From Selenomonadales bacterium (GTDB lineage: Bacteria; Bacillota; Clostridia; Christensenellales; QALW01), in NCBI GenBank assembly GCA_003150515.1, contig QALW01000044.1, forward strand, positions 5,838 to 69,837: a DNA stretch of 64,000 nt, given 5' to 3'. The translations under genes were made by a program, and so were the position numbers. Positions 1 through 64,000 of the stretch are shown here, piece after piece. A model generated the notes under the pieces. That model ran no database searches and was not told the DNA's origin. It saw nothing but the letters and a program-made list of their open reading frames with translations. The first letter of the stretch is position 1. Each line of letters opens with the position of its first letter.

Positions 1-44
1 AGATAGCTGTCCTTTACGTCAAGATAGTGCTTATTGATTTTCAT
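1..44 (-). CDS. 5' end (14 codons) of a gene leaving the window; the N-terminus MKINKHYLDVKDSY resembles LL-diaminopimelate aminotransferase (DapL-type) N-termini
   Basis: ATG at 44..42 is preceded by AAGGAG (51..56) with 6-nt spacing. It is absent from the ORF track because it runs off the window. The call rests on 14 residues plus the dapF module upstream. Confidence 0.35.
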   Translation of the reverse strand, partial: MKINKHYLDVKDSY

Positions 45-347
45 ATGTAGCTCCTTTCGAATTTAAGATTTTTAAGCCAAGGGGGGCGCCCCGCCCTTTA
101 AAGGAGGGCGCGTTCCCGGCGTATAGGTTTTATTGTTTCTTCAGCGGCGGCCGGCTTTTACAATCTTAAGCGGCTTTTGGAGCCGCGCCCGGCCCCCGCG
201 GCGCACATTCTGCGCGCCGCGGGGGCATTTATACAACCCCGCCCGCGCCCCGAGCGGCGCTTTTGGAGCCCCGGGGGGCTGAAAGCGGCTCCCGGCCGGG
301 CGCCTGCATAATAAGATTCTCCGAGGCCTTTAGAGCCCTTCCGCAGC

Positions 348-1205
348 TTAAATTATTACTGTGCCGTCAAACACCTTTACGGCGTTGCCCGTCATATATA
401 CTTCGCCGGTATCGGTATATCTTATTTTAAGCTCTCCGCCCAGCAGCTTGACGGTTATATCCGCGTTTTTATCGCAGAAACCGTTTTCCACGGCGGCCAC
501 CGCCGCCGCGCAGGCGCCTGTGCCGCAGGCCCAGGTCTCGCCGCTGCCCCGTTCCCAGACGCGCATTTTGAGAGTGGAACGGTCTATTACCTGAATAAAT
601 TCGGCGTTTACCCGTTCGGGGAAGAGCTCGTCATGCTCAAACTGAGGCCCGATTTTTTCCAGGGGGAAGAAATCTACGCTGTCCACAAATACTACGCAGT
701 GCGGATTGCCCATGGAAACGCAGGTAATATCATAATCCTCTCCTCCTATATTAACCCTGCGGCCTATAATTTTATCTCCCTCCAGCTTTACGGGGATATT
801 TTCAGGCCGGAGCTCGGCCGCTCCCATATTTACCTGAGCCGAGGTGGCCACGCCGTTCTGGGCGTATACCCTTATGCTCTTGATGCCCGAAAGGGTTTCA
901 AGAGTCATAACCTCTTTATTGACCATTCTGTTATCAAACAGATATTTGGCCACGCAGCGGGAAGCGTTGCCGCACATTTTGCCTTCGCTGCCGTCCAGAT
1001 TGAACATTCGCATTTTGGCGTCCGCCTTGGATGAGGGGCATATAAGCACTACTCCGTCGCCGCCTACTCCGAAATGCCTGTCGGCCAGGCGTATGCTGAG
1101 CCCCTCGGGATTGTCTATGCGCTGCTCAAAGGCGTTAAAATAAATATAGTCGTTGCCGCAGCCGTGCATTTTGGTGAATTTAAGCTGGGTGCGCTTTGTG
1201 CGCAT
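348..1205 (-). other. dapF: DapF (diaminopimelate epimerase) module at the 3' end of the carB ORF
   Basis: 285 aa from MRTKRTQLKFTKMHGCGNDYIYF. Both catalytic Cys motifs are present (NLDGSEGKMCGNASRC and ERGSGETWACGTGACA). The internal ATG at 1205..1203 has a weak GGTGGA (1216..1221) 10 nt upstream. Confidence 0.85.
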
Positions 1206-4200
1206 ATGATTGATGTCCACCAATTCAAAATTCATCTCCGAATAGCGGCTCTTTATGCTGTCCGCTACGGCGTGGGCCGTATCAATGGAGGTCAGGCAGG
1301 GGATGCTGCGTTCTACCGCCTTGCGCCGGATTTTAACGCTGTCTCTGCCGGGCAGGCGGCCCTTGGCGCTGGTGGAGATGAGATAGTCTATTTTGCCGCT
1401 CTCAATAAGGGTGAGAGTGTTGACGTCGCTTTCGTGGATTTTGCTGACTATTTCAGCCTCCATGCCCGAGGCGCTTATAATGCGGGCCGTGCCGGCCGTC
1501 GCGTACAGCTTAAAGCCCAAATCATAGAATTTCTTGGCTACGGCGGCTATTTCCTGCTTGTCCGAATCGCGCACGGACAGGAACACGCCCTTTTTGGAGG
1601 AGCTTACCGCCTTGCGCAGCTTATAGCCGGCCGCTATAAGCCCTTTATAAAGCGCTTCCTCTAAAGTTCCCGCAAGGCCCAGCACTTCGCCCGTGGATTT
1701 CATCTCGGGCCCCAGATGGCTGTCCACATTGGCCAGCTTTTCAAAGGAGAATATGGGCACCTTGACGGCGAAATATGCGCCCTGGGGATAGAGGCCCGTG
1801 CCGTAGCCCATATCGTAGAGCTTTTCGCCCAGCATGGCGCGGGTGGCCAGCGCCACCATGGGCACGCCCGTAACCTTGCTTATATAGGGCACAGTCCGGG
1901 AGGAGCGGGGATTAACCTCTATAACATAGAGCTGCTCGTTATATATTACATATTGGATGTTTATAAGCCCTTTTGTATTAAGAGCCAGGGCCAGGCGGCG
2001 GGTGCAGTCCACAATGCGGCTGACCATGCGGTCGCTGAGATTATAGGCGGGATATACGCTTATGGAATCGCCCGAATGCACGCCCGCCCGCTCTATATGC
2101 TCCATTATGCCGGGAATGAGCACGTCCTCTCCGTCGCATATGCCGTCCACTTCTATTTCCAGCCCCATGAGATATTTATCTATGAGCACCGGGTTTTCTA
2201 TGCCCTGAGAGAGAATAATCTGCATATATTCCTTAACGTCCGAATCGTTAAAGGCGATAATCATATTCTGGCCGCCCAGCACATAGGAGGGACGTAGCAG
2301 CACGGGATAGCCAATCTCAGCGGCTACTGCCAGGGCGGAGGAGGCGTCCTTGACAGAATGCCCCTGGGGACGCTTAATATTCAATTCCTCCAAAAGAGCG
2401 TCAAATCGCTCGCGGTCCTCGGCGCGGTCTATGCTGTCCGCACTGGTGCCCAGAATGTTTTCCCCGCGCTCAGAGAGGAATTTGGTCAGCTTGATGGCCG
2501 TCTGGCCGCCGAAGGCCACCACTACTCCCCAGGGCTTTTCTGTTTCCAGCACGTTGCGCACGTCCTCGGGCGTGAGAGGCTCGAAATAAAGCCGGTCGGC
2601 CGTATCAAAGTCTGTGGAAACCGTTTCGGGATTGTTATTGACTATAACCACCTCAAAGCCGGCGTTTTTAAGCGCCCAGACGCAGTGCACGGAGGCGTAG
2701 TCGAATTCTATGCCCTGGCCTATGCGTATGGGGCCCGAACCGAATACAATTACCGTCCGCTTGCGTTCGGGCAGCTCCTGGATAAATTCCGCGGCCTCGT
2801 TCTCCTCTTCAAAGGAGGAATAGAAATAGGGAGTCTGGGCGCTGAATTCGGCCGCGCAGGTATCCACCATCTTGAATACCGCCGTCGCGGGCTCTTCCAC
2901 CTTGCGCCCCGAAAATTCCTCTATGGCCGCGTCTAAAAAGCCCATGCGCTTGGCGGATAGATAAAGCTGCTGGTCAAAGCCCTGCTTAAGGGCGTTTTCC
3001 ATATCTATAATATTCTGAATTTTATAAAGGAACCATAAATCTATTTTAGTTAAAGCGTGGATTTCCTGCGGGGAAGCGCCCTTTCGCAGCGCGTCGGCCA
3101 CTATGAACAGGCGCTCGTCGGTTGTTTCGGTCAGGCGCGTTAAGGCTTCCTCGCGGGGAAAATCATATTTGGGGGAATAAAGGCTCTTAAGGCCGATTTC
3201 GGCCCCTCTGACCGCCTTGAGCAAAGCCTCTTCAAATGTGGCGCCTATGGCCATAACTTCGCCCGTCGCCTGCATTTGAGTGCCTAACTGGCGCTTGGCG
3301 TATACGAATTTATCAAAGGGCCATTTGGGCAGCTTGACCACGACGTAGTCCAGCGCGGGCTCAAAGCAGGCGCTTTTGCCCGTTATGGCGTTGGATATCT
3401 CGTTGAGATTATAGCCTATGGCTATTTTGGCGGCCACTTTGGCTATGGGATAGCCCGTGGCCTTGGAGGCCAGCGCGCTGGAACGGGATACGCGGGGATT
3501 AACTTCTATTACGGCATATTCAAAGCTCTCCGGATTGAGGGCGAACTGGCAGTTGCAGCCTCCTTCTACCTTCAGCGCGGAGATAATATCCAGCGCCGCC
3601 GTGCGCAGCATTTGATATTCCTTATCAGCCAAGGTCACGGCGGGGGCGACTACTATGGAATCCCCCGTATGTATGCCCACTGGATCTAAATTTTCCATGC
3701 TGCATATGGTTATGACGTTGCCTGCGCCATCCCGCATTACTTCAAATTCAATTTCCTTCCAGCCGGCTATGCATTTTTCCACCAGGATTTGCCCTATGGG
3801 GGAGAGGCGCAGCCCGTTTACGGCCACGTCCCGCATTTCCTCGTCGTTATTGACTATGCCGCCGCCGCTGCCGCCCAGCGTAAAGGCGGGACGGATTATG
3901 AGGGGATAGCCAATTTCGCGGGCAAAGGCCAGGGCGTCCTCAAGGGTGGTTACTACTCTTGAGGGAATGCAGGGCTGATTTATGCTCTCCATGGTGTCCT
4001 TAAAGAGCTGGCGGTCCTCCGCTTTATCTATTGTTTCAGGATTGGCTCCCAGCAGGCGCACGCCCATCTGCTCCAAAAAGCCGTCCTTGGCCAATTGCAT
4101 GGAGAGAGTCAGGCCCGTCTGGCCGCCTAAAGTGGAGAGCAGGCTGTCGGGGCGCTCTTTTTCTATTATGCGCTTTATTACGGGCAGAGTTAAGGGCTCT

Positions 4201-4397
4201 ATATATATGCGGTCGGCCATGGCGCTGTCCGTCATTATGGTGGCGGGATTGGAATTAACCAGGACTACCTCCAGGCCGTCCTCCTTAAGCGCGCGGCAGG
4301 CCTGAGTGCCCGCGTAGTCAAATTCGGCTGCCTGGCCTATAACTATTGGGCCCGAGCCTATTACCATTACTTTTCTTATGCTTTTATTCAGCGGCAT
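348..4397 (-). CDS. carB: carbamoyl-phosphate synthase large subunit (aa 1-1064) continuing in frame into diaminopimelate epimerase (aa 1065-1349)
   Basis: Single 1349-aa ORF. The N-terminus VMVIGSGPIVIGQAAEFDYAGTQA, the duplicated ATP-grasp halves (second half VIVFGSGPIRIGQGIEFDYA) and an MGS-like tail are typical CarB. No stop codon precedes the DapF-like part. Confidence 0.9.
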   Translation of the reverse strand: MPLNKSIRKVMVIGSGPIVIGQAAEFDYAGTQACRALKEDGLEVVLVNSNPATIMTDSAMADRIYIEPLTLPVIKRIIEKERPDSLLSTLGGQTGLTLSMQLAKDGFLEQMGVRLLGANPETIDKAEDRQLFKDTMESINQPCIPSRVVTTLEDALAFAREIGYPLIIRPAFTLGGSGGGIVNNDEEMRDVAVNGLRLSPIGQILVEKCIAGWKEIEFEVMRDGAGNVITICSMENLDPVGIHTGDSIVVAPAVTLADKEYQMLRTAALDIISALKVEGGCNCQFALNPESFEYAVIEVNPRVSRSSALASKATGYPIAKVAAKIAIGYNLNEISNAITGKSACFEPALDYVVVKLPKWPFDKFVYAKRQLGTQMQATGEVMAIGATFEEALLKAVRGAEIGLKSLYSPKYDFPREEALTRLTETTDERLFIVADALRKGASPQEIHALTKIDLWFLYKIQNIIDMENALKQGFDQQLYLSAKRMGFLDAAIEEFSGRKVEEPATAVFKMVDTCAAEFSAQTPYFYSSFEEENEAAEFIQELPERKRTVIVFGSGPIRIGQGIEFDYASVHCVWALKNAGFEVVIVNNNPETVSTDFDTADRLYFEPLTPEDVRNVLETEKPWGVVVAFGGQTAIKLTKFLSERGENILGTSADSIDRAEDRERFDALLEELNIKRPQGHSVKDASSALAVAAEIGYPVLLRPSYVLGGQNMIIAFNDSDVKEYMQIILSQGIENPVLIDKYLMGLEIEVDGICDGEDVLIPGIMEHIERAGVHSGDSISVYPAYNLSDRMVSRIVDCTRRLALALNTKGLINIQYVIYNEQLYVIEVNPRSSRTVPYISKVTGVPMVALATRAMLGEKLYDMGYGTGLYPQGAYFAVKVPIFSFEKLANVDSHLGPEMKSTGEVLGLAGTLEEALYKGLIAAGYKLRKAVSSSKKGVFLSVRDSDKQEIAAVAKKFYDLGFKLYATAGTARIISASGMEAEIVSKIHESDVNTLTLIESGKIDYLISTSAKGRLPGRDSVKIRRKAVERSIPCLTSIDTAHAVADSIKSRYSEMNFELVDINHMRTKRTQLKFTKMHGCGNDYIYFNAFEQRIDNPEGLSIRLADRHFGVGGDGVVLICPSSKADAKMRMFNLDGSEGKMCGNASRCVAKYLFDNRMVNKEVMTLETLSGIKSIRVYAQNGVATSAQVNMGAAELRPENIPVKLEGDKIIGRRVNIGGEDYDITCVSMGNPHCVVFVDSVDFFPLEKIGPQFEHDELFPERVNAEFIQVIDRSTLKMRVWERGSGETWACGTGACAAAVAAVENGFCDKNADITVKLLGGELKIRYTDTGEVYMTGNAVKVFDGTVII

Positions 4398-4477
4398 TTA
4401 TGTATATCCCCTTTGCAATTATTTATATTTTACAGCCGTGCGGAATTTTCAGCCGTCCGGGATTTTTGACTGCGGGC

Positions 4478-5560
4478 CTATTTTTTTAGCATGGCCGCAA
4501 ATTTATCAAAGAGAAAGGCCGTATCCTTGGGGCCGGCCGAGGCTTCGGGATGGAATTGCACTGAAAAGGCGGGCATGTCGTTATATTCCACGCCCTCGCA
4601 GGTGCCGTCGTTGGCGTTGATAAAGCTGGCGCGGGCGTTGGGGGGCAGGGTTTCATTTAATACCGCGTAGCCGTGGTTTTGGCTGGTTATATAAACTCTG
4701 CCGGTGGCCGTCTCCGTGCAGGGCTGATTGGCGCCCCGATGGCCGTATTTAAGCTTGCCCGTTTTTGCGCCGCTGGCCAGGGCCAGAAGCTGATGTCCAA
4801 GGCATATGCCGAAAATGGGAAGCTTCCGGGCGCATATTTTGCGCAGCTCTTCAATGATGGAAGCGTTTTCAGAGGGATCCCCGGGGCCGTTGGAGAGCAT
4901 TATGCCGTCGGGGCGCTCCTGCAATATTTCCTCGGCCTTAGCGTTCGCCTGCATAATTTTAACCTGGCAGCCCCTTTTAATCAGTTCCCGCTCTATATTC
5001 AGCTTGGCTCCGAAATCCCACAGCACGACCTTAGGGCCATTGCCGGCCGTGGCCGGGCCGGGGCTTTGAGCGCTGACAGAATTGACGGCGTTTTTGATGC
5101 GGAAATTTTTAAGCTGACTTAAAAGCTGCTCGTCCGCGTCGGGAGTAAAGCTTAATTTAGCGTTCATAACGCCCTGCTCGCGCACAATGCGCGTAAGGGC
5201 GCGGGTATCTATGCCGTAAAGGCCGGGAACGCCCTCCTGTTTTAAAAAAGCGTCAAGCCGGCCCTCTGAACGGAAATTTGAAGGCTGCTGACACCACTCT
5301 CTTACAATATAAGCCTTTAAAAAGGGACGGGCGCTTTCAAAATCGCCGGGAATTACTCCATAATTGCCAATCAGCGGAAAGGTTTGAATAACAAGCTGGC
5401 CGTAATAGCTTGGATCGGTGAGCGTCTCCAAATAGCCCGTCATGGCGGTAGTAAAAACCAATTCGCCAATAGCTTCCCGCTCTTCTCCGAAAAAATAACC
5501 CTGAAAAACTCTGCCGTTTTCCAATATTAGATAACCCTTGCGGGCGTCCTGCTCCTGCAT
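4478..5560 (-). CDS. carA: carbamoyl-phosphate synthase small (glutaminase) subunit
   Basis: LILENGRVFQGYFFG...TAMTGYLETLTDPSY N-domain and a GATase-1 domain (PIFGICLGHQLL, QFHPEA). Start trimmed to the ATG at 5560, which has an AAGGAGG RBS; the ORF-track N-extension overlaps the upstream gene. Confidence 0.92.
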   Translation of the reverse strand: MQEQDARKGYLILENGRVFQGYFFGEEREAIGELVFTTAMTGYLETLTDPSYYGQLVIQTFPLIGNYGVIPGDFESARPFLKAYIVREWCQQPSNFRSEGRLDAFLKQEGVPGLYGIDTRALTRIVREQGVMNAKLSFTPDADEQLLSQLKNFRIKNAVNSVSAQSPGPATAGNGPKVVLWDFGAKLNIERELIKRGCQVKIMQANAKAEEILQERPDGIMLSNGPGDPSENASIIEELRKICARKLPIFGICLGHQLLALASGAKTGKLKYGHRGANQPCTETATGRVYITSQNHGYAVLNETLPPNARASFINANDGTCEGVEYNDMPAFSVQFHPEASAGPKDTAFLFDKFAAMLKK

Positions 5561-5615
5561 TTTTTCCTCCTTAAAAATTGTCTGCCCGGCCATATCCCGG
5601 GCTGCGGCGGGCGCG

Positions 5616-6179
5616 TTAATTTTCATAAGCCTTTAAAATGCTTTGGGCTATATCCCCGCGCGTCCGGCGCAAATCCATGGCCTGCTTTTCAATGTAACGG
5701 TGAGCCTGGGGCTCAGTCATATCAGCATATTGTATCAGAGCGCACTTGGCTCTGTCAACTAGTCTTATTTCTGCAATTTTTTCCTGTAAACGCTCATTCT
5801 CGCTTTTAAGCCGCATAAACTGGCGCCTGGACGCGTTTATGAGATGAAGCGCCTGATAGAATAAAACGCGGTTTAAGGGCTTGGGCACTACCAGCACTCC
5901 CGAGGCCTCCACGCGCTGGGCGATTTCATCGCAGCTTTCGCTTTTTATGAGCATAATTACGCTTGAACCGGCCCCGGCGGCGTCCAGAGCCAATTCTATG
6001 CCCGATTCATTTTGCAGGGGCGCGTTTATAAGCACTAAATCAAAGCTCATAGAGAGCAGGCGGCGGGCTTCGAAAGAATCGTGCGTGCTCTCTATCTGGC
6101 TGTAATCTGTTTGCTTAAAAAGCTCCATGAGCACGGGCAGGCTGTTTTTGCTGCCCGAAATTATAAGCAGCCCGCCCAT
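5616..6179 (-). CDS. ANTAR-domain RNA-binding regulator with a receiver-like N-domain (GlnR/NitR-like antiterminator)
   Basis: The C-terminus LVDRAKCALIQYADMTEPQAHRYIEKQAMDLRRTRGDIAQSIL matches ANTAR. Its ATG overlaps the glnA stop (ATGA at 6176..6181). Confidence 0.8.
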   Translation of the reverse strand: MGGLLIISGSKNSLPVLMELFKQTDYSQIESTHDSFEARRLLSMSFDLVLINAPLQNESGIELALDAAGAGSSVIMLIKSESCDEIAQRVEASGVLVVPKPLNRVLFYQALHLINASRRQFMRLKSENERLQEKIAEIRLVDRAKCALIQYADMTEPQAHRYIEKQAMDLRRTRGDIAQSILKAYEN

Positions 6180-7402
6180 CAGCCCTCCGTATTCATGCCC
6201 GGCATATGGGCCAGATAATTATTCAGCAGCAGCTCGGGCATATTTTCCTTTACCAGGCTGCTCCTGCGCGCGCGCCCCGCCGCGTCCGCGGGGCTGAGGG
6301 GCAGGAGGCTTTCGGGCAGCGCCTTTGGGCGCGCCCCCCGCTTTATGCCGTCCAGGCCGGCAAAAATGCTCATGGCCAGAGCCAGATAGGGATTGCAGAG
6401 CGAATCGGGCGAGCGCAGTTCCAGGCGCGCGTTTTCTCCCGAAGCGGCGGGAATGCGGATGAGGCGGTCCCGCCGGGAACGTCCCCAGCCTATGTAATCG
6501 GGCCCCGAAAGGGCGCGCAGGCGTTCGTAGGAAGAGGGCGCGGCGTTTAAAAAGGCGGTTATATCCCCTATATTCTCTAAAATTCCCGCCATAAAGCTTT
6601 CTGCTTCAGGGCAATGCTCGTCGGGCGCGGTTTTGAAGATGTTTTTGCCTCCCGTGAAAAGGGAGAGATTGAGATGCAGCCCGCTGCCGGGCGCGTTTTT
6701 AAGAGGCAGAGGCTCGAAGCTGGCATATAGGCCGTTGCGCGCGGCGGTCGTGCTGACCACCCATTTGACGGTTATTAATCTGTCCGCCGTTATAAGCGCG
6801 TCGGAGAATTTAAAATCTATTTCATTCTGCCCCGGCCCCTTTTCGTGATGGGAGCTTTCGGGCTGTATGCCCATATCCTCCAGCGTAAGGCAGATTTCCC
6901 TGCGCACGTTTTCTCCTCTGTCCAATGGGGCGACGTCCATATAGCCCGCCTGGTCGTAGGGGATGGACGTGGGCTCTCCCTGCTCGTCCAGCTTAAAGAG
7001 ATAAAATTCGCATTCGGCTCCCGTTTTGACCGTATAGCCCAGCTCGCGGGCTTTATTTTCGGCTGAGGCGAGCAGAGCGCGGCAGTCTCCGCTGAAAATG
7101 CGGCCGGAAAAATCTTTTATACTGCACATAAAGCGGGCCACTCTTCCGTGAGAGGGCCGCCAGGGGAGAATAGAGAGAGTGGAGGCTTCGGGCACGAGAA
7201 AGAGATCTCCTCCCGGAGCGTTTTCAAAGCCGGTTACGGCCGAAGCGTCAAAGGCCACGCCCTTTTCAAAGGCTCTTTCCAATTCGCCGGGCATGATGGA
7301 GATATTTCGCTGCCTGCCCGTTAAATCGCAGAAGGCCAGACGGATAAATTTAACGTCGTTTTCCTTTACAAATTGCAGGATTTCATTGGTTTTATAGAAC
7401 AT
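6179..7402 (-). CDS. glnA: glutamine synthetase (type I family)
   Basis: VKFIRLAFCDLTGRQRNISI beta-grasp domain and a catalytic domain (GAECEFYLF, SHHEKGPGQNEIDF, GSGLHLNLSL). Start set at the ATG at 7402, which has a GGAGGAG RBS. Confidence 0.92.
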   Translation of the reverse strand: MFYKTNEILQFVKENDVKFIRLAFCDLTGRQRNISIMPGELERAFEKGVAFDASAVTGFENAPGGDLFLVPEASTLSILPWRPSHGRVARFMCSIKDFSGRIFSGDCRALLASAENKARELGYTVKTGAECEFYLFKLDEQGEPTSIPYDQAGYMDVAPLDRGENVRREICLTLEDMGIQPESSHHEKGPGQNEIDFKFSDALITADRLITVKWVVSTTAARNGLYASFEPLPLKNAPGSGLHLNLSLFTGGKNIFKTAPDEHCPEAESFMAGILENIGDITAFLNAAPSSYERLRALSGPDYIGWGRSRRDRLIRIPAASGENARLELRSPDSLCNPYLALAMSIFAGLDGIKRGARPKALPESLLPLSPADAAGRARRSSLVKENMPELLLNNYLAHMPGMNTEG

Positions 7403-7441
7403 ATATGCTCCTCCGCCGCGCTGAAAAAATTTTCTTCTTAT

Positions 7442-7447
7442 ATTATA
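7442..7447 (-). promoter_or_regulatory. candidate -10 box (TATAAT) of glnA
   Basis: The minus strand reads ...TTTGTTtttacgccgcagttcgtgTATAAT about 35 nt upstream of the glnA ATG. The -35 is weak. Confidence 0.4.
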
Positions 7448-7528
7448 CACGAACTGCGGCGTAAAAACAAAGGATTTAAGCAATAATATTAAAGAAAAAT
7501 ACTAATTTTCCGAAACAAAAGGAGGGGG

Positions 7529-7712
7529 CGCCTGAAATGAAGCAGCATTGGCGGCCTTTGATTAAAGGGAACCAACGCCTGAAATGAAAGAGGGCAGGAG
7601 GCTTGCGCAAATGGAGCGGGCGCCTGAAATGAAAGAGGGCAGGAGGCTTGCGATAAAGGGGACGGGCGCCTGATATAAAAGAGGGCCGGCGGCCTGCGAA
7701 TTGAGGGGCGGA
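7529..7712. repeat. four tandem copies of a 45-47-bp unit (CGCCTGAAATGAAAGAGGGCAGGAGGCTTGCG...)
   Basis: Units start at 7529, 7576, 7621 and 7667. Units 2 and 3 are identical over their first 32 nt, and the outer units are diverged. Confidence 0.85.
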
Positions 7713-7942
7713 TGCCTTTTACGCGCCCCAGGGCCCGCCCTGCCCGGATGTTTTATCAAATTTGCCGGCTTATTGCGTTATTTTGATGCTGAAATATTAA
7801 CTTGCAATCCTTCGGCCGCTATGCTATAATCTGCGCGTAGACAGGCATGGATTGAAAAAAGGGGGGGCGGGCCGCGTTTTTTCGGACAGGGCGCATGAAG
7901 CCCGCCTGCAATATATATAATAACTTTCAGGGGGATTAAAGA

Positions 7943-9505
7943 ATGCAGAACTGCATTGCGGCGCCTGCGGCCCCGGGCCTGGGGCTTTCTCTCAGGGAGG
8001 TGCGCGCCAGCGTTAAAAAGCTGCTTAAAAACAGGCTGTATATCACTTTTCTTATTTTGCTGGGCATAGCGTCTTTCGGATTTACCATCACTCATTTTGC
8101 CATGGGCATAGATGATTTCGGGCTGGGGCATTATATGGATCTGAGCCCCGAAAGCAGCAATAATATGCTTCAGCAGGGGCGCCTGCTGCATATAGTCCTT
8201 TATTATCTGACCGGCCTTATGGACGTCATTCCCTTTTTAAACAATTTCATAAGCGCGGCGCTTATAGTTTTTTCCGCGCTGCTGCTCTGCGGGCTGGCCG
8301 ACGCCGCGTCCAACGGGCGCTTTAACACCTTTCAGCAGATTATATTCGCCGGCCTTTATATTTCCAGCCCGGTAAGCGCTTTTAAATTCATATATGATTT
8401 GGACGTAGTGGCGGTATCTATTTCGGGAGTGTGCTGCGTTCTGGCGGTAATTATGGGCTTTGAATTTTTAGAGAGCCGCAAAAAGGCCGGGCTTTTTAAA
8501 ACGCTGGGCTTATTCTTTCTGGCCGTAAGCAGCTATGAGAGCTTTAACGCGGTTATTATATGCCTGGTGCTTTTTGTGCTGCTTCTGCTATGCCTTTATA
8601 GGGATAAAAAGCCGCGCGAGTTATGCCTGGCGGGGCTGAAGCTGGCCGGGATGCTGGCCTGCGCGCTGGCGGCGTATTATATTCTGGTATTCCTGCTCCA
8701 GCTTCTGACGGGCAATAACGGCCATGAACGGCTTAATTTATTCAACAGGGGCCGGCCGGTTATAGAGCTTTTAAAGGAGATTGCCCGCAGGCTTATTAAT
8801 TTTAAGCTGTTTTTTATAGCCGAATTTGCCGCCGCGGCTCTTTTATCCGTGCCTCTGGCCGTTTATTTCAGCGTTAAAAAGAAGAGCTTTTTTGTATTTC
8901 TCCTCTTTGCGGCTATGGGCGCGTTTACGCTGGCCATACCCGTCGTGCAGGGCGCCCTTTATTACAGGACATGCCAGCCTTTCGGGCTGTTTATAGCCGC
9001 CGTGGCTCTTTTTATAACTGAAATATTCAGGAACAGGCGGGCCCTGCGCGTTATTGCGGCCTGTATGGCGGCGCTTGCGCTCATTTGGCAGCTCAAGGAT
9101 ATTAATCTATGGTTTTATAAGGACTGGGCCAATTATCAGAAAAACGTTTATGCCATTCATAATATCGCCACCGAGCTTAATTCAGGCTATTCAATAGAGG
9201 AAAAGCCGGTCTGCTTTGTCAACAGGGATTATGATTCCTTTTTGATGTCCTGGGAGGCGGATAAAATGCAGTATGAAATAGGAGAATCCCCCATTGTTGC
9301 GGCCGTGGCCTTCTGCGGGGATATCACCTGTCCCGAGCTTATAGAGCTGTTTGAGAAGCAGGAATACACCTTTTTAATCCAGCCTACGCTTGAGCAGGCC
9401 CAGAAGGCCGTCCAATATTCCAGCGGCATGCCGGGCTATCCTAAAGAGGGCTATATAGCCGAATATGAGGATATTATAATAGTAAAATTGGGAGAGGCGG
9501 GCTGA
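7943..9505 (+). CDS. polytopic integral membrane protein of unknown function (possibly a GtrII/YfhO-like glycosyl-transfer membrane protein)
   Basis: 520-aa ORF with many hydrophobic segments. A GGGGGA RBS lies 7 nt upstream. The functional guess comes from topology only. Confidence 0.7.
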   Translation: MQNCIAAPAAPGLGLSLREVRASVKKLLKNRLYITFLILLGIASFGFTITHFAMGIDDFGLGHYMDLSPESSNNMLQQGRLLHIVLYYLTGLMDVIPFLNNFISAALIVFSALLLCGLADAASNGRFNTFQQIIFAGLYISSPVSAFKFIYDLDVVAVSISGVCCVLAVIMGFEFLESRKKAGLFKTLGLFFLAVSSYESFNAVIICLVLFVLLLLCLYRDKKPRELCLAGLKLAGMLACALAAYYILVFLLQLLTGNNGHERLNLFNRGRPVIELLKEIARRLINFKLFFIAEFAAAALLSVPLAVYFSVKKKSFFVFLLFAAMGAFTLAIPVVQGALYYRTCQPFGLFIAAVALFITEIFRNRRALRVIAACMAALALIWQLKDINLWFYKDWANYQKNVYAIHNIATELNSGYSIEEKPVCFVNRDYDSFLMSWEADKMQYEIGESPIVAAVAFCGDITCPELIELFEKQEYTFLIQPTLEQAQKAVQYSSGMPGYPKEGYIAEYEDIIIVKLGEAG

Positions 9506-9786
9506 AAGGCGCGCTTTTTCCAAAGCTCAGCTTAATTTTATGCTCCAGACTTTTGGGAGCTTTTTTTCTTTTTGTCCGGAGATGAAGCTGTTTATGCGGC
9601 CGCAATTTATTTGTCTAAAACTGTTGCGCGTTAAGCGGGGCAATGTTATAATTATGGCATCATAAATATATTTTTTTCGACAAATTTAAAATATCTGCCC
9701 TTTCAGATTATATTAATTTATATGCGTCCGGCTATTTCTAAAGTTATATAACTAAATATATTTTGCTGTTGTTCGGGAGGTTCATT

Positions 9787-11109
9787 ATGAAAAAGTTACT
9801 TTCATGCGCAGCCGTAATTATGCTGCTTGGTTTCTCTTCATGCTCTTCAGGCCGGGAGGAGCCCCCGCCTGATTTGGGGCCCGTTAACAGCCCGGAGGCG
9901 TCCGCTGAGGCGACGGCCGGGCAGCTTCAGAGCGCTCCCCCTTCGGGGGCGGAAGAAAGCCCGTCAGCTTCGCAAACCGGGGCGCAGGGCGGGACTGCTG
10001 GCCAAACGCTCCCTACGGGCGCAACGCCCAGCCCGACTTCTTCGTCCGAACCGGGGCGCACGCCTGTTCCTGCGGCTCGGATAGGAGAAGCTAAGGAGCA
10101 TTATAATAATATAAGAGGCGTGAACGGCAAGGTATATCAGTCTCTGGCGCTGCATGCGGACAATTACATATATTTCTGCGGGGGCGAATACGATAATCAA
10201 TATGCGCCTCCGGGCACTTATCGTTTGGATGTGGCTACGGACGAATTGGAATATTTCAGTGCTGAACGCATGTCGCCGTTATTTATTGCCGGCCAATGGC
10301 TTTATTATAAGCAATATGACGCTCAATCCAGGAAGACATATAGCTGCCGCATGCATTCGGACGGCACAGCCCAGACGCGGCTTTCCTATGATATCCCTGC
10401 CGGCTGCTGCTATTTAAACGATTATATATATTATCCGGAAAACGGCGTTATTTACAAACGGCTTATTTCAGGCGGAGATCAGATTGCCGCGGCCTTTAAA
10501 CCGGCGGACGGCGAAGAATTTTTATCTGTCTGTACGGATGGGGAGAATTTATATATAGCGAGCGAAACTGAGGGCGGCGAAAGCTGCGTTTATAAATACG
10601 GCGGCTCTGCGCTTAGGAAGCTATGGACGGGGGAGGAGATCGGCGGAATAATTTATGACAGCGGATATCTCTGGAGCGAGACGTATATAACGGATAACGA
10701 ATCTTATATCCTGCTGAGAATTTCGGCGGAAACAGGCGAATCTGATTTTGAATGGCTGGCAGAGCGGTACAGCAGGCCGGAATTTAATATAGCCGGAGGA
10801 AAGATATATATTTCAGAGAACATTTATGGATATGGAAATCTCAGAAGCATGGATATAAATTTTGAAAATTCAGCCGACCTAAGCAAGATAACTTCCGCAG
10901 GCAATATAAACGGAGCTTGGGCGGGAAAGGTATGCGTTGCAGGCGATTATCTGATTTTTACCGGCTCGGTGGGCAAAGGGGTATATGATAATACTATACT
11001 TCATAAGATGGATGGAAGCGGAAAATATATGCTTATTGATACTGATTTTCCTGAAGACCAGGGCCAGCCAATGCTGGGATGGCAAATCAATACGCTGCTT
11101 TGGGAATGA
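9787..11109 (+). CDS. lipoprotein with repeated aromatic beta-propeller-like motifs (DUF5050-like)
   Basis: Signal peptide plus lipobox MKKLLSCAAVIMLLGFSSC, and a low-complexity P/S/A linker. Repeated motifs: DNYIYFCG, GQWLYYKQ, NDYIYYPE, GENLYIASE, GGKIYISE, GDYLIFTG. GGGAGG RBS. Confidence 0.8.
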   Translation: MKKLLSCAAVIMLLGFSSCSSGREEPPPDLGPVNSPEASAEATAGQLQSAPPSGAEESPSASQTGAQGGTAGQTLPTGATPSPTSSSEPGRTPVPAARIGEAKEHYNNIRGVNGKVYQSLALHADNYIYFCGGEYDNQYAPPGTYRLDVATDELEYFSAERMSPLFIAGQWLYYKQYDAQSRKTYSCRMHSDGTAQTRLSYDIPAGCCYLNDYIYYPENGVIYKRLISGGDQIAAAFKPADGEEFLSVCTDGENLYIASETEGGESCVYKYGGSALRKLWTGEEIGGIIYDSGYLWSETYITDNESYILLRISAETGESDFEWLAERYSRPEFNIAGGKIYISENIYGYGNLRSMDINFENSADLSKITSAGNINGAWAGKVCVAGDYLIFTGSVGKGVYDNTILHKMDGSGKYMLIDTDFPEDQGQPMLGWQINTLLWE

Positions 11110-11259
11110 TTTTTTCTTCGCATGCGCACGAGTAGCGCAGGATTGCCCTGATATGTTCCGGGAAGGACGGCTTCTTTGCGGGAAATGAAAACCTGTTCTT
11201 TTGCGGCGGGAAGGGTTGAGCCGGACGGAACGCAAATTTTAAATTAGCTGAAAAAACAT

Positions 11260-11288
11260 TTGCATTTAAAATGGGGACATGTTATAAT
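11260..11288 (+). promoter_or_regulatory. sigma-A type promoter of rpsF-ssb-rpsR
   Basis: TTGCAT (11260..11265), 17-nt spacer, TGtTATAAT (-10 at 11283..11288). Confidence 0.65.
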
Positions 11289-11356
11289 AATTTGCCGATA
11301 TTCCTTGCCGCTTTTTTAAAGGAGCGGCCATAGACCATAAGGAGGTGAAAAGCTTA

Positions 11357-11641
11357 ATGAACAAATACGAAACTCTTTACATCATCAAGCCCACCGTGGA
11401 GGAGGAGGCGCGCAAGGCGCTTATAGACAAATTCTCCGAGATTATCGCGGCTGAGGGCACGGTTGAGAGCGTTGAGGAAATGGGGATGCGCAAGCTGGCC
11501 TATCCTATCAATTACATTTCCGAAGGCTATTACGTTCTTGTTAATTTTGAGGCGCAGCCCACTCTGCCTGCCGAGCTGGAGCGCAATTTCAAAATAAACG
11601 AGAATATCATGCGCTTTATCGTAGTTAGAAAAGAAAGCTGA
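11357..11641 (+). CDS. rpsF: 30S ribosomal protein S6
   Basis: MNKYETLYIIKP...GMRKLAYPI...GYYVLVNF. Confidence 0.95.
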   Translation: MNKYETLYIIKPTVEEEARKALIDKFSEIIAAEGTVESVEEMGMRKLAYPINYISEGYYVLVNFEAQPTLPAELERNFKINENIMRFIVVRKES

Positions 11642-11663
11642 TTTAGGAAAGGAATGAGGGTGT

Positions 11664-12107
11664 ATGAACAAAGCCATTTTAGTAGGCAATCTGACCAGGG
11701 AGCCTGAATTAAGAGCCACGGCCTCAGGCATATCGGTATGCACCTTTACCGTTGCGGTAAACAGGCGCGTAAGCCGGGACGCTCAGGCCCAGGGGCAGAG
11801 AGACGCCGATTTTATTCCTGTTGTTACCTGGCGCGGTCTGGCCGACAACTGCGCAAGATATCTTGCCAAGGGGAGAAAGGTTGCGGTAATAGGCAGCATT
11901 CAGACCCGCAGCTATGACGCGCAGGACGGCACTAAGCGGTATGTTACCGAAGTAGTGGCCGATGATGTGGAATTTTTAACCCCGGCCGGAGGAGGCGCCA
12001 TGCCTTCCATGCCGCCCGAGGCTCATCCCGCCAACAGCTTTGACGCTCCCTCAGGCAGCTATACCGAGGGCATACAGCCTGTAGACGAGGACGAGCTGCC
12101 GTTCTGA
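11664..12107 (+). CDS. ssb: single-stranded DNA-binding protein
   Basis: MNKAILVGNLTREPELR OB-fold and an acidic tail DEDELPF. Confidence 0.95.
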   Translation: MNKAILVGNLTREPELRATASGISVCTFTVAVNRRVSRDAQAQGQRDADFIPVVTWRGLADNCARYLAKGRKVAVIGSIQTRSYDAQDGTKRYVTEVVADDVEFLTPAGGGAMPSMPPEAHPANSFDAPSGSYTEGIQPVDEDELPF

Positions 12108-12133
12108 GAGTTTTAATAAGGAGGTAAGTTAAT

Positions 12134-12382
12134 ATGTCCGAGAAGGATGTTAGAAAGCCCCGCGGCGCGCGCCGGCCCAGAAGAAAGGCCTGCCAGTTCT
12201 GCGTGGATAAGGTTGAGAGCATAGATTATAAGGACGTAGCGCGCCTGCGCCGTTTTATATCCGAGCGCGGCAAGATTATGCCCCGCCGTATGACGGGCAC
12301 CTGCGCTAAGCATCAGCGCGAGCTGGCCATAGCCGTTAAACGCGCCCGCCAGGTTGCTCTTCTGCCTTTCAGCGCCGATTGA
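12134..12382 (+). CDS. rpsR: 30S ribosomal protein S18
   Basis: [43 protein letters not shown]. Confidence 0.95.
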
Positions 12383-12415
12383 GGGGCGTTCAACCGTTAA
12401 TTTATAATTTTTAAG

Positions 12416-12446
12416 CCCTGGAGATTGAATTCTCCGGGGTTTTTTT
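12416..12446 (+). terminator. intrinsic terminator after rpsR
   Basis: CCCTGGAGA / TCTCCGGGG stem (one G-U pair) followed by T7. Confidence 0.8.
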
Positions 12447-12578
12447 ATGTTCTTTATGGTTCCGCGGATTTTTAGGCTAACTTCCGCCGGTTTTTTACAT
12501 ATAAAAACAGAGCCGGCCTTTTCCAAAGGCGTCGCGGAAAAAAGAGGGGGAAAATATGTTAAAATGCAGAATGCCGCG

Positions 12579-12607
12579 TTGACTTTATTGCTCTATTGTG
12601 ATAAAAT
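12579..12607 (+). promoter_or_regulatory. promoter of the amino-acid ABC transporter operon
   Basis: TTGACT, 17-nt spacer, TGaTAAAAT. Confidence 0.6.
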
Positions 12608-12640
12608 TTTATTTACTTAAAATAATAAAGGAGAGTTATT

Positions 12641-13402
12641 ATGAAAAAGTTTTTGACAATTTGCCTCTGCGCGGTTATGCTGTGCGGAATATTCCTCTTT
12701 TCGGGCTGCGCCAAGGATGAGAATACGCTGGTGCTGGGCCTGGACGCTTCCTTTGCGCCTATGGGCTTTAAGGACGACAATAACGAGATAGTGGGCTTTG
12801 ATATTGACGTTGCGCGCGAAGTGTGCAAGCGCATAGGCATGAATCTGGAATGCAAGGAGATTATATGGGCTCAGAATTTAAGCGAATTGAATAATAAGAG
12901 CATAGACTGCGTATGGAACGGCATGAGCATCAATGCTGAGAGAGAGGCGGGCATGCTGCTCACTCCTCCTTATATGAACAACCGCATGGTGTTCGCCGTT
13001 AAAACAGATTCGGATATACAGAGCGTTGAACAGCTTACGGGCAAGAAAATAGCCACTCAGAGCGGCTCGGAGGGAGAAAAGGCTTTGGAGGCCAGCGGCA
13101 TGCAATTTGACAAAGTGGCGCATGCCGATTACGCCATGGCTTATAACGAGCTGGAGCTGGGCCTTGTGGACGCTGTGCTTGTGGACGAGGTGGCCGTGCA
13201 GTATATGATTAAGAGCCAGAATAAGGGTTTCCGCATTTTAGACGAGGCGCTGGGAGACGATCTTTACGTTATAGGCTTCCGCAAGGAGGATACCCAATTG
13301 AAGGATAAGGTTTGGAACGCCATTAAGGAGATGAAAGAGGACGGCACTCTTAAGCAGATTTCCGAAAAATGGTTTGGCTCTGATTTAACCGTGGTGGAAT
13401 AA
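12641..13402 (+). CDS. amino-acid ABC transporter substrate-binding lipoprotein (SBP family 3)
   Basis: Lipobox LFSGC; LVLGLDASFAPMGFKD...IVGFDIDVAREV. Confidence 0.88.
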   Translation: MKKFLTICLCAVMLCGIFLFSGCAKDENTLVLGLDASFAPMGFKDDNNEIVGFDIDVAREVCKRIGMNLECKEIIWAQNLSELNNKSIDCVWNGMSINAEREAGMLLTPPYMNNRMVFAVKTDSDIQSVEQLTGKKIATQSGSEGEKALEASGMQFDKVAHADYAMAYNELELGLVDAVLVDEVAVQYMIKSQNKGFRILDEALGDDLYVIGFRKEDTQLKDKVWNAIKEMKEDGTLKQISEKWFGSDLTVVE

Positions 13403-13486
13403 AGAGCTGCTGAAATTAAATTGATGCGCCGCCGGCCGTTGGCCGGCGCTGCGCGTTTATTGAATATTTTTTAGGAGGCGGAATAA

Positions 13487-14140
13487 TTGGAATGGCTGAG
13501 CGACCTTATTAAATACGGAGAGCTGGTCCTGGAGGGGCTGGGCAATACCCTGCTTATTTTTGCCGTAACCCTTATAACTTCCATACCGCTGGGGCTGCTT
13601 GTGGCTTTGGGAAGGCTTTCCCGGCACGGGTGGCTTAAAAAGCTTTTAGGAGCGTATATATCGGTTATGAGGGGAACGCCCCTTATGCTTCAGCTTATAG
13701 CCGTGCTTTATCTGCCCAGCATGATTTTTAAAGTGCCCATGGACAGATATCTTGCGGCGTTTATAGCTTTCACCATTAATTATGCCGCTTACTTCGGGGA
13801 GATTTTCAGGGGAGGCATACAATCCATTGAGCGGGGGCAATATGAGGCGGCGTCCGTGCTGGGCTTTTCCAAGCGCCAGACATTCAGCCGGATAATACTG
13901 CCTCAGACTGTCAAGAGAGTGCTGCCTGCAACGGCCAATGAGGTTATAACGCTGGTTAAGGATACTTCTCTGGCGCAGGTAGTGGCCATAGTGGAAATGT
14001 TTACGATAGCCAAGCAGCATATGTCGGGCACGGGCAGCGTTATTCCGCTGCTGGCCGCGGGCGTGTTTTATTACATATTGAATCTTTTAGTAACGGTGAG
14101 CTTTTCCTATGCGGAAAAGAAGCTGTCCTATTATAGATAA
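13487..14140 (+). CDS. amino-acid ABC transporter permease
   Basis: TTG start with an AGGAGG RBS 9 nt upstream. EAA loop [22 protein letters not shown]. Confidence 0.88.
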
Positions 14141-14153
14141 AGGAGGGCGGAGG

Positions 14154-14903
14154 ATGAATATTTTAAGCGTGAGCGGGCTGCATAAGAGCTTTGGGGAGCA
14201 TGAAGTATTAAAGGGCATATCCTTTGCCCTGGAGCAGGGGGAAACTCTGGCCGTCATAGGGCCGTCCGGCTCAGGCAAATCCACAATTCTGCGCTGCGTC
14301 AGTCAGCTTGAACGGGTGGATTCGGGAAAAATCAGCGTTTGCGGCAAGGAAATGCTGGAGGAGGACGGCAGATATGTGCCCCCCGCGCAATTGGAGGAAA
14401 TAAGGCGGAGCGTGGGCATGGTGTTTCAGAATTTCAATCTGTTCCCCCATATGAGCGTTATGCGCAACATAACCGAAGCGCCCGTGCGCGTTTTGGGCAT
14501 GGAGAAAGCTCAGGCTCAGAGCAGGGCTCTGGAGCTGCTGGCTCAAATGGGGCTGGAAAATAAAAAGGATAATTATCCCTGCGAGCTTTCCGGAGGGCAG
14601 CAGCAGAGGGTTTCCATAGCCCGCGCCCTGGCGCTCAGCCCGAAGCTTATGCTTTTTGACGAGCCCACCAGCGCGCTGGACCCTGAGCTTACCGGGGAAA
14701 TATTATCCGTTATAAGGGATTTGGCTTCGCGCAGGATGAGCATGGTGGTGGTAACGCATGAGATGAGCTTTGCCAGAGATGTAGCGGACAGGATTATCTT
14801 TATGGACGGCGGCGTAATTGTGGAAGAGGGGGAGCCGGAGCGGATTATAGACAATCCCCAAAACGAGCGCACGCGGCAGTTTTTAAAGAGATACGGAGGA
14901 TAG
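14154..14903 (+). CDS. amino-acid ABC transporter ATP-binding protein
   Basis: Walker [10 protein letters not shown], signature [15 protein letters not shown], Walker [12 protein letters not shown]. Start trimmed to the ATG that has a GGAGGGCGGAGG RBS. Confidence 0.92.
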
Positions 14904-14997
14904 GCTGATTTTAAAGGGATACGGCGTATAAATTGCATTCAAGGAGATACGGCGTATGCGGACTGCGTTTCCGTGCGGGCGGCTTAATAAATTTTTA

Positions 14998-15031
14998 ACG
15001 GCGCTTTCAGTTTTAAGGGCGCGCCGTTTTT
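14998..15031 (+). terminator. intrinsic terminator after the ABC operon
   Basis: ACGGCGC...GCGCCGT stem followed by TTTTT. Confidence 0.6.
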
Positions 15032-15972
15032 ATATCTGCACAGACAATACCATCAGAATATAATGCGTTTTTGCGGGAACGCACGCCGAGTCTATTAATT
15101 ATATACAGGCGAACGCGGGCATATTGCCCTGAGCAAAATACAGGAATATACTATTTGGAAATCAATAAATATATTGGAGAGGAAACAGGCGGAGGATAAT
15201 GAGGAAAAGCCCGGCGGCAGCGTAAAAAGAGCGCGGCGCGGCGGCAGCAGGGAGAGAGGGCGGATGGGGGAGAGGGGCGGGAGAAGAAGATTAAATCCCC
15301 CCATCAAAATACAGCACAAAGCCGGGAATATTGGTTAACGCCGCGGCCGTTGCCGGGTTTGCGCATAAAATATATGGGCTCCGCGGTGTTGGCAAAAAAA
15401 TCCCGGACGCACGGGGCGCGCGCATTAATGGGCGTTCTGTGAGCCAGTGTAAATAAAAAAACAGCCGTTCTTAGGGCTGCCTGAAAGATATAAGGCTTTA
15501 ATGCGGCTGGAGATTTTTGCTGAGAATGCATATCGGAGGCCGCGCGGCGCGCGGATAAAAAATATACGCTTGCCTCGGGCAGAAAGAGAGACGGCAAAAT
15601 TAAGCCGCCATGCAGACAGTAATATGAAAATGCTCAATCCCTTTCTCTGCGTGCATTAATATGCAAGCCGTACGCGCCGCAGATTGTTACGGCTGAATAT
15701 GTTTAATTCTTGAAATTATGATAACACCCTGTATATTAAAAGTCAATACTTATGCAAAAAATAAATTAAATTGTTGATAACTAACAGGACGTAAAAATAT
15801 AATGGGAGCGGCGCGCTCTGAATAATTATTCTTTGGGTTTGTCCGGCTGCCGTTAAATTAATAAGGGCAGGCGGCGTTTTCAGGGCGGAAAAGCGTTTTT
15901 GGGGCGGAAAAGTGTTTTTGGGACGGCGGAGCGGCGTTTCAGTCGCCGTATATATAACGGCTTAAAAAATAG

Positions 15973-16001
15973 TTGACAAATTAAACGTATGCCGCTAATA
16001 T
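15973..16001 (+). promoter_or_regulatory. near-consensus sigma-A promoter upstream of the glutamate-synthase-like cluster
   Basis: TTGACA (15973..15978), exactly 17-nt spacer, TAATAT (15996..16001). Confidence 0.6.
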
Positions 16002-16014
16002 ATAAAAAGAACAA

Positions 16015-16068
16015 GGACGTTCACCGCGGAGTTTTTTTAAACTCTGCGGCGAGCGTCTTTTTTTCTAT
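16015..16068 (+). terminator. strong leader terminator / candidate attenuator
   Basis: GGACGTTCACCGCGGAGTTT-TTTT-AAACTCTGCGGCGAGCGTC long interrupted stem followed by T7. It begins about 14 nt after the -10 box and lies about 87 nt before the first ATG. Confidence 0.6.
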
Positions 16069-16154
16069 CTATTTTTTGCTGAAAAGCGGGCTTGCATTAA
16101 AGGCCTAACCGTTGAAAAGCAGGAAGCTTTGAAGCCAAAAGGGGAAGTGAAAGC

Positions 16155-17240
16155 ATGTTGAAAGAGGGAGAAATCAGAATACCTTCGGGCTGCGCCATTG
16201 CGGGCATGCTCTGCCGGAGCGGACGCAGAATAAGCGGCGAGAGCATAATAAAATCCATAGCGGTTATGCACGATCGATCCAACGGTTTGGGGGGAGGCTT
16301 TGCCGGTTATGGAATATATCCCGAATATAAGGATTATTTCGCGCTGCATGTGCTCTATGATTCATTGGAGGCGCGTGAAAAATGCGAACGCTTTCTGGAC
16401 AGGCATTTCAATCTTATAAACCTTTCCAAAATACCCACCCGCAAGCTGCCTGAAATTACTAACGAGCCCCTGCTCTGGAGATATTTTGTCTCTCCTCTGC
16501 CCACCAAGCTGGCCGAGAGCCAGTTGGAGGAATATGAATTTACGGCCCGCTGCGTTACTAAGATTAATACTGAAATGGAGGGCGCGTACGTTTTTTCCAG
16601 CGGCAAGAATATGGGCGTCTTTAAGGCAGTGGGCTACCCTGAAGACGTTGGGCGCTTTTATCGCCTGGAGGAATATTCAGGCTGGTGCTGGACGGCTCAT
16701 GGGCGGTATCCGACCAATACTCCCGGATGGTGGGGCGGAGCGCATCCCTTTGCCCTTCTTGATTATTCAGTGGTGCATAACGGCGAAATCTCTTCTTATG
16801 ACGCCAACAGGCGGTATATAGAGATGTTTGGATATAAATGCAATTTATTGACCGATACCGAGGTAATCACTTATATAATAGACTATCTTGTCCGCCGAAT
16901 GGGGCTCAGCTTAAAGGAGATGGCCAGCGTTATAGCGGCGCCTTTCTGGAATACCATAAACGCTCTGCCCGCTCAGGAACGCGAAAGGCTCACTTATTTC
17001 CGCAACGCCTTTGCGCCTCTGCTGATCACAGGCCCGTTTTCCATTCTTCTGGGCTTTCCCAACGGCTTAATGGCCCTGAACGACAGGCTGAAACTGCGCT
17101 CCATGGTGGTGGGCGAAAAGGGGGATATGGCGTATATAGCCAGCGAGGAATGCGCCATCCGCCAAATTGCTCCTGATTTAGATAAGGTCTGGTCGCCCAG
17201 GGGCGGCGAGCCTGTGATATTTACTTTGGATAAAGCATGA
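16155..17240 (+). CDS. class-II (Ntn) glutamine amidotransferase, glutamate synthase domain-1 type subunit
   Basis: N-terminal nucleophile context PSGCAIAGM; HGRYPTNTPGWWGGAHPF...VVHNGEISSY. Confidence 0.88.
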   Translation: MLKEGEIRIPSGCAIAGMLCRSGRRISGESIIKSIAVMHDRSNGLGGGFAGYGIYPEYKDYFALHVLYDSLEAREKCERFLDRHFNLINLSKIPTRKLPEITNEPLLWRYFVSPLPTKLAESQLEEYEFTARCVTKINTEMEGAYVFSSGKNMGVFKAVGYPEDVGRFYRLEEYSGWCWTAHGRYPTNTPGWWGGAHPFALLDYSVVHNGEISSYDANRRYIEMFGYKCNLLTDTEVITYIIDYLVRRMGLSLKEMASVIAAPFWNTINALPAQERERLTYFRNAFAPLLITGPFSILLGFPNGLMALNDRLKLRSMVVGEKGDMAYIASEECAIRQIAPDLDKVWSPRGGEPVIFTLDKA

Positions 17241-17320
17241 CGCGCGCTCATTGCAAAAGCCTTATATGCAGCGCGCCTGTCCGGAGGCAGAGAGTTCAAT
17301 TATGAAATGGGGTTTTAATT

Positions 17321-18826
17321 ATGGCCATTAATTATATAGAGCCGGAATATGAAATAATAAGGGATCAATCGCGGTGCATAGCCTGCCGCGTGTGCCAGAG
17401 GCAGTGCGCCAACTGTGTGCATTATCTGGACGAGGAGAGCGGCGTGATGCGCTCGGATGAATTCAAATGCGTATGCTGCCATCGCTGCGTTGCTCTGTGT
17501 CCCACTCATGCGCTTAAAATTGTCAAGAGCGCTCATACCTTTAAATCCAATTATAACTGGAGCGGCGAGGCCATCAGCGAAATATACCGCCAGGCTGAGA
17601 GCGGAGGGGTGCTGCTTTCCTCCATGGGCAATCCGCGTCCTCTGCCTATATATTGGGACCGCCTGCTTTTAAACGCTTCTCAGGTTACCAATCCCAGCAT
17701 AGATCCGCTGCGCGAGCCTATGGAAACGGTTACCTTTCTTGGGCGCAAGCCTGAACGGCTGGAGCGGAATGAAAAGGGAGACATTATATCTAATATGAGC
17801 CCTCAGCTCCGTCTGAGCACGCCCATTATGTTTTCGGCCATGAGCTACGGTTCAATCAGCTATAACGCGCACGCGTCCCTGGCGCGGGCCGCGGCCGAGC
17901 TGGGAATATATTATAACACGGGCGAGGGAGGCCTGCATGAGGATTTTTATAAATACGGAGCCAACACCATAGTGCAGGTGGCTTCGGGCCGGTTCGGAGT
18001 GCATAAAAAATATCTGGAGACGGCCGCGGCGGTGGAAATCAAGATGGGGCAGGGGGCCAAGCCGGGCATAGGAGGGCATCTTCCGGGCGAAAAAATAGTG
18101 GGGGACGTTTCGCGCACCCGCATGATTCCCGAGGGAACGGACGCCATTTCGCCTGCGCCTCATCACGACATATATTCCATAGAGGATCTGCGCCAGCTTG
18201 TTTATTCCATTAAGGAGGCGACTGAATATAAAAAGCCGGTAATAGTTAAAATTGCGGCTGTGCATAACGTGGCGGCCATAGCCAGCGGCATAGCCCGTTC
18301 GGGGGCGGACATTATAGCCATAGACGGCTTCAGGGGCGGCACGGGCGCGGCGCCCACCCGCATTCGGGATAACGTGGGCATTCCCATAGAATTGGCGCTG
18401 GCCAGCGTGGACGAGCGCCTCAGGCAGGAGGGCATAAGGGGCAATGTTTCCATAATTGCGGCGGGCAGCATACGCTCCAGCGCGGATATGGTTAAAGCCA
18501 TAGCCCTGGGGGCGGATGCGGTATATATAGGCACGGCGTCTCTTGTTGCGCTGGGCTGTCATCTTTGCCGGAACTGCCACAGCGGCAAATGCAACTGGGG
18601 CATAGCCACTCAAAGGCCTGAATTGGTCAAGCGCCTTAATCCCGAGATAGGCGCGCAGAGGCTGGTTAATTTAATCAGCGCCTGGACGCACGAGCTTAAG
18701 GAGATTATGGGCGGCATGGGCATAAATTCAGTGGAGGCTCTGCGCGGCAACAGGCTCATGCTCAGGGGAGTGGGCATGACTCAAAAGGAATTGGAAATTC
18801 TGGGCGTAAAGCACGCCGGAGAATAG
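17321..18826 (+). CDS. glutamate synthase FMN-binding (GltS domain-2 type) subunit with an N-terminal 2x[4Fe-4S] ferredoxin module
   Basis: CIACRVCQRQC and CVCCHRCVALCP; KMGQGAKPGIGGHLPGEKI; GFRGGTGAAP. Confidence 0.9.
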   Translation: MAINYIEPEYEIIRDQSRCIACRVCQRQCANCVHYLDEESGVMRSDEFKCVCCHRCVALCPTHALKIVKSAHTFKSNYNWSGEAISEIYRQAESGGVLLSSMGNPRPLPIYWDRLLLNASQVTNPSIDPLREPMETVTFLGRKPERLERNEKGDIISNMSPQLRLSTPIMFSAMSYGSISYNAHASLARAAAELGIYYNTGEGGLHEDFYKYGANTIVQVASGRFGVHKKYLETAAAVEIKMGQGAKPGIGGHLPGEKIVGDVSRTRMIPEGTDAISPAPHHDIYSIEDLRQLVYSIKEATEYKKPVIVKIAAVHNVAAIASGIARSGADIIAIDGFRGGTGAAPTRIRDNVGIPIELALASVDERLRQEGIRGNVSIIAAGSIRSSADMVKAIALGADAVYIGTASLVALGCHLCRNCHSGKCNWGIATQRPELVKRLNPEIGAQRLVNLISAWTHELKEIMGGMGINSVEALRGNRLMLRGVGMTQKELEILGVKHAGE

Positions 18827-18842
18827 GGAGGGGAAAAGTGCG

Positions 18843-19271
18843 GTGAAAAGAGTATATGTGGATGAAAAATGGTGTCTGGGCTGTCATTTATGCGAATATA
18901 ACTGCGCCTTTGCCAATTCGGGCAAGAAAGATATGGTCAGCGCGCTTAAGGGGGTTAAGCCTAATCCCCGCATAAGGGTGGAGGAAGGCGGGGACATATG
19001 CTTTGCGGTCTCCTGCCGGCATTGTTCCGAGCCTTTGTGCGTTAAAAGCTGTATAAGCGGCGCTATGAGCGTTCATGAGGGGGTTATAAAGGTGGATCGG
19101 GAGAGATGCGTGGGATGCCTGAGCTGCGTTATGGCCTGCCCTTACGGCGCTGTGGCGGCCGGCCCTGACGGTCCGGTGCAAAAATGCGAGCTGTGTCTGG
19201 AAAATCAGTGCGGACAGCCTGCCTGCGTTGCGGGCTGTCCCAATAAAGCCATTATATACGAGGAGCGCTAG
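18843..19271 (+). CDS. 4Fe-4S dicluster ferredoxin-domain protein
   Basis: GTG start after a GGGAGGGG RBS. Cys clusters CLGCHLCEYNC, CRHCSEPLCVKSC, CVGCLSCVMACP. Confidence 0.8.
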   Translation: MKRVYVDEKWCLGCHLCEYNCAFANSGKKDMVSALKGVKPNPRIRVEEGGDICFAVSCRHCSEPLCVKSCISGAMSVHEGVIKVDRERCVGCLSCVMACPYGAVAAGPDGPVQKCELCLENQCGQPACVAGCPNKAIIYEER

Positions 19272-19613
19272 CCCCGGGAGTATGAATAGCGCCGGGAAAA
19301 CGGGGGCGCGGGCGGGGATGCGTTAATGGACGCGCAGAAATAAGCGCATTTAGGGAGCTTAAACCGCGTGATTGATTAAAAGGACGGGGCAGGGCTCAAT
19401 AAGGGCGCGTCCGTTTTGGCTGCGTAAAGCAAGCCAAAACTCCTATAAAGGGCGGGGCGCCCCCAAAATGGGCAGGAGTTTCTGTTTTAAAGGCGGAAAA
19501 TCAGCGCGGCAGGCTCAAAGAGCGGCGGTAAATACGCTGGGATAACGCTTGGGGCAGTCTTAAATAAGATAATTGAGAGCAGCATTGCGCTGGAAAAGGA
19601 CGGAGGTAAAAGA

Positions 19614-20864
19614 ATGAAAGCGCAGGAGAAATTAAAGGCCAAATATGTTATAATAGGAAATTCTGCGGCGGCGGTGGGCGGAGTTGAGGGTATACGGGCG
19701 GTAGAACAAAAAGAGGATATTATATTGGTTTCCTCCGAACCTCATTTCACCTACTCCCGTCCGCTTATATCCTATCTGCTTGGCGGGCAGACGGATATGC
19801 AGCGTATAAAATACCGTTCGCCCGATTTTTATAAACAAAATAATGCCGCGCTCATGGCTGGGCGCACGGCGGTAAAAATAGAGGCGGATAAAAAAAGCGT
19901 GCTGCTGGAAAACGGAGACGTATTAAGCTATGAAAAGCTGCTTTATGCCGCCGGCAGCCGTCCGTTTATTCCCAATCTGGAGGGCCTGGAGCAGGTGAAA
20001 AATAAATTTACCTTTATGAGCCTGAATGACGCGCTGGCTTTAGAGCGGGCGGTTAATAAGCGGAGCAGGGTGCTCATAATGGGAGCGGGGCTTATAGGTT
20101 TAAAATGCGCAGAGGGGCTTTATGAGCGCGCGGGCAGCATAACGGTGGTGGATCTGGCGGACAGGGTGCTTTCCAGCATCCTGGATGAGCGCGGAGCGGC
20201 GATTATGCTTAAGCATCTTGAGGCTAAAGGTATAAAAGTAAAGCTGAACGCGGGCGTTAAGGCTTTTACTCCGGAGGGCGCGGTGCTGGAAAAAGAGCTG
20301 GTTCCGTTTGACGTGCTGGTTATAGCTGTGGGCGTGCGCCCCAATATAGAATTGCTCAAGGATGCCGGCGCCGACTGCGGACGCGGCGTCATTGTGGATG
20401 AACATTCGCGCACCAGCCTTAAGGATGTATACGCCGCCGGGGACTGCACTCAATGCCGGATTCTCTCAAGCGGAGAAAGCAGGATTCTAGCCCTGCTGCC
20501 CAACGCCTATATGCAGGGGGAAACGGCCGGCCGCAGCATGGCGGGAGAGGAAGCGCGGTTTGTCCAGGCAGTGCCTATGAATTCCATGGGAGTTCTGGGC
20601 CTGCATATGGTAACCTGCGGCGTTTACGAGGGGCAAAGCGTTATATCGGACGCGGACGGGAAATATAAGCGCTTGTTTGTAAAGGACGGCGTATTGAAGG
20701 GCTATATAATGCTGGGGGATGTAGAGCGCGCAGGAATTTATACATCGTTAATCCGCGAAGAAATCCCTTTAAGCGGGATAAATTTTGAGCTGCTTGCGCA
20801 GGCTCCTCAGCTTATGGCTTTTTCCAGCCAGTATAGGCGAAGCAAGCTGGGAGAAAAGGTATAA
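19614..20864 (+). CDS. NAD(P)/FAD-dependent pyridine-nucleotide-disulfide-family oxidoreductase
   Basis: Two Rossmann motifs (VIIGNSAAAVGG, IMGAGLIGLKCAE) and YAAGDC. Confidence 0.85.
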   Translation: MKAQEKLKAKYVIIGNSAAAVGGVEGIRAVEQKEDIILVSSEPHFTYSRPLISYLLGGQTDMQRIKYRSPDFYKQNNAALMAGRTAVKIEADKKSVLLENGDVLSYEKLLYAAGSRPFIPNLEGLEQVKNKFTFMSLNDALALERAVNKRSRVLIMGAGLIGLKCAEGLYERAGSITVVDLADRVLSSILDERGAAIMLKHLEAKGIKVKLNAGVKAFTPEGAVLEKELVPFDVLVIAVGVRPNIELLKDAGADCGRGVIVDEHSRTSLKDVYAAGDCTQCRILSSGESRILALLPNAYMQGETAGRSMAGEEARFVQAVPMNSMGVLGLHMVTCGVYEGQSVISDADGKYKRLFVKDGVLKGYIMLGDVERAGIYTSLIREEIPLSGINFELLAQAPQLMAFSSQYRRSKLGEKV

Positions 20865-20892
20865 ATCAGTTAATAAAGAGGAGAGATTTGCT

Positions 20893-21615
20893 ATGCTGAG
20901 AATAGACGCCAGGGAAGAGGATTACCGCCTGCTGAACGAGAAAATAAGGGAATGCTCCCAAAAGGAAATAACGCTGAATAATGTAATGGGGCAGAGGTAT
21001 ATTGGATGCGGCCTGGCAGGGCACCGGATTATTATAAACGGTACGCCCGGCAACGCCCTGGGCGCTTATTTGGACGGCGCCGAGCTGATTGTCAGGGGCA
21101 ACGCTCAGGATGCGGCTGGAGATACCATGGATAGCGGGCTAATAGTTATAGAGGGAAATGCAGGGGACGCCGCGGGCTATGCCATGCGCGGAGGAGAGAT
21201 TTTTATAAAGGGCAGCGTAGGCTACCGCGCCGGCATACATATGAAAGAATATAATCAAAAGCGGCCTGCGCTGGTAATAGGCGGGAGCGCGGGCAGCTTT
21301 TTAGGCGAATATCAGGCGGGAGGCGTTATAATAGTTTTAGGGCTGGGCTCCCGCGGGCCGATTGTGGGCAATTTCTGCGGAACAGGCATGCACGGGGGCG
21401 AGATTTTTCTCAGAGCAGAGCTGTTTGAGGGGGCCTTGCCTAAGCAGGTATGCGCGCGCAAGGCTCAGAAAGAAGATTTGGCCCGCATAGAGGGCTATAT
21501 CAGAAGCTTCTGCGATTATTTTGATTATTCTTTTTCCGAAGTATTCCAGCATGAATTTCTGGTGCTTTCTCCTAATACCGGCAATCCGTACAGGCAGCTT
21601 TATACGCCCAACTGA
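20893..21615 (+). CDS. GXGXG-motif protein (glutamate synthase domain-3 / C-terminal beta-helix type)
   Basis: GNALGAYLDGAELIVRGNAQDAAGDTMDSGLIVIEGNAGDAAGYAMRGGEIFIKGSVGYRAG. Start trimmed to the ATG that has an AAGAGGAGAG RBS. Confidence 0.88.
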   Translation: MLRIDAREEDYRLLNEKIRECSQKEITLNNVMGQRYIGCGLAGHRIIINGTPGNALGAYLDGAELIVRGNAQDAAGDTMDSGLIVIEGNAGDAAGYAMRGGEIFIKGSVGYRAGIHMKEYNQKRPALVIGGSAGSFLGEYQAGGVIIVLGLGSRGPIVGNFCGTGMHGGEIFLRAELFEGALPKQVCARKAQKEDLARIEGYIRSFCDYFDYSFSEVFQHEFLVLSPNTGNPYRQLYTPN

Positions 21616-21716
21616 TTTTCTTTTATAAGGACGCCCGAAAGGATAAAGCCCTCTGCATGGTAGTATGTTCGGGGATTCAGCCTGTTTATCCGGAAATTGG
21701 GGCGTCTGCGCGCAGT

Positions 21717-21762
21717 AAAAAAAGCCTCCGTCCCGTTTATATTTTAGGGACGGAGGCTTTTT
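21717..21762. terminator. bidirectional intrinsic terminator
   Basis: AGCCTCCGTCCC / GGGACGGAGGCT stem flanked by an A-run and a T-run. It lies between convergent genes. Confidence 0.85.
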
Positions 21763-21765
21763 GGT

Positions 21766-24480
21766 TTATTCTTTAACCAGTCTGTAGCTGTATTCCGCTT
21801 GGGGTTCGCCCGAATGCTCGACGTTAAAGGTTAATTCGTACCAACCGCTTTGGGCGTTATAATAGGTTTGCCAGTAATCGTTGCCCAGATAGGACTGATC
21901 TATTTTAGTCCATTGTCCGTCTTTAAGAGTTTCCAGCCTGTAGCCCGAATAGGAGGGCACGTTGGTAAAGGTAAGGGGTATATAGCTTATGCCGCCCTTT
22001 ACAGTAATCTGGGCGAGCACGTCCTGAGCCTGGACGCATTTAACCTCAATGGGGTATTGGCGGGTAATTTCTCCCAGCTCCGCCCAGGCGTGGATTTTGC
22101 CGCCCATAGCGTAGCGGTAGGCTAATTTCCAGGTGTTGAATTCCTCTGCGGGTATGCTTTTAATTACGGGGCTGTCAAAATAGAAGCTGGAGAGGGATAT
22201 GGGCAGATTGATATATTCCACGGCGCCCCGGACCGTGCTGCCCGCCTTGATTACATTTCCCGCTTCGGCCGGGGGGCAGAGCTCCACCAGGGTGGAATTG
22301 CCGCAGAACATCTCTGTGCTGCGCAGATTAAAGGCGGGCTTGGAATAGTTTTTTCCGTTCAGCTCCGCTTCAAAGGACAGCAGATTGAGCATGCGGTTGG
22401 CGGTTTTGGCGTCAAAATAGTCTGAATTGATTTTGGTATAGCTGTCGGTAAAGGCAATCCACATTCCTTCTCCGGGCACATCTATGCGCTGCATGCCGTT
22501 TGAGCCTATATAGCCCGCCGTGTCATACACGGGGATTTCTGCTTCCGCGCCGTAGGTTTCTCCGGCTATGGTATATTCAATAGGGCCGTCGTCATTTCCT
22601 ATGGTTATGCCGTGCCAGCGGCCGCTGTTATGGTTATCCGCGCCCAATTGATAAAAGGCCATTCTTTCAAAGCTTACGTCCTTAACAAAGCGGTATTCAA
22701 AAATATGAGTGGCGCGGGAGACGTCGTTGGTGCGGCCGAGATAGGTTTTCAGAGTAAATTCCACGGCGTTGTCCTTGGTTATACCGGTAAATATAACCTC
22801 GGCGAGATTGGGCGCGTAATTTTTATAAAAAACTCTTACGTTTTTAAAGCCTACTATGCCTGAGGTATTTGTTCCGTCCTTGCCGTAATATAGGAAATTG
22901 CCTCCGCCGTTATTGGTGCCCCAGACGTATTCCTGGCCTTGGTCAAAGGGATCAAAGCCCACGCCGCGGACATCGTTAATAAAGGCCAAGCCGCAGGTCT
23001 GGTCGGGGTCATAGCAGAAGGCTTCTCCGCTTGAGCCAATGGTGCTGGTCTGCCAGACTTGATGCGTGCTGTAGGCCGGCCAGCCAATCAGGCAAAGCTG
23101 GGCGTGGCTGGCCACGTTTACGGTACCCCAGTTATTAAAGGCGTTCATATATTCGTAGGTAACGCTGGAATTGGCGGGCACCTCCAGATAGGTATATCCA
23201 TGGTACCAGGAGCCGTCCAGGCCTTTATACCACTGCGCTTTAGTTACCGAGCTGTCAAATGGGTGCCAGTTCTTGGATATCTGTATGGGCACGCCCAGCG
23301 GCTCGCCCGTGTCGATATCCCTCAGCATCGGGCCGAAGCCTTCTACGGCGAAGGCGCCGCTTTTTTCAAACATTAGGGGAACGGTTATTGTTTGCTCTGA
23401 GGGGTTCTGGATGGTGAAGCTTACTCTGTCGCAGGCGTTTTGGTTTTGTTCCTGGGCAAAGGCCGTGCCCTTAGCGCTGACCATGCGGTTTGTATTCATA
23501 ACCCAAACGCCTCTGTCCGCGTCAAATTGCACAGGCACTTCTCTTCCTTCCCGCGGAGCGATCTGGCTGGCGCTGATATTTAAAGAGGCTATGGCGTTAT
23601 ATTGCTCGATATCCGCTTGGGATGGGGAGACGCTGGGAATGATTATAGCGCCGAAGCCCTGAAATTCATATTGTTTGAGGGATATTCCCGAGCAGCTCAT
23701 AGTGAGGGTTTTTGAGGCCTGTTCATAGGAGAGGGAGGCGTTCTGGCTGGGCAGTATAATTGAAAGGCCGGAGCCGTCCGGGGCCTTGAGAATTATTTCC
23801 CGTCCGTTCTGCGAGGGCGAGCCGGTCATCTCTTCTGAAAATTCGAATGAATAGGTGAGGGTTGCGTCTGCAATATCATGCTGGGCAAAAAGCTGAAAAT
23901 TAAGCGCAAAATACTCCGGCAGGGCTTTAATTTCCGTACGGCCTATAAAGCTGTTTGTGCGTTTGCCGGAAGAATCTGCAAAAATCATGGCTGCGGCGTC
24001 AAAGGATTGCATATACTGGCCTGATTCTATTATCCGCATATTGATTGTATTGTATTGCGCGGGCTCTATGATATCTGTGAAAACATATTCGTCGTCGTTT
24101 ATTTTTACCGAACTGAAAGTGCTTACCTGAGGCAGGCTGTTTATAACCGAGGCATTTTGAGTCATAACTTCGGACTGGCTGTATTCATCTTTCAAGGCGC
24201 CTATTCGGTTTATCATTCCGTTAGAGCCGTTGACGCTTATTCCGTAATAGCCTGTTTGGACAAAAAATTTATTATTCGGGGCGGTGCCCGTTCCTTCGGG
24301 CCACCAGGAGTATGCATAATCTCTTACGTCGGGCTGCTGGGAGTAAGTATTGCCTACATAGGGGTTTAATTCGGAGCCTTGTTCGGGTGAAACGCTGGGA
24401 GAAGGCGAAGGGTTATCGGCGCATGAGGCCAGGGAGAGACCTATTGCTCCGGTGAGCAATAATACGGCGACTTTTTTCAT
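21766..24480 (-). CDS. large secreted lipoprotein of unknown function
   Basis: 904-aa ORF. Lipoprotein signal MKKVAVLLLTGAIGLSLASC followed by a PSPSPS linker. No recognisable catalytic motif. Confidence 0.85.
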   Translation of the reverse strand: MKKVAVLLLTGAIGLSLASCADNPSPSPSVSPEQGSELNPYVGNTYSQQPDVRDYAYSWWPEGTGTAPNNKFFVQTGYYGISVNGSNGMINRIGALKDEYSQSEVMTQNASVINSLPQVSTFSSVKINDDEYVFTDIIEPAQYNTINMRIIESGQYMQSFDAAAMIFADSSGKRTNSFIGRTEIKALPEYFALNFQLFAQHDIADATLTYSFEFSEEMTGSPSQNGREIILKAPDGSGLSIILPSQNASLSYEQASKTLTMSCSGISLKQYEFQGFGAIIIPSVSPSQADIEQYNAIASLNISASQIAPREGREVPVQFDADRGVWVMNTNRMVSAKGTAFAQEQNQNACDRVSFTIQNPSEQTITVPLMFEKSGAFAVEGFGPMLRDIDTGEPLGVPIQISKNWHPFDSSVTKAQWYKGLDGSWYHGYTYLEVPANSSVTYEYMNAFNNWGTVNVASHAQLCLIGWPAYSTHQVWQTSTIGSSGEAFCYDPDQTCGLAFINDVRGVGFDPFDQGQEYVWGTNNGGGNFLYYGKDGTNTSGIVGFKNVRVFYKNYAPNLAEVIFTGITKDNAVEFTLKTYLGRTNDVSRATHIFEYRFVKDVSFERMAFYQLGADNHNSGRWHGITIGNDDGPIEYTIAGETYGAEAEIPVYDTAGYIGSNGMQRIDVPGEGMWIAFTDSYTKINSDYFDAKTANRMLNLLSFEAELNGKNYSKPAFNLRSTEMFCGNSTLVELCPPAEAGNVIKAGSTVRGAVEYINLPISLSSFYFDSPVIKSIPAEEFNTWKLAYRYAMGGKIHAWAELGEITRQYPIEVKCVQAQDVLAQITVKGGISYIPLTFTNVPSYSGYRLETLKDGQWTKIDQSYLGNDYWQTYYNAQSGWYELTFNVEHSGEPQAEYSYRLVKE

Positions 24481-24582
24481 AATATTTCTCCTTCATAATT
24501 TAATTGCAATTATTATAAGCAATTTAAAAGCGGAATGTCAATATGGAAGTTTATTTTTTTATTTGGCGGCGGCATCCCGCCC

Positions 24583-24914
24583 GTTTCTCCGCAGGCGCTT
24601 AAGCGCCTGCGGAGAAACAATAATGAGGCCGGCCTAGGCCGGCCGCTCTGTCCGCGGCCCATGTCCGCCGCGGACAGAGCTTTTATATAGAGCCCACCCG
24701 CGCCGCTGAGAGACGCTGGGAAGGAGCAGCGAACGGTGGCCGGGGGCGGGCGGGAAAGATAAAGGGCGCCGGGCGCAAATTATGCGCCCGGCGCCGTGCG
24801 GCTTAAGCCGCACACATTTTATGCCCCAACTGGCGCCAGAGGGTTTCCTCTGGCGCCAGTTGGGGCCGTCCGGCCATCAGCCGGACGCGGGTGGGTTAAG
24901 CCCCCGCATAAAAT
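24583..24914. repeat. array of seven back-to-back perfect or near-perfect hairpins plus dispersed-repeat modules
   Basis: Hairpins at 24583..24618, 24627..24644, 24645..24680, 24765..24795, 24796..24813, 24824..24865 and 24868..24886. An outer inverted repeat pairs 24816..24824 with 24906..24914. Confidence 0.9.
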
Positions 24915-24935
24915 ATGCATGATAAGTTTATTTAA

Positions 24936-25646
24936 TTATTTCAGGCTATTAATATATGCTAGTTCTGTTGAATTTAATTCACGGTATGCCCCAGAAGATA
25001 ATTTGCCAAGATTAATATTTCCTATGCGTATACGCATAAGGCTGAGAAGTTCTTTATCTATTGCTTCAAGCATCTTGCGCACCTCTCTATTACGTCCCTC
25101 GTGTATTGTAATAGAAAGAGTAACCGTGTGCTGCGTGCCCCCTGTTACTGACACTTTAGCGGGAGCGGTAGTAATGGTTTCCTCTATTTGCACGCCTCGT
25201 TCCAGTTTTAATATGTCCCGGCGGTCGATTTCGCCTTTTATAACGGCCAGATATTCCTTTTCTATTTCATATTTAGGATGAGTGAGCCGATATGCGGCAT
25301 CGCCGTCGTTAGTTAGCAGAATTAAGCCGCTGGTATTATAATCCAGACGGCCGACAGGATAAAGCCTATAAGGCAAATCAATAAGCTGGGTGACGGTAGG
25401 CCGCCCCTCAGGGTCGCTGGATGTGCTCATGACCTTTTCTGGTTTATTGAGCATTATGTATACATTTTTGGATTCTGCTTGCAGAATTTTCCCATCCAGT
25501 TCAACCTGGTCTGAAGGAGAAACAGTGGTGCCCAGCTGGGTGGTTATCTCTCCGTTTACCTTAACTCTGCCCTGAAGTATATATTCTTCGCATTTTCTGC
25601 GGGAGGCTGCGCCGCAGCGAGCCATATATTTTTGCAGTCGTTCCAT
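24936..25646 (-). CDS. rluB: pseudouridine synthase, RsuA/RluB family (S4 domain plus catalytic domain)
   Basis: RLQKYMARCGAASRRKCEEYILQGRVKVNG; GRLDYNTSGLILLTNDG. Confidence 0.88.
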   Translation of the reverse strand: MERLQKYMARCGAASRRKCEEYILQGRVKVNGEITTQLGTTVSPSDQVELDGKILQAESKNVYIMLNKPEKVMSTSSDPEGRPTVTQLIDLPYRLYPVGRLDYNTSGLILLTNDGDAAYRLTHPKYEIEKEYLAVIKGEIDRRDILKLERGVQIEETITTAPAKVSVTGGTQHTVTLSITIHEGRNREVRKMLEAIDKELLSLMRIRIGNINLGKLSSGAYRELNSTELAYINSLK

Positions 25647-25885
25647 GAGTATCCTTTCAAAAAAGTATTATGCAGGCATACTGCGCAGTTTGGGCACGCG
25701 CTAAGCCGCGGGTGGGTTTATATTAAAAATGCGCCTGATAAACGCGTATAGAAAACGGCGCACTATTAGGCCACTAAAACAAATTATATATATTTGATTT
25801 CTGGGCGCATTTTGGGCGCCGCAGTCAATTTCTAGGGGACGTTTTAGCTTGGCAAGAGTTACAGCCTATATGGGAAATAGAGGCT

Positions 25886-26094
25886 GGCGCGCCCTCCTTT
25901 AAAGGGCGGGGCGGCGTTGTATTAATTAGGAAAGCAAAATTATACAGCGGGGGCTCTTGCCCGCCCGTTTTTTCTGCCTAACGGCCGAAAAAACAATAAT
26001 GAGGCCGTGCTTAGCACGGCCGGCAGTTCAGCTGCGCGCGGCCCATGTCCGCCGCGCGCAGCTGAACTGCTCTTTATATTTCCCGCCCGCCCCC
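25886..26094. repeat. dispersed-repeat copy: CCTTTAAAGG box, AACAATAATG module, short hairpin, long CCATGTCC-loop hairpin, CTTTATATTTCCCGCCCGCCCCC module
   Basis: Box at 25886..25916; hairpins at 26003..26021 and 26023..26070; tail module at 26071..26094. Confidence 0.9.
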
Positions 26095-26104
26095 TTTAGG
26101 CGTC

Positions 26105-27784
26105 CTAGTCTTTTTTGCCGTATTGCTGCTTATCCCGCTCTCTAATATCTTTGCGTTTCAGTTTTCCGCTGATGGTCTTTTCTATATCATCTACAAATTC
26201 AATAATCCGCGGATATTTATATGGCGCCGTAACCCTTTTAACATGGTTCTGCAGCTCTTTTTTCAACTGTTCGCTGGGCTGATAGCCCTTTGCAAGAGCA
26301 ACAGTGGCCTTGACAAGCTGTCCTCTGTCCGGATCAGGCACGCCGGTAATCGCGCATTCAAGCACCGCAGGATGCTCCAGCAGCGCGCTTTCTACCTCAA
26401 ACGGCCCAATTCTGTAGCCCGAGCTCTTTATAACGTCGTCCGCGCGCCCTATAAAGTAATAGAAGCCCTCTTCATCCCGCCAGGCAACGTCTCCTGTATA
26501 ATATAATCCGTCGTGCCATGCCGACTGCGTGTTGGCCTGGTCCTTATAATATCCGCAGAACAGCCCTGCCGGCTTGCCCTTATCGGTATGTATTACTATC
26601 TGTCCTTCTTCGCCGGCGCCTACCGGACGGCCGTTATCGTCCACCAAATCTACGTTTAAAAGTGGATTGGGTTTGCCTGTCGAGCCTTCCCTGGGCTGCA
26701 TGAAGTGGCAGGTGGCCAAAATAGGCGTGCCCTCGCTTTGGCCGAACGCTTCATATATTTTATGCCCGGTTATCTGCTGCCAGCGCCGGAGCACTTCGGG
26801 ATTAAGCGGCTCGCCGGCCGTGGTGCAGTGAGTTATAGAGGAAAAATCCAAGCCGGATAAATCCTCTTTTATTAATGAGCGGTAAATGGTGGGCGGGGCG
26901 CAGAAGGTGTTCACTTTATGCCTGCATACCGCCTCAATCAGCTCCAGCGGATGGAATTTCCCGTCGTAGTCGTATACAAACTGCGCGCTGCCCGCAATCC
27001 ATTGCCCATAGCATTTGCCCCAGCCGCATTTTGCCCAGCCCGTGTCCGCAACAGAAATATGCAGGCCGTCATCCAATACCTTGTGCCAATAGACGGCGGT
27101 GAATATATGTCCCAGCGGATAGTTGTAGTCGTGCAGCACCATCTTGGGCATGCCGGTGGTGCCCGAGGTGAAGAACATCAGCATGGGCTCCGCTCCGCCG
27201 GCGCGTTCAAAAGGCGTAAAATTCTCCTCTCCGCTGTTAAGCAGCTCATAAAAATCTATCCAGCCAGGCCGCTTCTGCCCAAGAGCCACTTTGAATTCCA
27301 GCGTGGGCGACTGCTCCTGAGATTGGTCCACATGCTCTGTGATAAAAGGATCCGAATCGGCTATTACCATGCGTACTCCCGCGGCATTATTGCGGTAGAT
27401 TACGTCTTTTTTGGTCAGCATGTGGGTGGCTGGAATTATCACAGCGCCCAGCTTGTGCAGCGCGGGATAGGTTATCCAATATTCCGCGCGGCGCTTGAGG
27501 ATGACCATTATAAAATCGCCCTTTTTTATGCCCAGCTTCTGAAGCGCGCTGGCCAGCTTGTTGCTCAAAAGGGAGATGTCCTTAAAGGAATATTCGCGCT
27601 CCTCCCCCTTGTCGTTGCACCAGACCAGCGCCCGCTTATCGGGCTGAAGACGGGCGTATTCATCCACAACGTCAAAACCGAAATTGAAATTTTCCGGTAT
27701 GCGGAGGGCCAGTTTCTCCTTCATGCTCTCATAATCATTAAAATCAGCGTTTAAATATCTGTCGGTAAAATTCATTTTCTGCAA
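26105..27784 (-). CDS. AMP-forming acyl-CoA synthetase (medium-chain/acetyl-CoA synthetase-like)
   Basis: AMP-binding motif FFTSGTTGMPKMV; YYTGDVAWRDEEGFYYFIGRADDVIKSSGYRIGPFEVE. Confidence 0.9.
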   Translation of the reverse strand: MQKMNFTDRYLNADFNDYESMKEKLALRIPENFNFGFDVVDEYARLQPDKRALVWCNDKGEEREYSFKDISLLSNKLASALQKLGIKKGDFIMVILKRRAEYWITYPALHKLGAVIIPATHMLTKKDVIYRNNAAGVRMVIADSDPFITEHVDQSQEQSPTLEFKVALGQKRPGWIDFYELLNSGEENFTPFERAGGAEPMLMFFTSGTTGMPKMVLHDYNYPLGHIFTAVYWHKVLDDGLHISVADTGWAKCGWGKCYGQWIAGSAQFVYDYDGKFHPLELIEAVCRHKVNTFCAPPTIYRSLIKEDLSGLDFSSITHCTTAGEPLNPEVLRRWQQITGHKIYEAFGQSEGTPILATCHFMQPREGSTGKPNPLLNVDLVDDNGRPVGAGEEGQIVIHTDKGKPAGLFCGYYKDQANTQSAWHDGLYYTGDVAWRDEEGFYYFIGRADDVIKSSGYRIGPFEVESALLEHPAVLECAITGVPDPDRGQLVKATVALAKGYQPSEQLKKELQNHVKRVTAPYKYPRIIEFVDDIEKTISGKLKRKDIRERDKQQYGKKD

Positions 27785-27794
27785 TCCTCAAAGC

Positions 27795-28349
27795 TTATAG
27801 TATAATAGCCAGGAACGTGGCATCTTCCTCTCCCACAGAACGCATGCCGTGGGGCTGGCTGGAATCAAAATATATGCAGTCTCCCTCATTGAGAATAAAT
27901 TCTTCCTCTCCCAGCACCAGCTTCATCCTGCCCGAGAGCACATATTCAAATTCCTGCCCCTCGTGTATTGAAAGGCTTATAGGCTCGTCGTCCTTTTCGG
28001 GCGGCGCGGTAACAAAAAGAGGCTCCATGCGCTTGCCTATGAATTTATAGGCGAGGGAATTGTATTTATACGCCTTGCGGCGGTCTATTTCTACTCCGTC
28101 TCCCTTGCGCACCAGCGTGTATTTATGCAGATGCGGATCTCCCCCCGTAAGGATGGTGGTCAGCTCTACGTTGTAAAAGCCAGCCAGGGCGTAAAGTACG
28201 CTTATGGGAATGTCAGCCCGGCCCTCTTCATAATCCAGATATTCTTCCGCCGTCACTCCGGCGGCCCGCGCCGCCTGCTCGACGGTGTATTCGCAGATTT
28301 GGCGCAGCTCTTTTATGCGTATGGAAATTTGCAGTATCTGCTCGGACAT
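27795..28349 (-). CDS. XRE-family HTH transcriptional regulator with a C-terminal cupin domain
   Basis: HTH IRIKELRQICEYTVEQAARAAGVTAEEYLDYEEG; cupin HEGQEFEYVLSGRMKL...GDCIYFDSSQPHG. Start set at the ATG that has a GGGAGG RBS. Confidence 0.85.
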   Translation of the reverse strand: MSEQILQISIRIKELRQICEYTVEQAARAAGVTAEEYLDYEEGRADIPISVLYALAGFYNVELTTILTGGDPHLHKYTLVRKGDGVEIDRRKAYKYNSLAYKFIGKRMEPLFVTAPPEKDDEPISLSIHEGQEFEYVLSGRMKLVLGEEEFILNEGDCIYFDSSQPHGMRSVGEEDATFLAIIL

Positions 28350-28497
28350 TTTTATTTGCCTCCCTGTTATCAATTTTACCCTGCGGCCGGCTGGCCGGAG
28401 GGGAGAAAATGCGCGGCCGCGCTTAATTTAAGGATGAAAAGCGCTCGGCCGGAAAGCCCGTTTAACGGCGCCGGAGCGCTGAAGGCGTTCCGCAAGA

Positions 28498-30300
28498 TTA
28501 TTTGGCGCCAGGCTCCTCGTCCGCGCGGGCCAGAGCTTCAAGAATACGGGCGCTGCGCTTTAAAAACGCGTCCATGCGCTCGCCCGTTAAGGGCTCGCTG
28601 GTCATATATGCCAAATCGTAAAGCTGCTCGGCCAGCTCCTGGCGCTTATCCGCTTCCATGCCGTCCATAGCCTGAATAAGTCCGCTCTGGCTGTTAAGCA
28701 CAAGGGTATGCTTGCCCGGCATAGCGTTTTCCATGCCTACGCCGTAATATTTGCTCATATCCCTGAAACGGCGGGTTTGCTCGTCGGTAAGGAGAATTGC
28801 AGGCGGCCCCGCCTTAAGAGGCTGGGCGGAAACTTCGGTGTTTTCCCCTGCAATCAGCTTGAACTGTTCGCATAAGGAGGAGAATTCGCCTCCGCCTTCT
28901 CCCTTGAGCGCCGAGGCTATGTCCGCGTCTATTCGGGCCATTGTCAGCCCCTGCTCCTTGGATTCCAGGAAATTTATAAAGGGCTGGTCTATTACCCCGT
29001 CTAAAATTACGGCGTTCAGCCCGTTTTCTTTAAACAGGCTGATATAGCCCGCTTGCTGAACGGCGTTGGTAACGTAATAAATCTTTTTCTCGGGCGCGAA
29101 TTTCTCTATATATTCTGAAAGCGTATAGTAATCGCCGTTAATATCGTTAAATACTATGTCGCCGTATATCCGCTCGCAGAATTTTTCCTCCCGCATGCAG
29201 CCGTATTTTATAAATACTCCGATATCCTGCCAGCATTTTTCATATTCCTCCCGCGAGGAATCAAACATGCCGCATAAACGGTCGGATACTTTTTTAGTTA
29301 TGTGGTCGCGGATTTTTTTAAGAGTGCCGTCGTTCTGCAAAAAGGAGCGGGAGACGTTAAGAGGCATGTCCGGGCAGTCTATTACGCCTTTAAGCAACAT
29401 TAAAAATTCGGGAATAACCTCTTTTATATTGTCCGCGACATATACCTGATTGTTATAGAGCTTTATTTCTCCCTGCATATTATCCATGCGTCCCGAAAGG
29501 CGGGGGAAATAGAGAATGCCCTTGAGATTGAAGGGATAGTCCACATTGAGATGAATCCAGAACAAAGGCTCGGTAAAATCCGCGAATACCTTGGAATAAA
29601 AGCTTTTATATTCTTCTTCGGAGCATTCGGAGGGCTTTTTCAGCCAGAGGGGAGAGCAGTCGTTAATCTGCTCCTCTTTTTCGCCGCAGAGAAATACGGG
29701 GCGGGGAAGAAATGAGCAGTATTTATTGAGCACGCTTCTTAAACGGGGCTCTTCCAGAAATTCGCGGGAATCCTCGTCTATGTAAAGAATAATATCCGTG
29801 CCCGGAGCCGTGCGGCTGCCGCCTGAAAGCTCGTATTCGCTGCTGCCGTCGCTTTCCCAGCGCACGGCTTCCGCTCCCGGCCGATAGGAGAGAGTTTGTA
29901 TAACCACTTTTTCGGCCACCATAAACGCAGAATAGAAGCCCAGCCCGAAATGGCCGATAATATCCCGGCCGTCCGCCTGGCTTTCATATTTTTCTATAAA
30001 ATCGTAGGCGCCCGAGAAGGCCACCTGATTGATATATTTGCGCACCTCGTCGGCCGTCATGCCCAGCCCGTTATCCGAAATGGTAAGGGTGCCCTCGGTT
30101 GAATTTGCTCTTATTTCCACGCGGTAGCTATCGGGGGCTTCCGCTTCGGACATAGCCGCCAGCTTATCCCGCTTGCTTATGGCGTCGCAGGCGTTGCTGA
30201 CCAATTCGCGCAGGAATATATCCTTGTCGCTGTAAAGCCATTTTTTTATTATAGGCATTAAATTTTCAGTATTTACGCTTAAAGTGCCTTTTTCCTGCAT
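28498..30300 (-). CDS. htpG: molecular chaperone HtpG (Hsp90 family)
   Basis: ELVSNACDAISK, ISDNGLGMT, GHFGLGFYSAFMVA. Confidence 0.92.
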   Translation of the reverse strand: MQEKGTLSVNTENLMPIIKKWLYSDKDIFLRELVSNACDAISKRDKLAAMSEAEAPDSYRVEIRANSTEGTLTISDNGLGMTADEVRKYINQVAFSGAYDFIEKYESQADGRDIIGHFGLGFYSAFMVAEKVVIQTLSYRPGAEAVRWESDGSSEYELSGGSRTAPGTDIILYIDEDSREFLEEPRLRSVLNKYCSFLPRPVFLCGEKEEQINDCSPLWLKKPSECSEEEYKSFYSKVFADFTEPLFWIHLNVDYPFNLKGILYFPRLSGRMDNMQGEIKLYNNQVYVADNIKEVIPEFLMLLKGVIDCPDMPLNVSRSFLQNDGTLKKIRDHITKKVSDRLCGMFDSSREEYEKCWQDIGVFIKYGCMREEKFCERIYGDIVFNDINGDYYTLSEYIEKFAPEKKIYYVTNAVQQAGYISLFKENGLNAVILDGVIDQPFINFLESKEQGLTMARIDADIASALKGEGGGEFSSLCEQFKLIAGENTEVSAQPLKAGPPAILLTDEQTRRFRDMSKYYGVGMENAMPGKHTLVLNSQSGLIQAMDGMEADKRQELAEQLYDLAYMTSEPLTGERMDAFLKRSARILEALARADEEPGAK

Positions 30301-30367
30301 GTTTATTCCTCTTTTCCTATGGACGTGTATTTAATTAAGATTTTAAATGAGGCGGGGCGCTTTTGTT

Positions 30368-31642
30368 TCAGCGCTCCACCCTTATAATGCTGTTTACCCT
30401 GACCTGCTCCAGCTTGGATAATTCCTCGGCCGCCTGCTTGAGGGAGAGCTCTTTGGAGGAGTGAGTAAGGAAGATAATGGGCACGCCCTCCTGATTGGAA
30501 GCGGGCTTTTGCACCATGGAAGCTATGCTTACGCCGTAGCGCGCAAAAACTCCGGCTATAGCTGAAAGCACGCCCGGTCTGTCCGGGCAGGTGAGCCGGA
30601 CGTAAAAGCCGGTTTCCCAGTTATAGCTGAAGGACGCCTGGCTTTGGGGGGTATTGGGAAAGGTGGTATATTGATGAACGTCGGTATGGGCCGCGTAGAT
30701 TAAATCGGAGACCACCGCGCTGCCTGTGGGCAGGCCGCCCGCGCCCTGGCCGGAGAGCATTAATTCCCCTACAGAGTTGCCGTGAATGAATACGGCGTTG
30801 GTGGCGCCGTCTATTGAGGCCAAGGGATGCTCCCTGGGGATGAACGTGGGATGCACGCGCACTTCTATATGCCCGTCCTGCTTTTTGCCTATGGCGAGCA
30901 GCTTGAGAGTGAGGCCGAATTCCTGGCCGAAGCGTATATCGGCGCCCGAAATGCCGGTTATGCCCTCAACGTAAACTTTATCCACCGGCACTCTTGTATG
31001 AAAAGCCAGGCTGGAGAGGATGGAGAGCTTAAAGGCGGCGTCCATGCCGTCCACATCCAGAGAGGGATCGGGCTCGGCCAGGCCGAGGCGCTGGGCGTCG
31101 GCCAGCACGGGGGCGTAATCACGGCCCTCCTTGCTCATGGCGCTGAGGATATAGTTGGTGGTGCCGTTGATAATGCCCATTATGCGGTCTATATCATTGG
31201 CCTGCATGCTGCTTATAAGAGTGCGGATGATTGGTATTCCGCCGGCGGCTGAGGCTTCAAAATAGAGCCCGGCGTTATGCTCGCGGGCGCATTGCTCCAA
31301 TTCGGGCCAGCATTGCGCGAGCGCCACTTTATTGGCGGTTATAACTGTTTTGCCGTTTTTAAGGGCCTGAAGCATATATTCACGGGCGGGCTCCTTGCCG
31401 CCTAGGAATTCGGCTACCAGCTCTATTTCGGGATCATTGAGCACGTCCTGAGGCTGGGTAGTTAAGATGTCCGCGTCTACGCCGTCCGGCCGGGCTTTAT
31501 CAAGAGAACGCACCAGCGCGCGCTTGACAATCAGGCGCAGCCCCTCTCTTTGTTCTATAAGCTTTGCGTTGTCTTTTAATATGGAGTAGGTGCCTGAGCC
31601 CACGTTTCCCATGCCGAGAAAGCCTATTTTGACAGTTTTCAT
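30368..31642 (-). CDS. hom: homoserine dehydrogenase with a C-terminal ACT domain
   Basis: KIGFLGMGNVGSG, GIINGTTNYILS, ACT-like tail. AAGGAGG RBS. Confidence 0.92.
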   Translation of the reverse strand: MKTVKIGFLGMGNVGSGTYSILKDNAKLIEQREGLRLIVKRALVRSLDKARPDGVDADILTTQPQDVLNDPEIELVAEFLGGKEPAREYMLQALKNGKTVITANKVALAQCWPELEQCAREHNAGLYFEASAAGGIPIIRTLISSMQANDIDRIMGIINGTTNYILSAMSKEGRDYAPVLADAQRLGLAEPDPSLDVDGMDAAFKLSILSSLAFHTRVPVDKVYVEGITGISGADIRFGQEFGLTLKLLAIGKKQDGHIEVRVHPTFIPREHPLASIDGATNAVFIHGNSVGELMLSGQGAGGLPTGSAVVSDLIYAAHTDVHQYTTFPNTPQSQASFSYNWETGFYVRLTCPDRPGVLSAIAGVFARYGVSIASMVQKPASNQEGVPIIFLTHSSKELSLKQAAEELSKLEQVRVNSIIRVER

Positions 31643-31721
31643 AATATCCTCCTTGCCGCGGTCTGCATATTGCTATTCTGCCTGGAATTTCTTATGCGAA
31701 ATTACGTTTGTTAAGTTATTT

Positions 31722-32492
31722 TCAGCCTGCGTTTAATTTATAGAGTATGCGCAGGCCCTCAAGAGTGAGCAGGCGGTCGGTTATATTGATGCATTTGGTC
31801 ATGCCGGCTATTACTCCCGACATACCGCCCGTAGCCACAACCCGCGCCTGGGGAGCGTTCATTTCCTGCTTAAAAGCGGAAACGAGATATTCCAATTGGC
31901 CCACATATCCGTAAAGCAGGCCGGCCTGCATGCAGGAGACGGTATTGCGGCCGATAACGCTTTTAGGCAGTTCAAGATCTATTTTAGGCAGCTTGGCGGC
32001 GCGTTCGGTAAGCGCGTCCACAGCCACGCGGACGCCGGGGAGTATGCAGCCGCCAAGAAATTCGCCGTGGGCAGTGACGGCGCTCATGGTGGTGGCCGTG
32101 CCGAAATCAATTACTATGAGATCGCCTCCGTAGCGGGTGAAAGCGCTTACGGCGTCGGTTATGAGATCGCCCCCCAGCTCTCGGGGGTTATCCAGCTTGA
32201 TATTCAGGCCGGTTTTAATGCCGGGGCCTACCAATAGGGGATGCTGGCCCAGATAGAATTCCAGCATATGAGTAAGCGTATAATTGATGCCGGGCACAAC
32301 CGAAGACATTATTGCGCCTGAAATATCCTGCTTGCCCGCTCCGGCGTGGGAGAGCAGATTCATAAGCATAAGGCCGTATTCGTCGCTGGTTTTTTTAAGG
32401 TCGGTAGAAAGGCGCCAGCTTGCTGCCAGGCGTTCGCCGTCATAGAGTCCCAGCTTTATATTTGTATTGCCTACGTCAGTTACCAGCAGCAT
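31722..32492 (-). CDS. coaX: type III pantothenate kinase
   Basis: MLLVTDVGNTNIKLGLY, VIDFGTATT, VVATGG. AAGGAGG RBS. Confidence 0.92.
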   Translation of the reverse strand: MLLVTDVGNTNIKLGLYDGERLAASWRLSTDLKKTSDEYGLMLMNLLSHAGAGKQDISGAIMSSVVPGINYTLTHMLEFYLGQHPLLVGPGIKTGLNIKLDNPRELGGDLITDAVSAFTRYGGDLIVIDFGTATTMSAVTAHGEFLGGCILPGVRVAVDALTERAAKLPKIDLELPKSVIGRNTVSCMQAGLLYGYVGQLEYLVSAFKQEMNAPQARVVATGGMSGVIAGMTKCINITDRLLTLEGLRILYKLNAG

Positions 32493-33333
32493 CCGAATCC
32501 TCCTTTAAAGGAACAGCTTTTTTTCTGTTCGCTCCGGTTATGGCCAGGGTTACGGGAGTGCCTACGGCGGTTATTACCACCATTTCCAGAATGCCGTTTA
32601 TGGCCAGAAGTCCGAAGAGATATTTTATAAAGCCCGAATTGGTGGCCAAATCTCCGGCGAGCAGCTCGGGGAAGAATATGGGCACAAAGAAATAGAAGGC
32701 CAGCAGAGTAAAAATGGTGTTGGACAGGCTGCCGGCAGCGCAGCCGAAAGAGACGGCCGCGCGTTCAGGATCGCGGAATTTATTCTTTGCCGCCGCATAG
32801 AGGCCTATTCCGGCAAGGCAGCCGAAAGGGGACGCTATAAGCGCGCACAGCACCGGGGAAATGGCCAGACCGGCGTTAAGGGAAGAAAATATGACGATTG
32901 TAACTATTACGCCTGCGAGCACGCCGGTCAGACCGCCTATAAAGCCGGCCGAGCTGTCCGAACGCTTGGCCATGCGGCGGCTGGCGCTTGTAAACAGCTT
33001 TTGCATAAGCTTATAGACGCCGTAAGCGCCTGGCGTAATAAAAAGGCGGGGGAGTATGGCTATTAAGGGGTTTTGAAAGGTGACGTCGGCTACGCCCATG
33101 GGCGTAAAGGCCCGGATTAGGGAGAGCACGCCGAAAGCCAGGGATAAAATCATGCCCTTTTTAAAGCCCAGTATGATTGTGCCCACAATAGCGGGCAGAT
33201 GCACTATGGAAAGGGAAATTGCCGGCGTGAGCGGGATGAAGCCGATATAAGGCACGAATGCCAGCACGGCCATCAATGCAATAAACAGGCCCAGTATTGT
33301 GATGTCTTTTGTGTTTGATTTTTTTGTTTTCAT
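32476..33333 (-). CDS. ECF-transporter S-component-like membrane protein (possibly pantothenate-specific, PanT-like) with an extended middle region
   Basis: ITILGLFIALMAVLAFVPYIGFIPLTP...HLPAIVGTIILG resembles S components. It overlaps coaX by 17 nt. The substrate guess comes from gene context only. Confidence 0.55.
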   Translation of the reverse strand: MKTKKSNTKDITILGLFIALMAVLAFVPYIGFIPLTPAISLSIVHLPAIVGTIILGFKKGMILSLAFGVLSLIRAFTPMGVADVTFQNPLIAILPRLFITPGAYGVYKLMQKLFTSASRRMAKRSDSSAGFIGGLTGVLAGVIVTIVIFSSLNAGLAISPVLCALIASPFGCLAGIGLYAAAKNKFRDPERAAVSFGCAAGSLSNTIFTLLAFYFFVPIFFPELLAGDLATNSGFIKYLFGLLAINGILEMVVITAVGTPVTLAITGANRKKAVPLKEDSDAAGN

Positions 33334-34001
33334 TTTTTACCTCCATTTCGGCTCTCATAGGATGCCATATATTGGTTAGAATTATGTCAGCTTTTTTGGC
33401 ATGCGGGCGTGCCCGTCCCGCTGCCTGTGCTGATTTTATTTATTATATATCTTTCGCCGCTATTTCGCAAGCGGTTTTTGCCGTAAGTCCCGGAGAATGC
33501 CGCGAAGCGCGGGGCGCGGGCGGGGTTATGTAAAAAAAGGCGAGGAGAGCGGCCGGCGCGGTTTAGTGCCGGCCGCGCAGCCGGGAAGAGAGAATAAAGG
33601 ATGTAAAAATTTTTTGCTGGAGAGTAAGATGAATTTATTCGCCTGTCCCCGACGAAGGAGGGGACACAATTAAAGGGTGGGCGCCCCGCCCTCAATGTGG
33701 GCGCAGCTCATATCCATTCTCAGACAGGCTGTTTGCATATTTTTTCTTTTATATAATCTTCCCCTGTTTCGTTTGCGCCCATGCCCTTGGCCCTTGGGGC
33801 CGTCGGGCATATATATGTCTTCCCGCCCGCGCCCTGGCGCGTTTCCGGAGCTGCATGCAAAAATCCGAGGCACATTTTTCAGTATGCGCATACAAGCAAT
33901 GGTAGACTAATAATGAAACTAACGCCGTGTTCCGCGCATATAAGCGCCGGCGGGCTTAAATTAATATGCGGAGCTGTTGCCAGGCTGCCGTTTAAGGGGG
34001 T

Positions 34002-34490
34002 GTGCCTTTGCGAAAAAAGAAATTAGATACTCATATCAGTCCGCGGCTGAGCGAAATAAGCCAGGCTCGCTGCCGCGGCGCCACGAAAAAGGAAATAGCC
34101 GAGCTGCTGGGAATTTCTCTGGCGACTCTGAATAGGGCCCAGCGGGAGAATGAGGATTTGGCCCTTGCTCTCAGGCCGGTGCCTGCGCAGGAGATGGAAC
34201 GTGAAAAAATAAAAGAAGCGTTTCTTAAGCGCGCCTGCGGCTATATAGCCCGCGAAGAGGTGCGTGAGATGCGTGAAAATAAGCTGCCCGACGGCCGGGT
34301 GGAGCGTGAATTGGTATTGACAAAGCTGGTCAGCAAAGAGGTGCCGCCCGATCTTTCCGCCGCTAAATGGCTGCTGGAAAACGAGCAGAAGCGCGCGAAT
34401 CATGCTCAGCCTAATGAAATCGATTTGGATGAGGCGCTGGAAATGCTCCGGCTGCGCCAAAGGCTCTTAGAGCAAGCGGAGGAGGAATAA
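34002..34490 (+). CDS. terminase small subunit-like HTH protein
   Basis: HTH KKEIAELLGISLATLNRA and a KEVPPDLSAAKWLLENE motif typical of TerS proteins. Start is GTG at 34002 or TTG at 34008, which has better RBS spacing. Confidence 0.7.
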   Translation: MPLRKKKLDTHISPRLSEISQARCRGATKKEIAELLGISLATLNRAQRENEDLALALRPVPAQEMEREKIKEAFLKRACGYIAREEVREMRENKLPDGRVERELVLTKLVSKEVPPDLSAAKWLLENEQKRANHAQPNEIDLDEALEMLRLRQRLLEQAEEE

Positions 34491-34493
34491 TTT

Positions 34494-35909
34494 ATGGAGC
34501 GGGACGCCGTTTCGGCTATAGAACGCCTTATTAATCAAAACCCTCCTCTTTTTAAACTGGCCGGATATAACGCTCTGGGCAAGACTCATCAAAAGCAAAT
34601 GGAATTTCATAAATGCCTCAAGCGCAACCGCTGGGTGTTTGGAGGCAACCGCACGGGCAAAACTGAATGCGGGGCGGTAGAAGCGGTATGGTTCGCGCGC
34701 GGCAACCATCCGTATAGGGAGATTAATAAGCCCATGAACGGCTGGGTGGTCAGCCTTACCGGGGAGGTGCAGCGGGATGTGGCCCAGGCCAAGCTTTTAT
34801 CCTATCTTCCCCGAAACTGGATAGAGGAAATAGTAATGAAAAAAGGGCGCTCGGACAGCCCGGAAAACGGAATTATAGATTTTATAACTGTGCGCAGCGT
34901 GCACGGCGGGCTTTCCACTATAGGCTTTAAGAGCTGCGATCAGGGCCGGGGCAAATTCCAGGGCACATCCCAGGATTTCATCTGGTTTGACGAAGAGCCG
35001 CCCAGGGATATCTATGACGAATGCCGCATGAGGCTTCTGGACAGGCGGGGAGAAATTTGGGGCACAATGACTCCGCTTATGGGGCTGACATGGGTGCATG
35101 ACGATATATATATGAATTCGCGCTCCGATTCGGAGGTCTGGTATATAACGATGTCCTGGCAGGACAATCCCTTTTTAAATCCCGACGAAATCAGGCTTAT
35201 GGAAAGCGTGCTGCCCGACAGCGAGCTGGAAAGCCGGCAATACGGCAGGTTCCGCGCCGCAGGCGGCATGGTGTATCCCGAATTTGACGAGCGCGTGCAC
35301 TGCATAGAGCCATTTGACGTCCCGCCCGAATGGCAGAGCTGCATTTCAATAGATCCTGGTTTTGTCAATCCTCTCTCCGCTCACTGGTACGCCGTGGACG
35401 GAGACGGAAACATCTTTGTTATAGCCGAGCATTACGCCGCGGGGCTGTCGGCTGAGGAACACTGCCTGAGGATCAGGGAAATAAGCGAAAAACTGCATTG
35501 GAAGAAGCTTCCGTCGGGACATGTCCAGGCGCTGATGGACAGCGCCTGCCTGCAAAAGACTCTTTCAGGGCCCCGTTCCGTAGCCCAGCTTTTTTATGAG
35601 AACGGCGTAAGCGTGAATACGCGGGTGGATAAGAATGTTTGGACGGGCGTCCAGCGGGTTAAAAGCTATTTAACAAAGCGGGAGGGGCGTCCGGGCCTGT
35701 TTATCTTCAAAAACTGTCCCGAAATGATACGGGAAATAAAGGGATACCGTTACGGCGAGGGAGAAAGCCCCGTAAAAAAGGACGACCACGCTATGGACGA
35801 ATTACGGTATTACATTATGTCCAGGCCTGAGCCCGCCGTTTTTAAGCCGCCCCAAAGCAGTATTGTACAAAAGGATTTGCTGAGGCTTATGAAAAGACGC
35901 CGGCGCTGA
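34494..35909 (+). CDS. terminase large subunit
   Basis: Walker A GGNRTGKTECG, Walker B FIWFDEEP. Nuclease motifs IDPGFVNPLSAHWYAVD and DDHAMDELRYY. GAGGAGG RBS. Confidence 0.9.
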   Translation: MERDAVSAIERLINQNPPLFKLAGYNALGKTHQKQMEFHKCLKRNRWVFGGNRTGKTECGAVEAVWFARGNHPYREINKPMNGWVVSLTGEVQRDVAQAKLLSYLPRNWIEEIVMKKGRSDSPENGIIDFITVRSVHGGLSTIGFKSCDQGRGKFQGTSQDFIWFDEEPPRDIYDECRMRLLDRRGEIWGTMTPLMGLTWVHDDIYMNSRSDSEVWYITMSWQDNPFLNPDEIRLMESVLPDSELESRQYGRFRAAGGMVYPEFDERVHCIEPFDVPPEWQSCISIDPGFVNPLSAHWYAVDGDGNIFVIAEHYAAGLSAEEHCLRIREISEKLHWKKLPSGHVQALMDSACLQKTLSGPRSVAQLFYENGVSVNTRVDKNVWTGVQRVKSYLTKREGRPGLFIFKNCPEMIREIKGYRYGEGESPVKKDDHAMDELRYYIMSRPEPAVFKPPQSSIVQKDLLRLMKRRRR

Positions 35910-36193
35910 CGGGCCGAAAGAGTAATTGGCCGCGCTTGGAAAAAATATCGCCGGGCAAACGCTGAGACGCCCGGGGGCGCGGGCGGGCAGAGCCCTGGAG
36001 TTAAAATGGCGCATGTCCGCGCCATTTTAACTCCAGGGCTCGTAATATAAAAGGCGCGGTTAAAGGCTTTTGGGAAGCAGGTTTAATGCTTTTGCTGAGA
36101 AAACGGCGGAAGCAGACAAGCGTTTTGGCGCGCCGTTCCGCGGAACGCGGGACACAATTAAAGGGTGGGGCGCCCCCGCTCTAGAAAGAAAGG

Positions 36194-38080
36194 ATGATGG
36201 ATTTGTTTGATTCGGAAAAAGAGAAGGAGCAGGCCGAACAAAGACGAAAAAAACAGCTTTGCGCTATGGTCAGGGAGGAATTTGAGCGCCGCGCCGTGCA
36301 GCGCCGTCCATTCGAGCTTCAGTGGCAGCTCAATATGAATTTTATGCTGGGCAATCAGTATTACGACATAGCTCCCTTGTCGGGCGAGCTTTTTGAAACC
36401 GTTCAGGAATATCCCTGGCAGGAGCGGGAGGTGTATAACCATATAGCTCCCATAATGGAATCCCGCTTGGCCAAATTGACAAGAGTGCGTCCTCAGATGC
36501 TTGTCCGTCCGGCCACTTCAGACGAAGCGGACGTTCAGAGCGCAAAGGTATGCACGGCCTTGGTCAAATCCTGCTTTTCCAGGCTGGCCATGACTGATCA
36601 ATTGGACGAAGCGGCCATGTGGTCGGAAATTTGCGGCACGGTTTTTTATAAGAGCGTTTGGTCAGATTCAAAGGGCGTTCCGGTCGCGACTAATGAAAAC
36701 AGGCAGGTGCGTCAGGGAGACATAGAAACAAGCGTATGCCCGCCTTATGAAATATATCCTGATTCGCCCGGCCGCGAGGACGTGTCCAGATGTGAAAGCC
36801 TAATACATGCGCGGGCCTATTCTCCGGGCGAAGTAGAACGGCTCTGGGGCGTCAGGCCGGAGGGCGGCAAGGTCAGGGTTTACGGCGTTTCGGCTGAAAA
36901 CGGCAGCCTCATGCCCGGAACAGCCGAATTGGAGGATGGAGTCTTAGTAACTGAATACTATGAAATGCCCTCGGCGGAATATAAAAACGGCCGTCTGCTG
37001 ATAACCTGCGGAGATATGCTTCTATATGAAGGGGAACTGCCCTATCAGACGGGAGAAAATGGAGAGAGACGCGCTCCTTTTGTCCGGCAGGTCTCCCTTT
37101 CCCGTCCCGGCTGCTTCTGGGGCATGTCCATAATTGAACGCTGCATTCCTATTCAAAGGGCTTATAACGCCGTTAAAAACCGCAAGCATGAATTTCTCAA
37201 CAGAGCGGCGGTGGGAGTGCTGGCCGTGGAAGAGGGCTCGGTGGATTTGGAAAATCTCGAATTGGAAGGGCTGGCGCCCGGCAAACTGCTGGTTTACCGT
37301 CAGGGCAGCAATATTCCTGCGTTTTTGCCGGGAGGGAATCTGCCTGGCGAGTTTATTCAGGAAGAGGCCGAACTGCTTCAGGAATTTGAGATGATTTCGG
37401 GCGTGTCCGAGATGATGAGGCGCTCGTATGCCGGAGCTAATATAAGCAGCGGCACGGCGCTTTCCCTTTTAAGCGAGCAGGACGACACCAGGCTTTCAGT
37501 TACCGCCGAGCATATACGCTCGGCCATGCGTTCTCTGGCTAAAATCTGGCTGCGGCTGTATAAGCAGTTTGCTGGAAGCGCCCGCATAGACCGGGTAGTC
37601 GGGGATAACGGCCAGGTCAGCGCGCTCTATTGGAAGGCCAGCCAGATAACCAGCGACGACGTAGTGCATGAAACTGAGAACGAGCTTTCTCAGTCCTTGT
37701 CTCAGCGCAGGCAAATGATATTCGATTTGATAGCCAGAGGCATATTTACTTCGCCTCAGGGAGGCCTGAGCGAACGCACAAAGGCGCGCCTGCTCGGCAT
37801 GCTGGGCCTGGGCGACTGGGAAAACGCGGCGGATGTGCCTGAAATGCAGATGGAAAGGGCGCAGCGCGAGAATTTCCGCATGAGCGAGGGAGAAACGGCA
37901 GTAGTTGAAAATTACGACGACCATGAATTGCATGAATCAGAGCATATTAAATTTATGCTGTCCGAAAAATTTGAAGAACTGAGCGCTAAACGGCCTGATT
38001 GGGCCGCCCTGTTCAGGGAGCATTTAACGGAGCATCAGATTTTATTAAATGGAGGAATGCAGAATGCGGACGAATCTTAA
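36194..38080 (+). CDS. portal protein
   Basis: 628-aa ORF directly after TerL. Its size, acidic character and position are portal-like. No clip-motif check is possible by eye. Confidence 0.7.
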   Translation: MMDLFDSEKEKEQAEQRRKKQLCAMVREEFERRAVQRRPFELQWQLNMNFMLGNQYYDIAPLSGELFETVQEYPWQEREVYNHIAPIMESRLAKLTRVRPQMLVRPATSDEADVQSAKVCTALVKSCFSRLAMTDQLDEAAMWSEICGTVFYKSVWSDSKGVPVATNENRQVRQGDIETSVCPPYEIYPDSPGREDVSRCESLIHARAYSPGEVERLWGVRPEGGKVRVYGVSAENGSLMPGTAELEDGVLVTEYYEMPSAEYKNGRLLITCGDMLLYEGELPYQTGENGERRAPFVRQVSLSRPGCFWGMSIIERCIPIQRAYNAVKNRKHEFLNRAAVGVLAVEEGSVDLENLELEGLAPGKLLVYRQGSNIPAFLPGGNLPGEFIQEEAELLQEFEMISGVSEMMRRSYAGANISSGTALSLLSEQDDTRLSVTAEHIRSAMRSLAKIWLRLYKQFAGSARIDRVVGDNGQVSALYWKASQITSDDVVHETENELSQSLSQRRQMIFDLIARGIFTSPQGGLSERTKARLLGMLGLGDWENAADVPEMQMERAQRENFRMSEGETAVVENYDDHELHESEHIKFMLSEKFEELSAKRPDWAALFREHLTEHQILLNGGMQNADES

Positions 38081-38642
38081 TGGGGAACAACCCGCCAATA
38101 GCGCGGGCTCCGATATAATGCCTGACAAATTCAAAAGCGGGGAACAACTTCTTAAAGCCTATGAGATGCTGGAAGCCGCGTTTACGCGCAAAAGCCAGAG
38201 GCTTAAGGAGCTCCTTGAAGAAAATGCCAGGCTCAAGGGGGAACTTATGGAGAAACAGCCGGATTTAAGCGGTATGATTGAGGATTTTAAGGCTTATCCG
38301 GAGGGCGCGCAATATGCGCCCGGGCTTTCGGCTGTTCTTCAGAGCGAGCCCAATCTTACGCCGGCCGGGCTGCTTGCGGCTCTGGCGCGCGTAATCCGAT
38401 GCGAGTGCGTTCCGCGCGAGCAGCTTTTACAAGACCGCGAATTTGTAGAAAAATATGTTCTTACAAATGAGGATATAACAGAATATATTCTGCGGAAATA
38501 TCTTGGCGGGCTGCTGCGCGGAGAAACGCCCCGCAGCATAAGCGGCGCGGGCGGCTTTATGCCTGCCTGCGAACGCAGGCGCGCTTCTTCTATTGAGGAA
38601 GCGGGCAAAATGGCGGCGCAGAGCTTCAGCGGCAGGCGCTGA
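38064..38642 (+). CDS. probable scaffolding protein
   Basis: 192 aa, coiled-coil-rich (KSQRLKELLEENARLKGELMEK), located between portal and capsid. The ATG has a GGAGGA RBS and overlaps the portal 3' end. Confidence 0.45.
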   Translation: MRTNLNGEQPANSAGSDIMPDKFKSGEQLLKAYEMLEAAFTRKSQRLKELLEENARLKGELMEKQPDLSGMIEDFKAYPEGAQYAPGLSAVLQSEPNLTPAGLLAALARVIRCECVPREQLLQDREFVEKYVLTNEDITEYILRKYLGGLLRGETPRSISGAGGFMPACERRRASSIEEAGKMAAQSFSGRR

Positions 38643-38788
38643 CCAATTAAATAGGGTTTATACCGGGGCGCGGCACAAAGCGCGCATGAGTATGCAATGA
38701 TGCCGTTGACAATACGGTTTAAAGAGCTTTTATCTGCTTCGCGCCCCTATATAAGCCTGATAAAATAATTAACGGAGGAGATAAAAAT

Positions 38789-39979
38789 ATGCAGGCAGTA
38801 ACTTTAACAAGCGCTGAAAACGCCCTTAAGTCATTTTATCTTGACGTAGTGGCGCATCAGCTTAATACGGAAACCAATCCCTTGTATAATAAGATTAAGC
38901 AGTCGGAGAGCAATGTGTTCGGCAAGGAGGTGCGCGCCGCGGCATGTTACGGCGTAAACGGCGGCATAGCGGCCGGAACGGAAACCGGAGATCTTCCCGA
39001 AGCATATTCAAATAACTATGTGTCCTTTGTAAGCACGCTTAAGAATCTGTACGGTCAAATTGAAATCTCGGATAAGGCTATTCGTGCCTCTGAAAACAGC
39101 GCGGGAGCGTTTGTGAATCTGCTTAACGCCGAGATGGAGGGGCTTCTGAGAGCGGCTAAATTTAATTTTGGGCGCATGCTTTTTGGAGACGGGACGGGCG
39201 CTCTTGCAAAGGTGACTGAGGCTGCGAGCGCTAAGAGCGCTATTGTGGTAGACAGCGCGCGCAATCTGACCGAAGGCATGGTAATAGATATTTATGCTAC
39301 GTCCGAAACTGCTTCGGCTACGGCGAGCGGCTGCCGGATTCTCGGAATTGCTGTGGAAAAATCCGAAAGCACTTCCAAAATAGTCGTTACTCTGGACACT
39401 ACTGTTACGGTAGCGGCTAACAGCATAGTGTATCTTTGCGGCAGCAAGGGCAATGAAATCACCGGCTTGGCTTCAATTTTCTCTGCAACCGGCACCCTTT
39501 ACGGCTTGGATAAATCAAGCAATAAATGGATGATTCCTTATATTGGTGATAATACGGGCACAATAAGCGACGCTAAAATACAAAAGGCCATTGACGCGGC
39601 CGAAGAGCGCGCGGGCAGCCGAATAGATACGGCTGTTTGCTCTTATGGCGTCAGAAGAGCTTATGCGAGCGTTCTGGAGACTAATAAGCGCAATGTGAAT
39701 ACGGTTGAATTGGAGGGCGGCTTTAGGGCTATATCCTATGCCGGCATTCCTATAATCGCCGACAGATTTGCGCCTGCGGGCACTATGTATCTGCTGGACA
39801 GCAAGGATTTCGCGCTTCATCAGCTTTGCGATTGGCGCTGGCTGGAGGGTGAGAACGGCAATATACTCCGTCAGGTACCGGGCAAGGCGGTATTTAACGC
39901 TACTTTGGTTAAATATGCCGAGCTTATGTGCACTCGTCCGGGAGGACAGGCTGCGCTTACGGGCATAACTGAAGGCTGA
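38789..39979 (+). CDS. major capsid protein (HK97-fold type)
   Basis: 396 aa with a strong GGAGGAG RBS and the typical position after the scaffold. The sequence pattern (NLYGQIEISDKAIRASE...NAEMEGLLRAAKFNFGRMLFGDG) resembles phage coat proteins. Confidence 0.72.
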   Translation: MQAVTLTSAENALKSFYLDVVAHQLNTETNPLYNKIKQSESNVFGKEVRAAACYGVNGGIAAGTETGDLPEAYSNNYVSFVSTLKNLYGQIEISDKAIRASENSAGAFVNLLNAEMEGLLRAAKFNFGRMLFGDGTGALAKVTEAASAKSAIVVDSARNLTEGMVIDIYATSETASATASGCRILGIAVEKSESTSKIVVTLDTTVTVAANSIVYLCGSKGNEITGLASIFSATGTLYGLDKSSNKWMIPYIGDNTGTISDAKIQKAIDAAEERAGSRIDTAVCSYGVRRAYASVLETNKRNVNTVELEGGFRAISYAGIPIIADRFAPAGTMYLLDSKDFALHQLCDWRWLEGENGNILRQVPGKAVFNATLVKYAELMCTRPGGQAALTGITEG

Positions 39980-40378
39980 TTGACTGATTGAGCTGCGGTG
40001 GGGACGGGGAAGGCCGTTTAGGGCGCATTTGCGCCCTAAACGGCCGGGGTTTATATAATTTGGGCGCGGGGAAGAGTTCTGGGGGCTGATAAAAGCCTGT
40101 AAAATATCAGAAGCAGGGCGGGTTGAGGCGGCTGGGGGCGCCCTCCTTAAAGGGGTGGGAGTCCCCGTTGCTGATGCCGCGGGGGCCCGCCCGCCCTTCC
40201 CGGTCTGGCAATAAGCATTTAAAAAATGCTTATTGCCAGACCGGGAAGCAAGGAGGCCGGCTGACGCCGGCCGGGCGGATGGGGAAAGCAAAAGCTTTCC
40301 CCATCCGCCCTTTTATATAATTCCCCAGGGGCGCTTTAGGCGCCCCTCCCCCGCGCATAAAAGAAAGGGAGAGATCAA

Positions 40379-40690
40379 ATGGCTAAAGAGGGAGAGTATT
40401 GTATGGAATTAAGTCCTGAATTTCGGGACGTGTTTTATATTGCCGGTCGTATTAAGGAGCTGGATCCAGCTTATTATATTATGTTCAACAGAAACAGCGG
40501 CCGTTATCAGGTGCACGCCGGAACTGGGCGGGATACCCTTCAGCTTGATTTGCCCTTTGATATCCTGGACAGCCGTGCTCTTAGTTATGTCCGGCAGACG
40601 GCCGTAACGCGCATTAATGAATATTTGGCTGAAATAGACAGGGCGAATCTTATTAATGAGCGCGCGGCGCTTAAACGAGGAGGAATCTAA
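40379..40690 (+). CDS. hypothetical protein (phage block)
   Basis: 103-aa ORF with an AAGGGAGAG RBS. An alternative ATG lies 8 codons downstream. Confidence 0.55.
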   Translation: MAKEGEYCMELSPEFRDVFYIAGRIKELDPAYYIMFNRNSGRYQVHAGTGRDTLQLDLPFDILDSRALSYVRQTAVTRINEYLAEIDRANLINERAALKRGGI

Positions 40691-41260
40691 ATGAAATTAA
40701 GAGAATTGGCTGCGGGCTGCGCCGTGCTTTTGGGAATAGACGACGGCTTTCTGCGCGAGGGCGGAGTTATGACCGAGGACGAGCAGCTTGTATATGAACG
40801 GCTTAAAAGCGCGCTGAATTCAGTATATACGTTTATCGCAAAGGATTATTGCCGGCCTCTTTATACTGAAGTAATAACAACGGATGCGAAATCGGGCGTG
40901 CTTATAAGCGAATTGAGCAAAAGCTATATGCAGTTTCATTCGGCTAAAAATGAAAAGAGCTGTCCTGTGGCGGGCAGAGAATATCCCGATTATGTACGCT
41001 TCAGCGTGCGCCCGGGCAGCAAGGTGAGCGTAACGTATTATTATCTTCCGCCTCGCCTGGAGGATTTGGACGACGAGGTGGAGCTGCCCGAAAAGGATGT
41101 GGCTGCCGAAGCCTATCTTTACGGCGCTTTAAGCCTGTATTATACCACCGAGGGCCGTCATACCGAGGCTGCGGCCTGGGACAGAAGATATAAAAGCGTT
41201 CTGGACGGAACAGAAAGAATGCGCGGCGAGCATCGCCTTCCCAGCCGGAGGTGGTCTTGA
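40691..41260 (+). CDS. hypothetical protein, size and position of a head-tail adaptor
   Basis: 189 aa with a GAGGAGG RBS, abutting the stop of the previous gene. Confidence 0.6.
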   Translation: MKLRELAAGCAVLLGIDDGFLREGGVMTEDEQLVYERLKSALNSVYTFIAKDYCRPLYTEVITTDAKSGVLISELSKSYMQFHSAKNEKSCPVAGREYPDYVRFSVRPGSKVSVTYYYLPPRLEDLDDEVELPEKDVAAEAYLYGALSLYYTTEGRHTEAAAWDRRYKSVLDGTERMRGEHRLPSRRWS

Positions 41261-42741
41261 TGGCGTGGTATCGCAGCCTGCCTGAATATGAGCAGGCGGA
41301 CGAATACAGTTTTTATATCAGCGATTTTAAGGGCGGCATCAATATGAGCGAGGACGACCAGAATATGAGCCTGAGCGAAAGCCCGCTGGCTTATAATGTT
41401 TCGGGCAAGGACGGCAGTCTTAAGAGGTGCGAAGGATACGGACGCGCCTATAAGCATGAGGATATGCTTAATAGAGAAATTCTGATTCCCGAATTGCCGT
41501 CGTCCGGTACGGGCAGGCTGCTTATTTACAGAGTCAATACTGAAACTCAGCCGCGCGAGCATTTGGCGTATGTGGATAATCTGGGGCTGTATAAATGCGT
41601 TCTTAACGGTTCAGAGCTTAAATGGCAGATGGTGAATACTACTGATTTCAGTGCTGTGGAATATTATGTAAATTACCGCAAGGATTCGGGCGACTGTCTG
41701 GTATTTGGTCCGGGCGTAGAGGACAATAATATGTATCTATGGAGTAAATTTACACAGCCGCCCTCTCCTGTTGAGACCGCGCCCCAATTAAGCAGCGCTG
41801 TGGTTCATTATGAGCGCATGTTTGGGGTTGGAGATCCGGAGCATGTAAACCGCATATGGTTTTCCGCGCAGTTTGACCCTACGGATTTTACAGTTTCTCT
41901 TGACGCGGGCGGCTATATAGACGTTATGGGGGATAAAGGCCGGGCGCTTAAGGTGATTAGCTTTTCGGACAGTATTTTTGTGTTCTGGCAGTACGGAATA
42001 ACCAGGGTAAAAGCCTATAATTATCAGAGCGAATTTACCGTAAGCGATATATACAGCTGCGACAGCGAAATACTCAAGGACAGCGTGTGCCTATGCTCAG
42101 ATCAGATTATATTTGCCGCTAAGGACGGCGTTTATGCCTTTGACGGTTACAGCGTACAGCGAATCAGCGATAAAATCTCAGGCATAATTAACGAGGGCCT
42201 GAAGGCTTCGGGCGAATGCTCGGCGTATTTCCGCGGCAAATATTATTTGTCTGTGCAGAGCAGCTATCTAGCCGAGGTGGAGGGCAGCCTGATGCTGGAA
42301 TATGATACGGCTTCAAATAAATGGCGTATTTTTAAGGGCCAGCCCATACGGCAGCTTCTGGTCTATCATGACGAGGGACGCGAACGCCTGCTGCTTGTGG
42401 GGAACAATCACGTCTATGAAATGGACGGCTCTCAAACTTTCGGCGGCATGCCCATAAGCGCAAGATGGGATATGCCCTTAAGCAGCCTGGGCAAGCCTCA
42501 TTTAGTCAAGAATATCCGCGAGCTGCTTATAACGGCTGAGGGCGAGGGGCTTTTAAGGCTGAAAATGACTACTGAAAGCGCCCGAATTGAAAGGACAATC
42601 CGCTTGAGGGATACGCGCAGGATATATAAGGTGCCTCTGCGAATCAGCGGGAAGCTGCTCCAGCTGAGCATAGAGAATGTGAGCGGCAATAATTTCACCG
42701 TCAGCAATCCCATGGTGATATATACCGCGCTCAGGGGGTGA
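41260..42741 (+). CDS. hypothetical structural protein (candidate tail-tube/nozzle-like)
   Basis: 493 aa. The ATG overlaps the upstream TGA (TGATG) and has a GGAGGTGG RBS. The sequence is rich in beta-strand, propeller-like repeats. Confidence 0.6.
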   Translation: MAWYRSLPEYEQADEYSFYISDFKGGINMSEDDQNMSLSESPLAYNVSGKDGSLKRCEGYGRAYKHEDMLNREILIPELPSSGTGRLLIYRVNTETQPREHLAYVDNLGLYKCVLNGSELKWQMVNTTDFSAVEYYVNYRKDSGDCLVFGPGVEDNNMYLWSKFTQPPSPVETAPQLSSAVVHYERMFGVGDPEHVNRIWFSAQFDPTDFTVSLDAGGYIDVMGDKGRALKVISFSDSIFVFWQYGITRVKAYNYQSEFTVSDIYSCDSEILKDSVCLCSDQIIFAAKDGVYAFDGYSVQRISDKISGIINEGLKASGECSAYFRGKYYLSVQSSYLAEVEGSLMLEYDTASNKWRIFKGQPIRQLLVYHDEGRERLLLVGNNHVYEMDGSQTFGGMPISARWDMPLSSLGKPHLVKNIRELLITAEGEGLLRLKMTTESARIERTIRLRDTRRIYKVPLRISGKLLQLSIENVSGNNFTVSNPMVIYTALRG

Positions 42742-42748
42742 GAGCTTT

Positions 42749-43168
42749 ATGACGAGCAATGCGGTAACGCGCAATACCAAGCGTATTTTAATGCTTAATG
42801 AGGAGCTCAATGAACAGAGAGGCATGATAAACGCCTTTTTGAATCCCCGCAGCTATTCGATAGCCTCGGCTTCCCTTTTGTCCACCGAAAGCGAGCTTTT
42901 CAGCCTTAACGCCAGCGGCGCGTATGCGCTTTTCGGCTTTTTGAGGCTGCAATTCAATTCCGCTTCGGGACAAATTATTTCGGTCGTATTCCGGGACGCC
43001 CAGGACGGCGCGCTGAGCTCGTGCGTCAGGCAGCTTTCCAGCAACGGAGTTCAGAGCCTGGATATACCTTTCTGCATATATCCCGGAAAGGGACAGGTAA
43101 AAATAAACGCTTCAGCTTCCGCTTCGTGCAGCATATCGGGGGCGGAGCTTTTTATTCTTGGCATGTAA
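42749..43168 (+). CDS. hypothetical protein (phage block)
   Basis: 139-aa ORF with a GGGGGTGAG RBS. Confidence 0.55.
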   Translation: MTSNAVTRNTKRILMLNEELNEQRGMINAFLNPRSYSIASASLLSTESELFSLNASGAYALFGFLRLQFNSASGQIISVVFRDAQDGALSSCVRQLSSNGVQSLDIPFCIYPGKGQVKINASASASCSISGAELFILGM

Positions 43169-43231
43169 TAAGCGCGTCCCCCCGCGCGCTCTTAATTAAT
43201 ATTTCCGGGGGGAGAAAGCAGGGATTATTAA

Positions 43232-44491
43232 ATGAGCAAAAGCAAACAAGGCCAGTATATTGTCCAGCGCGGAGATACTGTAGAAAGCATAGCTAAAAAG
43301 CTGGGCATGTCTCCCTTTGCTCTGGTCAGCCAGAATCCGGGAATCCGTTCTCAGCGGCTGACGCAGGGCCAGAGTTTGGTATATTATAGCCCGTCCTCCC
43401 AGGCTAATACGAGCGGGCAGTCCTCTTCTTCAGACGCCGCCCAAAACGCTTTGAATATTTTAAACGGCGCTCTGGGCGCCGGAGGAGGCGCATTGAGCAA
43501 TCTGTCTCTTAAGGCCGATACATTGGAAGAAGCGCTTCAGGCGCTTAAGAGAGAGGCGGGGCTTTCCGGTTTGAGCGATGAGGAGGCGTATGAAAGAGCG
43601 CAGCAGTTCAGGCGGCAAAACCTTCTTGAACAGGCTTCTCAGGCCAATCCGGGCAAGGTTTATGATATAGGCAAGCTGCTGGATAACGCCGGTTACGGCC
43701 TTTCGGATTCGGCAAGACAGATTATAAGCAATATTACAGGCATGGATTATTCGGGCGCTGCGGCCGGCTCTGAGGCAAATCTCAGCAGCAGGGACAGAGC
43801 GCTTCTGGCGCTGGGCGAATTGATTGATTTAACTAATCTTTCCCCTGTCAAAGGCGAGCAGATAGATGAAAACGCCCTCTATCGGCAGGCTTATGCCCAA
43901 GCGGAGAATGATTATGCAAATCGTATTCTCAACGCCGTCAATTCCCTTAATAATAAGCGCAGAAATAATCAGGACAAAAAGGAAACTCTTCAGGAGGATT
44001 ATTTAAAGGAAATACAGGAATTGGAGGCGCAGGCGGAGGAGGACAGCGCCGACGCATTGCAGGACAGCATAAAGAGAGGCACGGCGCGTTCCAGTATTCT
44101 GGACGGACTGCAAGCGGAAATAGAGCAAAACAGCCAGGACAGCGCGCTTCAGCTTGAAACTGACCTTAACAATACTCTTTCCCGCCTGGACAGGGAATTG
44201 AAGGATATTGAAAGCGCGGGTAAGGCTACGCTGGATTTGCTGGAAAAGAATAAGCAGATTGCGGCGCAGAAAGAATATGAAAAGCAGCTTGCCAATATTC
44301 AGAAGGAGCAGGAAAAGCTTTCCAGCATAAACGCCGGCTTGACAGGCACGCTGCTCACTCCCAGCGACGCCGTCAAGCAGCTTAATAAGCTGGACAGGCA
44401 GCAGTCTCTGGATTATCTTAAAAAGAATGAAAAGAAACTGCGCAGCCTTTGGGGCAGCTCCTATGACAGCGTTCTTAAGCAATATTCTTAA
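43232..44491 (+). CDS. LysM-domain protein with a long coiled-coil C-terminal region
   Basis: N-terminal LysM YIVQRGDTVESIAKKLGMSPFALVSQNPGIRSQRLTQGQSLVYY. The rest is Q/E/K/L-rich with no catalytic motif seen. Confidence 0.75.
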   Translation: MSKSKQGQYIVQRGDTVESIAKKLGMSPFALVSQNPGIRSQRLTQGQSLVYYSPSSQANTSGQSSSSDAAQNALNILNGALGAGGGALSNLSLKADTLEEALQALKREAGLSGLSDEEAYERAQQFRRQNLLEQASQANPGKVYDIGKLLDNAGYGLSDSARQIISNITGMDYSGAAAGSEANLSSRDRALLALGELIDLTNLSPVKGEQIDENALYRQAYAQAENDYANRILNAVNSLNNKRRNNQDKKETLQEDYLKEIQELEAQAEEDSADALQDSIKRGTARSSILDGLQAEIEQNSQDSALQLETDLNNTLSRLDRELKDIESAGKATLDLLEKNKQIAAQKEYEKQLANIQKEQEKLSSINAGLTGTLLTPSDAVKQLNKLDRQQSLDYLKKNEKKLRSLWGSSYDSVLKQYS

Positions 44492-44504
44492 ACAGCATAG
44501 TCTT

Positions 44505-44533
44505 AGTCCGGGAATATTTCCCGGACTTTTTTT
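44505..44533 (+). terminator. intrinsic terminator closing the phage-derived block
   Basis: AGTCCGGGAA / TTCCCGGACT stem followed by T7. Confidence 0.85.
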
Positions 44534-44552
44534 AATTTTAACGGAAAAATGT

Positions 44553-44582
44553 TTGCATTTATGCTGAAAAATATATTATAAT
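44553..44582 (+). promoter_or_regulatory. promoter of the small membrane/zinc-ribbon gene
   Basis: TTGCAT, 18-nt spacer, TATAAT (44577..44582). Confidence 0.5.
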
Positions 44583-44706
44583 ATCTTTGAAAATAATAAC
44601 GTGGCTTTATTTCCCGGACATGGGCTTTTGACGTGCGCTTAAGGCGCGCGGACGCGGCGATTAAAAAGAAGCTTATGTATACGGAATAACGCCTGAAAGG
44701 AATCAA

Positions 44707-45075
44707 ATGCTCAAGCGCTATCTTTTTTATCTTATTCGCTGGCAGTTAAGCACGCCCATTCTTACTCTTGTGCTCACCTGGCTTTCGGATATGGACACTC
44801 TGCTTGCTACTATTATAGCCAATCTTATAGGAGGGCTTATATTTTTCTGGGTGGACAGTTTTATTTTTAAAACCATGGCACGCAGCCCGCTTTGGGAAAT
44901 CCGTGAAAACGTTAAATGCGCCGACTGCGGGAAAACAGGACGTGGGTACCGCGTGGCCGAATGGTTTGGATATAACCGGGTTCAGGATAAAAACCCTGAA
45001 TTTAGATGCGAGGAATGCCGCGAACGCAAGCTGGAGGAGATAAGCAAGCGCATAGGCAAAAAGGCGCAGTCCTGA
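44707..45075 (+). CDS. small membrane protein (2 TM, GtrA-like N-part) with a C-terminal CxxC...CxxC zinc ribbon
   Basis: 122 aa; hydrophobic segments STPILTLVLTWL and LLATIIANLIGGLIFFWV; CADCGK...CEECRER. Confidence 0.6.
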   Translation: MLKRYLFYLIRWQLSTPILTLVLTWLSDMDTLLATIIANLIGGLIFFWVDSFIFKTMARSPLWEIRENVKCADCGKTGRGYRVAEWFGYNRVQDKNPEFRCEECRERKLEEISKRIGKKAQS

Positions 45076-45141
45076 CTTGCTGATATATACAGCCCGTTTT
45101 ATGCTTTTGGATAATTTTGCGACAGGGGCTTAACCCGCCCG

Positions 45142-45293
45142 CGTCCGGCTTTTAGAGCCGGACGGCCATATAATTGGCCCGGTAGAAAATCTACCGGGCC
45201 AATTATATGGCGGAAAAGGAGCGCGGCCTTTGGAGCCGCGCGGCGCACGCGCCCTGCGGGGCGCGCACGCCCTTTATATTTCCCGCCCGCCCC
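45142..45293. repeat. dispersed-repeat copy (hairpin stack plus CTTTATATTTCCCGCCCGCCCC module)
   Basis: Hairpins at 45142..45164, 45166..45210 (20-bp perfect stem) and 45221..45241, and an imperfect one at 45242..45270. Tail module at 45271..45293. Confidence 0.88.
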
Positions 45294-45354
45294 TGGCAGG
45301 CGTTTGTTTTTCTGCCCGGCTTTTCATATTCAAAATTCCTATTTTACAAACAGC

Positions 45355-45384
45355 TTTACAACACGCCGTTCGGTATGATATAAT
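45355..45384 (+). promoter_or_regulatory. ldh promoter
   Basis: TTTACA, 18-nt spacer, TGaTATAAT. Confidence 0.55.
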
Positions 45385-45556
45385 CATTTAAATTATTAAA
45401 ATGGGGGAAAAGGCGGCTTTTGCCTTATTCTCTTTAAATAACAGACGGCGGCGCATATTTTTTTTGCATACGGAGTATTTTTTATTGCTTATAGAAGCTT
45501 GCTTTCAGTCTGGTTGGGCCGTCTGCTATTTTATTTATAATAAGGAGGATGCCATA

Positions 45557-46510
45557 ATGAATAAAGGCAAAAAAATAACCATACTGGGCACGGGCAACGT
45601 AGGCGCAACAATCGCTTATACGCTGGCTATTGACGGTATGGCCTCTGAAATTCTGCTTATAGACATCAACGAGAAAAAGGCTCAGGGAGAAGCCATGGAT
45701 ATCTTGCAGGGAACGCCTTTCTGCGCTCCGGTTAATATTCATGCCGGCGGTTACGAGGAAGCGGCCCATTCGGACGTGGTTATAGTAACGGTAGGGCTGG
45801 CCCGCAAGCCGGGGCAATCCCGAATAGACCTGGCTCAAGTCAACGTGGATATTATTAAATCGGTTATGCCCCAGATAACCCGCTTTGCTCCCGACGCGGT
45901 ATACATTGTGGTGAGCAATCCCGTGGACGTAATCACTTACGCAATTTTAAAGACTACCAACCTGGCCGAAAACCAGGTGTTCGGCTCGGGCACCATGCTG
46001 GATTCGGCGCGCCTGCGCTCCCGTCTGGCCGAACATGTAGGGCTGAGTTCTAAAAACGTGCACGCATATGTTTTCGGAGAGCACGGGGACACCTCCCTCA
46101 TTCCCTGGTCTTTAACTACCATTGCCGGCATGGAGATGGATAAATACTGCACGCATATTTGCAGCCGCCATAATCACTGCGGCAAGGAAGAATTAAAGGA
46201 TATAGAAGAAGACGTCCGCACGGCGGGAGCTAAAGTTATAGCCCTTAAGGGAGCCACCTTTTACGCTATAGCCCTTTCTGTGCGGCGGATATGCGAATGC
46301 GTGCTCAGAGATACGCATTCGGTTATGACCATTTCGGCAATAATACATAACCAGTACGGCATAAACGACGTATGCCTGAGCCTTCCCTTCGTGGTGGGCG
46401 CTCAGGGCATAATCCGGCCCATAGTGCCCCTTTTGACGGAATCTGAGGAAATATTGCTGCGCAAGAGCGCGGACGCGCTGAAGGATGTTATTTCACAGCT
46501 TAAATTTTAA
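45557..46510 (+). CDS. ldh: L-lactate dehydrogenase (LDH/MDH family)
   Basis: KITILGTGNVGAT, VVTVGLARKPGQSR, GEHGDTS. Start trimmed to the ATG that has an AAGGAGG RBS. Confidence 0.88.
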   Translation: MNKGKKITILGTGNVGATIAYTLAIDGMASEILLIDINEKKAQGEAMDILQGTPFCAPVNIHAGGYEEAAHSDVVIVTVGLARKPGQSRIDLAQVNVDIIKSVMPQITRFAPDAVYIVVSNPVDVITYAILKTTNLAENQVFGSGTMLDSARLRSRLAEHVGLSSKNVHAYVFGEHGDTSLIPWSLTTIAGMEMDKYCTHICSRHNHCGKEELKDIEEDVRTAGAKVIALKGATFYAIALSVRRICECVLRDTHSVMTISAIIHNQYGINDVCLSLPFVVGAQGIIRPIVPLLTESEEILLRKSADALKDVISQLKF

Positions 46511-46530
46511 ATAGGAAAGGATGATTTTTA

Positions 46531-47703
46531 ATGGATTACGCTGCTGAATCTCTCAAAAAGCATAGAGAATGGAAAGGCAAGATTGAAGTTATCTGCCGCG
46601 CCCCTCTGGAAACGAAGGACGATCTCTCCCTGGCTTATACTCCGGGCGTTGCTCAGCCCTGCCTGGAAATTCAAAAGGACGTTGATTTAAGCTACGAGCT
46701 TACCCGCCGCTCCAATCTTGTGGCCGTCGTTACGGACGGTACGGCCGTTCTGGGCCTGGGCGATATAGGCCCGGAGGCGGGCATGCCCGTTATGGAGGGC
46801 AAATGCGCCTTGTTTAAGGCGTTCGGAGACGTGGACGCCATTCCCCTATGCGTGCGTTCCAAAGAGGTGGAGGATATAGTCAACACTGTGCGCCTGCTCG
46901 CCGGCAGCTTTGGCGGCATTAATCTTGAAGATATTTCAGCTCCCCGCTGCTTTGAAATAGAGAGTCGCCTTAAGGAATGCTGCGACATCCCGATTTTTCA
47001 TGACGACCAGCACGGCACGGCGGTTGTAACTCTAGCCGCCATGATTAACGCTCTTAAGCTGACGGGCCGGAAGCTGGATGAAATCCGAGTGGTTACAAGC
47101 GGCGCGGGCGCGGCGGGCATAGCTATTATCCGCCTGCTTATAGCCATGGGCCTTAAGGACGTCATTCTATGCGACCGCAAGGGCGCGATTTATCAGGGCA
47201 GAGAGGGGCTCAACGCCGAAAAGGAGGAAATGGCGGCCATTACTAATAAAAACTGCTTAAAGGGTTCGCTTGCGGACGTGCTTAAGGGCGCGGACGTATT
47301 TATAGGGGTTTCCGCTCCCGGCTGCGTAACGCCTGAAATGGTTAAATCCATGGCTCCTGATCCCATACTTTTCCCCATGGCCAATCCTGTGCCTGAAATC
47401 ATGCCTGATTTAGCCAAAGCCGCGGGAGCCGCCGTAGTGGGCACGGGGCGCAGCGATTTCCCCAACCAGATTAATAACGTGCTGGCTTTTCCCGGCATTT
47501 TCCGGGGCGCGCTGGACGTGCGCGCCAGGGATATAAACGATGATATGAAAATCGCCGCCGCTCAGGCCATAGCCGCCTTTGTGACGGAAGAACAGCTCTC
47601 GGCCGAATATATAATTCCCAGCGCTCTTGACCGCAGCGTGGCCCAGGCCGTAGCCAAGGCCGTGGCCCAGGCCGCCAGAGATTCGGGAGTGGCCAGAATT
47701 TAA
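46531..47703 (+). CDS. NAD(P)-dependent malic enzyme (oxaloacetate-decarboxylating)
   Basis: LSLAYTPGVAQPC, FHDDQHGTAVV, SGAGAAGIAI. Confidence 0.9.
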   Translation: MDYAAESLKKHREWKGKIEVICRAPLETKDDLSLAYTPGVAQPCLEIQKDVDLSYELTRRSNLVAVVTDGTAVLGLGDIGPEAGMPVMEGKCALFKAFGDVDAIPLCVRSKEVEDIVNTVRLLAGSFGGINLEDISAPRCFEIESRLKECCDIPIFHDDQHGTAVVTLAAMINALKLTGRKLDEIRVVTSGAGAAGIAIIRLLIAMGLKDVILCDRKGAIYQGREGLNAEKEEMAAITNKNCLKGSLADVLKGADVFIGVSAPGCVTPEMVKSMAPDPILFPMANPVPEIMPDLAKAAGAAVVGTGRSDFPNQINNVLAFPGIFRGALDVRARDINDDMKIAAAQAIAAFVTEEQLSAEYIIPSALDRSVAQAVAKAVAQAARDSGVARI

Positions 47704-47719
47704 AGCTTGTTAAAATACC

Positions 47720-47762
47720 AATCCGGCCGGCGCTTTAAAAACAGCGCCGGCCGGATTTTTTG
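47720..47762 (+). terminator. intrinsic terminator after the malic enzyme gene
   Basis: AATCCGGCCGGCGCT / AGCGCCGGCCGGATT stem followed by a T-run. Confidence 0.88.
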
Positions 47763-47998
47763 TTATTTACTGCATATTGCTATTGACTTTATCCCCCAAA
47801 AAGAATAAAATAAATACACAATTAAGTTAATTTTTTGAAATATCACTATTTTATTATTGCTTTTTATTTAATAGATTTTCATAACAATTTGGGTCTAAAA
47901 ATGTGAATATATTCCGCGCAGATAATATTTTATAGGAAAGGAGGATATGGGGTTTTTAGGCGCGGTTTATAGAATATAAATTTAAGGAGATTTTGAGA

Positions 47999-48922
47999 AT
48001 GAAAAAACACTTTATATCTAAGCGTATTTTAACAATACTGCTGGCGCTTATGCTGCTTTTGGCTGCTCTTCCCAGCGGAGTATTCGCTCAAAGCTTCCAA
48101 ATGGAAACGGAAGATTTGCCGGCCGTTCTTGTTAAATCTGATGTAATTCAGCCCGCGACGATTCTGCCGCCCGAAAATTTGGGAGGCCAAGACATATCCA
48201 TTACCGCTGTTCCGAGTGAAGAAATTCCTTTAAAGCAGGATGAGGCAGCAGTTGTAAGCGCATTTGATGATGAAATATTTTATGTCAACGGAATAGAAAA
48301 CGGAGGAAATCTGCGCAGCACGCCCAATGCCAGCAATGACAGCAATATTATAATCTGTATTGAAAATGGGCAAAGGGTAGAAAAAATATCTCAAACCGGC
48401 AACTGGCTATATGTTTCATATTATATCGTACGTAATTCAGATGGTATGCCTTTAACTTATTATGGTTATATGCATAACAGCGTGCTTTTGCCCGATGGCC
48501 AGAAGATTATAATGGCTAACAGCGATACCTCGGATAAGCTGCTCAATATGCGTTCCTATCCTAACGGCCCCATAATAGGCACTATTCCTAATGACCATTG
48601 CATGCTTTACGATGATTCTAATCCTAAGAGCGGCAATTGGCAGCAGGTAGTATATAACGGTAAAACGGGCTATGTTTATACGCCTCTCACTAAAAAAGCT
48701 ACTGTTACGGCATATGACGTGTCTATTTGGGAAGGATCTTCGTCTTTTATATTATATGATGACTACGGCGTTCAAGAGGGAGATGTCTTTGATGTAAGTA
48801 TTCCGTTCAAGAGGGAATTTCAGAACGGTTTAAAGATAGACATTAATGACAACGGCAATATAATATCGGTAACCGCAGTTGAAGAAATGGAAGTAACCAA
48901 GCTAATTTTCGGGCAGGAATAA
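47999..48922 (+). CDS. secreted protein with two bacterial SH3-like domains
   Basis: Signal peptide MKKHFISKRILTILLALMLLLAALPSGVFAQ. SH3b-like segments NLRSTPNASNDSNIIICIENGQRVEKISQTGNWLYVSY and LNMRSYPNGPIIGTIPNDHCMLYDD...GNWQQVVYNGKTGYVY. Confidence 0.8.
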   Translation: MKKHFISKRILTILLALMLLLAALPSGVFAQSFQMETEDLPAVLVKSDVIQPATILPPENLGGQDISITAVPSEEIPLKQDEAAVVSAFDDEIFYVNGIENGGNLRSTPNASNDSNIIICIENGQRVEKISQTGNWLYVSYYIVRNSDGMPLTYYGYMHNSVLLPDGQKIIMANSDTSDKLLNMRSYPNGPIIGTIPNDHCMLYDDSNPKSGNWQQVVYNGKTGYVYTPLTKKATVTAYDVSIWEGSSSFILYDDYGVQEGDVFDVSIPFKREFQNGLKIDINDNGNIISVTAVEEMEVTKLIFGQE

Positions 48923-48949
48923 AAAGGAGGGCGTTAAGCCCTCCTTTTA
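48921..48949. terminator. bidirectional terminator between convergent genes
   Basis: AAGGAGGGC / GCCCTCCTT stem flanked by A- and T-runs. Confidence 0.8.
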
Positions 48950-51922
48950 TTATTCAGTATATTTGGTTTCCACCGTAAACAGCTCATCTACCTCCGCCCG
49001 GCTCATGCCGAAGGCGTCCATGAAATTCAATTTAACCATTTCGGGCTTTTTAAGCAGGGCCTCTCTGAGCCGCTTTTTATAGGTGTTGAAGGTGCTTTCG
49101 CTGGGCGCTCCCCAGCGCTCCCGCTGGCGGGGCATCTCGCTTTCTATCTCGGCGAACATGCTTTCCATAAGGGGAATGGTCCTATCCGGATGCAGAGCGT
49201 TCTGCACATGCATGGCGTATCTCTCTATAAAGAGCTGCTTGCCCTCTGAATTTTGCAGCAGGGAATAGCCTAATATTGAGCGAAACCTTTTGCCAACACC
49301 ATGACCTATATTATTAGCCATTTTATAGAGATAATTGTAATCTGGGTCATCATAATTGCCCTTCCAGAGGGACCAGTCGTTATCATAGAACACCCAGCGC
49401 CATTTTGTGGAGCCGTCGCTGGCGGCGTATACCTTTATATTGCCCGAATCGGTATGCAGCACCCAGGAGGCGGCTATCCACCAGTCAATGAGAGAATAGA
49501 TATCCACATGCTCGCAGAGGTATTGATAATTTTCCTTTGTGCTCATATCGTGGGATTCGGCGTATTTTTCTAAGTCGCGGAAGGACTTATGGGCGGCGCT
49601 GTTGTTAGCGTTGCCTTTGATAATGGTGACGTTGTCCGCGTCTATTCCGTCGTGGGTTTCAAAATAAGATTCGTTAATCTTTTCGCGCAGATAATAGAGG
49701 CCGAAATATTCGCCGTTGATATATACCGCGCAGGGCTGAGAATCCATAACGGCCAGTTCGAAATCGTCCTGCACCATTTTAGAGATAAAAGCGTCTTTGA
49801 TTTTAGTCCATTTCCAGTCCTGGCCGCCGCTGTGCAGCAGCAGGCTTTCAAAATGGGTAACCTCGTTGCCTTCAAAGAACGGGTAATCCACTCCCTTGCG
49901 TCCGTAATTATCCCTTATCTGTATGGCGATGCTTTTCTGTTTTTCTATTCGGGAATAGTCGCCGTGTATTCTTATGCCGGCGGGAAATTCCAGCACTTTC
50001 ACTCCGTCGGCAGTAAAATATTCTATATTGGCCTGGCGCTCCCAATCTCGATAGAAGTTGGCGGGGGCGTCCTTAAGCTGTTCTATGCTCATATCCTCGT
50101 TGGCGTTTGGGCCATATTCAAATATGCCGTTCTGAACGCTGAAAAGCCCGTCGGGATCGCTGGAGAGGCAGACAATGGGGAGGGAATGCCTGTCCTCGAT
50201 AAGCAGGGTGCAGGATCTTATATCGCTGTTAAGCATGCCGTCGGCATAAACAACCGCGCGTACAGTAGTGGATTTATTTATGGTTATGGGGCCTGAATAG
50301 CGGCTGGAATTGCGGTTGGGCTCGCTGCCGTCGGTGGTATAATAAATAATTCCTCCGCTGGGAGCGGTTATGGAGAGCTGATAGCCCGCCTGGACATATC
50401 CGCCCGTTGTGGAGAAGGAAGCGTTGCCTATATAGCCGGTGTAAGTGCCGCCGTTTGAAAAATATACTCTGTCCGCAAGGGTTGTGCCCTCCCGGCCGCT
50501 GGAAACTCCTTCGCGCAGTTTGCCTGTGCTGAACGCGTCCACGGTCCGGCCGTTTGGATCGGTCAGATAGAGTTCGTCTCCCGAGGTGCTTACTTTAAAA
50601 TTGAGATAAATGCTGTTGCGGTCGGAGCCTTGGTTATTCAGCCCTGCGGCATAAAGGGTAAGGGTGCCGCCCGCGGGGACCGCGCCTTTTTCAAAGGTAT
50701 AGCGGTAGGGATCGGCCAGGCTTTTGGAAATGCCGTAGCCCGCCAGGGATATATCGCTGTCCGTGCCGTTGAAAAGGGTTATGGTGTCGTAGCCGTCGTC
50801 GTCAGGGGTGGCGGAGACCTTGCTGATCCAAAGTCCGCGGTTTATAAGCTGGCTGGCCGTCATTAATTCAGAAAAGCCTGTTGAAGCGTTGGCTGCGCCG
50901 GGAGTAGGCAGGGCGTAAAATTCCCATACGGAAGGATCCTGCGGATTTCTGCCTGCGGATATGTTGTCGGGCAGGTTTTTAAGGGCTACCGAATCTATTT
51001 TATGTCCCTGTTTATCTGAGAGCATCAGGATTTCGTCAGTTTTTGAGAGACCGAAAGAGGCGTGCAGCTCAGTATCAGTTTTTTTATCCTTGCCTGAAAG
51101 GAAGATCAGGAGGCAGCCGCCCGCAGCGATTTTTACGTCGCCGGGAATCTGCCATTTATCCACTTCGGACAGATCGTCGGTCAGGTACATGCCTGAAAGG
51201 TCTATTTCCTCTGAACCCGGATTATATATTTCCACCCAATCGTTATAATCTCCCTCCGAATCATAGAGAGTATAGGTGTTGCTGTTCATATATTCGTTTA
51301 TATAGAGCAGGGGAGTATCAAATTGCAGGCCGTCTATGCTTTGGGCATGGCTGCCCGAATTAGTCGCGCCGGGCGTAGGGACTGCAAACCACATAAATTT
51401 CCCGGCGTCCGCCCCTTCTAAAACCACGCCGTAGGAAATATCCTTTGAGGCGGCCTCGGGAACTTCCACTCTGCTGGCGTATGTCCCGTCCGGTTTGAGA
51501 AGAGTGATGGTTTCGCCCTTGCTGGATATGGCGAAATTGGTGTGTATTTCGCTATCTGCCATTTTATTTTTGCCTGAAGCGAAGATTACGAGATAACTGC
51601 CGGGCTCCATAGTATAGGCGGGCAGTTCAAATTTCTGCGGGCGCTGCTCGTTATCCGAAAGATAATATCCGCTGAGGCTGATTCTGGAAGAGGAAGCGTT
51701 ATAGAGCTCTATCCAGTCGGAGTATTCGCCGTCGGCGTCAGTCAGGCCGGTTGAATTGCTGGACATAATTTCAGTTATATAAATATCTTGGGAGGATGTC
51801 TCGCCGCCCGTATTTGAATTTGAGGCCGATGGGTTGTCGTCTGTGCCTGAACAGCCTGCCAGGGGAATAATAAGCGCCAGCGCCGTTAGAAGCGCGCAGA
51901 GCTTCAGGGTTAGTTTGTTCAT
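48950..51922 (-). CDS. CotH-kinase-family lipoprotein with N-terminal lamin-tail (LTD) repeats
   Basis: Lipobox IIPLAGC. Three LTD-like repeats (EIMSSN...DWIELYN, YINEYMNSN...DWVEIYN, and a third). CotH-like region IEYFTADG...GIRIHGDYSR...FFEGN...YYLREKI. Confidence 0.85.
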   Translation of the reverse strand: MNKLTLKLCALLTALALIIPLAGCSGTDDNPSASNSNTGGETSSQDIYITEIMSSNSTGLTDADGEYSDWIELYNASSSRISLSGYYLSDNEQRPQKFELPAYTMEPGSYLVIFASGKNKMADSEIHTNFAISSKGETITLLKPDGTYASRVEVPEAASKDISYGVVLEGADAGKFMWFAVPTPGATNSGSHAQSIDGLQFDTPLLYINEYMNSNTYTLYDSEGDYNDWVEIYNPGSEEIDLSGMYLTDDLSEVDKWQIPGDVKIAAGGCLLIFLSGKDKKTDTELHASFGLSKTDEILMLSDKQGHKIDSVALKNLPDNISAGRNPQDPSVWEFYALPTPGAANASTGFSELMTASQLINRGLWISKVSATPDDDGYDTITLFNGTDSDISLAGYGISKSLADPYRYTFEKGAVPAGGTLTLYAAGLNNQGSDRNSIYLNFKVSTSGDELYLTDPNGRTVDAFSTGKLREGVSSGREGTTLADRVYFSNGGTYTGYIGNASFSTTGGYVQAGYQLSITAPSGGIIYYTTDGSEPNRNSSRYSGPITINKSTTVRAVVYADGMLNSDIRSCTLLIEDRHSLPIVCLSSDPDGLFSVQNGIFEYGPNANEDMSIEQLKDAPANFYRDWERQANIEYFTADGVKVLEFPAGIRIHGDYSRIEKQKSIAIQIRDNYGRKGVDYPFFEGNEVTHFESLLLHSGGQDWKWTKIKDAFISKMVQDDFELAVMDSQPCAVYINGEYFGLYYLREKINESYFETHDGIDADNVTIIKGNANNSAAHKSFRDLEKYAESHDMSTKENYQYLCEHVDIYSLIDWWIAASWVLHTDSGNIKVYAASDGSTKWRWVFYDNDWSLWKGNYDDPDYNYLYKMANNIGHGVGKRFRSILGYSLLQNSEGKQLFIERYAMHVQNALHPDRTIPLMESMFAEIESEMPRQRERWGAPSESTFNTYKKRLREALLKKPEMVKLNFMDAFGMSRAEVDELFTVETKYTE

Positions 51923-52197
51923 GAAAATATCTCCGTTTCTCCGGCTGCTTTTGTTTTTTGAGCTGAAATAAGCTTAAATAGTTAAATGCGTATAAAAGCT
52001 GATGCCGATACAACAATTTTAACATAGGCATAATGAAAATGCAAAGGAATTTGTTTTAAAAAAGCATTAATTAAATGGGACGTTCGGAGTAATTAGCTGT
52101 AATATTTTGCAGGATGCAGAGGCGGATTTAGGAGAGGCGGGGAGAGACTGCGGGCGAATCCGGGCGGATTAAATATAAAGACGCTAGGACGCCGCGA

Positions 52198-52391
52198 GGG
52201 GGCGGGAAAGATAAAAGGCCTGCGGCGCGGCGGATTTGGGCCGTGCCGCAGGGCGGCCGGCCCGGCAGGGCCGGCCACATTATTGTTTGCCCCGCTTTGC
52301 GGGGCAAACGGGTGGGCAACCCGTCCCGCTTAAAACTGAATAGCAATTAAGCAGCCTAAAGGGCCGCCCCGCCCTTTAAAGGAGGGCGCCC
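52198..52391. repeat. dispersed-repeat copy in inverted orientation plus a CCTTTAAAGG box
   Basis: GGGGGCGGGAAAGATAAAAG (52198..52217). Hairpins at 52219..52252 (loop is the complement of CCAAATCC), 52255..52276, 52286..52308 and 52308..52324. ACATTATTGTTT at 52277..52288. Box at 52361..52391. Confidence 0.88.
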
Positions 52392-52646
52392 GAATATTAT
52401 TCATTTCCAGTTTACATACCTTTATTCATATATATATTCTTTCTAATTGCTTTTGCTTTGCGCCCATAATGCGCGCAATACTTCTTCCTAATTGCCCTTT
52501 AATTATCCGAACTGATAAAGATATCCCGGCTTCTGTTTGCGCGCATTCATATATAAACCCACCCGCGGCCCGGCGCACGCGAAGCGTGCGGCAGCGGCCG
52601 AGGCGGTTAAAAAACGTTTTTTAAGCAAGCTTGAGTTAAAAAGTCC

Positions 52647-52675
52647 TTTACAATGAAGGAACTACAATATATAAT
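52647..52675 (+). promoter_or_regulatory. ileS promoter
   Basis: TTTACA, 17-nt spacer, TATAAT (52670..52675). Confidence 0.6.
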
Positions 52676-52681
52676 TATAAA

Positions 52682-52945
52682 AAAGAATAACCCTGCGAAA
52701 GGGAGCCGCTTATTCATAATACATCCTTTAAGAGAGCCGTCCGTTTGGTGCAAGGAGGGCAGGGATGAGATTAAGGGGTATCGCCCTGGAGGGGCCGGGA
52801 CGAAATTTTCAACAGTAGGCCCGGACGGCGCGCGTCCGTTAAACACGCGGAGGCATAAGGCGAACAGAAACGTCCGTGCCGTGCTCTACAATGGTTTTTA
52901 AGGCTTTGCATTTTTGTTAGAGTGCAGAGCTTTTGCTTTCTTAAA
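52682..52945 (+). ncRNA. probable T-box leader (Ile) with a terminator
   Basis: Stem-I hallmarks AGAGAG (52731..52736) and a distal-loop-like GGTGCAA (52747..52753). Candidate specifier AUU followed by A at 52770..52773. Terminator GCTTTGCA/TGCAGAGC plus TTTT at 52903..52934. The canonical GGTGGTACCGCG T-box core was not found cleanly. Confidence 0.45.
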
Positions 52946-52962
52946 ATATTGGAGGAATAATT

Positions 52963-55900
52963 ATGTATAAAAAAGTGGATACGGGATTAAATTTTGTGGA
53001 ACGCGAGCAAGAGGTGCTGGATTTCTGGAAAGAAAACCACATTTTTGAGAAGAGCGTTCAGGAAAATTCGGAGGGGCCTAATTTTACATTTTATGACGGC
53101 CCGCCTACAGCTAACGGCAAGCCGCATATAGGACATGTGCTTACCCGCGCTATAAAGGATCTTATCCCCCGTTACCGTACTATGAAAGGCTATAGAGTGC
53201 CGCGGAAGGCTGGGTGGGATACTCATGGCCTGCCAGTTGAATTAGAGGTGGAAAAACAGCTTGGCATAAACGGCAAGCCCCAAATAGAGAGTTACGGCAT
53301 AGAGCCCTTTATCCAAAAATGCAAGGAAAGCGTATGGAAATATAAGTCCGAATGGGAAAGAATGAGCGATCATGTAGCATATTGGGCGGATATGGAGCAT
53401 CCCTACGTTACTTATGAGGATAATTATATAGAATCAGAATGGTGGGCGCTTAAGCAAATCGCAGATAAGGGCCTGCTTTATAAAGGACATAAGATAGTGC
53501 CTTACTGCCCTCGCTGTGGGACGGCGCTTTCCAGCCATGAGGTGGCTCAGGGCTATAAGGACGTAAAGGAGACTTCCGCCTTTGTGGCGTTTAAGGCCAA
53601 AGGGCTGGAGGAGACTTATCTTTTAGCCTGGACCACCACTCCCTGGACGCTGCCCAGCAATGTGGCTCTTTGCGTAAACGCGGACGAGGAATACGTCTAT
53701 GCCCGCCTGGACGGCAAAATTTATATTCTGGCCGGAGCGCTTGCGGACGTGCTGGGCGAAGGGTACGAAATAATCAGGCGCGTTAAAGGGCATGAACTCT
53801 GCGGCATGGAATATGAGCCCCTGTTTGATTTTGCCCAGGTTAAAAAGAAAGCCTGGTATGTAGTGGCAGACGGCTATGTAACTCTGGATTCGGGCAGCGG
53901 CATAGTGCATATAGCGCCGGCTTTCGGAGAAGACGACGCAAGAGTGGGGCGGGAGAATAATCTGCCCTTTGTGCAGATGGTGGACGCTCAGGGCAAATTT
54001 GTGCCCGAATGCGCGCCGTATGCGGGCATGTTCGTAAAAGACGCGGATAAGCCCATAATCAAGGATTTAAAATCCAGAGGCCTGCTCTTTAAGACTCTGG
54101 AATTCGAGCATAGCTATCCTTATTGCTGGCGGTGCGATACGCCCCTTTTGTATTATGCGCGCCAGACCTGGTTTATCCGCATGACTGCCGTCAGGGATAA
54201 GCTGATTGAAAATAACCGGAAAATCAACTGGATTCCTGAGACCATCAAAGAGGGAAGAATGGGCAATTTCCTTGAAAACGTTATGGATTGGGCGCTTTCG
54301 CGCGAGCGCTACTGGGGCACGCCCCTGCCTGTTTGGGAATGCGAATGCGGGCATTTTCATGTAGTGGGCAGCCGAAAAGAGCTGTCTGAATTGACAGGCG
54401 CGCCTGAGGAGCTTGAATTGCATAAGCCCTATCTGGATCCATTGAAAATCAAATGTGAAAAATGCGGCGGGGAAATGCGCAGAGCGTCGGAGGTTATTGA
54501 TTGCTGGTTTGATTCGGGCTCTATGCCATTTGCTCAATGGCATTATCCTTTTGAGAACAAAGAGCTCTTTGAACAGAATTTTCCGGCGGATTTTATCAGC
54601 GAGGCCATAGACCAGACCAGAGGCTGGTTCTATTCCCTTTCGGCTATTTCTACTCTGCTCTTTGACAGCCCGGCGTTTAAAAATTGCATTGTTCTGGGAC
54701 ATGTCGGAGATAAGGACGGAATAAAAATGAGCAAGCATAAGGGAAATGTCGTGGATCCCTGGGACGCGCTTAACGCTCAGGGCGCGGACGCGGTGCGCTG
54801 GTATTTTTATACCGGCTCGTCCCCGTGGCTGCCTTCCCGCTTTTCTCTTGACGCAGTAAGCGAGGCGCAGCGTAAATTTATGGGCACCCTTTGGAATACC
54901 TACGCCTTTTATGTGCTGTATGCGGAGATAGATCAGTTTAATCCAACTGAATACAAGCTGGAATATGATAAGCTTTCGCTTATGGATAAATGGATACTTT
55001 CAAAGCTCAACAGCCTGATTGAATTTGTGGACAGCTCTCTGGGGAATTATATTATAACAGAGCCGGCCCGCGTCATGGCCGAATTTACCGATGAATTGAG
55101 CAACTGGTATGTGCGCCGCTGCCGCGAGAGATATTGGGGCAGCGAAATGACGCAGGATAAAATAAACGCATATATGACGCTCTATACGGTGCTTTGCACC
55201 ATGGCAAAATTAAGCGCGCCCTTTACGCCCTTTATGGCGGAGAGCATATATCAGAATCTTGTGAGGGGATTGGATTGCAATGCGCCTGAAAGCGTGCATT
55301 TGTGCGCGTTCCCCGTCTGCCAAAATGTCTATATCGATAAGGAACTGGAGGCGCATATGGAGACGGCGCTTTCAGTGGTGGTGCTGGGAAGAGCCTGCCG
55401 TTCGGGAGCGGGCATTAAAAACCGCCAGCCTCTTTCAAAAATATATGTTAAGAGCGACAAGCGGCTGCCTGATGAATTTTCCGCGCTGATAGCGGATGAA
55501 CTGAATGTAAAAGCGGTTGAATATCTTGCGGACGACAGCCGTTTTACAACTTACAGCCTTAAGCCGCAGATGCGTACTCTGGGCCCCAAATATGGACGGC
55601 TGCTGGGCGAAATAGGCAAATATCTGGCTCAGGCGGACGGAAGCGCCGTTGTGGAAGCCGTTAAAAACGGCGGAGTTTATACCTTTGAGCTTTCAGGGCA
55701 GCAAATAGAGCTGGGAGAGAACGACCTGCTTATAACGGCGGTCAGCCGGGAAGGATATGTTTCGGAGGCGGATGGAGGAACGGTAGTCGTGCTGGATACG
55801 GCGCTTAATGATGAATTAATAGCCGAGGGATATGTGCGCGAACTGGTAAGCAAAATACAGAATGCGCGCAAAGAGCAGGGGCTGGAAGTGACGGACCATA

Positions 55901-56067
55901 TAGAATTAACTCTTGACGCTCAGGGAGCGCTTAGAGAAGCAATTGAAAAGCACAGCGCGCAGCTATGCGGAGACGTGCTTTGCACTCGGCTGAGCTTTGC
56001 ATCTTTAACGGGCAAAGAGATGGATATAAATGGAAGCCGATGCGTAGCGGAGATTAAAAAGGCGTAA
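52963..56067 (+). CDS. ileS: isoleucine--tRNA ligase (long, type-2-like form)
   Basis: HIGH motif PPTANGKPHIGHV, KMSKS motif KMSKHKGN, and an editing CP1 region. GGAGGA RBS. Confidence 0.95.
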   Translation: MYKKVDTGLNFVEREQEVLDFWKENHIFEKSVQENSEGPNFTFYDGPPTANGKPHIGHVLTRAIKDLIPRYRTMKGYRVPRKAGWDTHGLPVELEVEKQLGINGKPQIESYGIEPFIQKCKESVWKYKSEWERMSDHVAYWADMEHPYVTYEDNYIESEWWALKQIADKGLLYKGHKIVPYCPRCGTALSSHEVAQGYKDVKETSAFVAFKAKGLEETYLLAWTTTPWTLPSNVALCVNADEEYVYARLDGKIYILAGALADVLGEGYEIIRRVKGHELCGMEYEPLFDFAQVKKKAWYVVADGYVTLDSGSGIVHIAPAFGEDDARVGRENNLPFVQMVDAQGKFVPECAPYAGMFVKDADKPIIKDLKSRGLLFKTLEFEHSYPYCWRCDTPLLYYARQTWFIRMTAVRDKLIENNRKINWIPETIKEGRMGNFLENVMDWALSRERYWGTPLPVWECECGHFHVVGSRKELSELTGAPEELELHKPYLDPLKIKCEKCGGEMRRASEVIDCWFDSGSMPFAQWHYPFENKELFEQNFPADFISEAIDQTRGWFYSLSAISTLLFDSPAFKNCIVLGHVGDKDGIKMSKHKGNVVDPWDALNAQGADAVRWYFYTGSSPWLPSRFSLDAVSEAQRKFMGTLWNTYAFYVLYAEIDQFNPTEYKLEYDKLSLMDKWILSKLNSLIEFVDSSLGNYIITEPARVMAEFTDELSNWYVRRCRERYWGSEMTQDKINAYMTLYTVLCTMAKLSAPFTPFMAESIYQNLVRGLDCNAPESVHLCAFPVCQNVYIDKELEAHMETALSVVVLGRACRSGAGIKNRQPLSKIYVKSDKRLPDEFSALIADELNVKAVEYLADDSRFTTYSLKPQMRTLGPKYGRLLGEIGKYLAQADGSAVVEAVKNGGVYTFELSGQQIELGENDLLITAVSREGYVSEADGGTVVVLDTALNDELIAEGYVRELVSKIQNARKEQGLEVTDHIELTLDAQGALREAIEKHSAQLCGDVLCTRLSFASLTGKEMDINGSRCVAEIKKA

Positions 56068-56287
56068 GAAATTATTACTGGCTCAGGGAGGATAAGAGAG
56101 GAAGATTTCGGATTGTGCGGGAGTTTAGGCTGCCCAGCGCGGCATTGCGGTTCGCGCGGCCGCGCCGCCCCCGCCTCCCCCACCCAGAGCGGCCTTTGAG
56201 CGCAGCCTGGCTTTATGAGCGCCCGCCCGGAGCCGGGGCGGCGCTGGTTACATGGGCGGATATACAAAAAAGGAGGGAGCAGGAAAA

Positions 56288-57142
56288 ATGTTCTTAGCCG
56301 GAGATTGGCAGGATTATGAAATTATAGATACCGGCGACGGGATGAAATACGAGCGCTGGGGCGGCATATTTCTTCTGCGTCCCGATCCGCAGGTTATATG
56401 GCCGTATTTTGAGGAGCCGGGGCGCGTGGACGGATATTATAAGCGCTCGGCGCAGGGCGGAGGCTCCTGGCATTTTCCGGGCCGGGCGCCTGAAAGCTGG
56501 ACTATTGAGCGAAACGGGCTTAAATTTAAAATTAAGCCTATGGGCTTTAAGCATACCGGGCTTTTCCCGGAGCAGGCTGCCAACTGGGACTGGATGTGCG
56601 CGCTGGTGCGAAATGCAGGCAGGCCGGTTAAGATTTTAAATCTATTCGGATATACCGGCGGCGCAACGGCGGCGCTGGCTCAGGCGGGCGCGGCGGTCAC
56701 CCATGTGGACGCCGCTAAAAATATGGTTGCGCACGGCAGAGAGAATCTGGCCCTGTCGGGGCTGGCGGACAGGCCTGTGAGATGGATTGTAGAGGACTGC
56801 CGGAAATTCGTGGAGCGTGAAATGCGGCGGGGCAACAGCTACGACGGAATTATTATGGATCCTCCCAGTTACGGCCGCGGCCCGTCGGGCCAGGTCTGGA
56901 AGCTGGAGGAGGAGCTCTATCCCTTTGTCTCCCTATGCATGAACGTGCTTTCGGATAATCCGCTTTTTATGCTTATTAACAGCTACACTACAGGGCTTCA
57001 GCCGCTGGTATTATATAATATACTCTCCCGGCTGTTCAAAGGCAGGGGAGGGCGTATAGAAGCCGCGGAGGTGGGCCTGCCTGTAACGCGCGGAGGAATA
57101 ATACTGCCCTGCGGCGCTTCGGGGCGCTGGCAGAACGCCTGA
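56288..57142 (+). CDS. class I SAM-dependent methyltransferase (RlmI/RlmK-like catalytic domain)
   Basis: LNLFGYTGGATAALAQAGA...HVDAAK...IIMDPPSYGRG. Start set at the ATG that has an AGGAGGGAG RBS. Confidence 0.82.
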   Translation: MFLAGDWQDYEIIDTGDGMKYERWGGIFLLRPDPQVIWPYFEEPGRVDGYYKRSAQGGGSWHFPGRAPESWTIERNGLKFKIKPMGFKHTGLFPEQAANWDWMCALVRNAGRPVKILNLFGYTGGATAALAQAGAAVTHVDAAKNMVAHGRENLALSGLADRPVRWIVEDCRKFVEREMRRGNSYDGIIMDPPSYGRGPSGQVWKLEEELYPFVSLCMNVLSDNPLFMLINSYTTGLQPLVLYNILSRLFKGRGGRIEAAEVGLPVTRGGIILPCGASGRWQNA

Positions 57143-57319
57143 CGGCTGTTTCTGGGCAGGCGCAGGCCGGGGCGCGGCCGGAGCCCTGCGCCGCTGCATG
57201 CGCGCGGGCTTAAGAATCTCCCGGCGTTTCATAAATTTCGGATTATTAATCCGGAAGAGCGCCTTTCCGCGCCTGATAGGGGTTCTGCGCAAATTTAATG
57301 AATGGACGAGGATTGATAT

Positions 57320-58021
57320 ATGCCTAAGCTGCAAATTTTATTTGAGGATAATCATTGCATAGTGGTGGATAAGCCCAATAATCTTCCCGTACAGGCGGAT
57401 TCCAGCGGAGACGCGGATTTGCTGAGTATGGCCAAGGAATATGTCCGGGAAAAATATAATAAGCCGGGCGAAGCGTATATAGGGCTGGTGCACCGCCTGG
57501 ACAGGCCGGCCGGAGGGCTGGTTGTGCTGGCCAAAACCTCAAAGGCCGCGGCCCGGCTCTCGGCGCAGGCAAGAGAGAGGGAATTGGGCAGGCAGTATCT
57601 TCTTATAGTCAGAGGGGCGCCTAAGGCGCGCGCGGGAGAAATTAAAAATTATCTTCTTAAGGAGCCTGCCGCCAATATGGTGCGCATTGTGCCCGCCGCG
57701 ACAGAGGGGGCCAAGGAGGCCGTTCTTAATTATAAATTGCTTCAGACAATCAATCAGCCCGGAGAAGGAGAGCTCTCTTTAATAGAGGTAAGCCTGCAAA
57801 CAGGCCGCTCCCATCAGATAAGAGTGCAGATGGCGGGCTTGGGATGCCCTCTTTACGGCGATCAGAAATACGGCCCCCATTTGAATAAAAAGGGCCAGCA
57901 GCTTGCCCTGCATGCGGCAAAATTGAGCTTTATCCATCCCACGCTTAAGGATAAGCGCGTGTTTATAAGCTATCCCCCGGCTAAAGCGCCCTGGACATAT
58001 TTCAATATAAATCTGGAATAG
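57320..58021 (+). CDS. RluA-family pseudouridine synthase (no S4 domain)
   Basis: HRLDRPAGGLVVLAK, GRSHQIRVQMA. Confidence 0.88.
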   Translation: MPKLQILFEDNHCIVVDKPNNLPVQADSSGDADLLSMAKEYVREKYNKPGEAYIGLVHRLDRPAGGLVVLAKTSKAAARLSAQARERELGRQYLLIVRGAPKARAGEIKNYLLKEPAANMVRIVPAATEGAKEAVLNYKLLQTINQPGEGELSLIEVSLQTGRSHQIRVQMAGLGCPLYGDQKYGPHLNKKGQQLALHAAKLSFIHPTLKDKRVFISYPPAKAPWTYFNINLE

Positions 58022-58150
58022 ATTGAATGCGGCCCCTCAGAAATATAAGCAGGGCAATGATGATAAATCTTTTTTACCCTCGCTGAGCCGCTGAGGGAGT
58101 TTTTTAATTTTCGAGCGGGGCTGCCGGGGCGGAAAGGGGAGACTGTACAT

Positions 58151-59041
58151 ATGGATTTTACGGGCAAAAACATAGTGATTACCGGCGCTTCTTCGGGCAT
58201 AGGCCTGGCGTCGGCGCGCCTGCTGGCGCAAAAGGGCGGGAACGTCTACGCGCTCTCCCGCCGAGCCAGGACGGGTGAGAGGACTAATTGCGGACGGGGA
58301 CGGATTATAGAAGTAGGCTGCGACGTGACGGACAGCCGTTCGGTTAGAGAAGCGTTTGAATATATTTTTTCGGACGCAGAAAATATTTACGGCCTGGTAA
58401 ACTGCGCGGGCACGGGCATAGCCGGAGCCGTGGAGGAGACTTCGGAGGAAGAACTCTCCGGCCAGCTGGACTGCAATCTTTACGGAACGCTGCGCGCTCT
58501 CAGGGAGGCGCTGGGCAGGATGCGGAAGCAGGGAGAGGGCCGGGTTGTAAATATGAGCTCGGTCGGCGGGCTGATAGGCCTGCCCTTTCAAGGCATGTAC
58601 AGCGCCTCAAAATTCGCGCTGGAGGGCATGACCGAAGCGCTGAGGAACGAATTGCGCCCCTTTGGAATCAGGGTTTGCTTAATAGAGCCGGGCGACGTGC
58701 GCACGGGATTTACCCGCAGCCGCCGTTATACGGCTCGGACGCGGGAGAGCGAGGTATACCGGCGCGAGCTTTGCAGCGCCGTAAACGCAATGTCGGTCAG
58801 CGAGGAAAAGGGCATGCCCCCCGAAAAGGTGGCGCGGCTGGTTTTGAGGGCGCTGAGCATGAAAAATCCGCCGGTGAGAATGGCTGCCGGAGGCGGCTAT
58901 AAGGCGCTTTGCTTTATAAAACGCTTTTTGCCCGACAGGCTGGTGAGCTGGGTTGTTTTTAAAATGTACTGTACGCGCAAAAGCCTGGGCTCGGAATACT
59001 GGGATTTTGAAAAGGACGTGCTGGGCGTGAAAAAAGGCTGA
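58151..59041 (+). CDS. SDR-family oxidoreductase
   Basis: ITGASSGIGLA, NMSSVGG, YSASKFALEG. Confidence 0.88.
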   Translation: MDFTGKNIVITGASSGIGLASARLLAQKGGNVYALSRRARTGERTNCGRGRIIEVGCDVTDSRSVREAFEYIFSDAENIYGLVNCAGTGIAGAVEETSEEELSGQLDCNLYGTLRALREALGRMRKQGEGRVVNMSSVGGLIGLPFQGMYSASKFALEGMTEALRNELRPFGIRVCLIEPGDVRTGFTRSRRYTARTRESEVYRRELCSAVNAMSVSEEKGMPPEKVARLVLRALSMKNPPVRMAAGGGYKALCFIKRFLPDRLVSWVVFKMYCTRKSLGSEYWDFEKDVLGVKKG

Positions 59042-59280
59042 ATTTGGCCTTGCATACAGCCAAAAATGAATAAACGGCTCATGAACGGTTAATAAATTGT
59101 AAATATTTACTATAAAGCCGGGATTGAGAAATAAAAGCCTTGCGCGGCGGAGGCGGCGGGGATATTATATGTGAGAAGCGCGCCCTTTTATTTGCGGGCA
59201 CGGGCCTAAAACGGCGGGCCTTTGTTCCCGGCCCGGGGCGTTTTTAAAAAATATAAGAATTTGAATGGGAGCTGATAGTT

Positions 59281-60141
59281 ATGTTCAGGCTTATAACGGA
59301 TATGTGCTGCGATCTGACCAAGGAGATGTGCGAGGAATTTGGGATTCTGGCCGTTCCCATGAGCTATACTATGGACGGCAGGGATTTTTTGCATACGCTG
59401 GAGGACGGAAATCCGCATGAATTTTATCAGGCGCTGAGAAACGGCAGCATAAGCAAAACCAGTCAGATTAACAGCGAGGATTTTATAGAATTTTTCACGC
59501 CCTTCCTCGAGCAGGGCGAGGATATTCTATATTTAGCTTTTTCTTCGGGGCTGAGCGGCACCTATCAAAGCGCCTGCATTGCGGCGGAGGAATTAAAGAA
59601 ACGCTTTAGCGAACGCACGGTTGCGGTTGTGGATTCGCTGGCGGCTTCCATGGGGCTGGGGCTTATGGCGTATTACGCCTCATGCCGCATTAAAGAGGGC
59701 ATGAATCTGGCGGAGACGGTTTCCTGGCTGGAGAGCAATAAATTAAAGGTTAACCATTGGTTTACAGTGGACGATCTGCACTTTTTGCGCAGAGGAGGAA
59801 GAGTTACGGGCGCGGCGGCTTTCGTGGGCAGCCTTTTATCCATAAAGCCCGTTCTGCATACGGACGACGAGGGCAAATTAATACCCATGGAGAAAACCAG
59901 GGGACGCGCTAAAGCGCTGCGCGGGCTGGCGGAAAAATTAGAGCAGCAGGGAGAGAGTATTAACGGACAGACCATATTTATCAGCCACGGGGACTGCCTG
60001 GAGGACGCCGAGCATGTGCGCGGGCTTATAGCTGAAAAATATCCAGACTGCAAATTCAGAATGAATTATATAGGGCCGGTAATCGGCTCTCATTCAGGGC
60101 CGGGCACGGTGGCTGTGTTTTTTATGGGCGTTAAGCGCTAG
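59281..60141 (+). CDS. DegV-family fatty-acid-binding protein
   Basis: 286 aa; the motifs ITDMCCDLTKEM...TSQIN...VVDSLAASMGLG...IGPVIGSHSGPG are typical of DegV. Confidence 0.88.
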   Translation: MFRLITDMCCDLTKEMCEEFGILAVPMSYTMDGRDFLHTLEDGNPHEFYQALRNGSISKTSQINSEDFIEFFTPFLEQGEDILYLAFSSGLSGTYQSACIAAEELKKRFSERTVAVVDSLAASMGLGLMAYYASCRIKEGMNLAETVSWLESNKLKVNHWFTVDDLHFLRRGGRVTGAAAFVGSLLSIKPVLHTDDEGKLIPMEKTRGRAKALRGLAEKLEQQGESINGQTIFISHGDCLEDAEHVRGLIAEKYPDCKFRMNYIGPVIGSHSGPGTVAVFFMGVKR

Positions 60142-60286
60142 CCGGCGGGGCTTTTGATTCTGTTGCCACGGGGCAGCGGACATTCTGGCAAAAACTCATT
60201 GTAAAAGGCGGCTGATGAGAGCAATCTCATCCGCCGCCTTGCTGTCTTTGCGCCGTTTAAAAGCATTTATAACGACTTATCTTGCA

Positions 60287-61930
60287 TTATTTATTCACAA
60301 CCATAAGCATTCCTTCCGCTCCCAGCCTGTTCTCAGGTTCTAAAAGCAGCCCCTTTTTAATTAATTCTTCTATGATGCCTGACAGAATTCTAATCCCGGC
60401 GATTAGCTGAGTGTAAATTTGGTATTCGCTGATTAGATGTTCGGGAATATGCTCTCTCATAAATTGCGAAAGCTCTTCCGCTATCTCTTCAACGAGCTCT
60501 CCCGCTTTATTATTCAGTTTAAAGGAAAGATTGTAGAAGTCCATATCATCTTTTTTATCAATTACGATGATCCTTGGTTCAAGCAAATGCCCCTTTTTGC
60601 GTAAATAACCGCACTCAATGGCCTTCGCGGCAATTTCTTTTTCGCTTTCAGTCAGGTCGTCAATGTTTAATCCGCCTATTGCCCGTATCAGCATTAACAG
60701 CATATCGTCATGCGCGATATTATATCCGCAGTAAAAATGCTTATCAAGCCTTTCTCCATAGATATTGGAAACAAAAACAGATTTATAACCGCCTATTTGA
60801 GTTGCATCGATGCCATCGCTTCCGTAAAAGCCGAAGTTTGGGTTCTGCTCGTCTGTAAAAGCTACTGCTACGCATGAAAAGCTTCTGTTTATCGGAATAA
60901 TATCACGGAAATATTTTTCCATAATAACCTTGTTGATTCTATCCTGAAAATCCCAAACCGTTCTTGAAATTAAAGCCCACAATATAAAATTTAAATGGTT
61001 TTGTTGGCTCAAATAAGGGAATTCAAGAATTTCTTTTTCATTCCGTTTTAATTGGTCTATTATTAATTTGCAGTATTCAGGAAGACGCTTTTCGTATATC
61101 CTGTTCGCTTGATTATATTCGCTGTAATCAACAAGGAGGATATTCAAAGCATATTTTTCATTATCAAGCTTGCGGAGCATACCATAGCTGCCGTTTTCTC
61201 CTCTGCATTGAATTTCCAGTTCTTCTTCAACGTATGGCATGGGGATACATAACTCATCCGATAATTCTTTTGCGGATTTTGGCTTATCCTTGCAAAGATA
61301 AATAAGATTCTGCGAAAGCATGCGTTCGGCCTTGCTCCTGGGATCATTGCCGCATGGATTGCCCGTTCCGGATATGGCCAGTCTTATTGGCTTTAAAGAT
61401 AAATTTCGCTTATTCATTGTTTCAACCTCTTTTCTAATTATATTCCGGGCGGAAAATAAACGTTGTTTTACAGAATTTTCGGAGATATTAAGGTATTGAG
61501 CAATATCTTTGATTTTTATTTCATCAATATAATACATAACCATAACGTCCCGATATGCTTTTGATAAAAAAGAGATTTCCCTGAATATCGTCTTTAAGTG
61601 TTCAGTTTCTGCTATTTGTTCAAATAATTCCTCAATATCATCTGTTTTTGATAATAAAGACAGTTCGGTGTTTTCTATACTGATATCTTTTTTTCGTTTA
61701 TTTCTTTTGTCACAGAAATCAGCATAGACTCTGCGTGCTATTGACCACGCGAATGCATAAAAATCATTGATTTCATTTTGTTTATGTATCGCTGAAATTA
61801 CAGCGATAATAATGTTTGAACACAAATCCTCTGCGTCGAAGGAAGTACTGCACCTTCTGTATGCAAAGCCATAGATTTTTTCAAGAAAATCACTATTATC
61901 TATCAATTCAAAAACTTCATCTATTTTCAT
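60287..61930 (-). CDS. sigma-70-family (ECF-like) sigma factor with a roughly 370-aa C-terminal extension of unknown function
   Basis: Region 2-like DAEDLCSNIIIAVISAI...FYAFAWSIARRVYADF. Region 4 HTH IKDIAQYLNISENSVKQRLFSARNIIRKE ends near aa 175, and the remainder has no recognised motif. The gene is visibly more AT-rich than its neighbours. Confidence 0.8.
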   Translation of the reverse strand: MKIDEVFELIDNSDFLEKIYGFAYRRCSTSFDAEDLCSNIIIAVISAIHKQNEINDFYAFAWSIARRVYADFCDKRNKRKKDISIENTELSLLSKTDDIEELFEQIAETEHLKTIFREISFLSKAYRDVMVMYYIDEIKIKDIAQYLNISENSVKQRLFSARNIIRKEVETMNKRNLSLKPIRLAISGTGNPCGNDPRSKAERMLSQNLIYLCKDKPKSAKELSDELCIPMPYVEEELEIQCRGENGSYGMLRKLDNEKYALNILLVDYSEYNQANRIYEKRLPEYCKLIIDQLKRNEKEILEFPYLSQQNHLNFILWALISRTVWDFQDRINKVIMEKYFRDIIPINRSFSCVAVAFTDEQNPNFGFYGSDGIDATQIGGYKSVFVSNIYGERLDKHFYCGYNIAHDDMLLMLIRAIGGLNIDDLTESEKEIAAKAIECGYLRKKGHLLEPRIIVIDKKDDMDFYNLSFKLNNKAGELVEEIAEELSQFMREHIPEHLISEYQIYTQLIAGIRILSGIIEELIKKGLLLEPENRLGAEGMLMVVNK

Positions 61931-62210
61931 TTGTTGTCTTCCTGTCTTCCGTTTGCAAACATCTTACGCATATATAGTCGAAGAAAATACGAATTGGTTA
62001 GATGGTTTGCAAAATAAATTTCTCACGTTTCAAAATTTTGTCCTGCGCCGCTGAAGCTGCTGTCAATTGTTTGCGGGAATAAAGATAAATTCCTGCTGTT
62101 CGGGAGATAAGCGAATATGGCAGGATTATAGCATATAAATTAAGTATAGCAAAAGCGGAGCTTAAGAAGCTTTAAAAAAGGCGGAGGAAAAATAAAATTG
62201 AACTTAGCTA

Positions 62211-62239
62211 TTGCAGTTAAGGGAATTATGCTATATAAT
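62211..62239 (+). promoter_or_regulatory. promoter of yaaQ-holB-yaaT
   Basis: TTGCAG, 17-nt spacer, TATAAT (62234..62239). Confidence 0.55.
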
Positions 62240-62343
62240 ATATATGAGTATTAATTTTGCCTCCGCCCCTTGAACGGGGCGGGCGTTCTATTTATATTAT
62301 AATCAGAACAGTCCTATTAGATCTAGGACAGAAAGGGATGGCC

Positions 62344-62676
62344 ATGAAGCTTATAATAGCTATTGTTCAGGATGAGGATGCCGGAAGGCTTATAAGCTCG
62401 CTTATGAAGGAGGGCTATGGCGTAACCAAGCTTGCCACAACGGGCGGCTTTCTGCGCGCGGGCAATACTACGCTGCTGCTGGGCGTAGAGGATGAAAAAT
62501 TAGAGCACGCTCTGGAATTCATAGAAGGCATATGCAAAAGCAGGAAGCAGATGGTTTCGGCCAACAGCACTTCTTTGGACGTATCCATGAATATGGGCAT
62601 GTCCTCCAATATTGAAATTATGGTGGGAGGAGCCACGGTATTTGTGCTGGACGTGGTTAAATTCAGCAAATTCTGA
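62344..62676 (+). CDS. darA: cyclic-di-AMP receptor protein (DarA/PstA, YaaQ family, PII-like)
   Basis: MKLIIAIVQDEDAGRLISSLMKEGYGVTKLATTGGFLRAGNTTLLLGVEDEKL matches the YaaQ pattern, and it lies upstream of holB as in Bacillus. The start could also be 62338. Confidence 0.85.
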   Translation: MKLIIAIVQDEDAGRLISSLMKEGYGVTKLATTGGFLRAGNTTLLLGVEDEKLEHALEFIEGICKSRKQMVSANSTSLDVSMNMGMSSNIEIMVGGATVFVLDVVKFSKF

Positions 62677-63575
62677 TGTACGAAAGATACCAGCTTGTTT
62701 TGCATTCCAGGCAGTTTGAGGATATAAGGCGCAGCTTTTTAAACGGGCGCGCCGCTCATGCCTATATTATAGAAGGGCCGGCTGGGGCGGGCAAGCGGAC
62801 GCTTTCCAAACTGGCCTCGGCCTTAATTGTATGCCGGGAAAAAAGAGCATGTTTGGATTGCCCGGACTGCCGCCGCGCGCTTTTGGGCGTTCATCCGGAC
62901 GTTCATTTATACAGCTCGGAAAAACGCATATCGGTTAAGGACATGCGCGGATTAATCGAGCAGTCGGCTTTAAAGCCCTATGAGGCGGATTACGGCGTAT
63001 ATATAGTGGAGAACGCGCATACGGCTACGGCCGAGGCGCAGAATTGCCTGCTTAAAACGCTGGAGGAGCCCCCGGGGGACAGCATATTTATGCTGCTTGC
63101 TCTGAACGCGGGACAGCTTTTGCCCACCGTGCGTTCCCGGTGCAGGCTTGTGCGCATGACGGGCTTTTCGGACGAATTGATTTTTCGTCAGCTTCAGGCG
63201 CTTTATCCGGGAGAGGAAAAATGCAGGCAGGCCGCGCAGATGGCGGGCGGCAATATAGGCCGGGGAGTGGCTCTTATTGAAAAACGGGAGCTTTGGGAAC
63301 TGGCCGCGCTGGCCGAGAGGCTTTGCGCTGAGGCGGACAGCTTAAGCGCCGCGCAGGCTGCCGAGATGCTCAGGGGAGCCAAGGATAAAATGGACGAGCT
63401 GCTCCCGTTATTGGAGGAGCGGCTTATTCGCGCGGGGGACGTTAAATCCTTAGCCAGGCTGGGATATGTCGAGGACGCCGTGCGCAGGCTGGAGGAAAAC
63501 GTCAACCCTGCTTTGGCGCTGGACGGGTTAGCTTATTATTTTACTAAGGGAGATTCTAAATGGCAAAAATTATAG
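62676..63575 (+). CDS. holB: DNA polymerase III delta' subunit
   Basis: GPAGAGKRT, zinc module CLDCPDCRR, NCLLKTLEEPP, SRC motif TVRSRCRL. The ATG overlaps the upstream TGA. Confidence 0.9.
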   Translation: MYERYQLVLHSRQFEDIRRSFLNGRAAHAYIIEGPAGAGKRTLSKLASALIVCREKRACLDCPDCRRALLGVHPDVHLYSSEKRISVKDMRGLIEQSALKPYEADYGVYIVENAHTATAEAQNCLLKTLEEPPGDSIFMLLALNAGQLLPTVRSRCRLVRMTGFSDELIFRQLQALYPGEEKCRQAAQMAGGNIGRGVALIEKRELWELAALAERLCAEADSLSAAQAAEMLRGAKDKMDELLPLLEERLIRAGDVKSLARLGYVEDAVRRLEENVNPALALDGLAYYFTKGDSKWQKL

Positions 63576-64000
63576 GAGTTCGCTTCAGGAATTCCGGCAA
63601 GGTATATTATTTTAATCCGGGGCGGTATATTATAAAGGCGGGCTCGGGAGTTATAGTTGAGACTGTTCAGGGAGTGGAATTCGGAGAGGTGAGCATAGGC
63701 ACGAAGGAAGTGCCTGATGAAGAAATAGTAGCTCCGCTTAAGGAGATTATACGCGTGGCCTCTCCTAAGGATTACGAGCAGCTTGAGGAAAATAAGAATA
63801 AGGAGCAAAAGGCCTTTGAGACGGCCTCGCGCAAAATCGCCGAACACAAGCTGGATATGAAGCTGGTGAGGGTGGAATATACCTTTGACGGAGCCAAGAT
63901 AGTATTTTATTTCACTTCGGACGGCAGAGTGGATTTCAGGAATCTGGTTAAGGATTTGGCGCAGACTTTTAAAAGCAGAATAGAATTGAGGCAGATTGGC
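63560..64000 (+). CDS. ricT: PSP1-domain protein (YaaT/RicT), 5' part running off the window
   Basis: Own translation: MAKIIGVRFRNSGKVYYFNPG...VEYTFDGAKIVFYFTSDGRVDFRNLVKDLAQTFKSRIELRQIG. AAGGGAG RBS. It is missing from the ORF track because no stop lies in the window. Confidence 0.9.
   Translation, partial: MAKIIGVRFRNSGKVYYFNPGRYIIKAGSGVIVETVQGVEFGEVSIGTKEVPDEEIVAPLKEIIRVASPKDYEQLEENKNKEQKAFETASRKIAEHKLDMKLVRVEYTFDGAKIVFYFTSDGRVDFRNLVKDLAQTFKSRIELRQIG

Follow-up and report, generated by a model that had tools for sequence, protein, structure and literature searches.

Intergenic hairpin stacks in a lineage of uncultured gut Clostridia are copies of a repeated unit with conserved linkers and variable, perfectly paired stems

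Why are perfect hairpins with unrelated stems stacked back to back between two genes, and what keeps each of them perfectly paired? The question is raised by positions 24583-24914 of a 64-kb stretch of clostridial DNA (the window, 64,000 nucleotides at full length), in which a preliminary description had noted seven such hairpins. All seven are confirmed, with coordinates that were exact or within 1 nt, and an eighth, bulged hairpin lies beyond them (Table 1). This region contains 7 perfect hairpins of at least 8 bp, compared with a mean of 0.16 and a maximum of 2 in 500 dinucleotide shuffles. The window as a whole has 26 perfect hairpins of at least 9 bp (3.05 in shuffles) and 12 with stems of at least 13 bp (0 in shuffles). 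Abutment is also characteristic, with 46% of hairpins in the window adjoining a neighbour; in 1.17 Mb of other Clostridia the figure is 8%. The further stacks reported at 170-304, 26003-26070, 35990-36041, 40012-40347, 45142-45270 and 52219-52324 are all real and all intergenic.

An artefact of assembly or sequencing has a negligible probability as the source of the stack. The contig of L003 terminates within H1 of unit A (defined below), and L101 has a run of Ns at the hairpin at 40012-40045, both of which would fit such an origin. However, three independent metagenome assemblies agree on every base of the 455-nt spacer, and more than 15 others, produced in different studies and with different assemblers, contain the spacer and its stack with minor differences. 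In all, the loci of the units are represented in hundreds of assemblies. For the hairpins themselves the artefact reading, which the preliminary description had named as a possible refutation, is already refuted.

The region 24583-24914 is a head-to-head dimer made of two inverted copies of one unit, A on the minus strand and B on the plus strand. Units are about 140 bases long (range about 135-170 nt) with three to four hairpins, and run from a G-rich head and A-rich tract through hairpin H3, hairpin h2 (pattern GGCCGGC..GCCGGCC), a T-rich linker, hairpin H1 and an optional h0 to a G-rich tail. Unit A has the same direction as its flanking genes and unit B is antisense to them. The conserved linkers and the dimer architecture, both evident from the modules in Table 1, had been overlooked. 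The stem sequences are indeed unrelated as far as the long stems are concerned, but this does not extend to the hairpins overall, which conserved linkers join into members of a repeated unit. The H1 hairpin of unit B is likewise real, but its stem has 20 bp and not 19 bp as first given.

Table 1. Positions of the units, their modules and other features in the window. CM R1 is the covariance model of the family.
Feature	Position	Strand	Description
Unit A	24570..24705	-	CM R1 116.6 bits, E 1.5e-22; modules on minus strand: head GCGGGTGGGC + TCTATATAAAA, H3, h2, linker TCATTATT, H1, tail GGGCGGG
H1 of unit A	24583..24618		18-bp perfect palindrome, no loop; base GTTT..AAAC conserved, interior hypervariable
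T-rich linker of unit A	24619..24626	-	TCATTATT; invariant in A, C and D orthologues
h2 of unit A	24627..24644		9 bp; arms GGCCGGCCT and AGGCCGGCC
H3 of unit A	24645..24680		14-bp stem, loop 8; apex GCGGC-GGACATGG-GCCGC (minus) conserved, outer stem hypervariable
Head of unit A	24681..24705	-	A-rich tract TATATAAAA (minus), before it GCGGGTGGGC
Central spacer between A and B heads	24706..24739	.	Found in all three species
Unit B	24740..24907	+	CM R1 69.4 bits over 24740-24879; modules on plus strand: head GGGGGCGGGCGGGAAAGATAAAG, H3, h2, linker ACATTTTAT, H1, extra h0, bulged tail hairpin
H3 of unit B	24765..24795		13 bp; on minus strand then CTTTATCTTT, terminator-like
h2 of unit B	24796..24813		9 bp; arms GTGCGGCTT and AAGCCGCAC
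H1 of unit B	24823..24866		20-bp perfect stem; hypervariable between species; loop flipped in some sister-species strains
h0	24867..24887		8 bp; CGTCCGGC..GCCGGACG; short, conserved; in units B and E
Tail hairpin of unit B, bulged	24887..24907		GCGGG-T-GGG TTAA GCCCCCGC; minus strand has recurrent CCCRCCCGC motif
Unit C	25954..26096	-	CM 107.8 bits; orthologues in L004 and L005
Solitary H3-like hairpin	35990..36041	.	23 bp, loop ATGTCC; between terminase-like and portal-like genes
Unit G	40184..40336	-	CM 58 bits; 25-bp H1; after capsid-like gene
Unit E	45128..45296	-	CM 45.7 bits; has h0; antisense to flanking plus-strand genes
Unit D	52192..52322	+	CM 126.7 bits; orthologues in L085, L089 and L090
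Unit Z, diverged copy	84..252	-	CM 35 bits, E 2.5e-5
Sigma-70-type promoter, perfect	24512..24541	-	TTGACA, 18 nt, TATAAT; 12 of 12 matches

The modules differ in what they retain. The best-conserved hairpin of the family is h2, whose arms are 86% identical between species, and the loop of H3 (GGAYATGG) is constant in sequence and orientation in all copies, whereas other loops flip. Linkers differ in sequence between copies and retain their T-richness (5-8 T in 12 nt); in unit A the linker and the GTTT base of H1 together form a U-rich tract 3' of h2. The interiors of H1 in this unit differ among orthologues. G3 tracts exist in head and tail, and a G-quadruplex spanning the unit is speculation. 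The pair ATTTTATGC/GCATAAAAT, which had been described as enclosing the last three hairpins, was tried as a part of the unit and rejected. The pairing is real, but it is kept in only one of two other species (in L005 as a 6-bp T/A run only, in L004 not at all), so it is probably no conserved feature.

Recurrence of the stack elsewhere in the genome is borne out by the covariance model, which matches seven units across the window with 35-127 bits and finds more copies in sister species. There was no match in 1.17 Mb of other Clostridia (78 other genomes), and the family is confined to a small group of uncultured gut Clostridia near Ca. Neochristensenella. The earlier statement that this is not a described family agrees with Rfam, which gave no matches at the gathering threshold in the whole window and only generic hairpin matches, far below threshold, in an E-value search; a tRNA/tmRNA scan of the sequence returned nothing. 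Scanning metagenomes with GGCCWCATTATTGT-N-ACGGGYGGG gave 9 loci, 7 of which are orthologue or strain copies of A, C and D and 2 of which are chance matches, and the pattern is therefore too narrow to sample the family. Viral contigs scanned with the head motif gave no matches. The window contains 17 copies of the motif CCCRCCCGC, of which about 13 are intergenic, where a rough calculation would predict about 1. There is no replication-strand bias, units being found on both strands within a region of uniform GC skew.

The dimer A+B and units C and D are present at orthologous loci in three to four species, comprising L004 (Ca. Neochristensenella gallicola), L005 (UMGS1037), L085 and L089. Identity at four-fold degenerate sites between these species is only 0.39-0.66, which places synonymous change near saturation. 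Between species the heads, linkers and tails retain 80-86% identity, and the variable stem arms have an identity at the level of shuffled sequence. In these variable parts 96.2% of cells are paired, against 36-44% in slid controls; 20 of 31 stem pairs are changed on both sides, only 3 cells are G-U, and such pairing statistics were reached by none of 500 shuffles. The units are thus shown to be a multi-copy family inherited vertically at fixed sites, and the single-stranded linkers, h2, the H3 apex and the H1 base are shown to be under purifying selection. As a comparison for perfection, canonical terminators provided one orthologous pair only, which is imperfect in L005.

How stems change in this way and stay paired can be followed among strains. 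Five exact loop flips were found: AAA/TTT at 40221-23 and at 45187-89, TTT/AAA in unit F, GAA/TTC in H1 of unit B and TTTAC/GTAAA in H1 of unit C. The unit E loop is flipped in strains L100 and L102, and that of unit G in L099. Three point changes each extend a palindrome by one pair, and one allele of H1 in unit A carries five fully compensated paired changes within one species, between strains only 4.4% diverged at third codon positions. Strain variation also includes deletions between direct repeats; L116 is without exactly unit B and the spacer, through a deletion between 7-nt direct repeats, and loss of one arm or of an entire unit is tolerated in strains. Models of template switching predict loop inversions, multi-base compensatory changes and the correction of quasi-palindromes (PMC8794818; PMC5941160). 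The loop flips, palindrome-extending changes and five-pair allele are the patterns that template switching predicts, and together with the deletions they are read as footprints of switching within hairpins.

From the strength of these footprints we infer that template switching keeps the stems perfect. The process would be arm-to-arm copying within each DNA hairpin during replication, and not slow two-step compensatory mutation; a change in one arm would be erased or copied to the other. Stems would therefore drift to unrelated sequences and lengths and yet stay perfectly Watson-Crick. The 'active generation' of perfect palindromes proposed earlier is supported by the loop flips and compensated alleles, but its proposed agent, a transposase, gives way to template switching within the hairpin. 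The loop orientations rest on short-read metagenome assemblies, and perfect palindromes are a known assembler hazard. Against assembler error in the flips, the final k-mers exceed the length of the stems (10-25 bp), and the flips track strain lineages. The five-pair allele could alternatively have arrived through recombination with a diverged lineage. A further-reaching reading, which we regard as possible and offer tentatively, is that function resides in the short linkers and loops and that the helices are free-running, self-proofreading palindromes which frequent template switching keeps perfect and diversifies faster than synonymous sites, making the units an undescribed class of conserved non-coding element in bacteria.

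What the units might do is suggested by where they lie. All are intergenic, and 7 of 8 start 20-81 nt downstream of a stop codon, between co-directional genes. H3 of unit C starts 35 nt past the stop codon of a gene for an AMP-binding enzyme, in the sense direction, and in unit E there are 67 nt from the stop codon to the first perfect hairpin in the reading direction. The exception is unit D, in the divergent intergenic region upstream of the ileS operon; its position in a divergent promoter region with no stop codon before it speaks against a terminator. On its 5' side the block of H3 and h2 is flanked by an A-rich tract and on its 3' side by a U-rich one, an arrangement typical of bidirectional intrinsic terminators, and the unit would therefore work in either orientation. 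Terminator-like sites of the forms rc(H3)+CTTTATMTTT and h2+TCATTATTGT number 12, against 3.2 expected. The U-rich tracts are interrupted and weaker than the tracts of canonical terminators in the same genome, and H1 has a U-tract in neither direction. At gene ends, units and canonical hairpin+U-run terminators are alternatives to one another, and transcription is reported to terminate at clusters of hairpins close to stop codons (Gupta and Pal, 2021, PMC8355165).

The most likely function, judged from the A-rich and U-rich geometry and the positions after stop codons, is that of a two-way hairpin-cluster terminator or 3'-end protector, and the terminator or insulator role suggested earlier appears plausible. 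On this reading the hairpin clusters would stop or insulate transcription in both directions and protect the 3' ends of mRNAs, and the A+B dimer would place two terminators one after the other between the rluB operon and the next gene's promoter. A sigma-70-type promoter (Table 1), conserved in L004 and L005, adjoins the stack and serves a gene for a 904-aa lipoprotein. The TATAAA of the head was considered as a -10 box and rejected, as it has no -35 and the promoter scan gave it no support. A simple terminator would need neither the strong conservation of the G-rich head and tail nor the fixed orientation of the H3 loop, which suggests a sequence-specific partner. The best explanation of the whole, to which we give a probability of about 0.5, is that the units are two-way terminators, insulators or 3'-end protectors whose stems are maintained by template switching.

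The likeness to REP/BIME mosaics of extragenic palindromes that was remarked on earlier is upheld by the alternating orientation of A and B and by the conserved heads, linkers and tails, but ongoing transposition of Y1/RAYT type is not, given the fixed orthologous sites and no transposase in view. A non-autonomous mobile element of REP/BIME/REPIN or PATE type, moved in trans by a Y1 enzyme (RAYT or IS200-IS605 TnpA), is an unlikely account, although several features lend it some weight. The units are multi-copy, share modules, occur in both orientations and are strictly extragenic, L004 carries additional hairpins where the other species have none, and the family must once have spread by some copying process. 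Moreover, h0 starts with CGTC, the tag of one REP superfamily (PMC3733652). However, this CGTC, found only in h0 of B and E, is base-paired with GACG and hence is not an unpaired tag, and GTAG is absent. The precise absence of unit B and spacer from L116 could indicate mobility, but the flanking 7-nt direct repeats make it resemble replication slippage. Orthologous copies keep the same fixed sites in species whose synonymous divergence is saturated, neither terminal inverted repeats nor target duplications are present, and scans of viral and metagenome contigs gave only orthologues. Because the long stems vary from copy to copy, RAYT would have no shared palindrome to recognise. No transposase was found within about 84 kb, including about 49 ORFs of the window (Pfam) and the genes called in 10 kb past its right end. 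Units do lie outside genes and after them, and A and B are alternating palindromes joined by conserved linkers, as in REPs, but the palindrome itself is not conserved: H1 and H3 differ completely between copies and orthologues, and h2 and h0 are semi-conserved. The units are thus REP/BIME-like in lifestyle and fail REP membership. MITEs have terminal inverted repeats, target-site duplications and presence/absence polymorphism; here the ends are direct G-rich motifs without duplications, at positions fixed across species. PATEs derived from IS200/IS605 have imperfect subterminal hairpins recognised by TnpA and specific cleavage tetranucleotides, whereas these hairpins are perfect and internal, and the window has no TnpA or TnpB.

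A structured RNA made from the unit strand, either a small RNA gene or a protein-binding cis element, would account for the massive covariation, for an H3 loop fixed in sequence and orientation while others flip, and for the G-T pairs conserved in unit orientation in the tail hairpin of unit D. The unit strand is also the more stably folded of the two, by 5.3 kcal/mol and in 18 of 18 units, but this asymmetry may reflect only its G-rich composition. We consider such an RNA improbable, since 3 of 8 units (B, E and G) are antisense to their neighbours, a promoter scan recognised no promoter upstream of the unit head, Rfam has no match, and perfect helices of 20-25 bp with almost no G-U are atypical of selected RNAs. 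Single-arm transitions, compared by strand in order to tell selection on RNA from selection on DNA, number 17, with 11 G-T and 6 A-C on the gene-sense strand and no decisive excess of either. Somewhat less probable is a site acting at the level of DNA, where cruciform-prone DNA and the CCCRCCCGC / GGGCGGG motif would be bound by a putative nucleoid, topoisomerase, replication or uptake protein. The intergenic excess of the motif, the use of both orientations and the loop flips, which show that hairpins form in DNA, agree with this, but the motif has no tie to any protein, and the position after stop codons and the A- and U-rich brackets would be left unexplained. The units could also be a functionless by-product of replication or repair prone to template switching, tolerated between genes. 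A second, unrelated lineage of Clostridia (L028, L029) has even longer abutting perfect hairpins with the same behaviour, and strains survive the loss of an arm or a whole unit. We regard a mere by-product as very unlikely, however, as linkers, h2 and the H3 apex are conserved far above the level of synonymous sites and the architecture is intact at the same loci in several species.

These units are a new repeat family in an uncultured yet common human and animal gut lineage near Ca. Neochristensenella. CM R1, which models the family, can be used in annotating gene ends, and the hairpins explain where assemblies of these genomes break. They also offer a clean natural system for the open question of how long stems stay perfectly paired, having conserved anchors, randomised stems, few G-U pairs, and flips and multi-pair alleles that are still polymorphic within species. 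If the units are two-way terminators with weak U-tracts, the rules for predicting transcription units in Clostridia would be widened and compact insulator parts would become available. A sequence-specific partner is suggested by the conservation of the G-rich heads and tails and by the invariant H3 loop. In the further-reaching reading the unit would possibly be a new kind of U-tract-poor, two-way terminator cassette that has a dedicated binding partner. If the behaviour in L028 and L029 is independent, it would represent a general, overlooked mode of intergenic evolution.

Several known systems share some of these features. The attC sites of integrons resemble the units in structure-based recognition and in short conserved cores that flank a variable paired centre. 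They are imperfect hairpins with essential extrahelical bases, flank gene cassettes and need the IntI integrase; in the window the stems are perfect, and there are no cassettes and no integrase. GC clusters and palindromes of yeast and green-algal (e.g. Volvox) mitochondria are GC-rich hairpins in AT-richer intergenic DNA, but they are organellar, are regarded as selfish and have sequences conserved within families; we know of no evidence in them for conserved linkers with variable stems.

BIMEs are bound by IHF and gyrase. REP/BIME elements are GC-rich extragenic palindromes of Enterobacteria and Pseudomonas, with GTAG- and CGTC-tagged superfamilies (Di Nocera et al., 2013, PMC3733652). Like the units they are mostly found after genes, where the neighbouring ORFs are co-directional or convergent, form mosaics from opposite orientations and linker motifs, and are thought to act in termination and mRNA stabilisation. 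The REP palindrome (20-40 nt) is itself the conserved repeat and goes with a cognate RAYT gene, which REPs often flank, whereas here the stems vary and the linkers are conserved; the units are also larger (135-170 nt, three to four hairpins), carry neither GTAG nor CGTC as an unpaired tag, have no RAYT among the genes of the window and the next 10 kb, and belong to a lineage of Clostridia.

Bidirectional terminators consist of an A-tract, hairpin and U-tract and are independent of orientation; the units have an A-rich and an interrupted U-rich bracket and would likewise work either way round. They also share with hairpin-cluster terminators (PMC8355165) the stacking of hairpins no more than about 80 nt from a stop codon. 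Ordinary terminators, by comparison, are not a paralogous family marked by conserved G-rich heads and tails, and they usually have stems of 5-14 bp, many of them imperfect; termination by the units is putative. Minute inversions of hairpin loops occur in chloroplast DNA. Inverted repeats shaped by template switching (Lavi et al., 2018, PMC5941160; Monttinen and Loytynoja, 2022, PMC8794818) have in common with the units perfect stems as structure, compensatory changes and loop inversions. Those studies inferred rare events over deep phylogenies, whereas here, at defined loci of a single element family, several flips and the five-pair allele segregate within single species.

All seven perfect hairpins placed by the preliminary description at 24583-24914 (the stack) are present, with coordinates off by at most 1 nt and stems of 18, 9, 14, 13, 9, 20 and 8 bp in order, and there is an eighth, bulged hairpin. 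Dinucleotide-preserving shuffles of the region (n=500) gave a mean of 0.16 such hairpins and a maximum of 2. Across the window, perfect hairpins of at least 9 bp number 26 (3.05 in shuffles) and those with stems of at least 13 bp number 12 (0 in shuffles); almost half of the hairpins abut another, compared with 8% in 1.17 Mb fetched from other Clostridia as controls. The 455-nt spacer is identical at every base in three independent human-gut metagenome assemblies, and more than 15 further ones carry it with point changes, which rules out an assembly artefact. Short-read assemblies do break within hairpins, at contig ends or scaffold N-runs (ends of strain or relative contigs L003, L098 and L103; L101 ~7232-7265). 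The six further stacks named at the outset are likewise each real and each intergenic.

The stems had been described as unrelated, which does not hold as stated: read together, hairpins and spacers form one repeated unit, in which the interior of the long stem H1 and the outer part of the long stem H3 are indeed variable. The unit begins with a G-rich head, GGGGGCGGGCGGG, and an A-rich tract, AAAKATAAAG, followed by H3 (conserved apex GCGCGGC-GGAYATGG-GCCGCGC), the short hairpin h2 (GGCCGGC-N-GCCGGCC), a T-rich linker (WCATTATT and variants), H1 (conserved base GTTT..AAAC), an additional hairpin h0 (CGTCCGGC..GCCGGACG) that only some copies have, and a G-rich tail, GGGCGGG, which often forms a small bulged hairpin of its own. 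The stack is two such units, A and B, head to head. A covariance model (R1) trained on ten copies matches seven units in the window, one beyond it and more in sister species, and none in the 78 other genomes sampled (1.17 Mb in total). Since R1 matches them, five of the six other stacks belong to this family; the remaining one is an H3-like hairpin standing alone.

A second recurrent motif, ~CGCCCCGCCCTTTAAAGGAGGGCGC (82-112, 19440-19465, 25887-25915, 36160-36185, 40135-40165, 52365-52395), follows the tails of units C, D and G at a distance of 40-70 nt and has the inverse orientation beside unit Z, and the unit may be a portion of a larger module. A TATA-rich plus CCCRCCCGC motif has 17 occurrences in the window (~13 between genes), where our own rough calculation predicts about 1, e.g. 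at 238, 24693, 25708, 33516, 33822 and 52558, with some sites outside recognisable units.

The host is an uncultured gut Clostridia species, whose nearest species representatives by RluB identity are Ca. Neochristensenella gallicola (L004, 92%) and UMGS1037 (L005, 90%), with other relatives at 62% or less. Comparing orthologous intergenic regions between species shows that L004, L005 and two further relatives (L085, L089) carry units A+B, C and D at matching positions. Between these species the flanking genes are near saturation at four-fold degenerate sites (39-66% identity). Heads, linkers and tails retain 80-86% identity and h2 arms 86%; in H1 and H3 the variable portions differ in length and are no more similar than shuffled arms. 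Even so, standard pairs fill 96.2% of cells in a ten-sequence alignment, with 20 of 31 pairs changed on both sides and G-U in three cells only. None of 500 shuffles matched these values, and sliding partners by 1-3 columns left 36-44% paired. Conserved linkers beside randomised yet paired stems, near synonymous saturation, show that the architecture has long been maintained by selection and that the helices are constrained only to pair.

Variable perfect hairpins also lie within conserved sequence in a ~650-nt intergenic region of three species (window 33334-34001; L004 1220-1890; L005 1500-2140); Pfam gave no match for ORFs 33387-33695 and 33781-34026, which are unlikely to be genes. Between hom and htpG, L004 (4840-5028) carries extra hairpins, e.g. 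GGCGCCCCGCA tat TGCGGGGCGCC; in the window and L005 the orthologous spacer is short and lacks them, indicating lineage-specific gain or loss.

Strain copies, gathered by exact look-ups of window proteins and RluB alleles, show how stems change. Five loops segregate within species as exact flips; these were read from short-read assemblies, with stems below the usual final k-mer length, and track strain lineages. Three palindromes are each one pair longer through a point change. The A-H1 allele of L114 and L115 differs from the common allele at five stem positions, all five mirrored in the opposite arm, and in its loop, in strains only 4.4% divergent at third codon positions. Single-arm mismatches are polymorphic among strains and nearly absent between species. 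These flips, mirrored changes and extensions are the kinds of change (inverted loops, compensation at several bases, lengthened stems) that published work ascribes to template switching within a hairpin (PMC8794818; PMC5941160). We conclude from these sequence patterns that the hairpins probably form in DNA and that their perfection would be maintained by arm-to-arm copying, one arm serving as template for the other.

Deletions fall between short direct repeats. One of 39 nt in L094 takes out one arm of a 22-bp hairpin, and in L116, of a gallicola-like lineage, unit B and spacer (205 nt) are lost between 7-nt repeats AGCAGCG and unit A is kept (L116 4351-4582 vs L104 4351-4787). About 5 kb past the window's right end, L095 15943-16190 holds a 250-nt nested structure (MFE -234 kcal/mol), with outer 24-bp and inner 17-bp inverted repeats around five perfect hairpins; the L094 deletion falls in this structure.

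Features of the stack, its family and its variants (window numbering)
Feature	Coordinates	Strand	Remark
Unit A	24570-24705	minus	R1 match
Unit B	24740-24907	plus	R1 match
Unit C	25954-26096		R1 match
Unit D	52192-52322		R1 match
Unit E	45128-45296		R1 match
Unit G	40184-40336		R1 match
Unit Z	84-252		R1 match
Unit F	8 kb beyond window		R1 match
Eighth hairpin	24887-24907		bulged
Solitary H3-like hairpin	35990-36041		sixth other stack
rluB-type pseudouridine synthase gene	24936-25646	minus	stop codon adjoins stack
904-aa lipoprotein gene	21766-24480	minus	start adjoins stack
Promoter of lipoprotein gene	24541-24512	minus	perfect, TTGACA-18-TATAAT
Loop flip, G-H1	40221-40223		AAA/TTT
Loop flip, E-H1	45187-45189		AAA/TTT; two samples, one lineage
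Loop flip, F-H3			TTT/AAA
Loop flip, B-H1			GAA/TTC; gallicola-like lineage
Loop flip, C-H1			TTTAC/GTAAA
Palindrome lengthening, h0 loop			TGATG to GAT
Palindrome lengthening, B-H1 apex			AAAC to AA
Palindrome lengthening, D-h2 loop			GGCA to GGCC

The stack is flanked by two minus-strand genes and lies among housekeeping genes (carAB, glnA, rpsF, ssb, gltBD, htpG, hom, ileS, holB). In sister lineages a glycerate kinase gene (L004 10714-11850; L005 10713-11843) separates rluB from the stack; the window species has none there, and rluB (24936) is directly followed by the stack. Amid the housekeeping genes, a phage-like structural cluster at 34002-45075 (large terminase, P22-like portal, SU10-like capsid and adaptor, LysM protein), kept in every strain fetched, contains host-type hairpin units (35990, 40012-40347, 45128-45296). 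Its possible identities are a domesticated prophage remnant and a gene-transfer-agent-like cluster. Three tandem 45-nt repeats (..GGGCGCCTGAAATGAAAGAGGGCAGGAGGCTTGCG..) at 7564-7699, upstream of the glnA/ANTAR-regulator/carAB operon, are candidate leader elements for the ANTAR antiterminator.

Seven of eight units start 20-81 nt past a stop codon, between co-directional genes. The H3+h2 block is flanked 5' by an A-rich tract and 3' by a T-rich one, and a consensus scan found rc(H3)+CTTTATMTTT and h2+TCATTATTGT to be terminator-like in opposite directions (12 sites vs 3.2 expected). As the linker varies among copies yet keeps its T-richness, it would be better explained as a U-tract than as a site recognised by its sequence. 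Gene ends in the window carry either units or ordinary hairpin plus U-run terminators, as alternatives, and terminator function has been reported for hairpin clusters close to stop codons (PMC8355165). The simplest interpretation is that the unit is a predicted terminator or insulator acting in both directions, and a protector of 3' ends, whichever way round it lies; as a dimer, A+B would give a double stop before the next promoter. Weak U-tracts, the lack of an obvious role for H1 and the position of unit D in a divergent region count against it. That the G-rich ends are conserved and the H3 loop keeps its orientation suggests that some further, specific partner may be involved.

As a rival, the unit strand may specify a structured RNA: the stems covary, the H3 loop is conserved and folding asymmetry favours the unit strand in 18 of 18 cases, but antisense copies lack promoters and the helices are long and perfect. 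A strand test on single-arm transitions gave 11 G-T vs 6 A-C (17 changes in all), with no clear lean. The over-represented motif CCCRCCCGC is a candidate DNA-binding site, and conservation of the linkers contradicts a purely neutral by-product. The family could have originated from a RAYT- or TnpA-driven mobile element; as current activity, the Y1 transposase/RAYT-like generation raised in the preliminary description is poorly supported, since unit sites are fixed, units lack inverted termini or duplications and share no common palindrome, and no transposase occurs among the ~49 window ORFs or the genes in the 10 kb past its right end.

The phenomenon may be broader than this family. Two rabbit-gut Clostridia MAGs carry still longer abutting perfect hairpins directly after rluB, with stems of 18-43 bp and loops of 2-3 nt (L028 1994-2230, 3285-3411, 7626-7772; L029 1-66, 2018-2131, 3129-3245); their orthologous hairpins have conserved flanks, stems that are not alike in the two species and one inverted loop (tgc/gca). 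R1 has no match in either and the sequences are unrelated to the window units, which points to an independent family with the same behaviour.

In keeping with the preliminary description, the units fit none of the families compared: they have no Rfam match and fail the definitions of MITE, PATE and attC. In lifestyle they resemble REP/BIME mosaics, but they lack the conserved palindrome and the unpaired GTAG/CGTC tag that define REP, and no RAYT is encoded among the ~49 window ORFs or in the 10 kb past its right end. We therefore class them as a new form of the extragenic-palindrome/terminator kind with its logic inverted, the linkers being conserved and the stems free-running.

Follow-up and report, generated by a model that had tools for sequence, protein, structure and literature searches.

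Is the run of phage head and neck genes at positions 34002-44491 of this DNA the remainder of a prophage, or a particle system that the bacterial host has made its own? A sequence-only reading of the window (by which we mean the whole 64-kb stretch that was analysed) had favoured the second answer, citing ten intact ORFs of one orientation, housekeeping genes on either side and a base composition resembling that of the host. The ORF check returned ten co-directional ORFs on the plus strand, every one intact and at the coordinates given before. Their order is small terminase (TerS), large terminase (TerL), portal, scaffold-like protein, major capsid protein (MCP), a 103-aa protein, adaptor, nozzle, a 139-aa protein and, last, a coiled-coil protein with LysM and DUF7934. 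The ORF sizes listed earlier stood overall, with two corrections: the eighth ORF comprises 496 aa when read from GTG (gene callers give 493 aa), and the probable start of TerS is the TTG at 34008, which yields 160 aa.

The host carries the label Christensenellaceae, obtained via cluster mates at ≥90% identity. As had been described, housekeeping genes bound the block: the left side has htpG, hom, coaX and the gene of an ECF S-component (ECF-S), the right side the gene of a 122-aa membrane/Zn-ribbon protein, followed by ldh and the malic enzyme gene. The gene of the 122-aa protein (44707-45075, plus strand) has its own promoter-like site; the protein shows one strong TM segment and CxxC...CxxC motifs, and no informative family match was found for it. 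In a sister species (L091) it still adjoins the module with 89% aa identity and the genes beyond differ; it may, with some uncertainty, be associated with the module. The base composition of the block is close to that of the host and ameliorated towards it, which agrees with the earlier impression: the values for block and host are 0.514 vs 0.523 for GC and 0.571 vs 0.593 for GC3, codon usage correlates with r = 0.90 (0.92 between host halves) and tetranucleotide usage with r = 0.94 (0.96-0.975).

With a P22/SU10-type portal, an HK97-fold MCP, an adaptor and a gp10-type nozzle, the block holds a complete podovirus-type set for head, DNA packaging and neck. TerS (34002-34490) matches phrog_309 (E 4.4e-16) and possesses an N-terminal HTH at about residues 21-49, to which HTH_23 and HTH_24 match weakly. 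This HTH resembles that of a phage-type regulator (c9) encoded 5' of the module in some relatives (52% over 25 aa, E 1e-4). The TerS-like proteins of about 100 aa found in 112 related loci are devoid of the HTH; they have the TerS core in common and align to residues 63-160 only. TerL (34494-35909; Terminase_6N 1.6e-13, phrog_2 8.8e-32) was found in 62 of the 65 species loci that could be assessed, intact in each of the 62, and the portal (36194-38080; P22_portal 2e-22, SU10_portal 4e-8, phrog_156 3.6e-37) is intact in 73/73 loci. Between portal and MCP lies an acidic, helical protein of 197 aa with a coiled-coil segment (38049-38642). Profile scans found no family match for it; it is a member of a conserved cluster, occurs in 78/78 loci and is, judged by its position, charge, helicity and cluster, probably the scaffolding protein. 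The MCP (38789-39979) is of the podovirus type with HK97 fold; it matches NCBIfam NF033394 capsid_maj_Podo (4.8e-80, 269 bits), phrog_14242 (4e-62) and SU10_MCP, has more than 6000 homologs and is intact in 83 of 84 loci, the sole exception being one split MCP (L080).

The neck begins with a conserved 103-aa protein (40379-40690), a candidate for head completion or a connector, which has homologs at the equivalent position in 17/77 genome loci and 30/41 IMG/VR loci; neither a family nor a PDB match was found. For the two following proteins, the functions guessed earlier proved correct. The 189-aa protein (40691-41260) matches SU10_adaptor with E 9.4e-6 and 26.6 bits, 0.4 bits under the Pfam cut-off of 27, which makes it a head-to-tail adaptor of the SU10 type; its cluster is intact in 73/73 loci. 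The 496-aa protein (41251-42741), found in 69/69 loci, is according to its AF2 model (pLDDT 81, pTM 0.80) a beta-propeller nozzle of the P22 gp10 type. A Foldseek comparison of this model with the PDB gave E-values of 1.8e-20 to 2e-13 and TM values of 0.57-0.68, with the Pa223 tail (9nwi_Y, E 1.8e-20, TM 0.67) as top match; further matches were VP1 (8zkk_O, 1.4e-14), P22 gp10 (8eap_D, 2e-13) and SU10 (7z4b). Next comes a beta-rich protein of 139 aa (42749-43168), a plug or needle candidate from its position after the nozzle. It evolves fast (54% identity in the sister species), its homologs were found only among the immediate relatives of the window, and it gave no matches in the searches. The last protein (43232-44491; 419 aa) contains a LysM domain (3.9e-8) and matches DUF7934 weakly; the HMM of the c7/DUF7934 family detects it with 2.6e-18. 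In its AF2 model (pLDDT 61), LysM occupies residues 5-53 and is followed by a linker predicted as disordered and by long helices (residues 213-372); the PDB match is confined to the LysM domain. We regard it as a candidate virion protein with putative peptidoglycan binding. The block is closed by an intrinsic terminator on the plus strand (44505-44534), a 10-bp stem (44505-44527) with 6 GC pairs followed by TTTTTTT, and thus by the strong terminator that had been noted.

The module stands alone, as had been claimed. All sizeable ORFs of the window and of its extended flanks, about 72 kb in total (64-kb window plus about 8.5 kb), were scanned against Pfam, PHROG and NCBIfam. Apart from the block these scans detected no phage-like genes, and none for an integrase, a repressor, replication, lysis or fibres; a tailspike, fibre or other receptor-binding gene is absent from both the block and the window. 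Over the same about 72 kb no tRNA was found, Rfam gave no match, and there is no att-like flanking repeat, the longest exact word common to the flanks being 12 nt. An intact temperate prophage was rejected because an integrase, a repressor and att sites are missing and there are no modules for replication or lysis. A phage satellite of the PICI or cf-PICI kind was likewise rejected, as integrase, att, replication initiator/primase and helper-responsive regulator are all missing.

Being a truncated set of phage genes that lacks autonomy functions, the block could also be a non-functional prophage remnant that by chance has not yet decayed, and a few relatives are indeed disrupted: besides the split MCP, the loci L136, L120 and L143 carry a methyltransferase/defence-type insert after the MCP. 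We consider a remnant very unlikely, because all 10/10 ORFs are intact and evolve like their housekeeping neighbours. The dN/dS values are 0.05-0.22 for the module genes and 0.07-0.19 for the flanking housekeeping genes; they are approximate, since dS comes close to saturation (1-2) in the species pairs compared. In dN, the module is similar to its neighbours hom, coaX and ECF-S. Of the about 60-80 species loci that could be assessed, about 95-100% have intact core genes, and an order-wide family with conserved gene order and ameliorated composition also speaks against a remnant.

How widely and in which way the module is inherited can be deduced from its relatives. The exact MCP occurs in 311 indexed blocks of metagenome assemblies and sits at the same locus in 5/5 places shown, these standing for 17 further similar ones. 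Sister species (86-90% MCP identity) retain the left flank, and in L091, whose contig spans the module from end to end, none of the ten genes is disrupted. The stand-alone module, its gene order kept, occurs in at least 591 species-representative genomes, most of them from Christensenellales. The neighbour with the nearest MCP has the same chromosomal context in 31 of 32 loci (permutation mean 7.7, maximum 19); co-divergence correlations are moderate where the divergence range is narrow. In the closest deposited phages, MCP identity is only 25-28%. The module is vertically inherited along with its chromosomal context and under purifying selection, and its domestication is strongly supported. 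The sequence-only reading, which had proposed domestication and the comparison of this locus between species, had named restriction to this strain, relaxed selection and frameshifted copies as signs to the contrary. What we found is a module shared by hundreds of species and many metagenomes, dN/dS values in the range of its flanks, and a single split MCP among 84 species loci.

The non-coding parts of the locus are conserved, too. On the plus strand, the region 33334-34001 between TerS and the divergent ECF-S gene shows 75% identity over three species with near-saturated synonymous sites. Within it, about 70 nt (33644-33705) are nearly invariant, composed of a hairpin and then ACACAATTAAAGGGTGGGCGCCCCGCCCTC; a paralogous copy sits just 5' of the portal gene. 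The region also has a promoter-like site for ECF-S on the minus strand (33470-33442). The TerL-portal spacer (35910-36193, plus strand) comprises a GC box, a perfect hairpin of 23 bp (35990-36041), a TATAAA box and a conserved element of ~60 nt (36125-36181) that abuts the ribosome-binding site of the portal gene. The hairpin is perfect in each species and differs in sequence, its position and conserved flanks being kept. Perfect hairpins at 40012-40045, 40196-40248 and 40273-40310 are accompanied by GC boxes and TATAAA boxes in the spacer between the MCP and the sixth gene (39980-40378, plus strand); counterparts with differing stems and perfect pairing occupy matching positions in sister species. 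This syntax of hairpin, GC box and TATAAA recurs elsewhere in the window, in which the motif TTAAAGGGYGGG has 6 copies vs 0.34 expected. The earlier proposal that host hairpins had colonised the gaps was therefore right in that both gaps contain hairpins whose syntax is found elsewhere in the window, but the conservation of their positions in sister species indicates old, possibly functional elements and not recent colonists.

The module matches the P22 gene order 3-2-1-8-5-4-10-26, and its families are those of P22/SU10 (portal PF16510/PF23899, MCP PF17236, adaptor PF24175, gp10 fold of the nozzle). In contrast to these podoviruses, it is devoid of tailspike/fibre, recognisable ejection proteins and lysis, replication and lysogeny genes, and it shows at most 28% sequence identity to any deposited phage. 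With the gene transfer agents (GTAs) of the RcGTA type in Alphaproteobacteria it shares a domesticated head/packaging cluster without replication and integration genes that is inherited vertically over an order-level clade under purifying selection; accessory genes (lysis, fibres) of RcGTA are often found at other loci. RcGTA, however, has the tape-measure and tail-tube genes of a siphovirus-like particle and belongs to a different HK97 lineage, whereas the module is podovirus-like with adaptor and nozzle only, and no counterpart of the RcGTA regulators (CtrA, GafA and others) was identified at it. PBSX of Bacillus subtilis is likewise a chromosomally fixed, phage-derived particle system in Bacillota, and it packages host DNA; it differs by being myovirus-like, with a full contractile tail, lysis cassette and repressor in one locus of about 28 kb.

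Capsid-forming satellites deserve separate consideration: like cf-PICIs, the module has its own TerS, TerL, portal, capsid and connector and is missing a full tail. It might thus be a helper-dependent element that builds its own heads and nozzle and borrows fibres, lysis and induction from a phage that shares or infects the cell. The missing fibre and lysis genes would fit, as would a TerS HTH recognising a specific pac site, the label "viral" assigned by IMG/VR pipelines, and the existence of true phages with about 49% identical MCPs. Yet cf-PICIs are mobile islands that carry an integrase, att sites and modules for replication and regulation, and that rely on the siphovirus tails of a helper; the module has none of these features. 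An element of this kind must move to benefit, but the module keeps a fixed chromosomal position, is inherited vertically over hundreds of species and has a phylogeny that follows the host context. We therefore rate helper dependence as improbable.

The closest parallel in layout is FpGTA, the podovirus-like GTA-like element of Faecalibacterium prausnitzii (Borodovich et al., Nat Commun 2026, PMC12946183), whose particles of about 40 nm carry 8.4-8.9 kb of host DNA (PMC12946183). Both operons are about 10.5 kb long and consist of ten ORFs, which run from TerS, TerL and portal through the scaffold position, MCP, small genes and nozzle to the coiled-coil protein. Both are chromosomal and stand-alone in gut Clostridia, without replication or lysogeny genes, and each is near-ubiquitous in its own host group. 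The FpGTA nozzle was annotated from P22 gp10 (PDB 8eap), the same template that matches the nozzle here, and the last gene of FpGTA encodes a coiled-coil "TolA-like" protein abundant in particles, of which our likewise coiled-coil 419-aa protein would by analogy be the positional counterpart. The likeness is one of gene layout and annotations (FpGTA I, RCH50844-RCH50853), the present module being known from its genes. There are also differences. The hosts belong to Christensenellales here and to Oscillospirales for FpGTA. The FpGTA MCP was annotated as N4-gp56 family, whereas the MCP of the window and 110 diverse relatives all match NF033394 (capsid_maj_Podo) and none the N4-gp56 model. The gene at the scaffold position is annotated Prp-like in FpGTA and encodes the 197-aa scaffold candidate here, TerS has an HTH here but no DNA-binding domain in FpGTA and RcGTA, and the last protein of our module carries LysM. 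FpGTA operon II (fibres, receptor-binding protein, holin, endolysin), which in Faecalibacterium lies about 125 kb from operon I (PMC12946183), has no equivalent within the about 72 kb studied here; holins occur directly 3' of the module in 16 related loci.

Taken together, we consider it likely that the block is a domesticated, podovirus-derived GTA-like particle module (a "viriform"), chromosomally fixed in an uncultured gut Christensenellaceae bacterium. For this locus we infer expression, particle formation, random packaging of host DNA, release and transfer, which could proceed as follows. The operon would be transcribed upon a host signal, with the upstream leader and the intergenic hairpins probably setting expression level and stoichiometry. 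Portal, scaffold and capsid protein would build a procapsid, which TerS and TerL would fill with double-stranded DNA by a headful mechanism. As the locus is without excision or replication functions, the cargo would be mostly host chromosome; the HTH of TerS, unlike the TerS of RcGTA and FpGTA, means that packaging could be site-specific. A stub tail of adaptor, nozzle and probably the 139-aa protein would close the portal. The LysM/DUF7934 protein is predicted to be a virion protein that binds peptidoglycan. Release would need lysis genes and attachment perhaps fibre genes; as none lies in the window, they are presumably found at another locus, comparable to FpGTA operon II.

A particle of this design could also have been selected for something besides gene transfer, such as PBSX-like killing or lysis, controlled DNA release or another use of a DNA-filled capsid; the module would then be maintained and expressed, and the packaged DNA would not be delivered productively. 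The conservation evidence is the same for this explanation, no fibre or receptor-binding gene is linked to the module in this lineage, and the LysM protein could target cell walls instead of serving delivery. The authors of the FpGTA study, in which delivery to recipients was not shown, leave such a role open for FpGTA (PMC12946183). Nevertheless, intact TerS and TerL across the family speak for selection on DNA packaging itself, and the channel of portal, adaptor and nozzle is complete and constitutes a DNA-ejection apparatus. We judge a role other than gene transfer to be unlikely.

With respect to the GTA-like reading, the podovirus-like kind has already been published with FpGTA; the large family behind the present module is apparently undescribed. 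GTA-like packaging was reported for Christensenellaceae MAGs, with VLP read peaks of 4.1-6.3 kb, less than the 10.5 kb of the present module, and no locus assigned, and many packaging signals of that study are without an assigned locus (PMC12946183). More tentatively, and with somewhat less than even confidence, we propose that the module stands for a podovirus-derived GTA family that spans the order Christensenellales and is inherited vertically in it, was domesticated independently of FpGTA and is the source of the 4-6 kb packaging of Christensenellaceae in human faecal viromes. Its LysM/DUF7934 virion protein may then take the place of fibres in binding Gram-positive cell walls.

GTA gene clusters are known from very few lineages, and with the ten genes of the block there is now a concrete candidate locus in Christensenellaceae, a gut family that is heritable and associated with health. 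On the practical side, virome and prophage-prediction pipelines label such modules "viral", and dozens of such fragments are contained in IMG/VR. If the order-wide GTA reading is true, this family would be among the most widespread GTA families outside Alphaproteobacteria. If active, the module would be a natural system for studying the reduction of a podovirus to a host-controlled particle, and it would constitute a major route, not accounted for before, by which gut Clostridia exchange DNA.

The module consists of ten intact ORFs, all oriented in the same direction, at positions 34002-44491 of the + strand. ORF calls and family scans confirmed the gene order which a sequence-only reading of this DNA had proposed, beginning with TerS, TerL, portal, probable scaffold and major capsid protein (MCP). 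TerS matched phrog_309 (4e-16), TerL matched Terminase_6N (1.6e-13) and phrog_2 (9e-32), and the portal is of the P22/SU10 type (E-values 2e-22 and 4e-8). The MCP was assigned by phrog_14242 (4e-62), SU10_MCP and the NCBIfam model capsid_maj_Podo (269 bits). The 197-aa protein encoded between portal and capsid matched no family in these scans; it is acidic and helical and contains a coiled-coil stretch, which are scaffold-like traits. The adaptor, which had been guessed at, was found as an SU10-type adaptor at 26.6 bits, just below the cut-off of 27. PDB sequence searches gave no match for the 103-aa, 189-aa and 139-aa proteins. For the 496-aa protein, the structural check was more productive: its predicted structure (pLDDT 81) matched in Foldseek the Pa223 tail (E-value 1.8e-20, TM 0.67), VP1, P22 gp10 (8eap, 2e-13), SU10 and T7 gp12. 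Judged by this model, the protein is a podovirus tail nozzle; with the identities of the other genes, the order of the module thus mirrors the P22 order 3-2-1-8-5-4-10-26. The last protein contains LysM (3.9e-8) and matches DUF7934 weakly. AF2 modelled it poorly (pLDDT 61): the LysM domain is followed by a linker predicted as disordered and by helices of great length, and of these parts only the LysM domain matched the PDB. A profile built from the DUF7934 proteins which end the module in other lineages (cluster c7) matched the window LysM protein with 2.6e-18.

The module is embedded in housekeeping genes. On the left, htpG, hom, coaX and the gene of an ECF S-component lie on the - strand; on the right follow the genes of a 122-aa membrane/Zn-ribbon protein, ldh, malic enzyme, an SH3 protein and a CotH protein. 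The remaining genes of the window belong to central metabolism and translation, and the approximately 8.5 kb past its ends are likewise of housekeeping type. Proteins that cluster with the window HtpG and Hom at 90% identity or more carry the label Christensenellaceae bacterium. Family scans of the window and of these 8.5 kb detected no integrase, repressor, replication, holin, endolysin, tape-measure or fibre gene, which bears out the earlier claim that genes for autonomy, lysis and fibres are missing between housekeeping flanks. Neither a tRNA nor an Rfam family nor an att-like repeat was found in the window; Rfam searches at gathering and permissive thresholds returned generic hairpin noise only. 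The strong terminator reported at the end of the block is a hairpin with a 10-bp stem. The host-like composition, formerly judged by eye, was recovered for GC, GC3, codon usage and tetranucleotide usage, all of which are near those of host genes, although the module is slightly further from them than host-to-host controls are from each other.

The 122-aa protein (44707-45075) combines a TM segment with a Zn-ribbon of the form CxxC...CxxC, and its gene has a strong promoter-like site to itself (TTGCAT-18-TATAAT, judged by eye). The gene adjoins the module in a sister species as well, though the genes further out differ. It may be just a neighbour, or else an accessory gene, possibly of holin-like type. 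Elsewhere in the window, a 1349-aa ORF (348-4397, - strand) encodes a complete carbamoyl-phosphate synthase large subunit with a C-terminal diaminopimelate epimerase (DapF) domain; the same product is also called on a further metagenome contig (L146). Between glnA and a GtrII-like glucosyltransferase gene, at 7516-7708, a 45-46-nt unit (AAAGGG..GCGCCTGAAATGAAAGAGGGCAGGAGGCTTGCG) is present in four tandem copies. The stretch 59000-63000 is low in GC (0.38-0.46 vs approximately 0.51 elsewhere) and contains, at 60287-61930 on the - strand, the gene of a 547-aa protein in which an N-terminal ECF-type sigma-70 domain precedes a long extension at the C-terminus.

Conservation at the same locus, proposed as a check, was found both within the species and beyond it. 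Among indexed metagenome assemblies, 311 blocks contain the capsid sequence without any change. At all five places listed, which represent 17 more like them, the flanks are shared and the ten genes are present with 98-100% identity. In a first sister species (capsid 86% identical), the left flank and all ten genes are kept, and divergence on the right starts only past a small 120-aa membrane protein. In a second one (capsid 90% identical), the left flank is kept and the contig stops just past the capsid gene. Compared with the first sister species, the eight module genes with estimable dS gave dN/dS values of 0.05-0.22, which are approximate because dS is near saturation. They indicate purifying selection comparable with that on the flanking genes hom, coaX and ECF-S (0.07-0.19), whose dN values are similar to those of the module.

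Relatives of the module are widespread. When one genome per GTDB species was scanned by alignment, at least 591 proved to encode one; among the best 80 of these, the labels are for the most part Christensenellaceae, Borkfalkia, Christensenella or unclassified Clostridia from guts. Several module-bearing MAGs (among L015, L017, L019, L056 and L083) are titled 'uncultured Acidiphilium sp.' or 'Corallococcus sp.'; these bins are probably mislabelled or contaminated, because their gene content looks like that of gut Clostridia. Clustering of ORFs and profile rescans across the loci revealed one architecture: a regulator-like protein (cluster c9), a secreted protein on the opposite strand (c8), TerL, a TerS-like protein of approximately 100 aa, portal, scaffold and MCP, then sometimes the 103-aa protein, adaptor, nozzle, sometimes a c14 or c48 protein, and the DUF7934 protein, after which housekeeping genes follow. 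A gene was regarded as intact if one ORF covered at least 85% of the model. Portal and adaptor were each present and intact in 73 of 73 assessable species loci; the MCP was present in 84 of 84 and intact in 83, TerL present in 62 of 65 and intact in all 62, and the nozzle present in 69 of 69 and intact in 65. The ORFs have thus been kept intact, as had been supposed, and frameshifted or otherwise degraded copies are rare among the relatives. The one clear case is L080:9983-11200, where two ORFs of 242 and 152 aa stand in place of a single capsid gene; the other module genes and the adjoining holins are intact. In three further loci (L136:11400-20300, L120, L143), the module is broken directly past the capsid gene by an insert of methyltransferase/defence type; judging from its two DNA methyltransferases, its large ATPase-like protein and its LexA/UmuD-like protein, the one typified by L136 looks like a defence or restriction-modification island.

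Whether the family moves as a phage or is inherited with the chromosome can be judged from its location. Four chromosomal contexts recur: ispG-polC-rimP-nusA, RNase J, the unannotated clusters c13/46/77, and yabP-yqfD-phoH-ybeY. As pairwise co-divergence correlations were positive but noisy, a nearest-neighbour and flank-class test was used instead. The nearest capsid relative lay in the same context for 31 of 32 classifiable loci (permutation mean 7.7, maximum 19); therefore, the capsid tree follows genome position, which is the expectation for vertical inheritance with rare relocations and not for a mobile phage. A link to sporulation, raised by gin or yabP-yqfD neighbours in some relatives, was discarded; the adjacency is probably a coincidence, because other clades adjoin ispG-nusA or RNase J. 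The closest deposited phages infect Actinobacteria and share only 25-28% capsid identity, and the matches in IMG/VR are mostly module-only fragments of 4-19 kb. A few larger contigs, with capsids approximately 49% identical, resemble real phages: in L128 (IMGVR_UViG_2875135583_000001, 47.9 kb) and L145 (a 64 kb contig), there is a Hoc-like decoration protein, and a related nozzle is surrounded by additional genes of the tail region. They are candidates for free-living relatives of the module's ancestor.

The clade of the window (this species, L091, L093, L006 and L011) differs in its beginning. Only here does TerS lie upstream of TerL and are c8 and c9 absent; in the other 112 loci TerS is downstream. 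The TerS-like proteins of the relatives align only with residues 63-160 of the window TerS (34002-34490) and consequently do not have its N-terminal HTH. This HTH resembles that of c9 (e.g. L050:3986-4462), which precedes the module in other lineages and is similar to phage transcriptional regulators (phrog_36, 9e-7). The likeness of the HTHs, the absence of c9 and the moved TerS suggest a regulator-TerS fusion in the window lineage. Lineages also differ in lysis genes: 16 of the 145 loci fetched contain a holin gene (phrog_297, 9e-12), and in nine of the 16 it follows a BhlA/UviB-like gene (phrog_2429, 6e-13) directly past the module. In some lineages, the system therefore includes lysis; neither gene is present in the window.

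The two larger spacers of the module contain elements whose position is more conserved than their sequence. In both, each of three species (the window species, L091 and L093) has a different long perfect hairpin at a shared position, surrounded by conserved GC-rich (GGGGCGCGGGCGGG) and TATAAA boxes; the stems are wholly different between sister species yet perfectly paired. In the window, these hairpins are at 35990-36041, 40012-40045, 40196-40248 and 40273-40310; further hairpin elements are at 24823-24866, 26023-26103 and 45165-45303, and at 8350, 26068 and 45268 the GC box with ATATAAA lacks a hairpin. The elements could form a genome-wide family of structured intergenic elements. The sequence-only reading was correct in that the hairpin repeats are real, and the same syntax recurs elsewhere in the window; it had them colonising the gaps, but a position kept across three species is better described as conserved punctuation. 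The TerL-portal spacer has 1045 nt in the sister L091 (L091:6357-7400) vs 284 nt in the window, and the extra approximately 760 nt are non-coding. A second element, of approximately 70 nt, lies upstream of TerS (33644-33705) and has a paralogous copy (36125-36181) abutting the portal ribosome-binding site; both consist of a hairpin followed by ACACAATTAAAGGGTGGGGCGCCCC and are near-invariant in the three species. The core TTAAAGGGYGGG is also present at 90, 25899 and 52368, with a looser match (TAAAAGGACGGG) at 19377; the search pattern has 6 matches in the window vs 0.34 expected by chance. The intergenic elements may serve to bind a regulator or to adjust the stoichiometry of transcripts. 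In a promoter search upstream of TerL in 82 loci, the top k-mer, TTTTTCATA, is just the reverse complement of the start of the divergent c8 gene; a sigma-70 scan did not exceed shuffled expectation; and a GGCAC-N-CATA-like motif seen by eye upstream of the window TerS is not convincingly of sigma-54 or sporulation sigma type.

The closest counterpart in the literature is the gene-transfer-agent-like (GTA-like) element of Faecalibacterium prausnitzii, FpGTA, according to its authors the first podovirus-like one (Borodovich et al., Nat Commun 2026, PMC12946183; preprint 2024). Its operon I (10.5 kb) has ten ORFs, with the proteins RCH50844-RCH50853 (CP030777 2536737-2546346). TerS, TerL, portal, scaffold and MCP are joined there by conserved hypothetical proteins, among them a nozzle for which PDB 8eap was the annotation template and, encoded last, an abundant 'TolA-like' protein; the unlinked 5.5-kb operon II encodes fibres, a receptor-binding protein, holin and endolysin. 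The particles measure approximately 40 nm and enclose host DNA of 8.4-8.9 kb; no tails were visible on them. The same study reports GTA-like packaging in the Christensenellaceae MAGs HGM11616 sp900761075 and QANA01 sp019420265, with peaks at 4.1 and 6.3 kb and no locus assigned; besides it, we found no paper describing such elements in Christensenellales. Compared by layout and annotation, operon I and the window module agree gene for gene. In contrast, the FpGTA capsid is annotated as 'N4-gp56 family', whereas the window capsid and 110 diverse relatives belong to capsid_maj_Podo, and the N4-gp56 model matched none of these 111 MCPs in an NCBIfam scan. Because the capsid families differ by NCBIfam label, the two systems may be independent domestications or only distantly related.

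By analogy with podovirus assembly and FpGTA, portal, scaffold and MCP would form a procapsid, which the terminase would fill with DNA by a headful mechanism; adaptor and nozzle would close the portal, the LysM/DUF7934 protein would be a virion component, and release would rely on lysis genes located elsewhere. As the locus has no means of excision or replication, host DNA would make up most of the cargo; the HTH of TerS is a caveat here, because it could confer a site preference. The preference for domestication over a decayed prophage, expressed at the outset, is supported by the intact ORFs, the selection acting on them, the conservation at the same locus and the vertical inheritance. The module, a predicted particle system and possible transfer agent, is best assigned as a new member to a recently established kind, the podovirus-like GTA-like elements of gut Clostridia, and represents a very large and apparently undescribed family of the Christensenellales.
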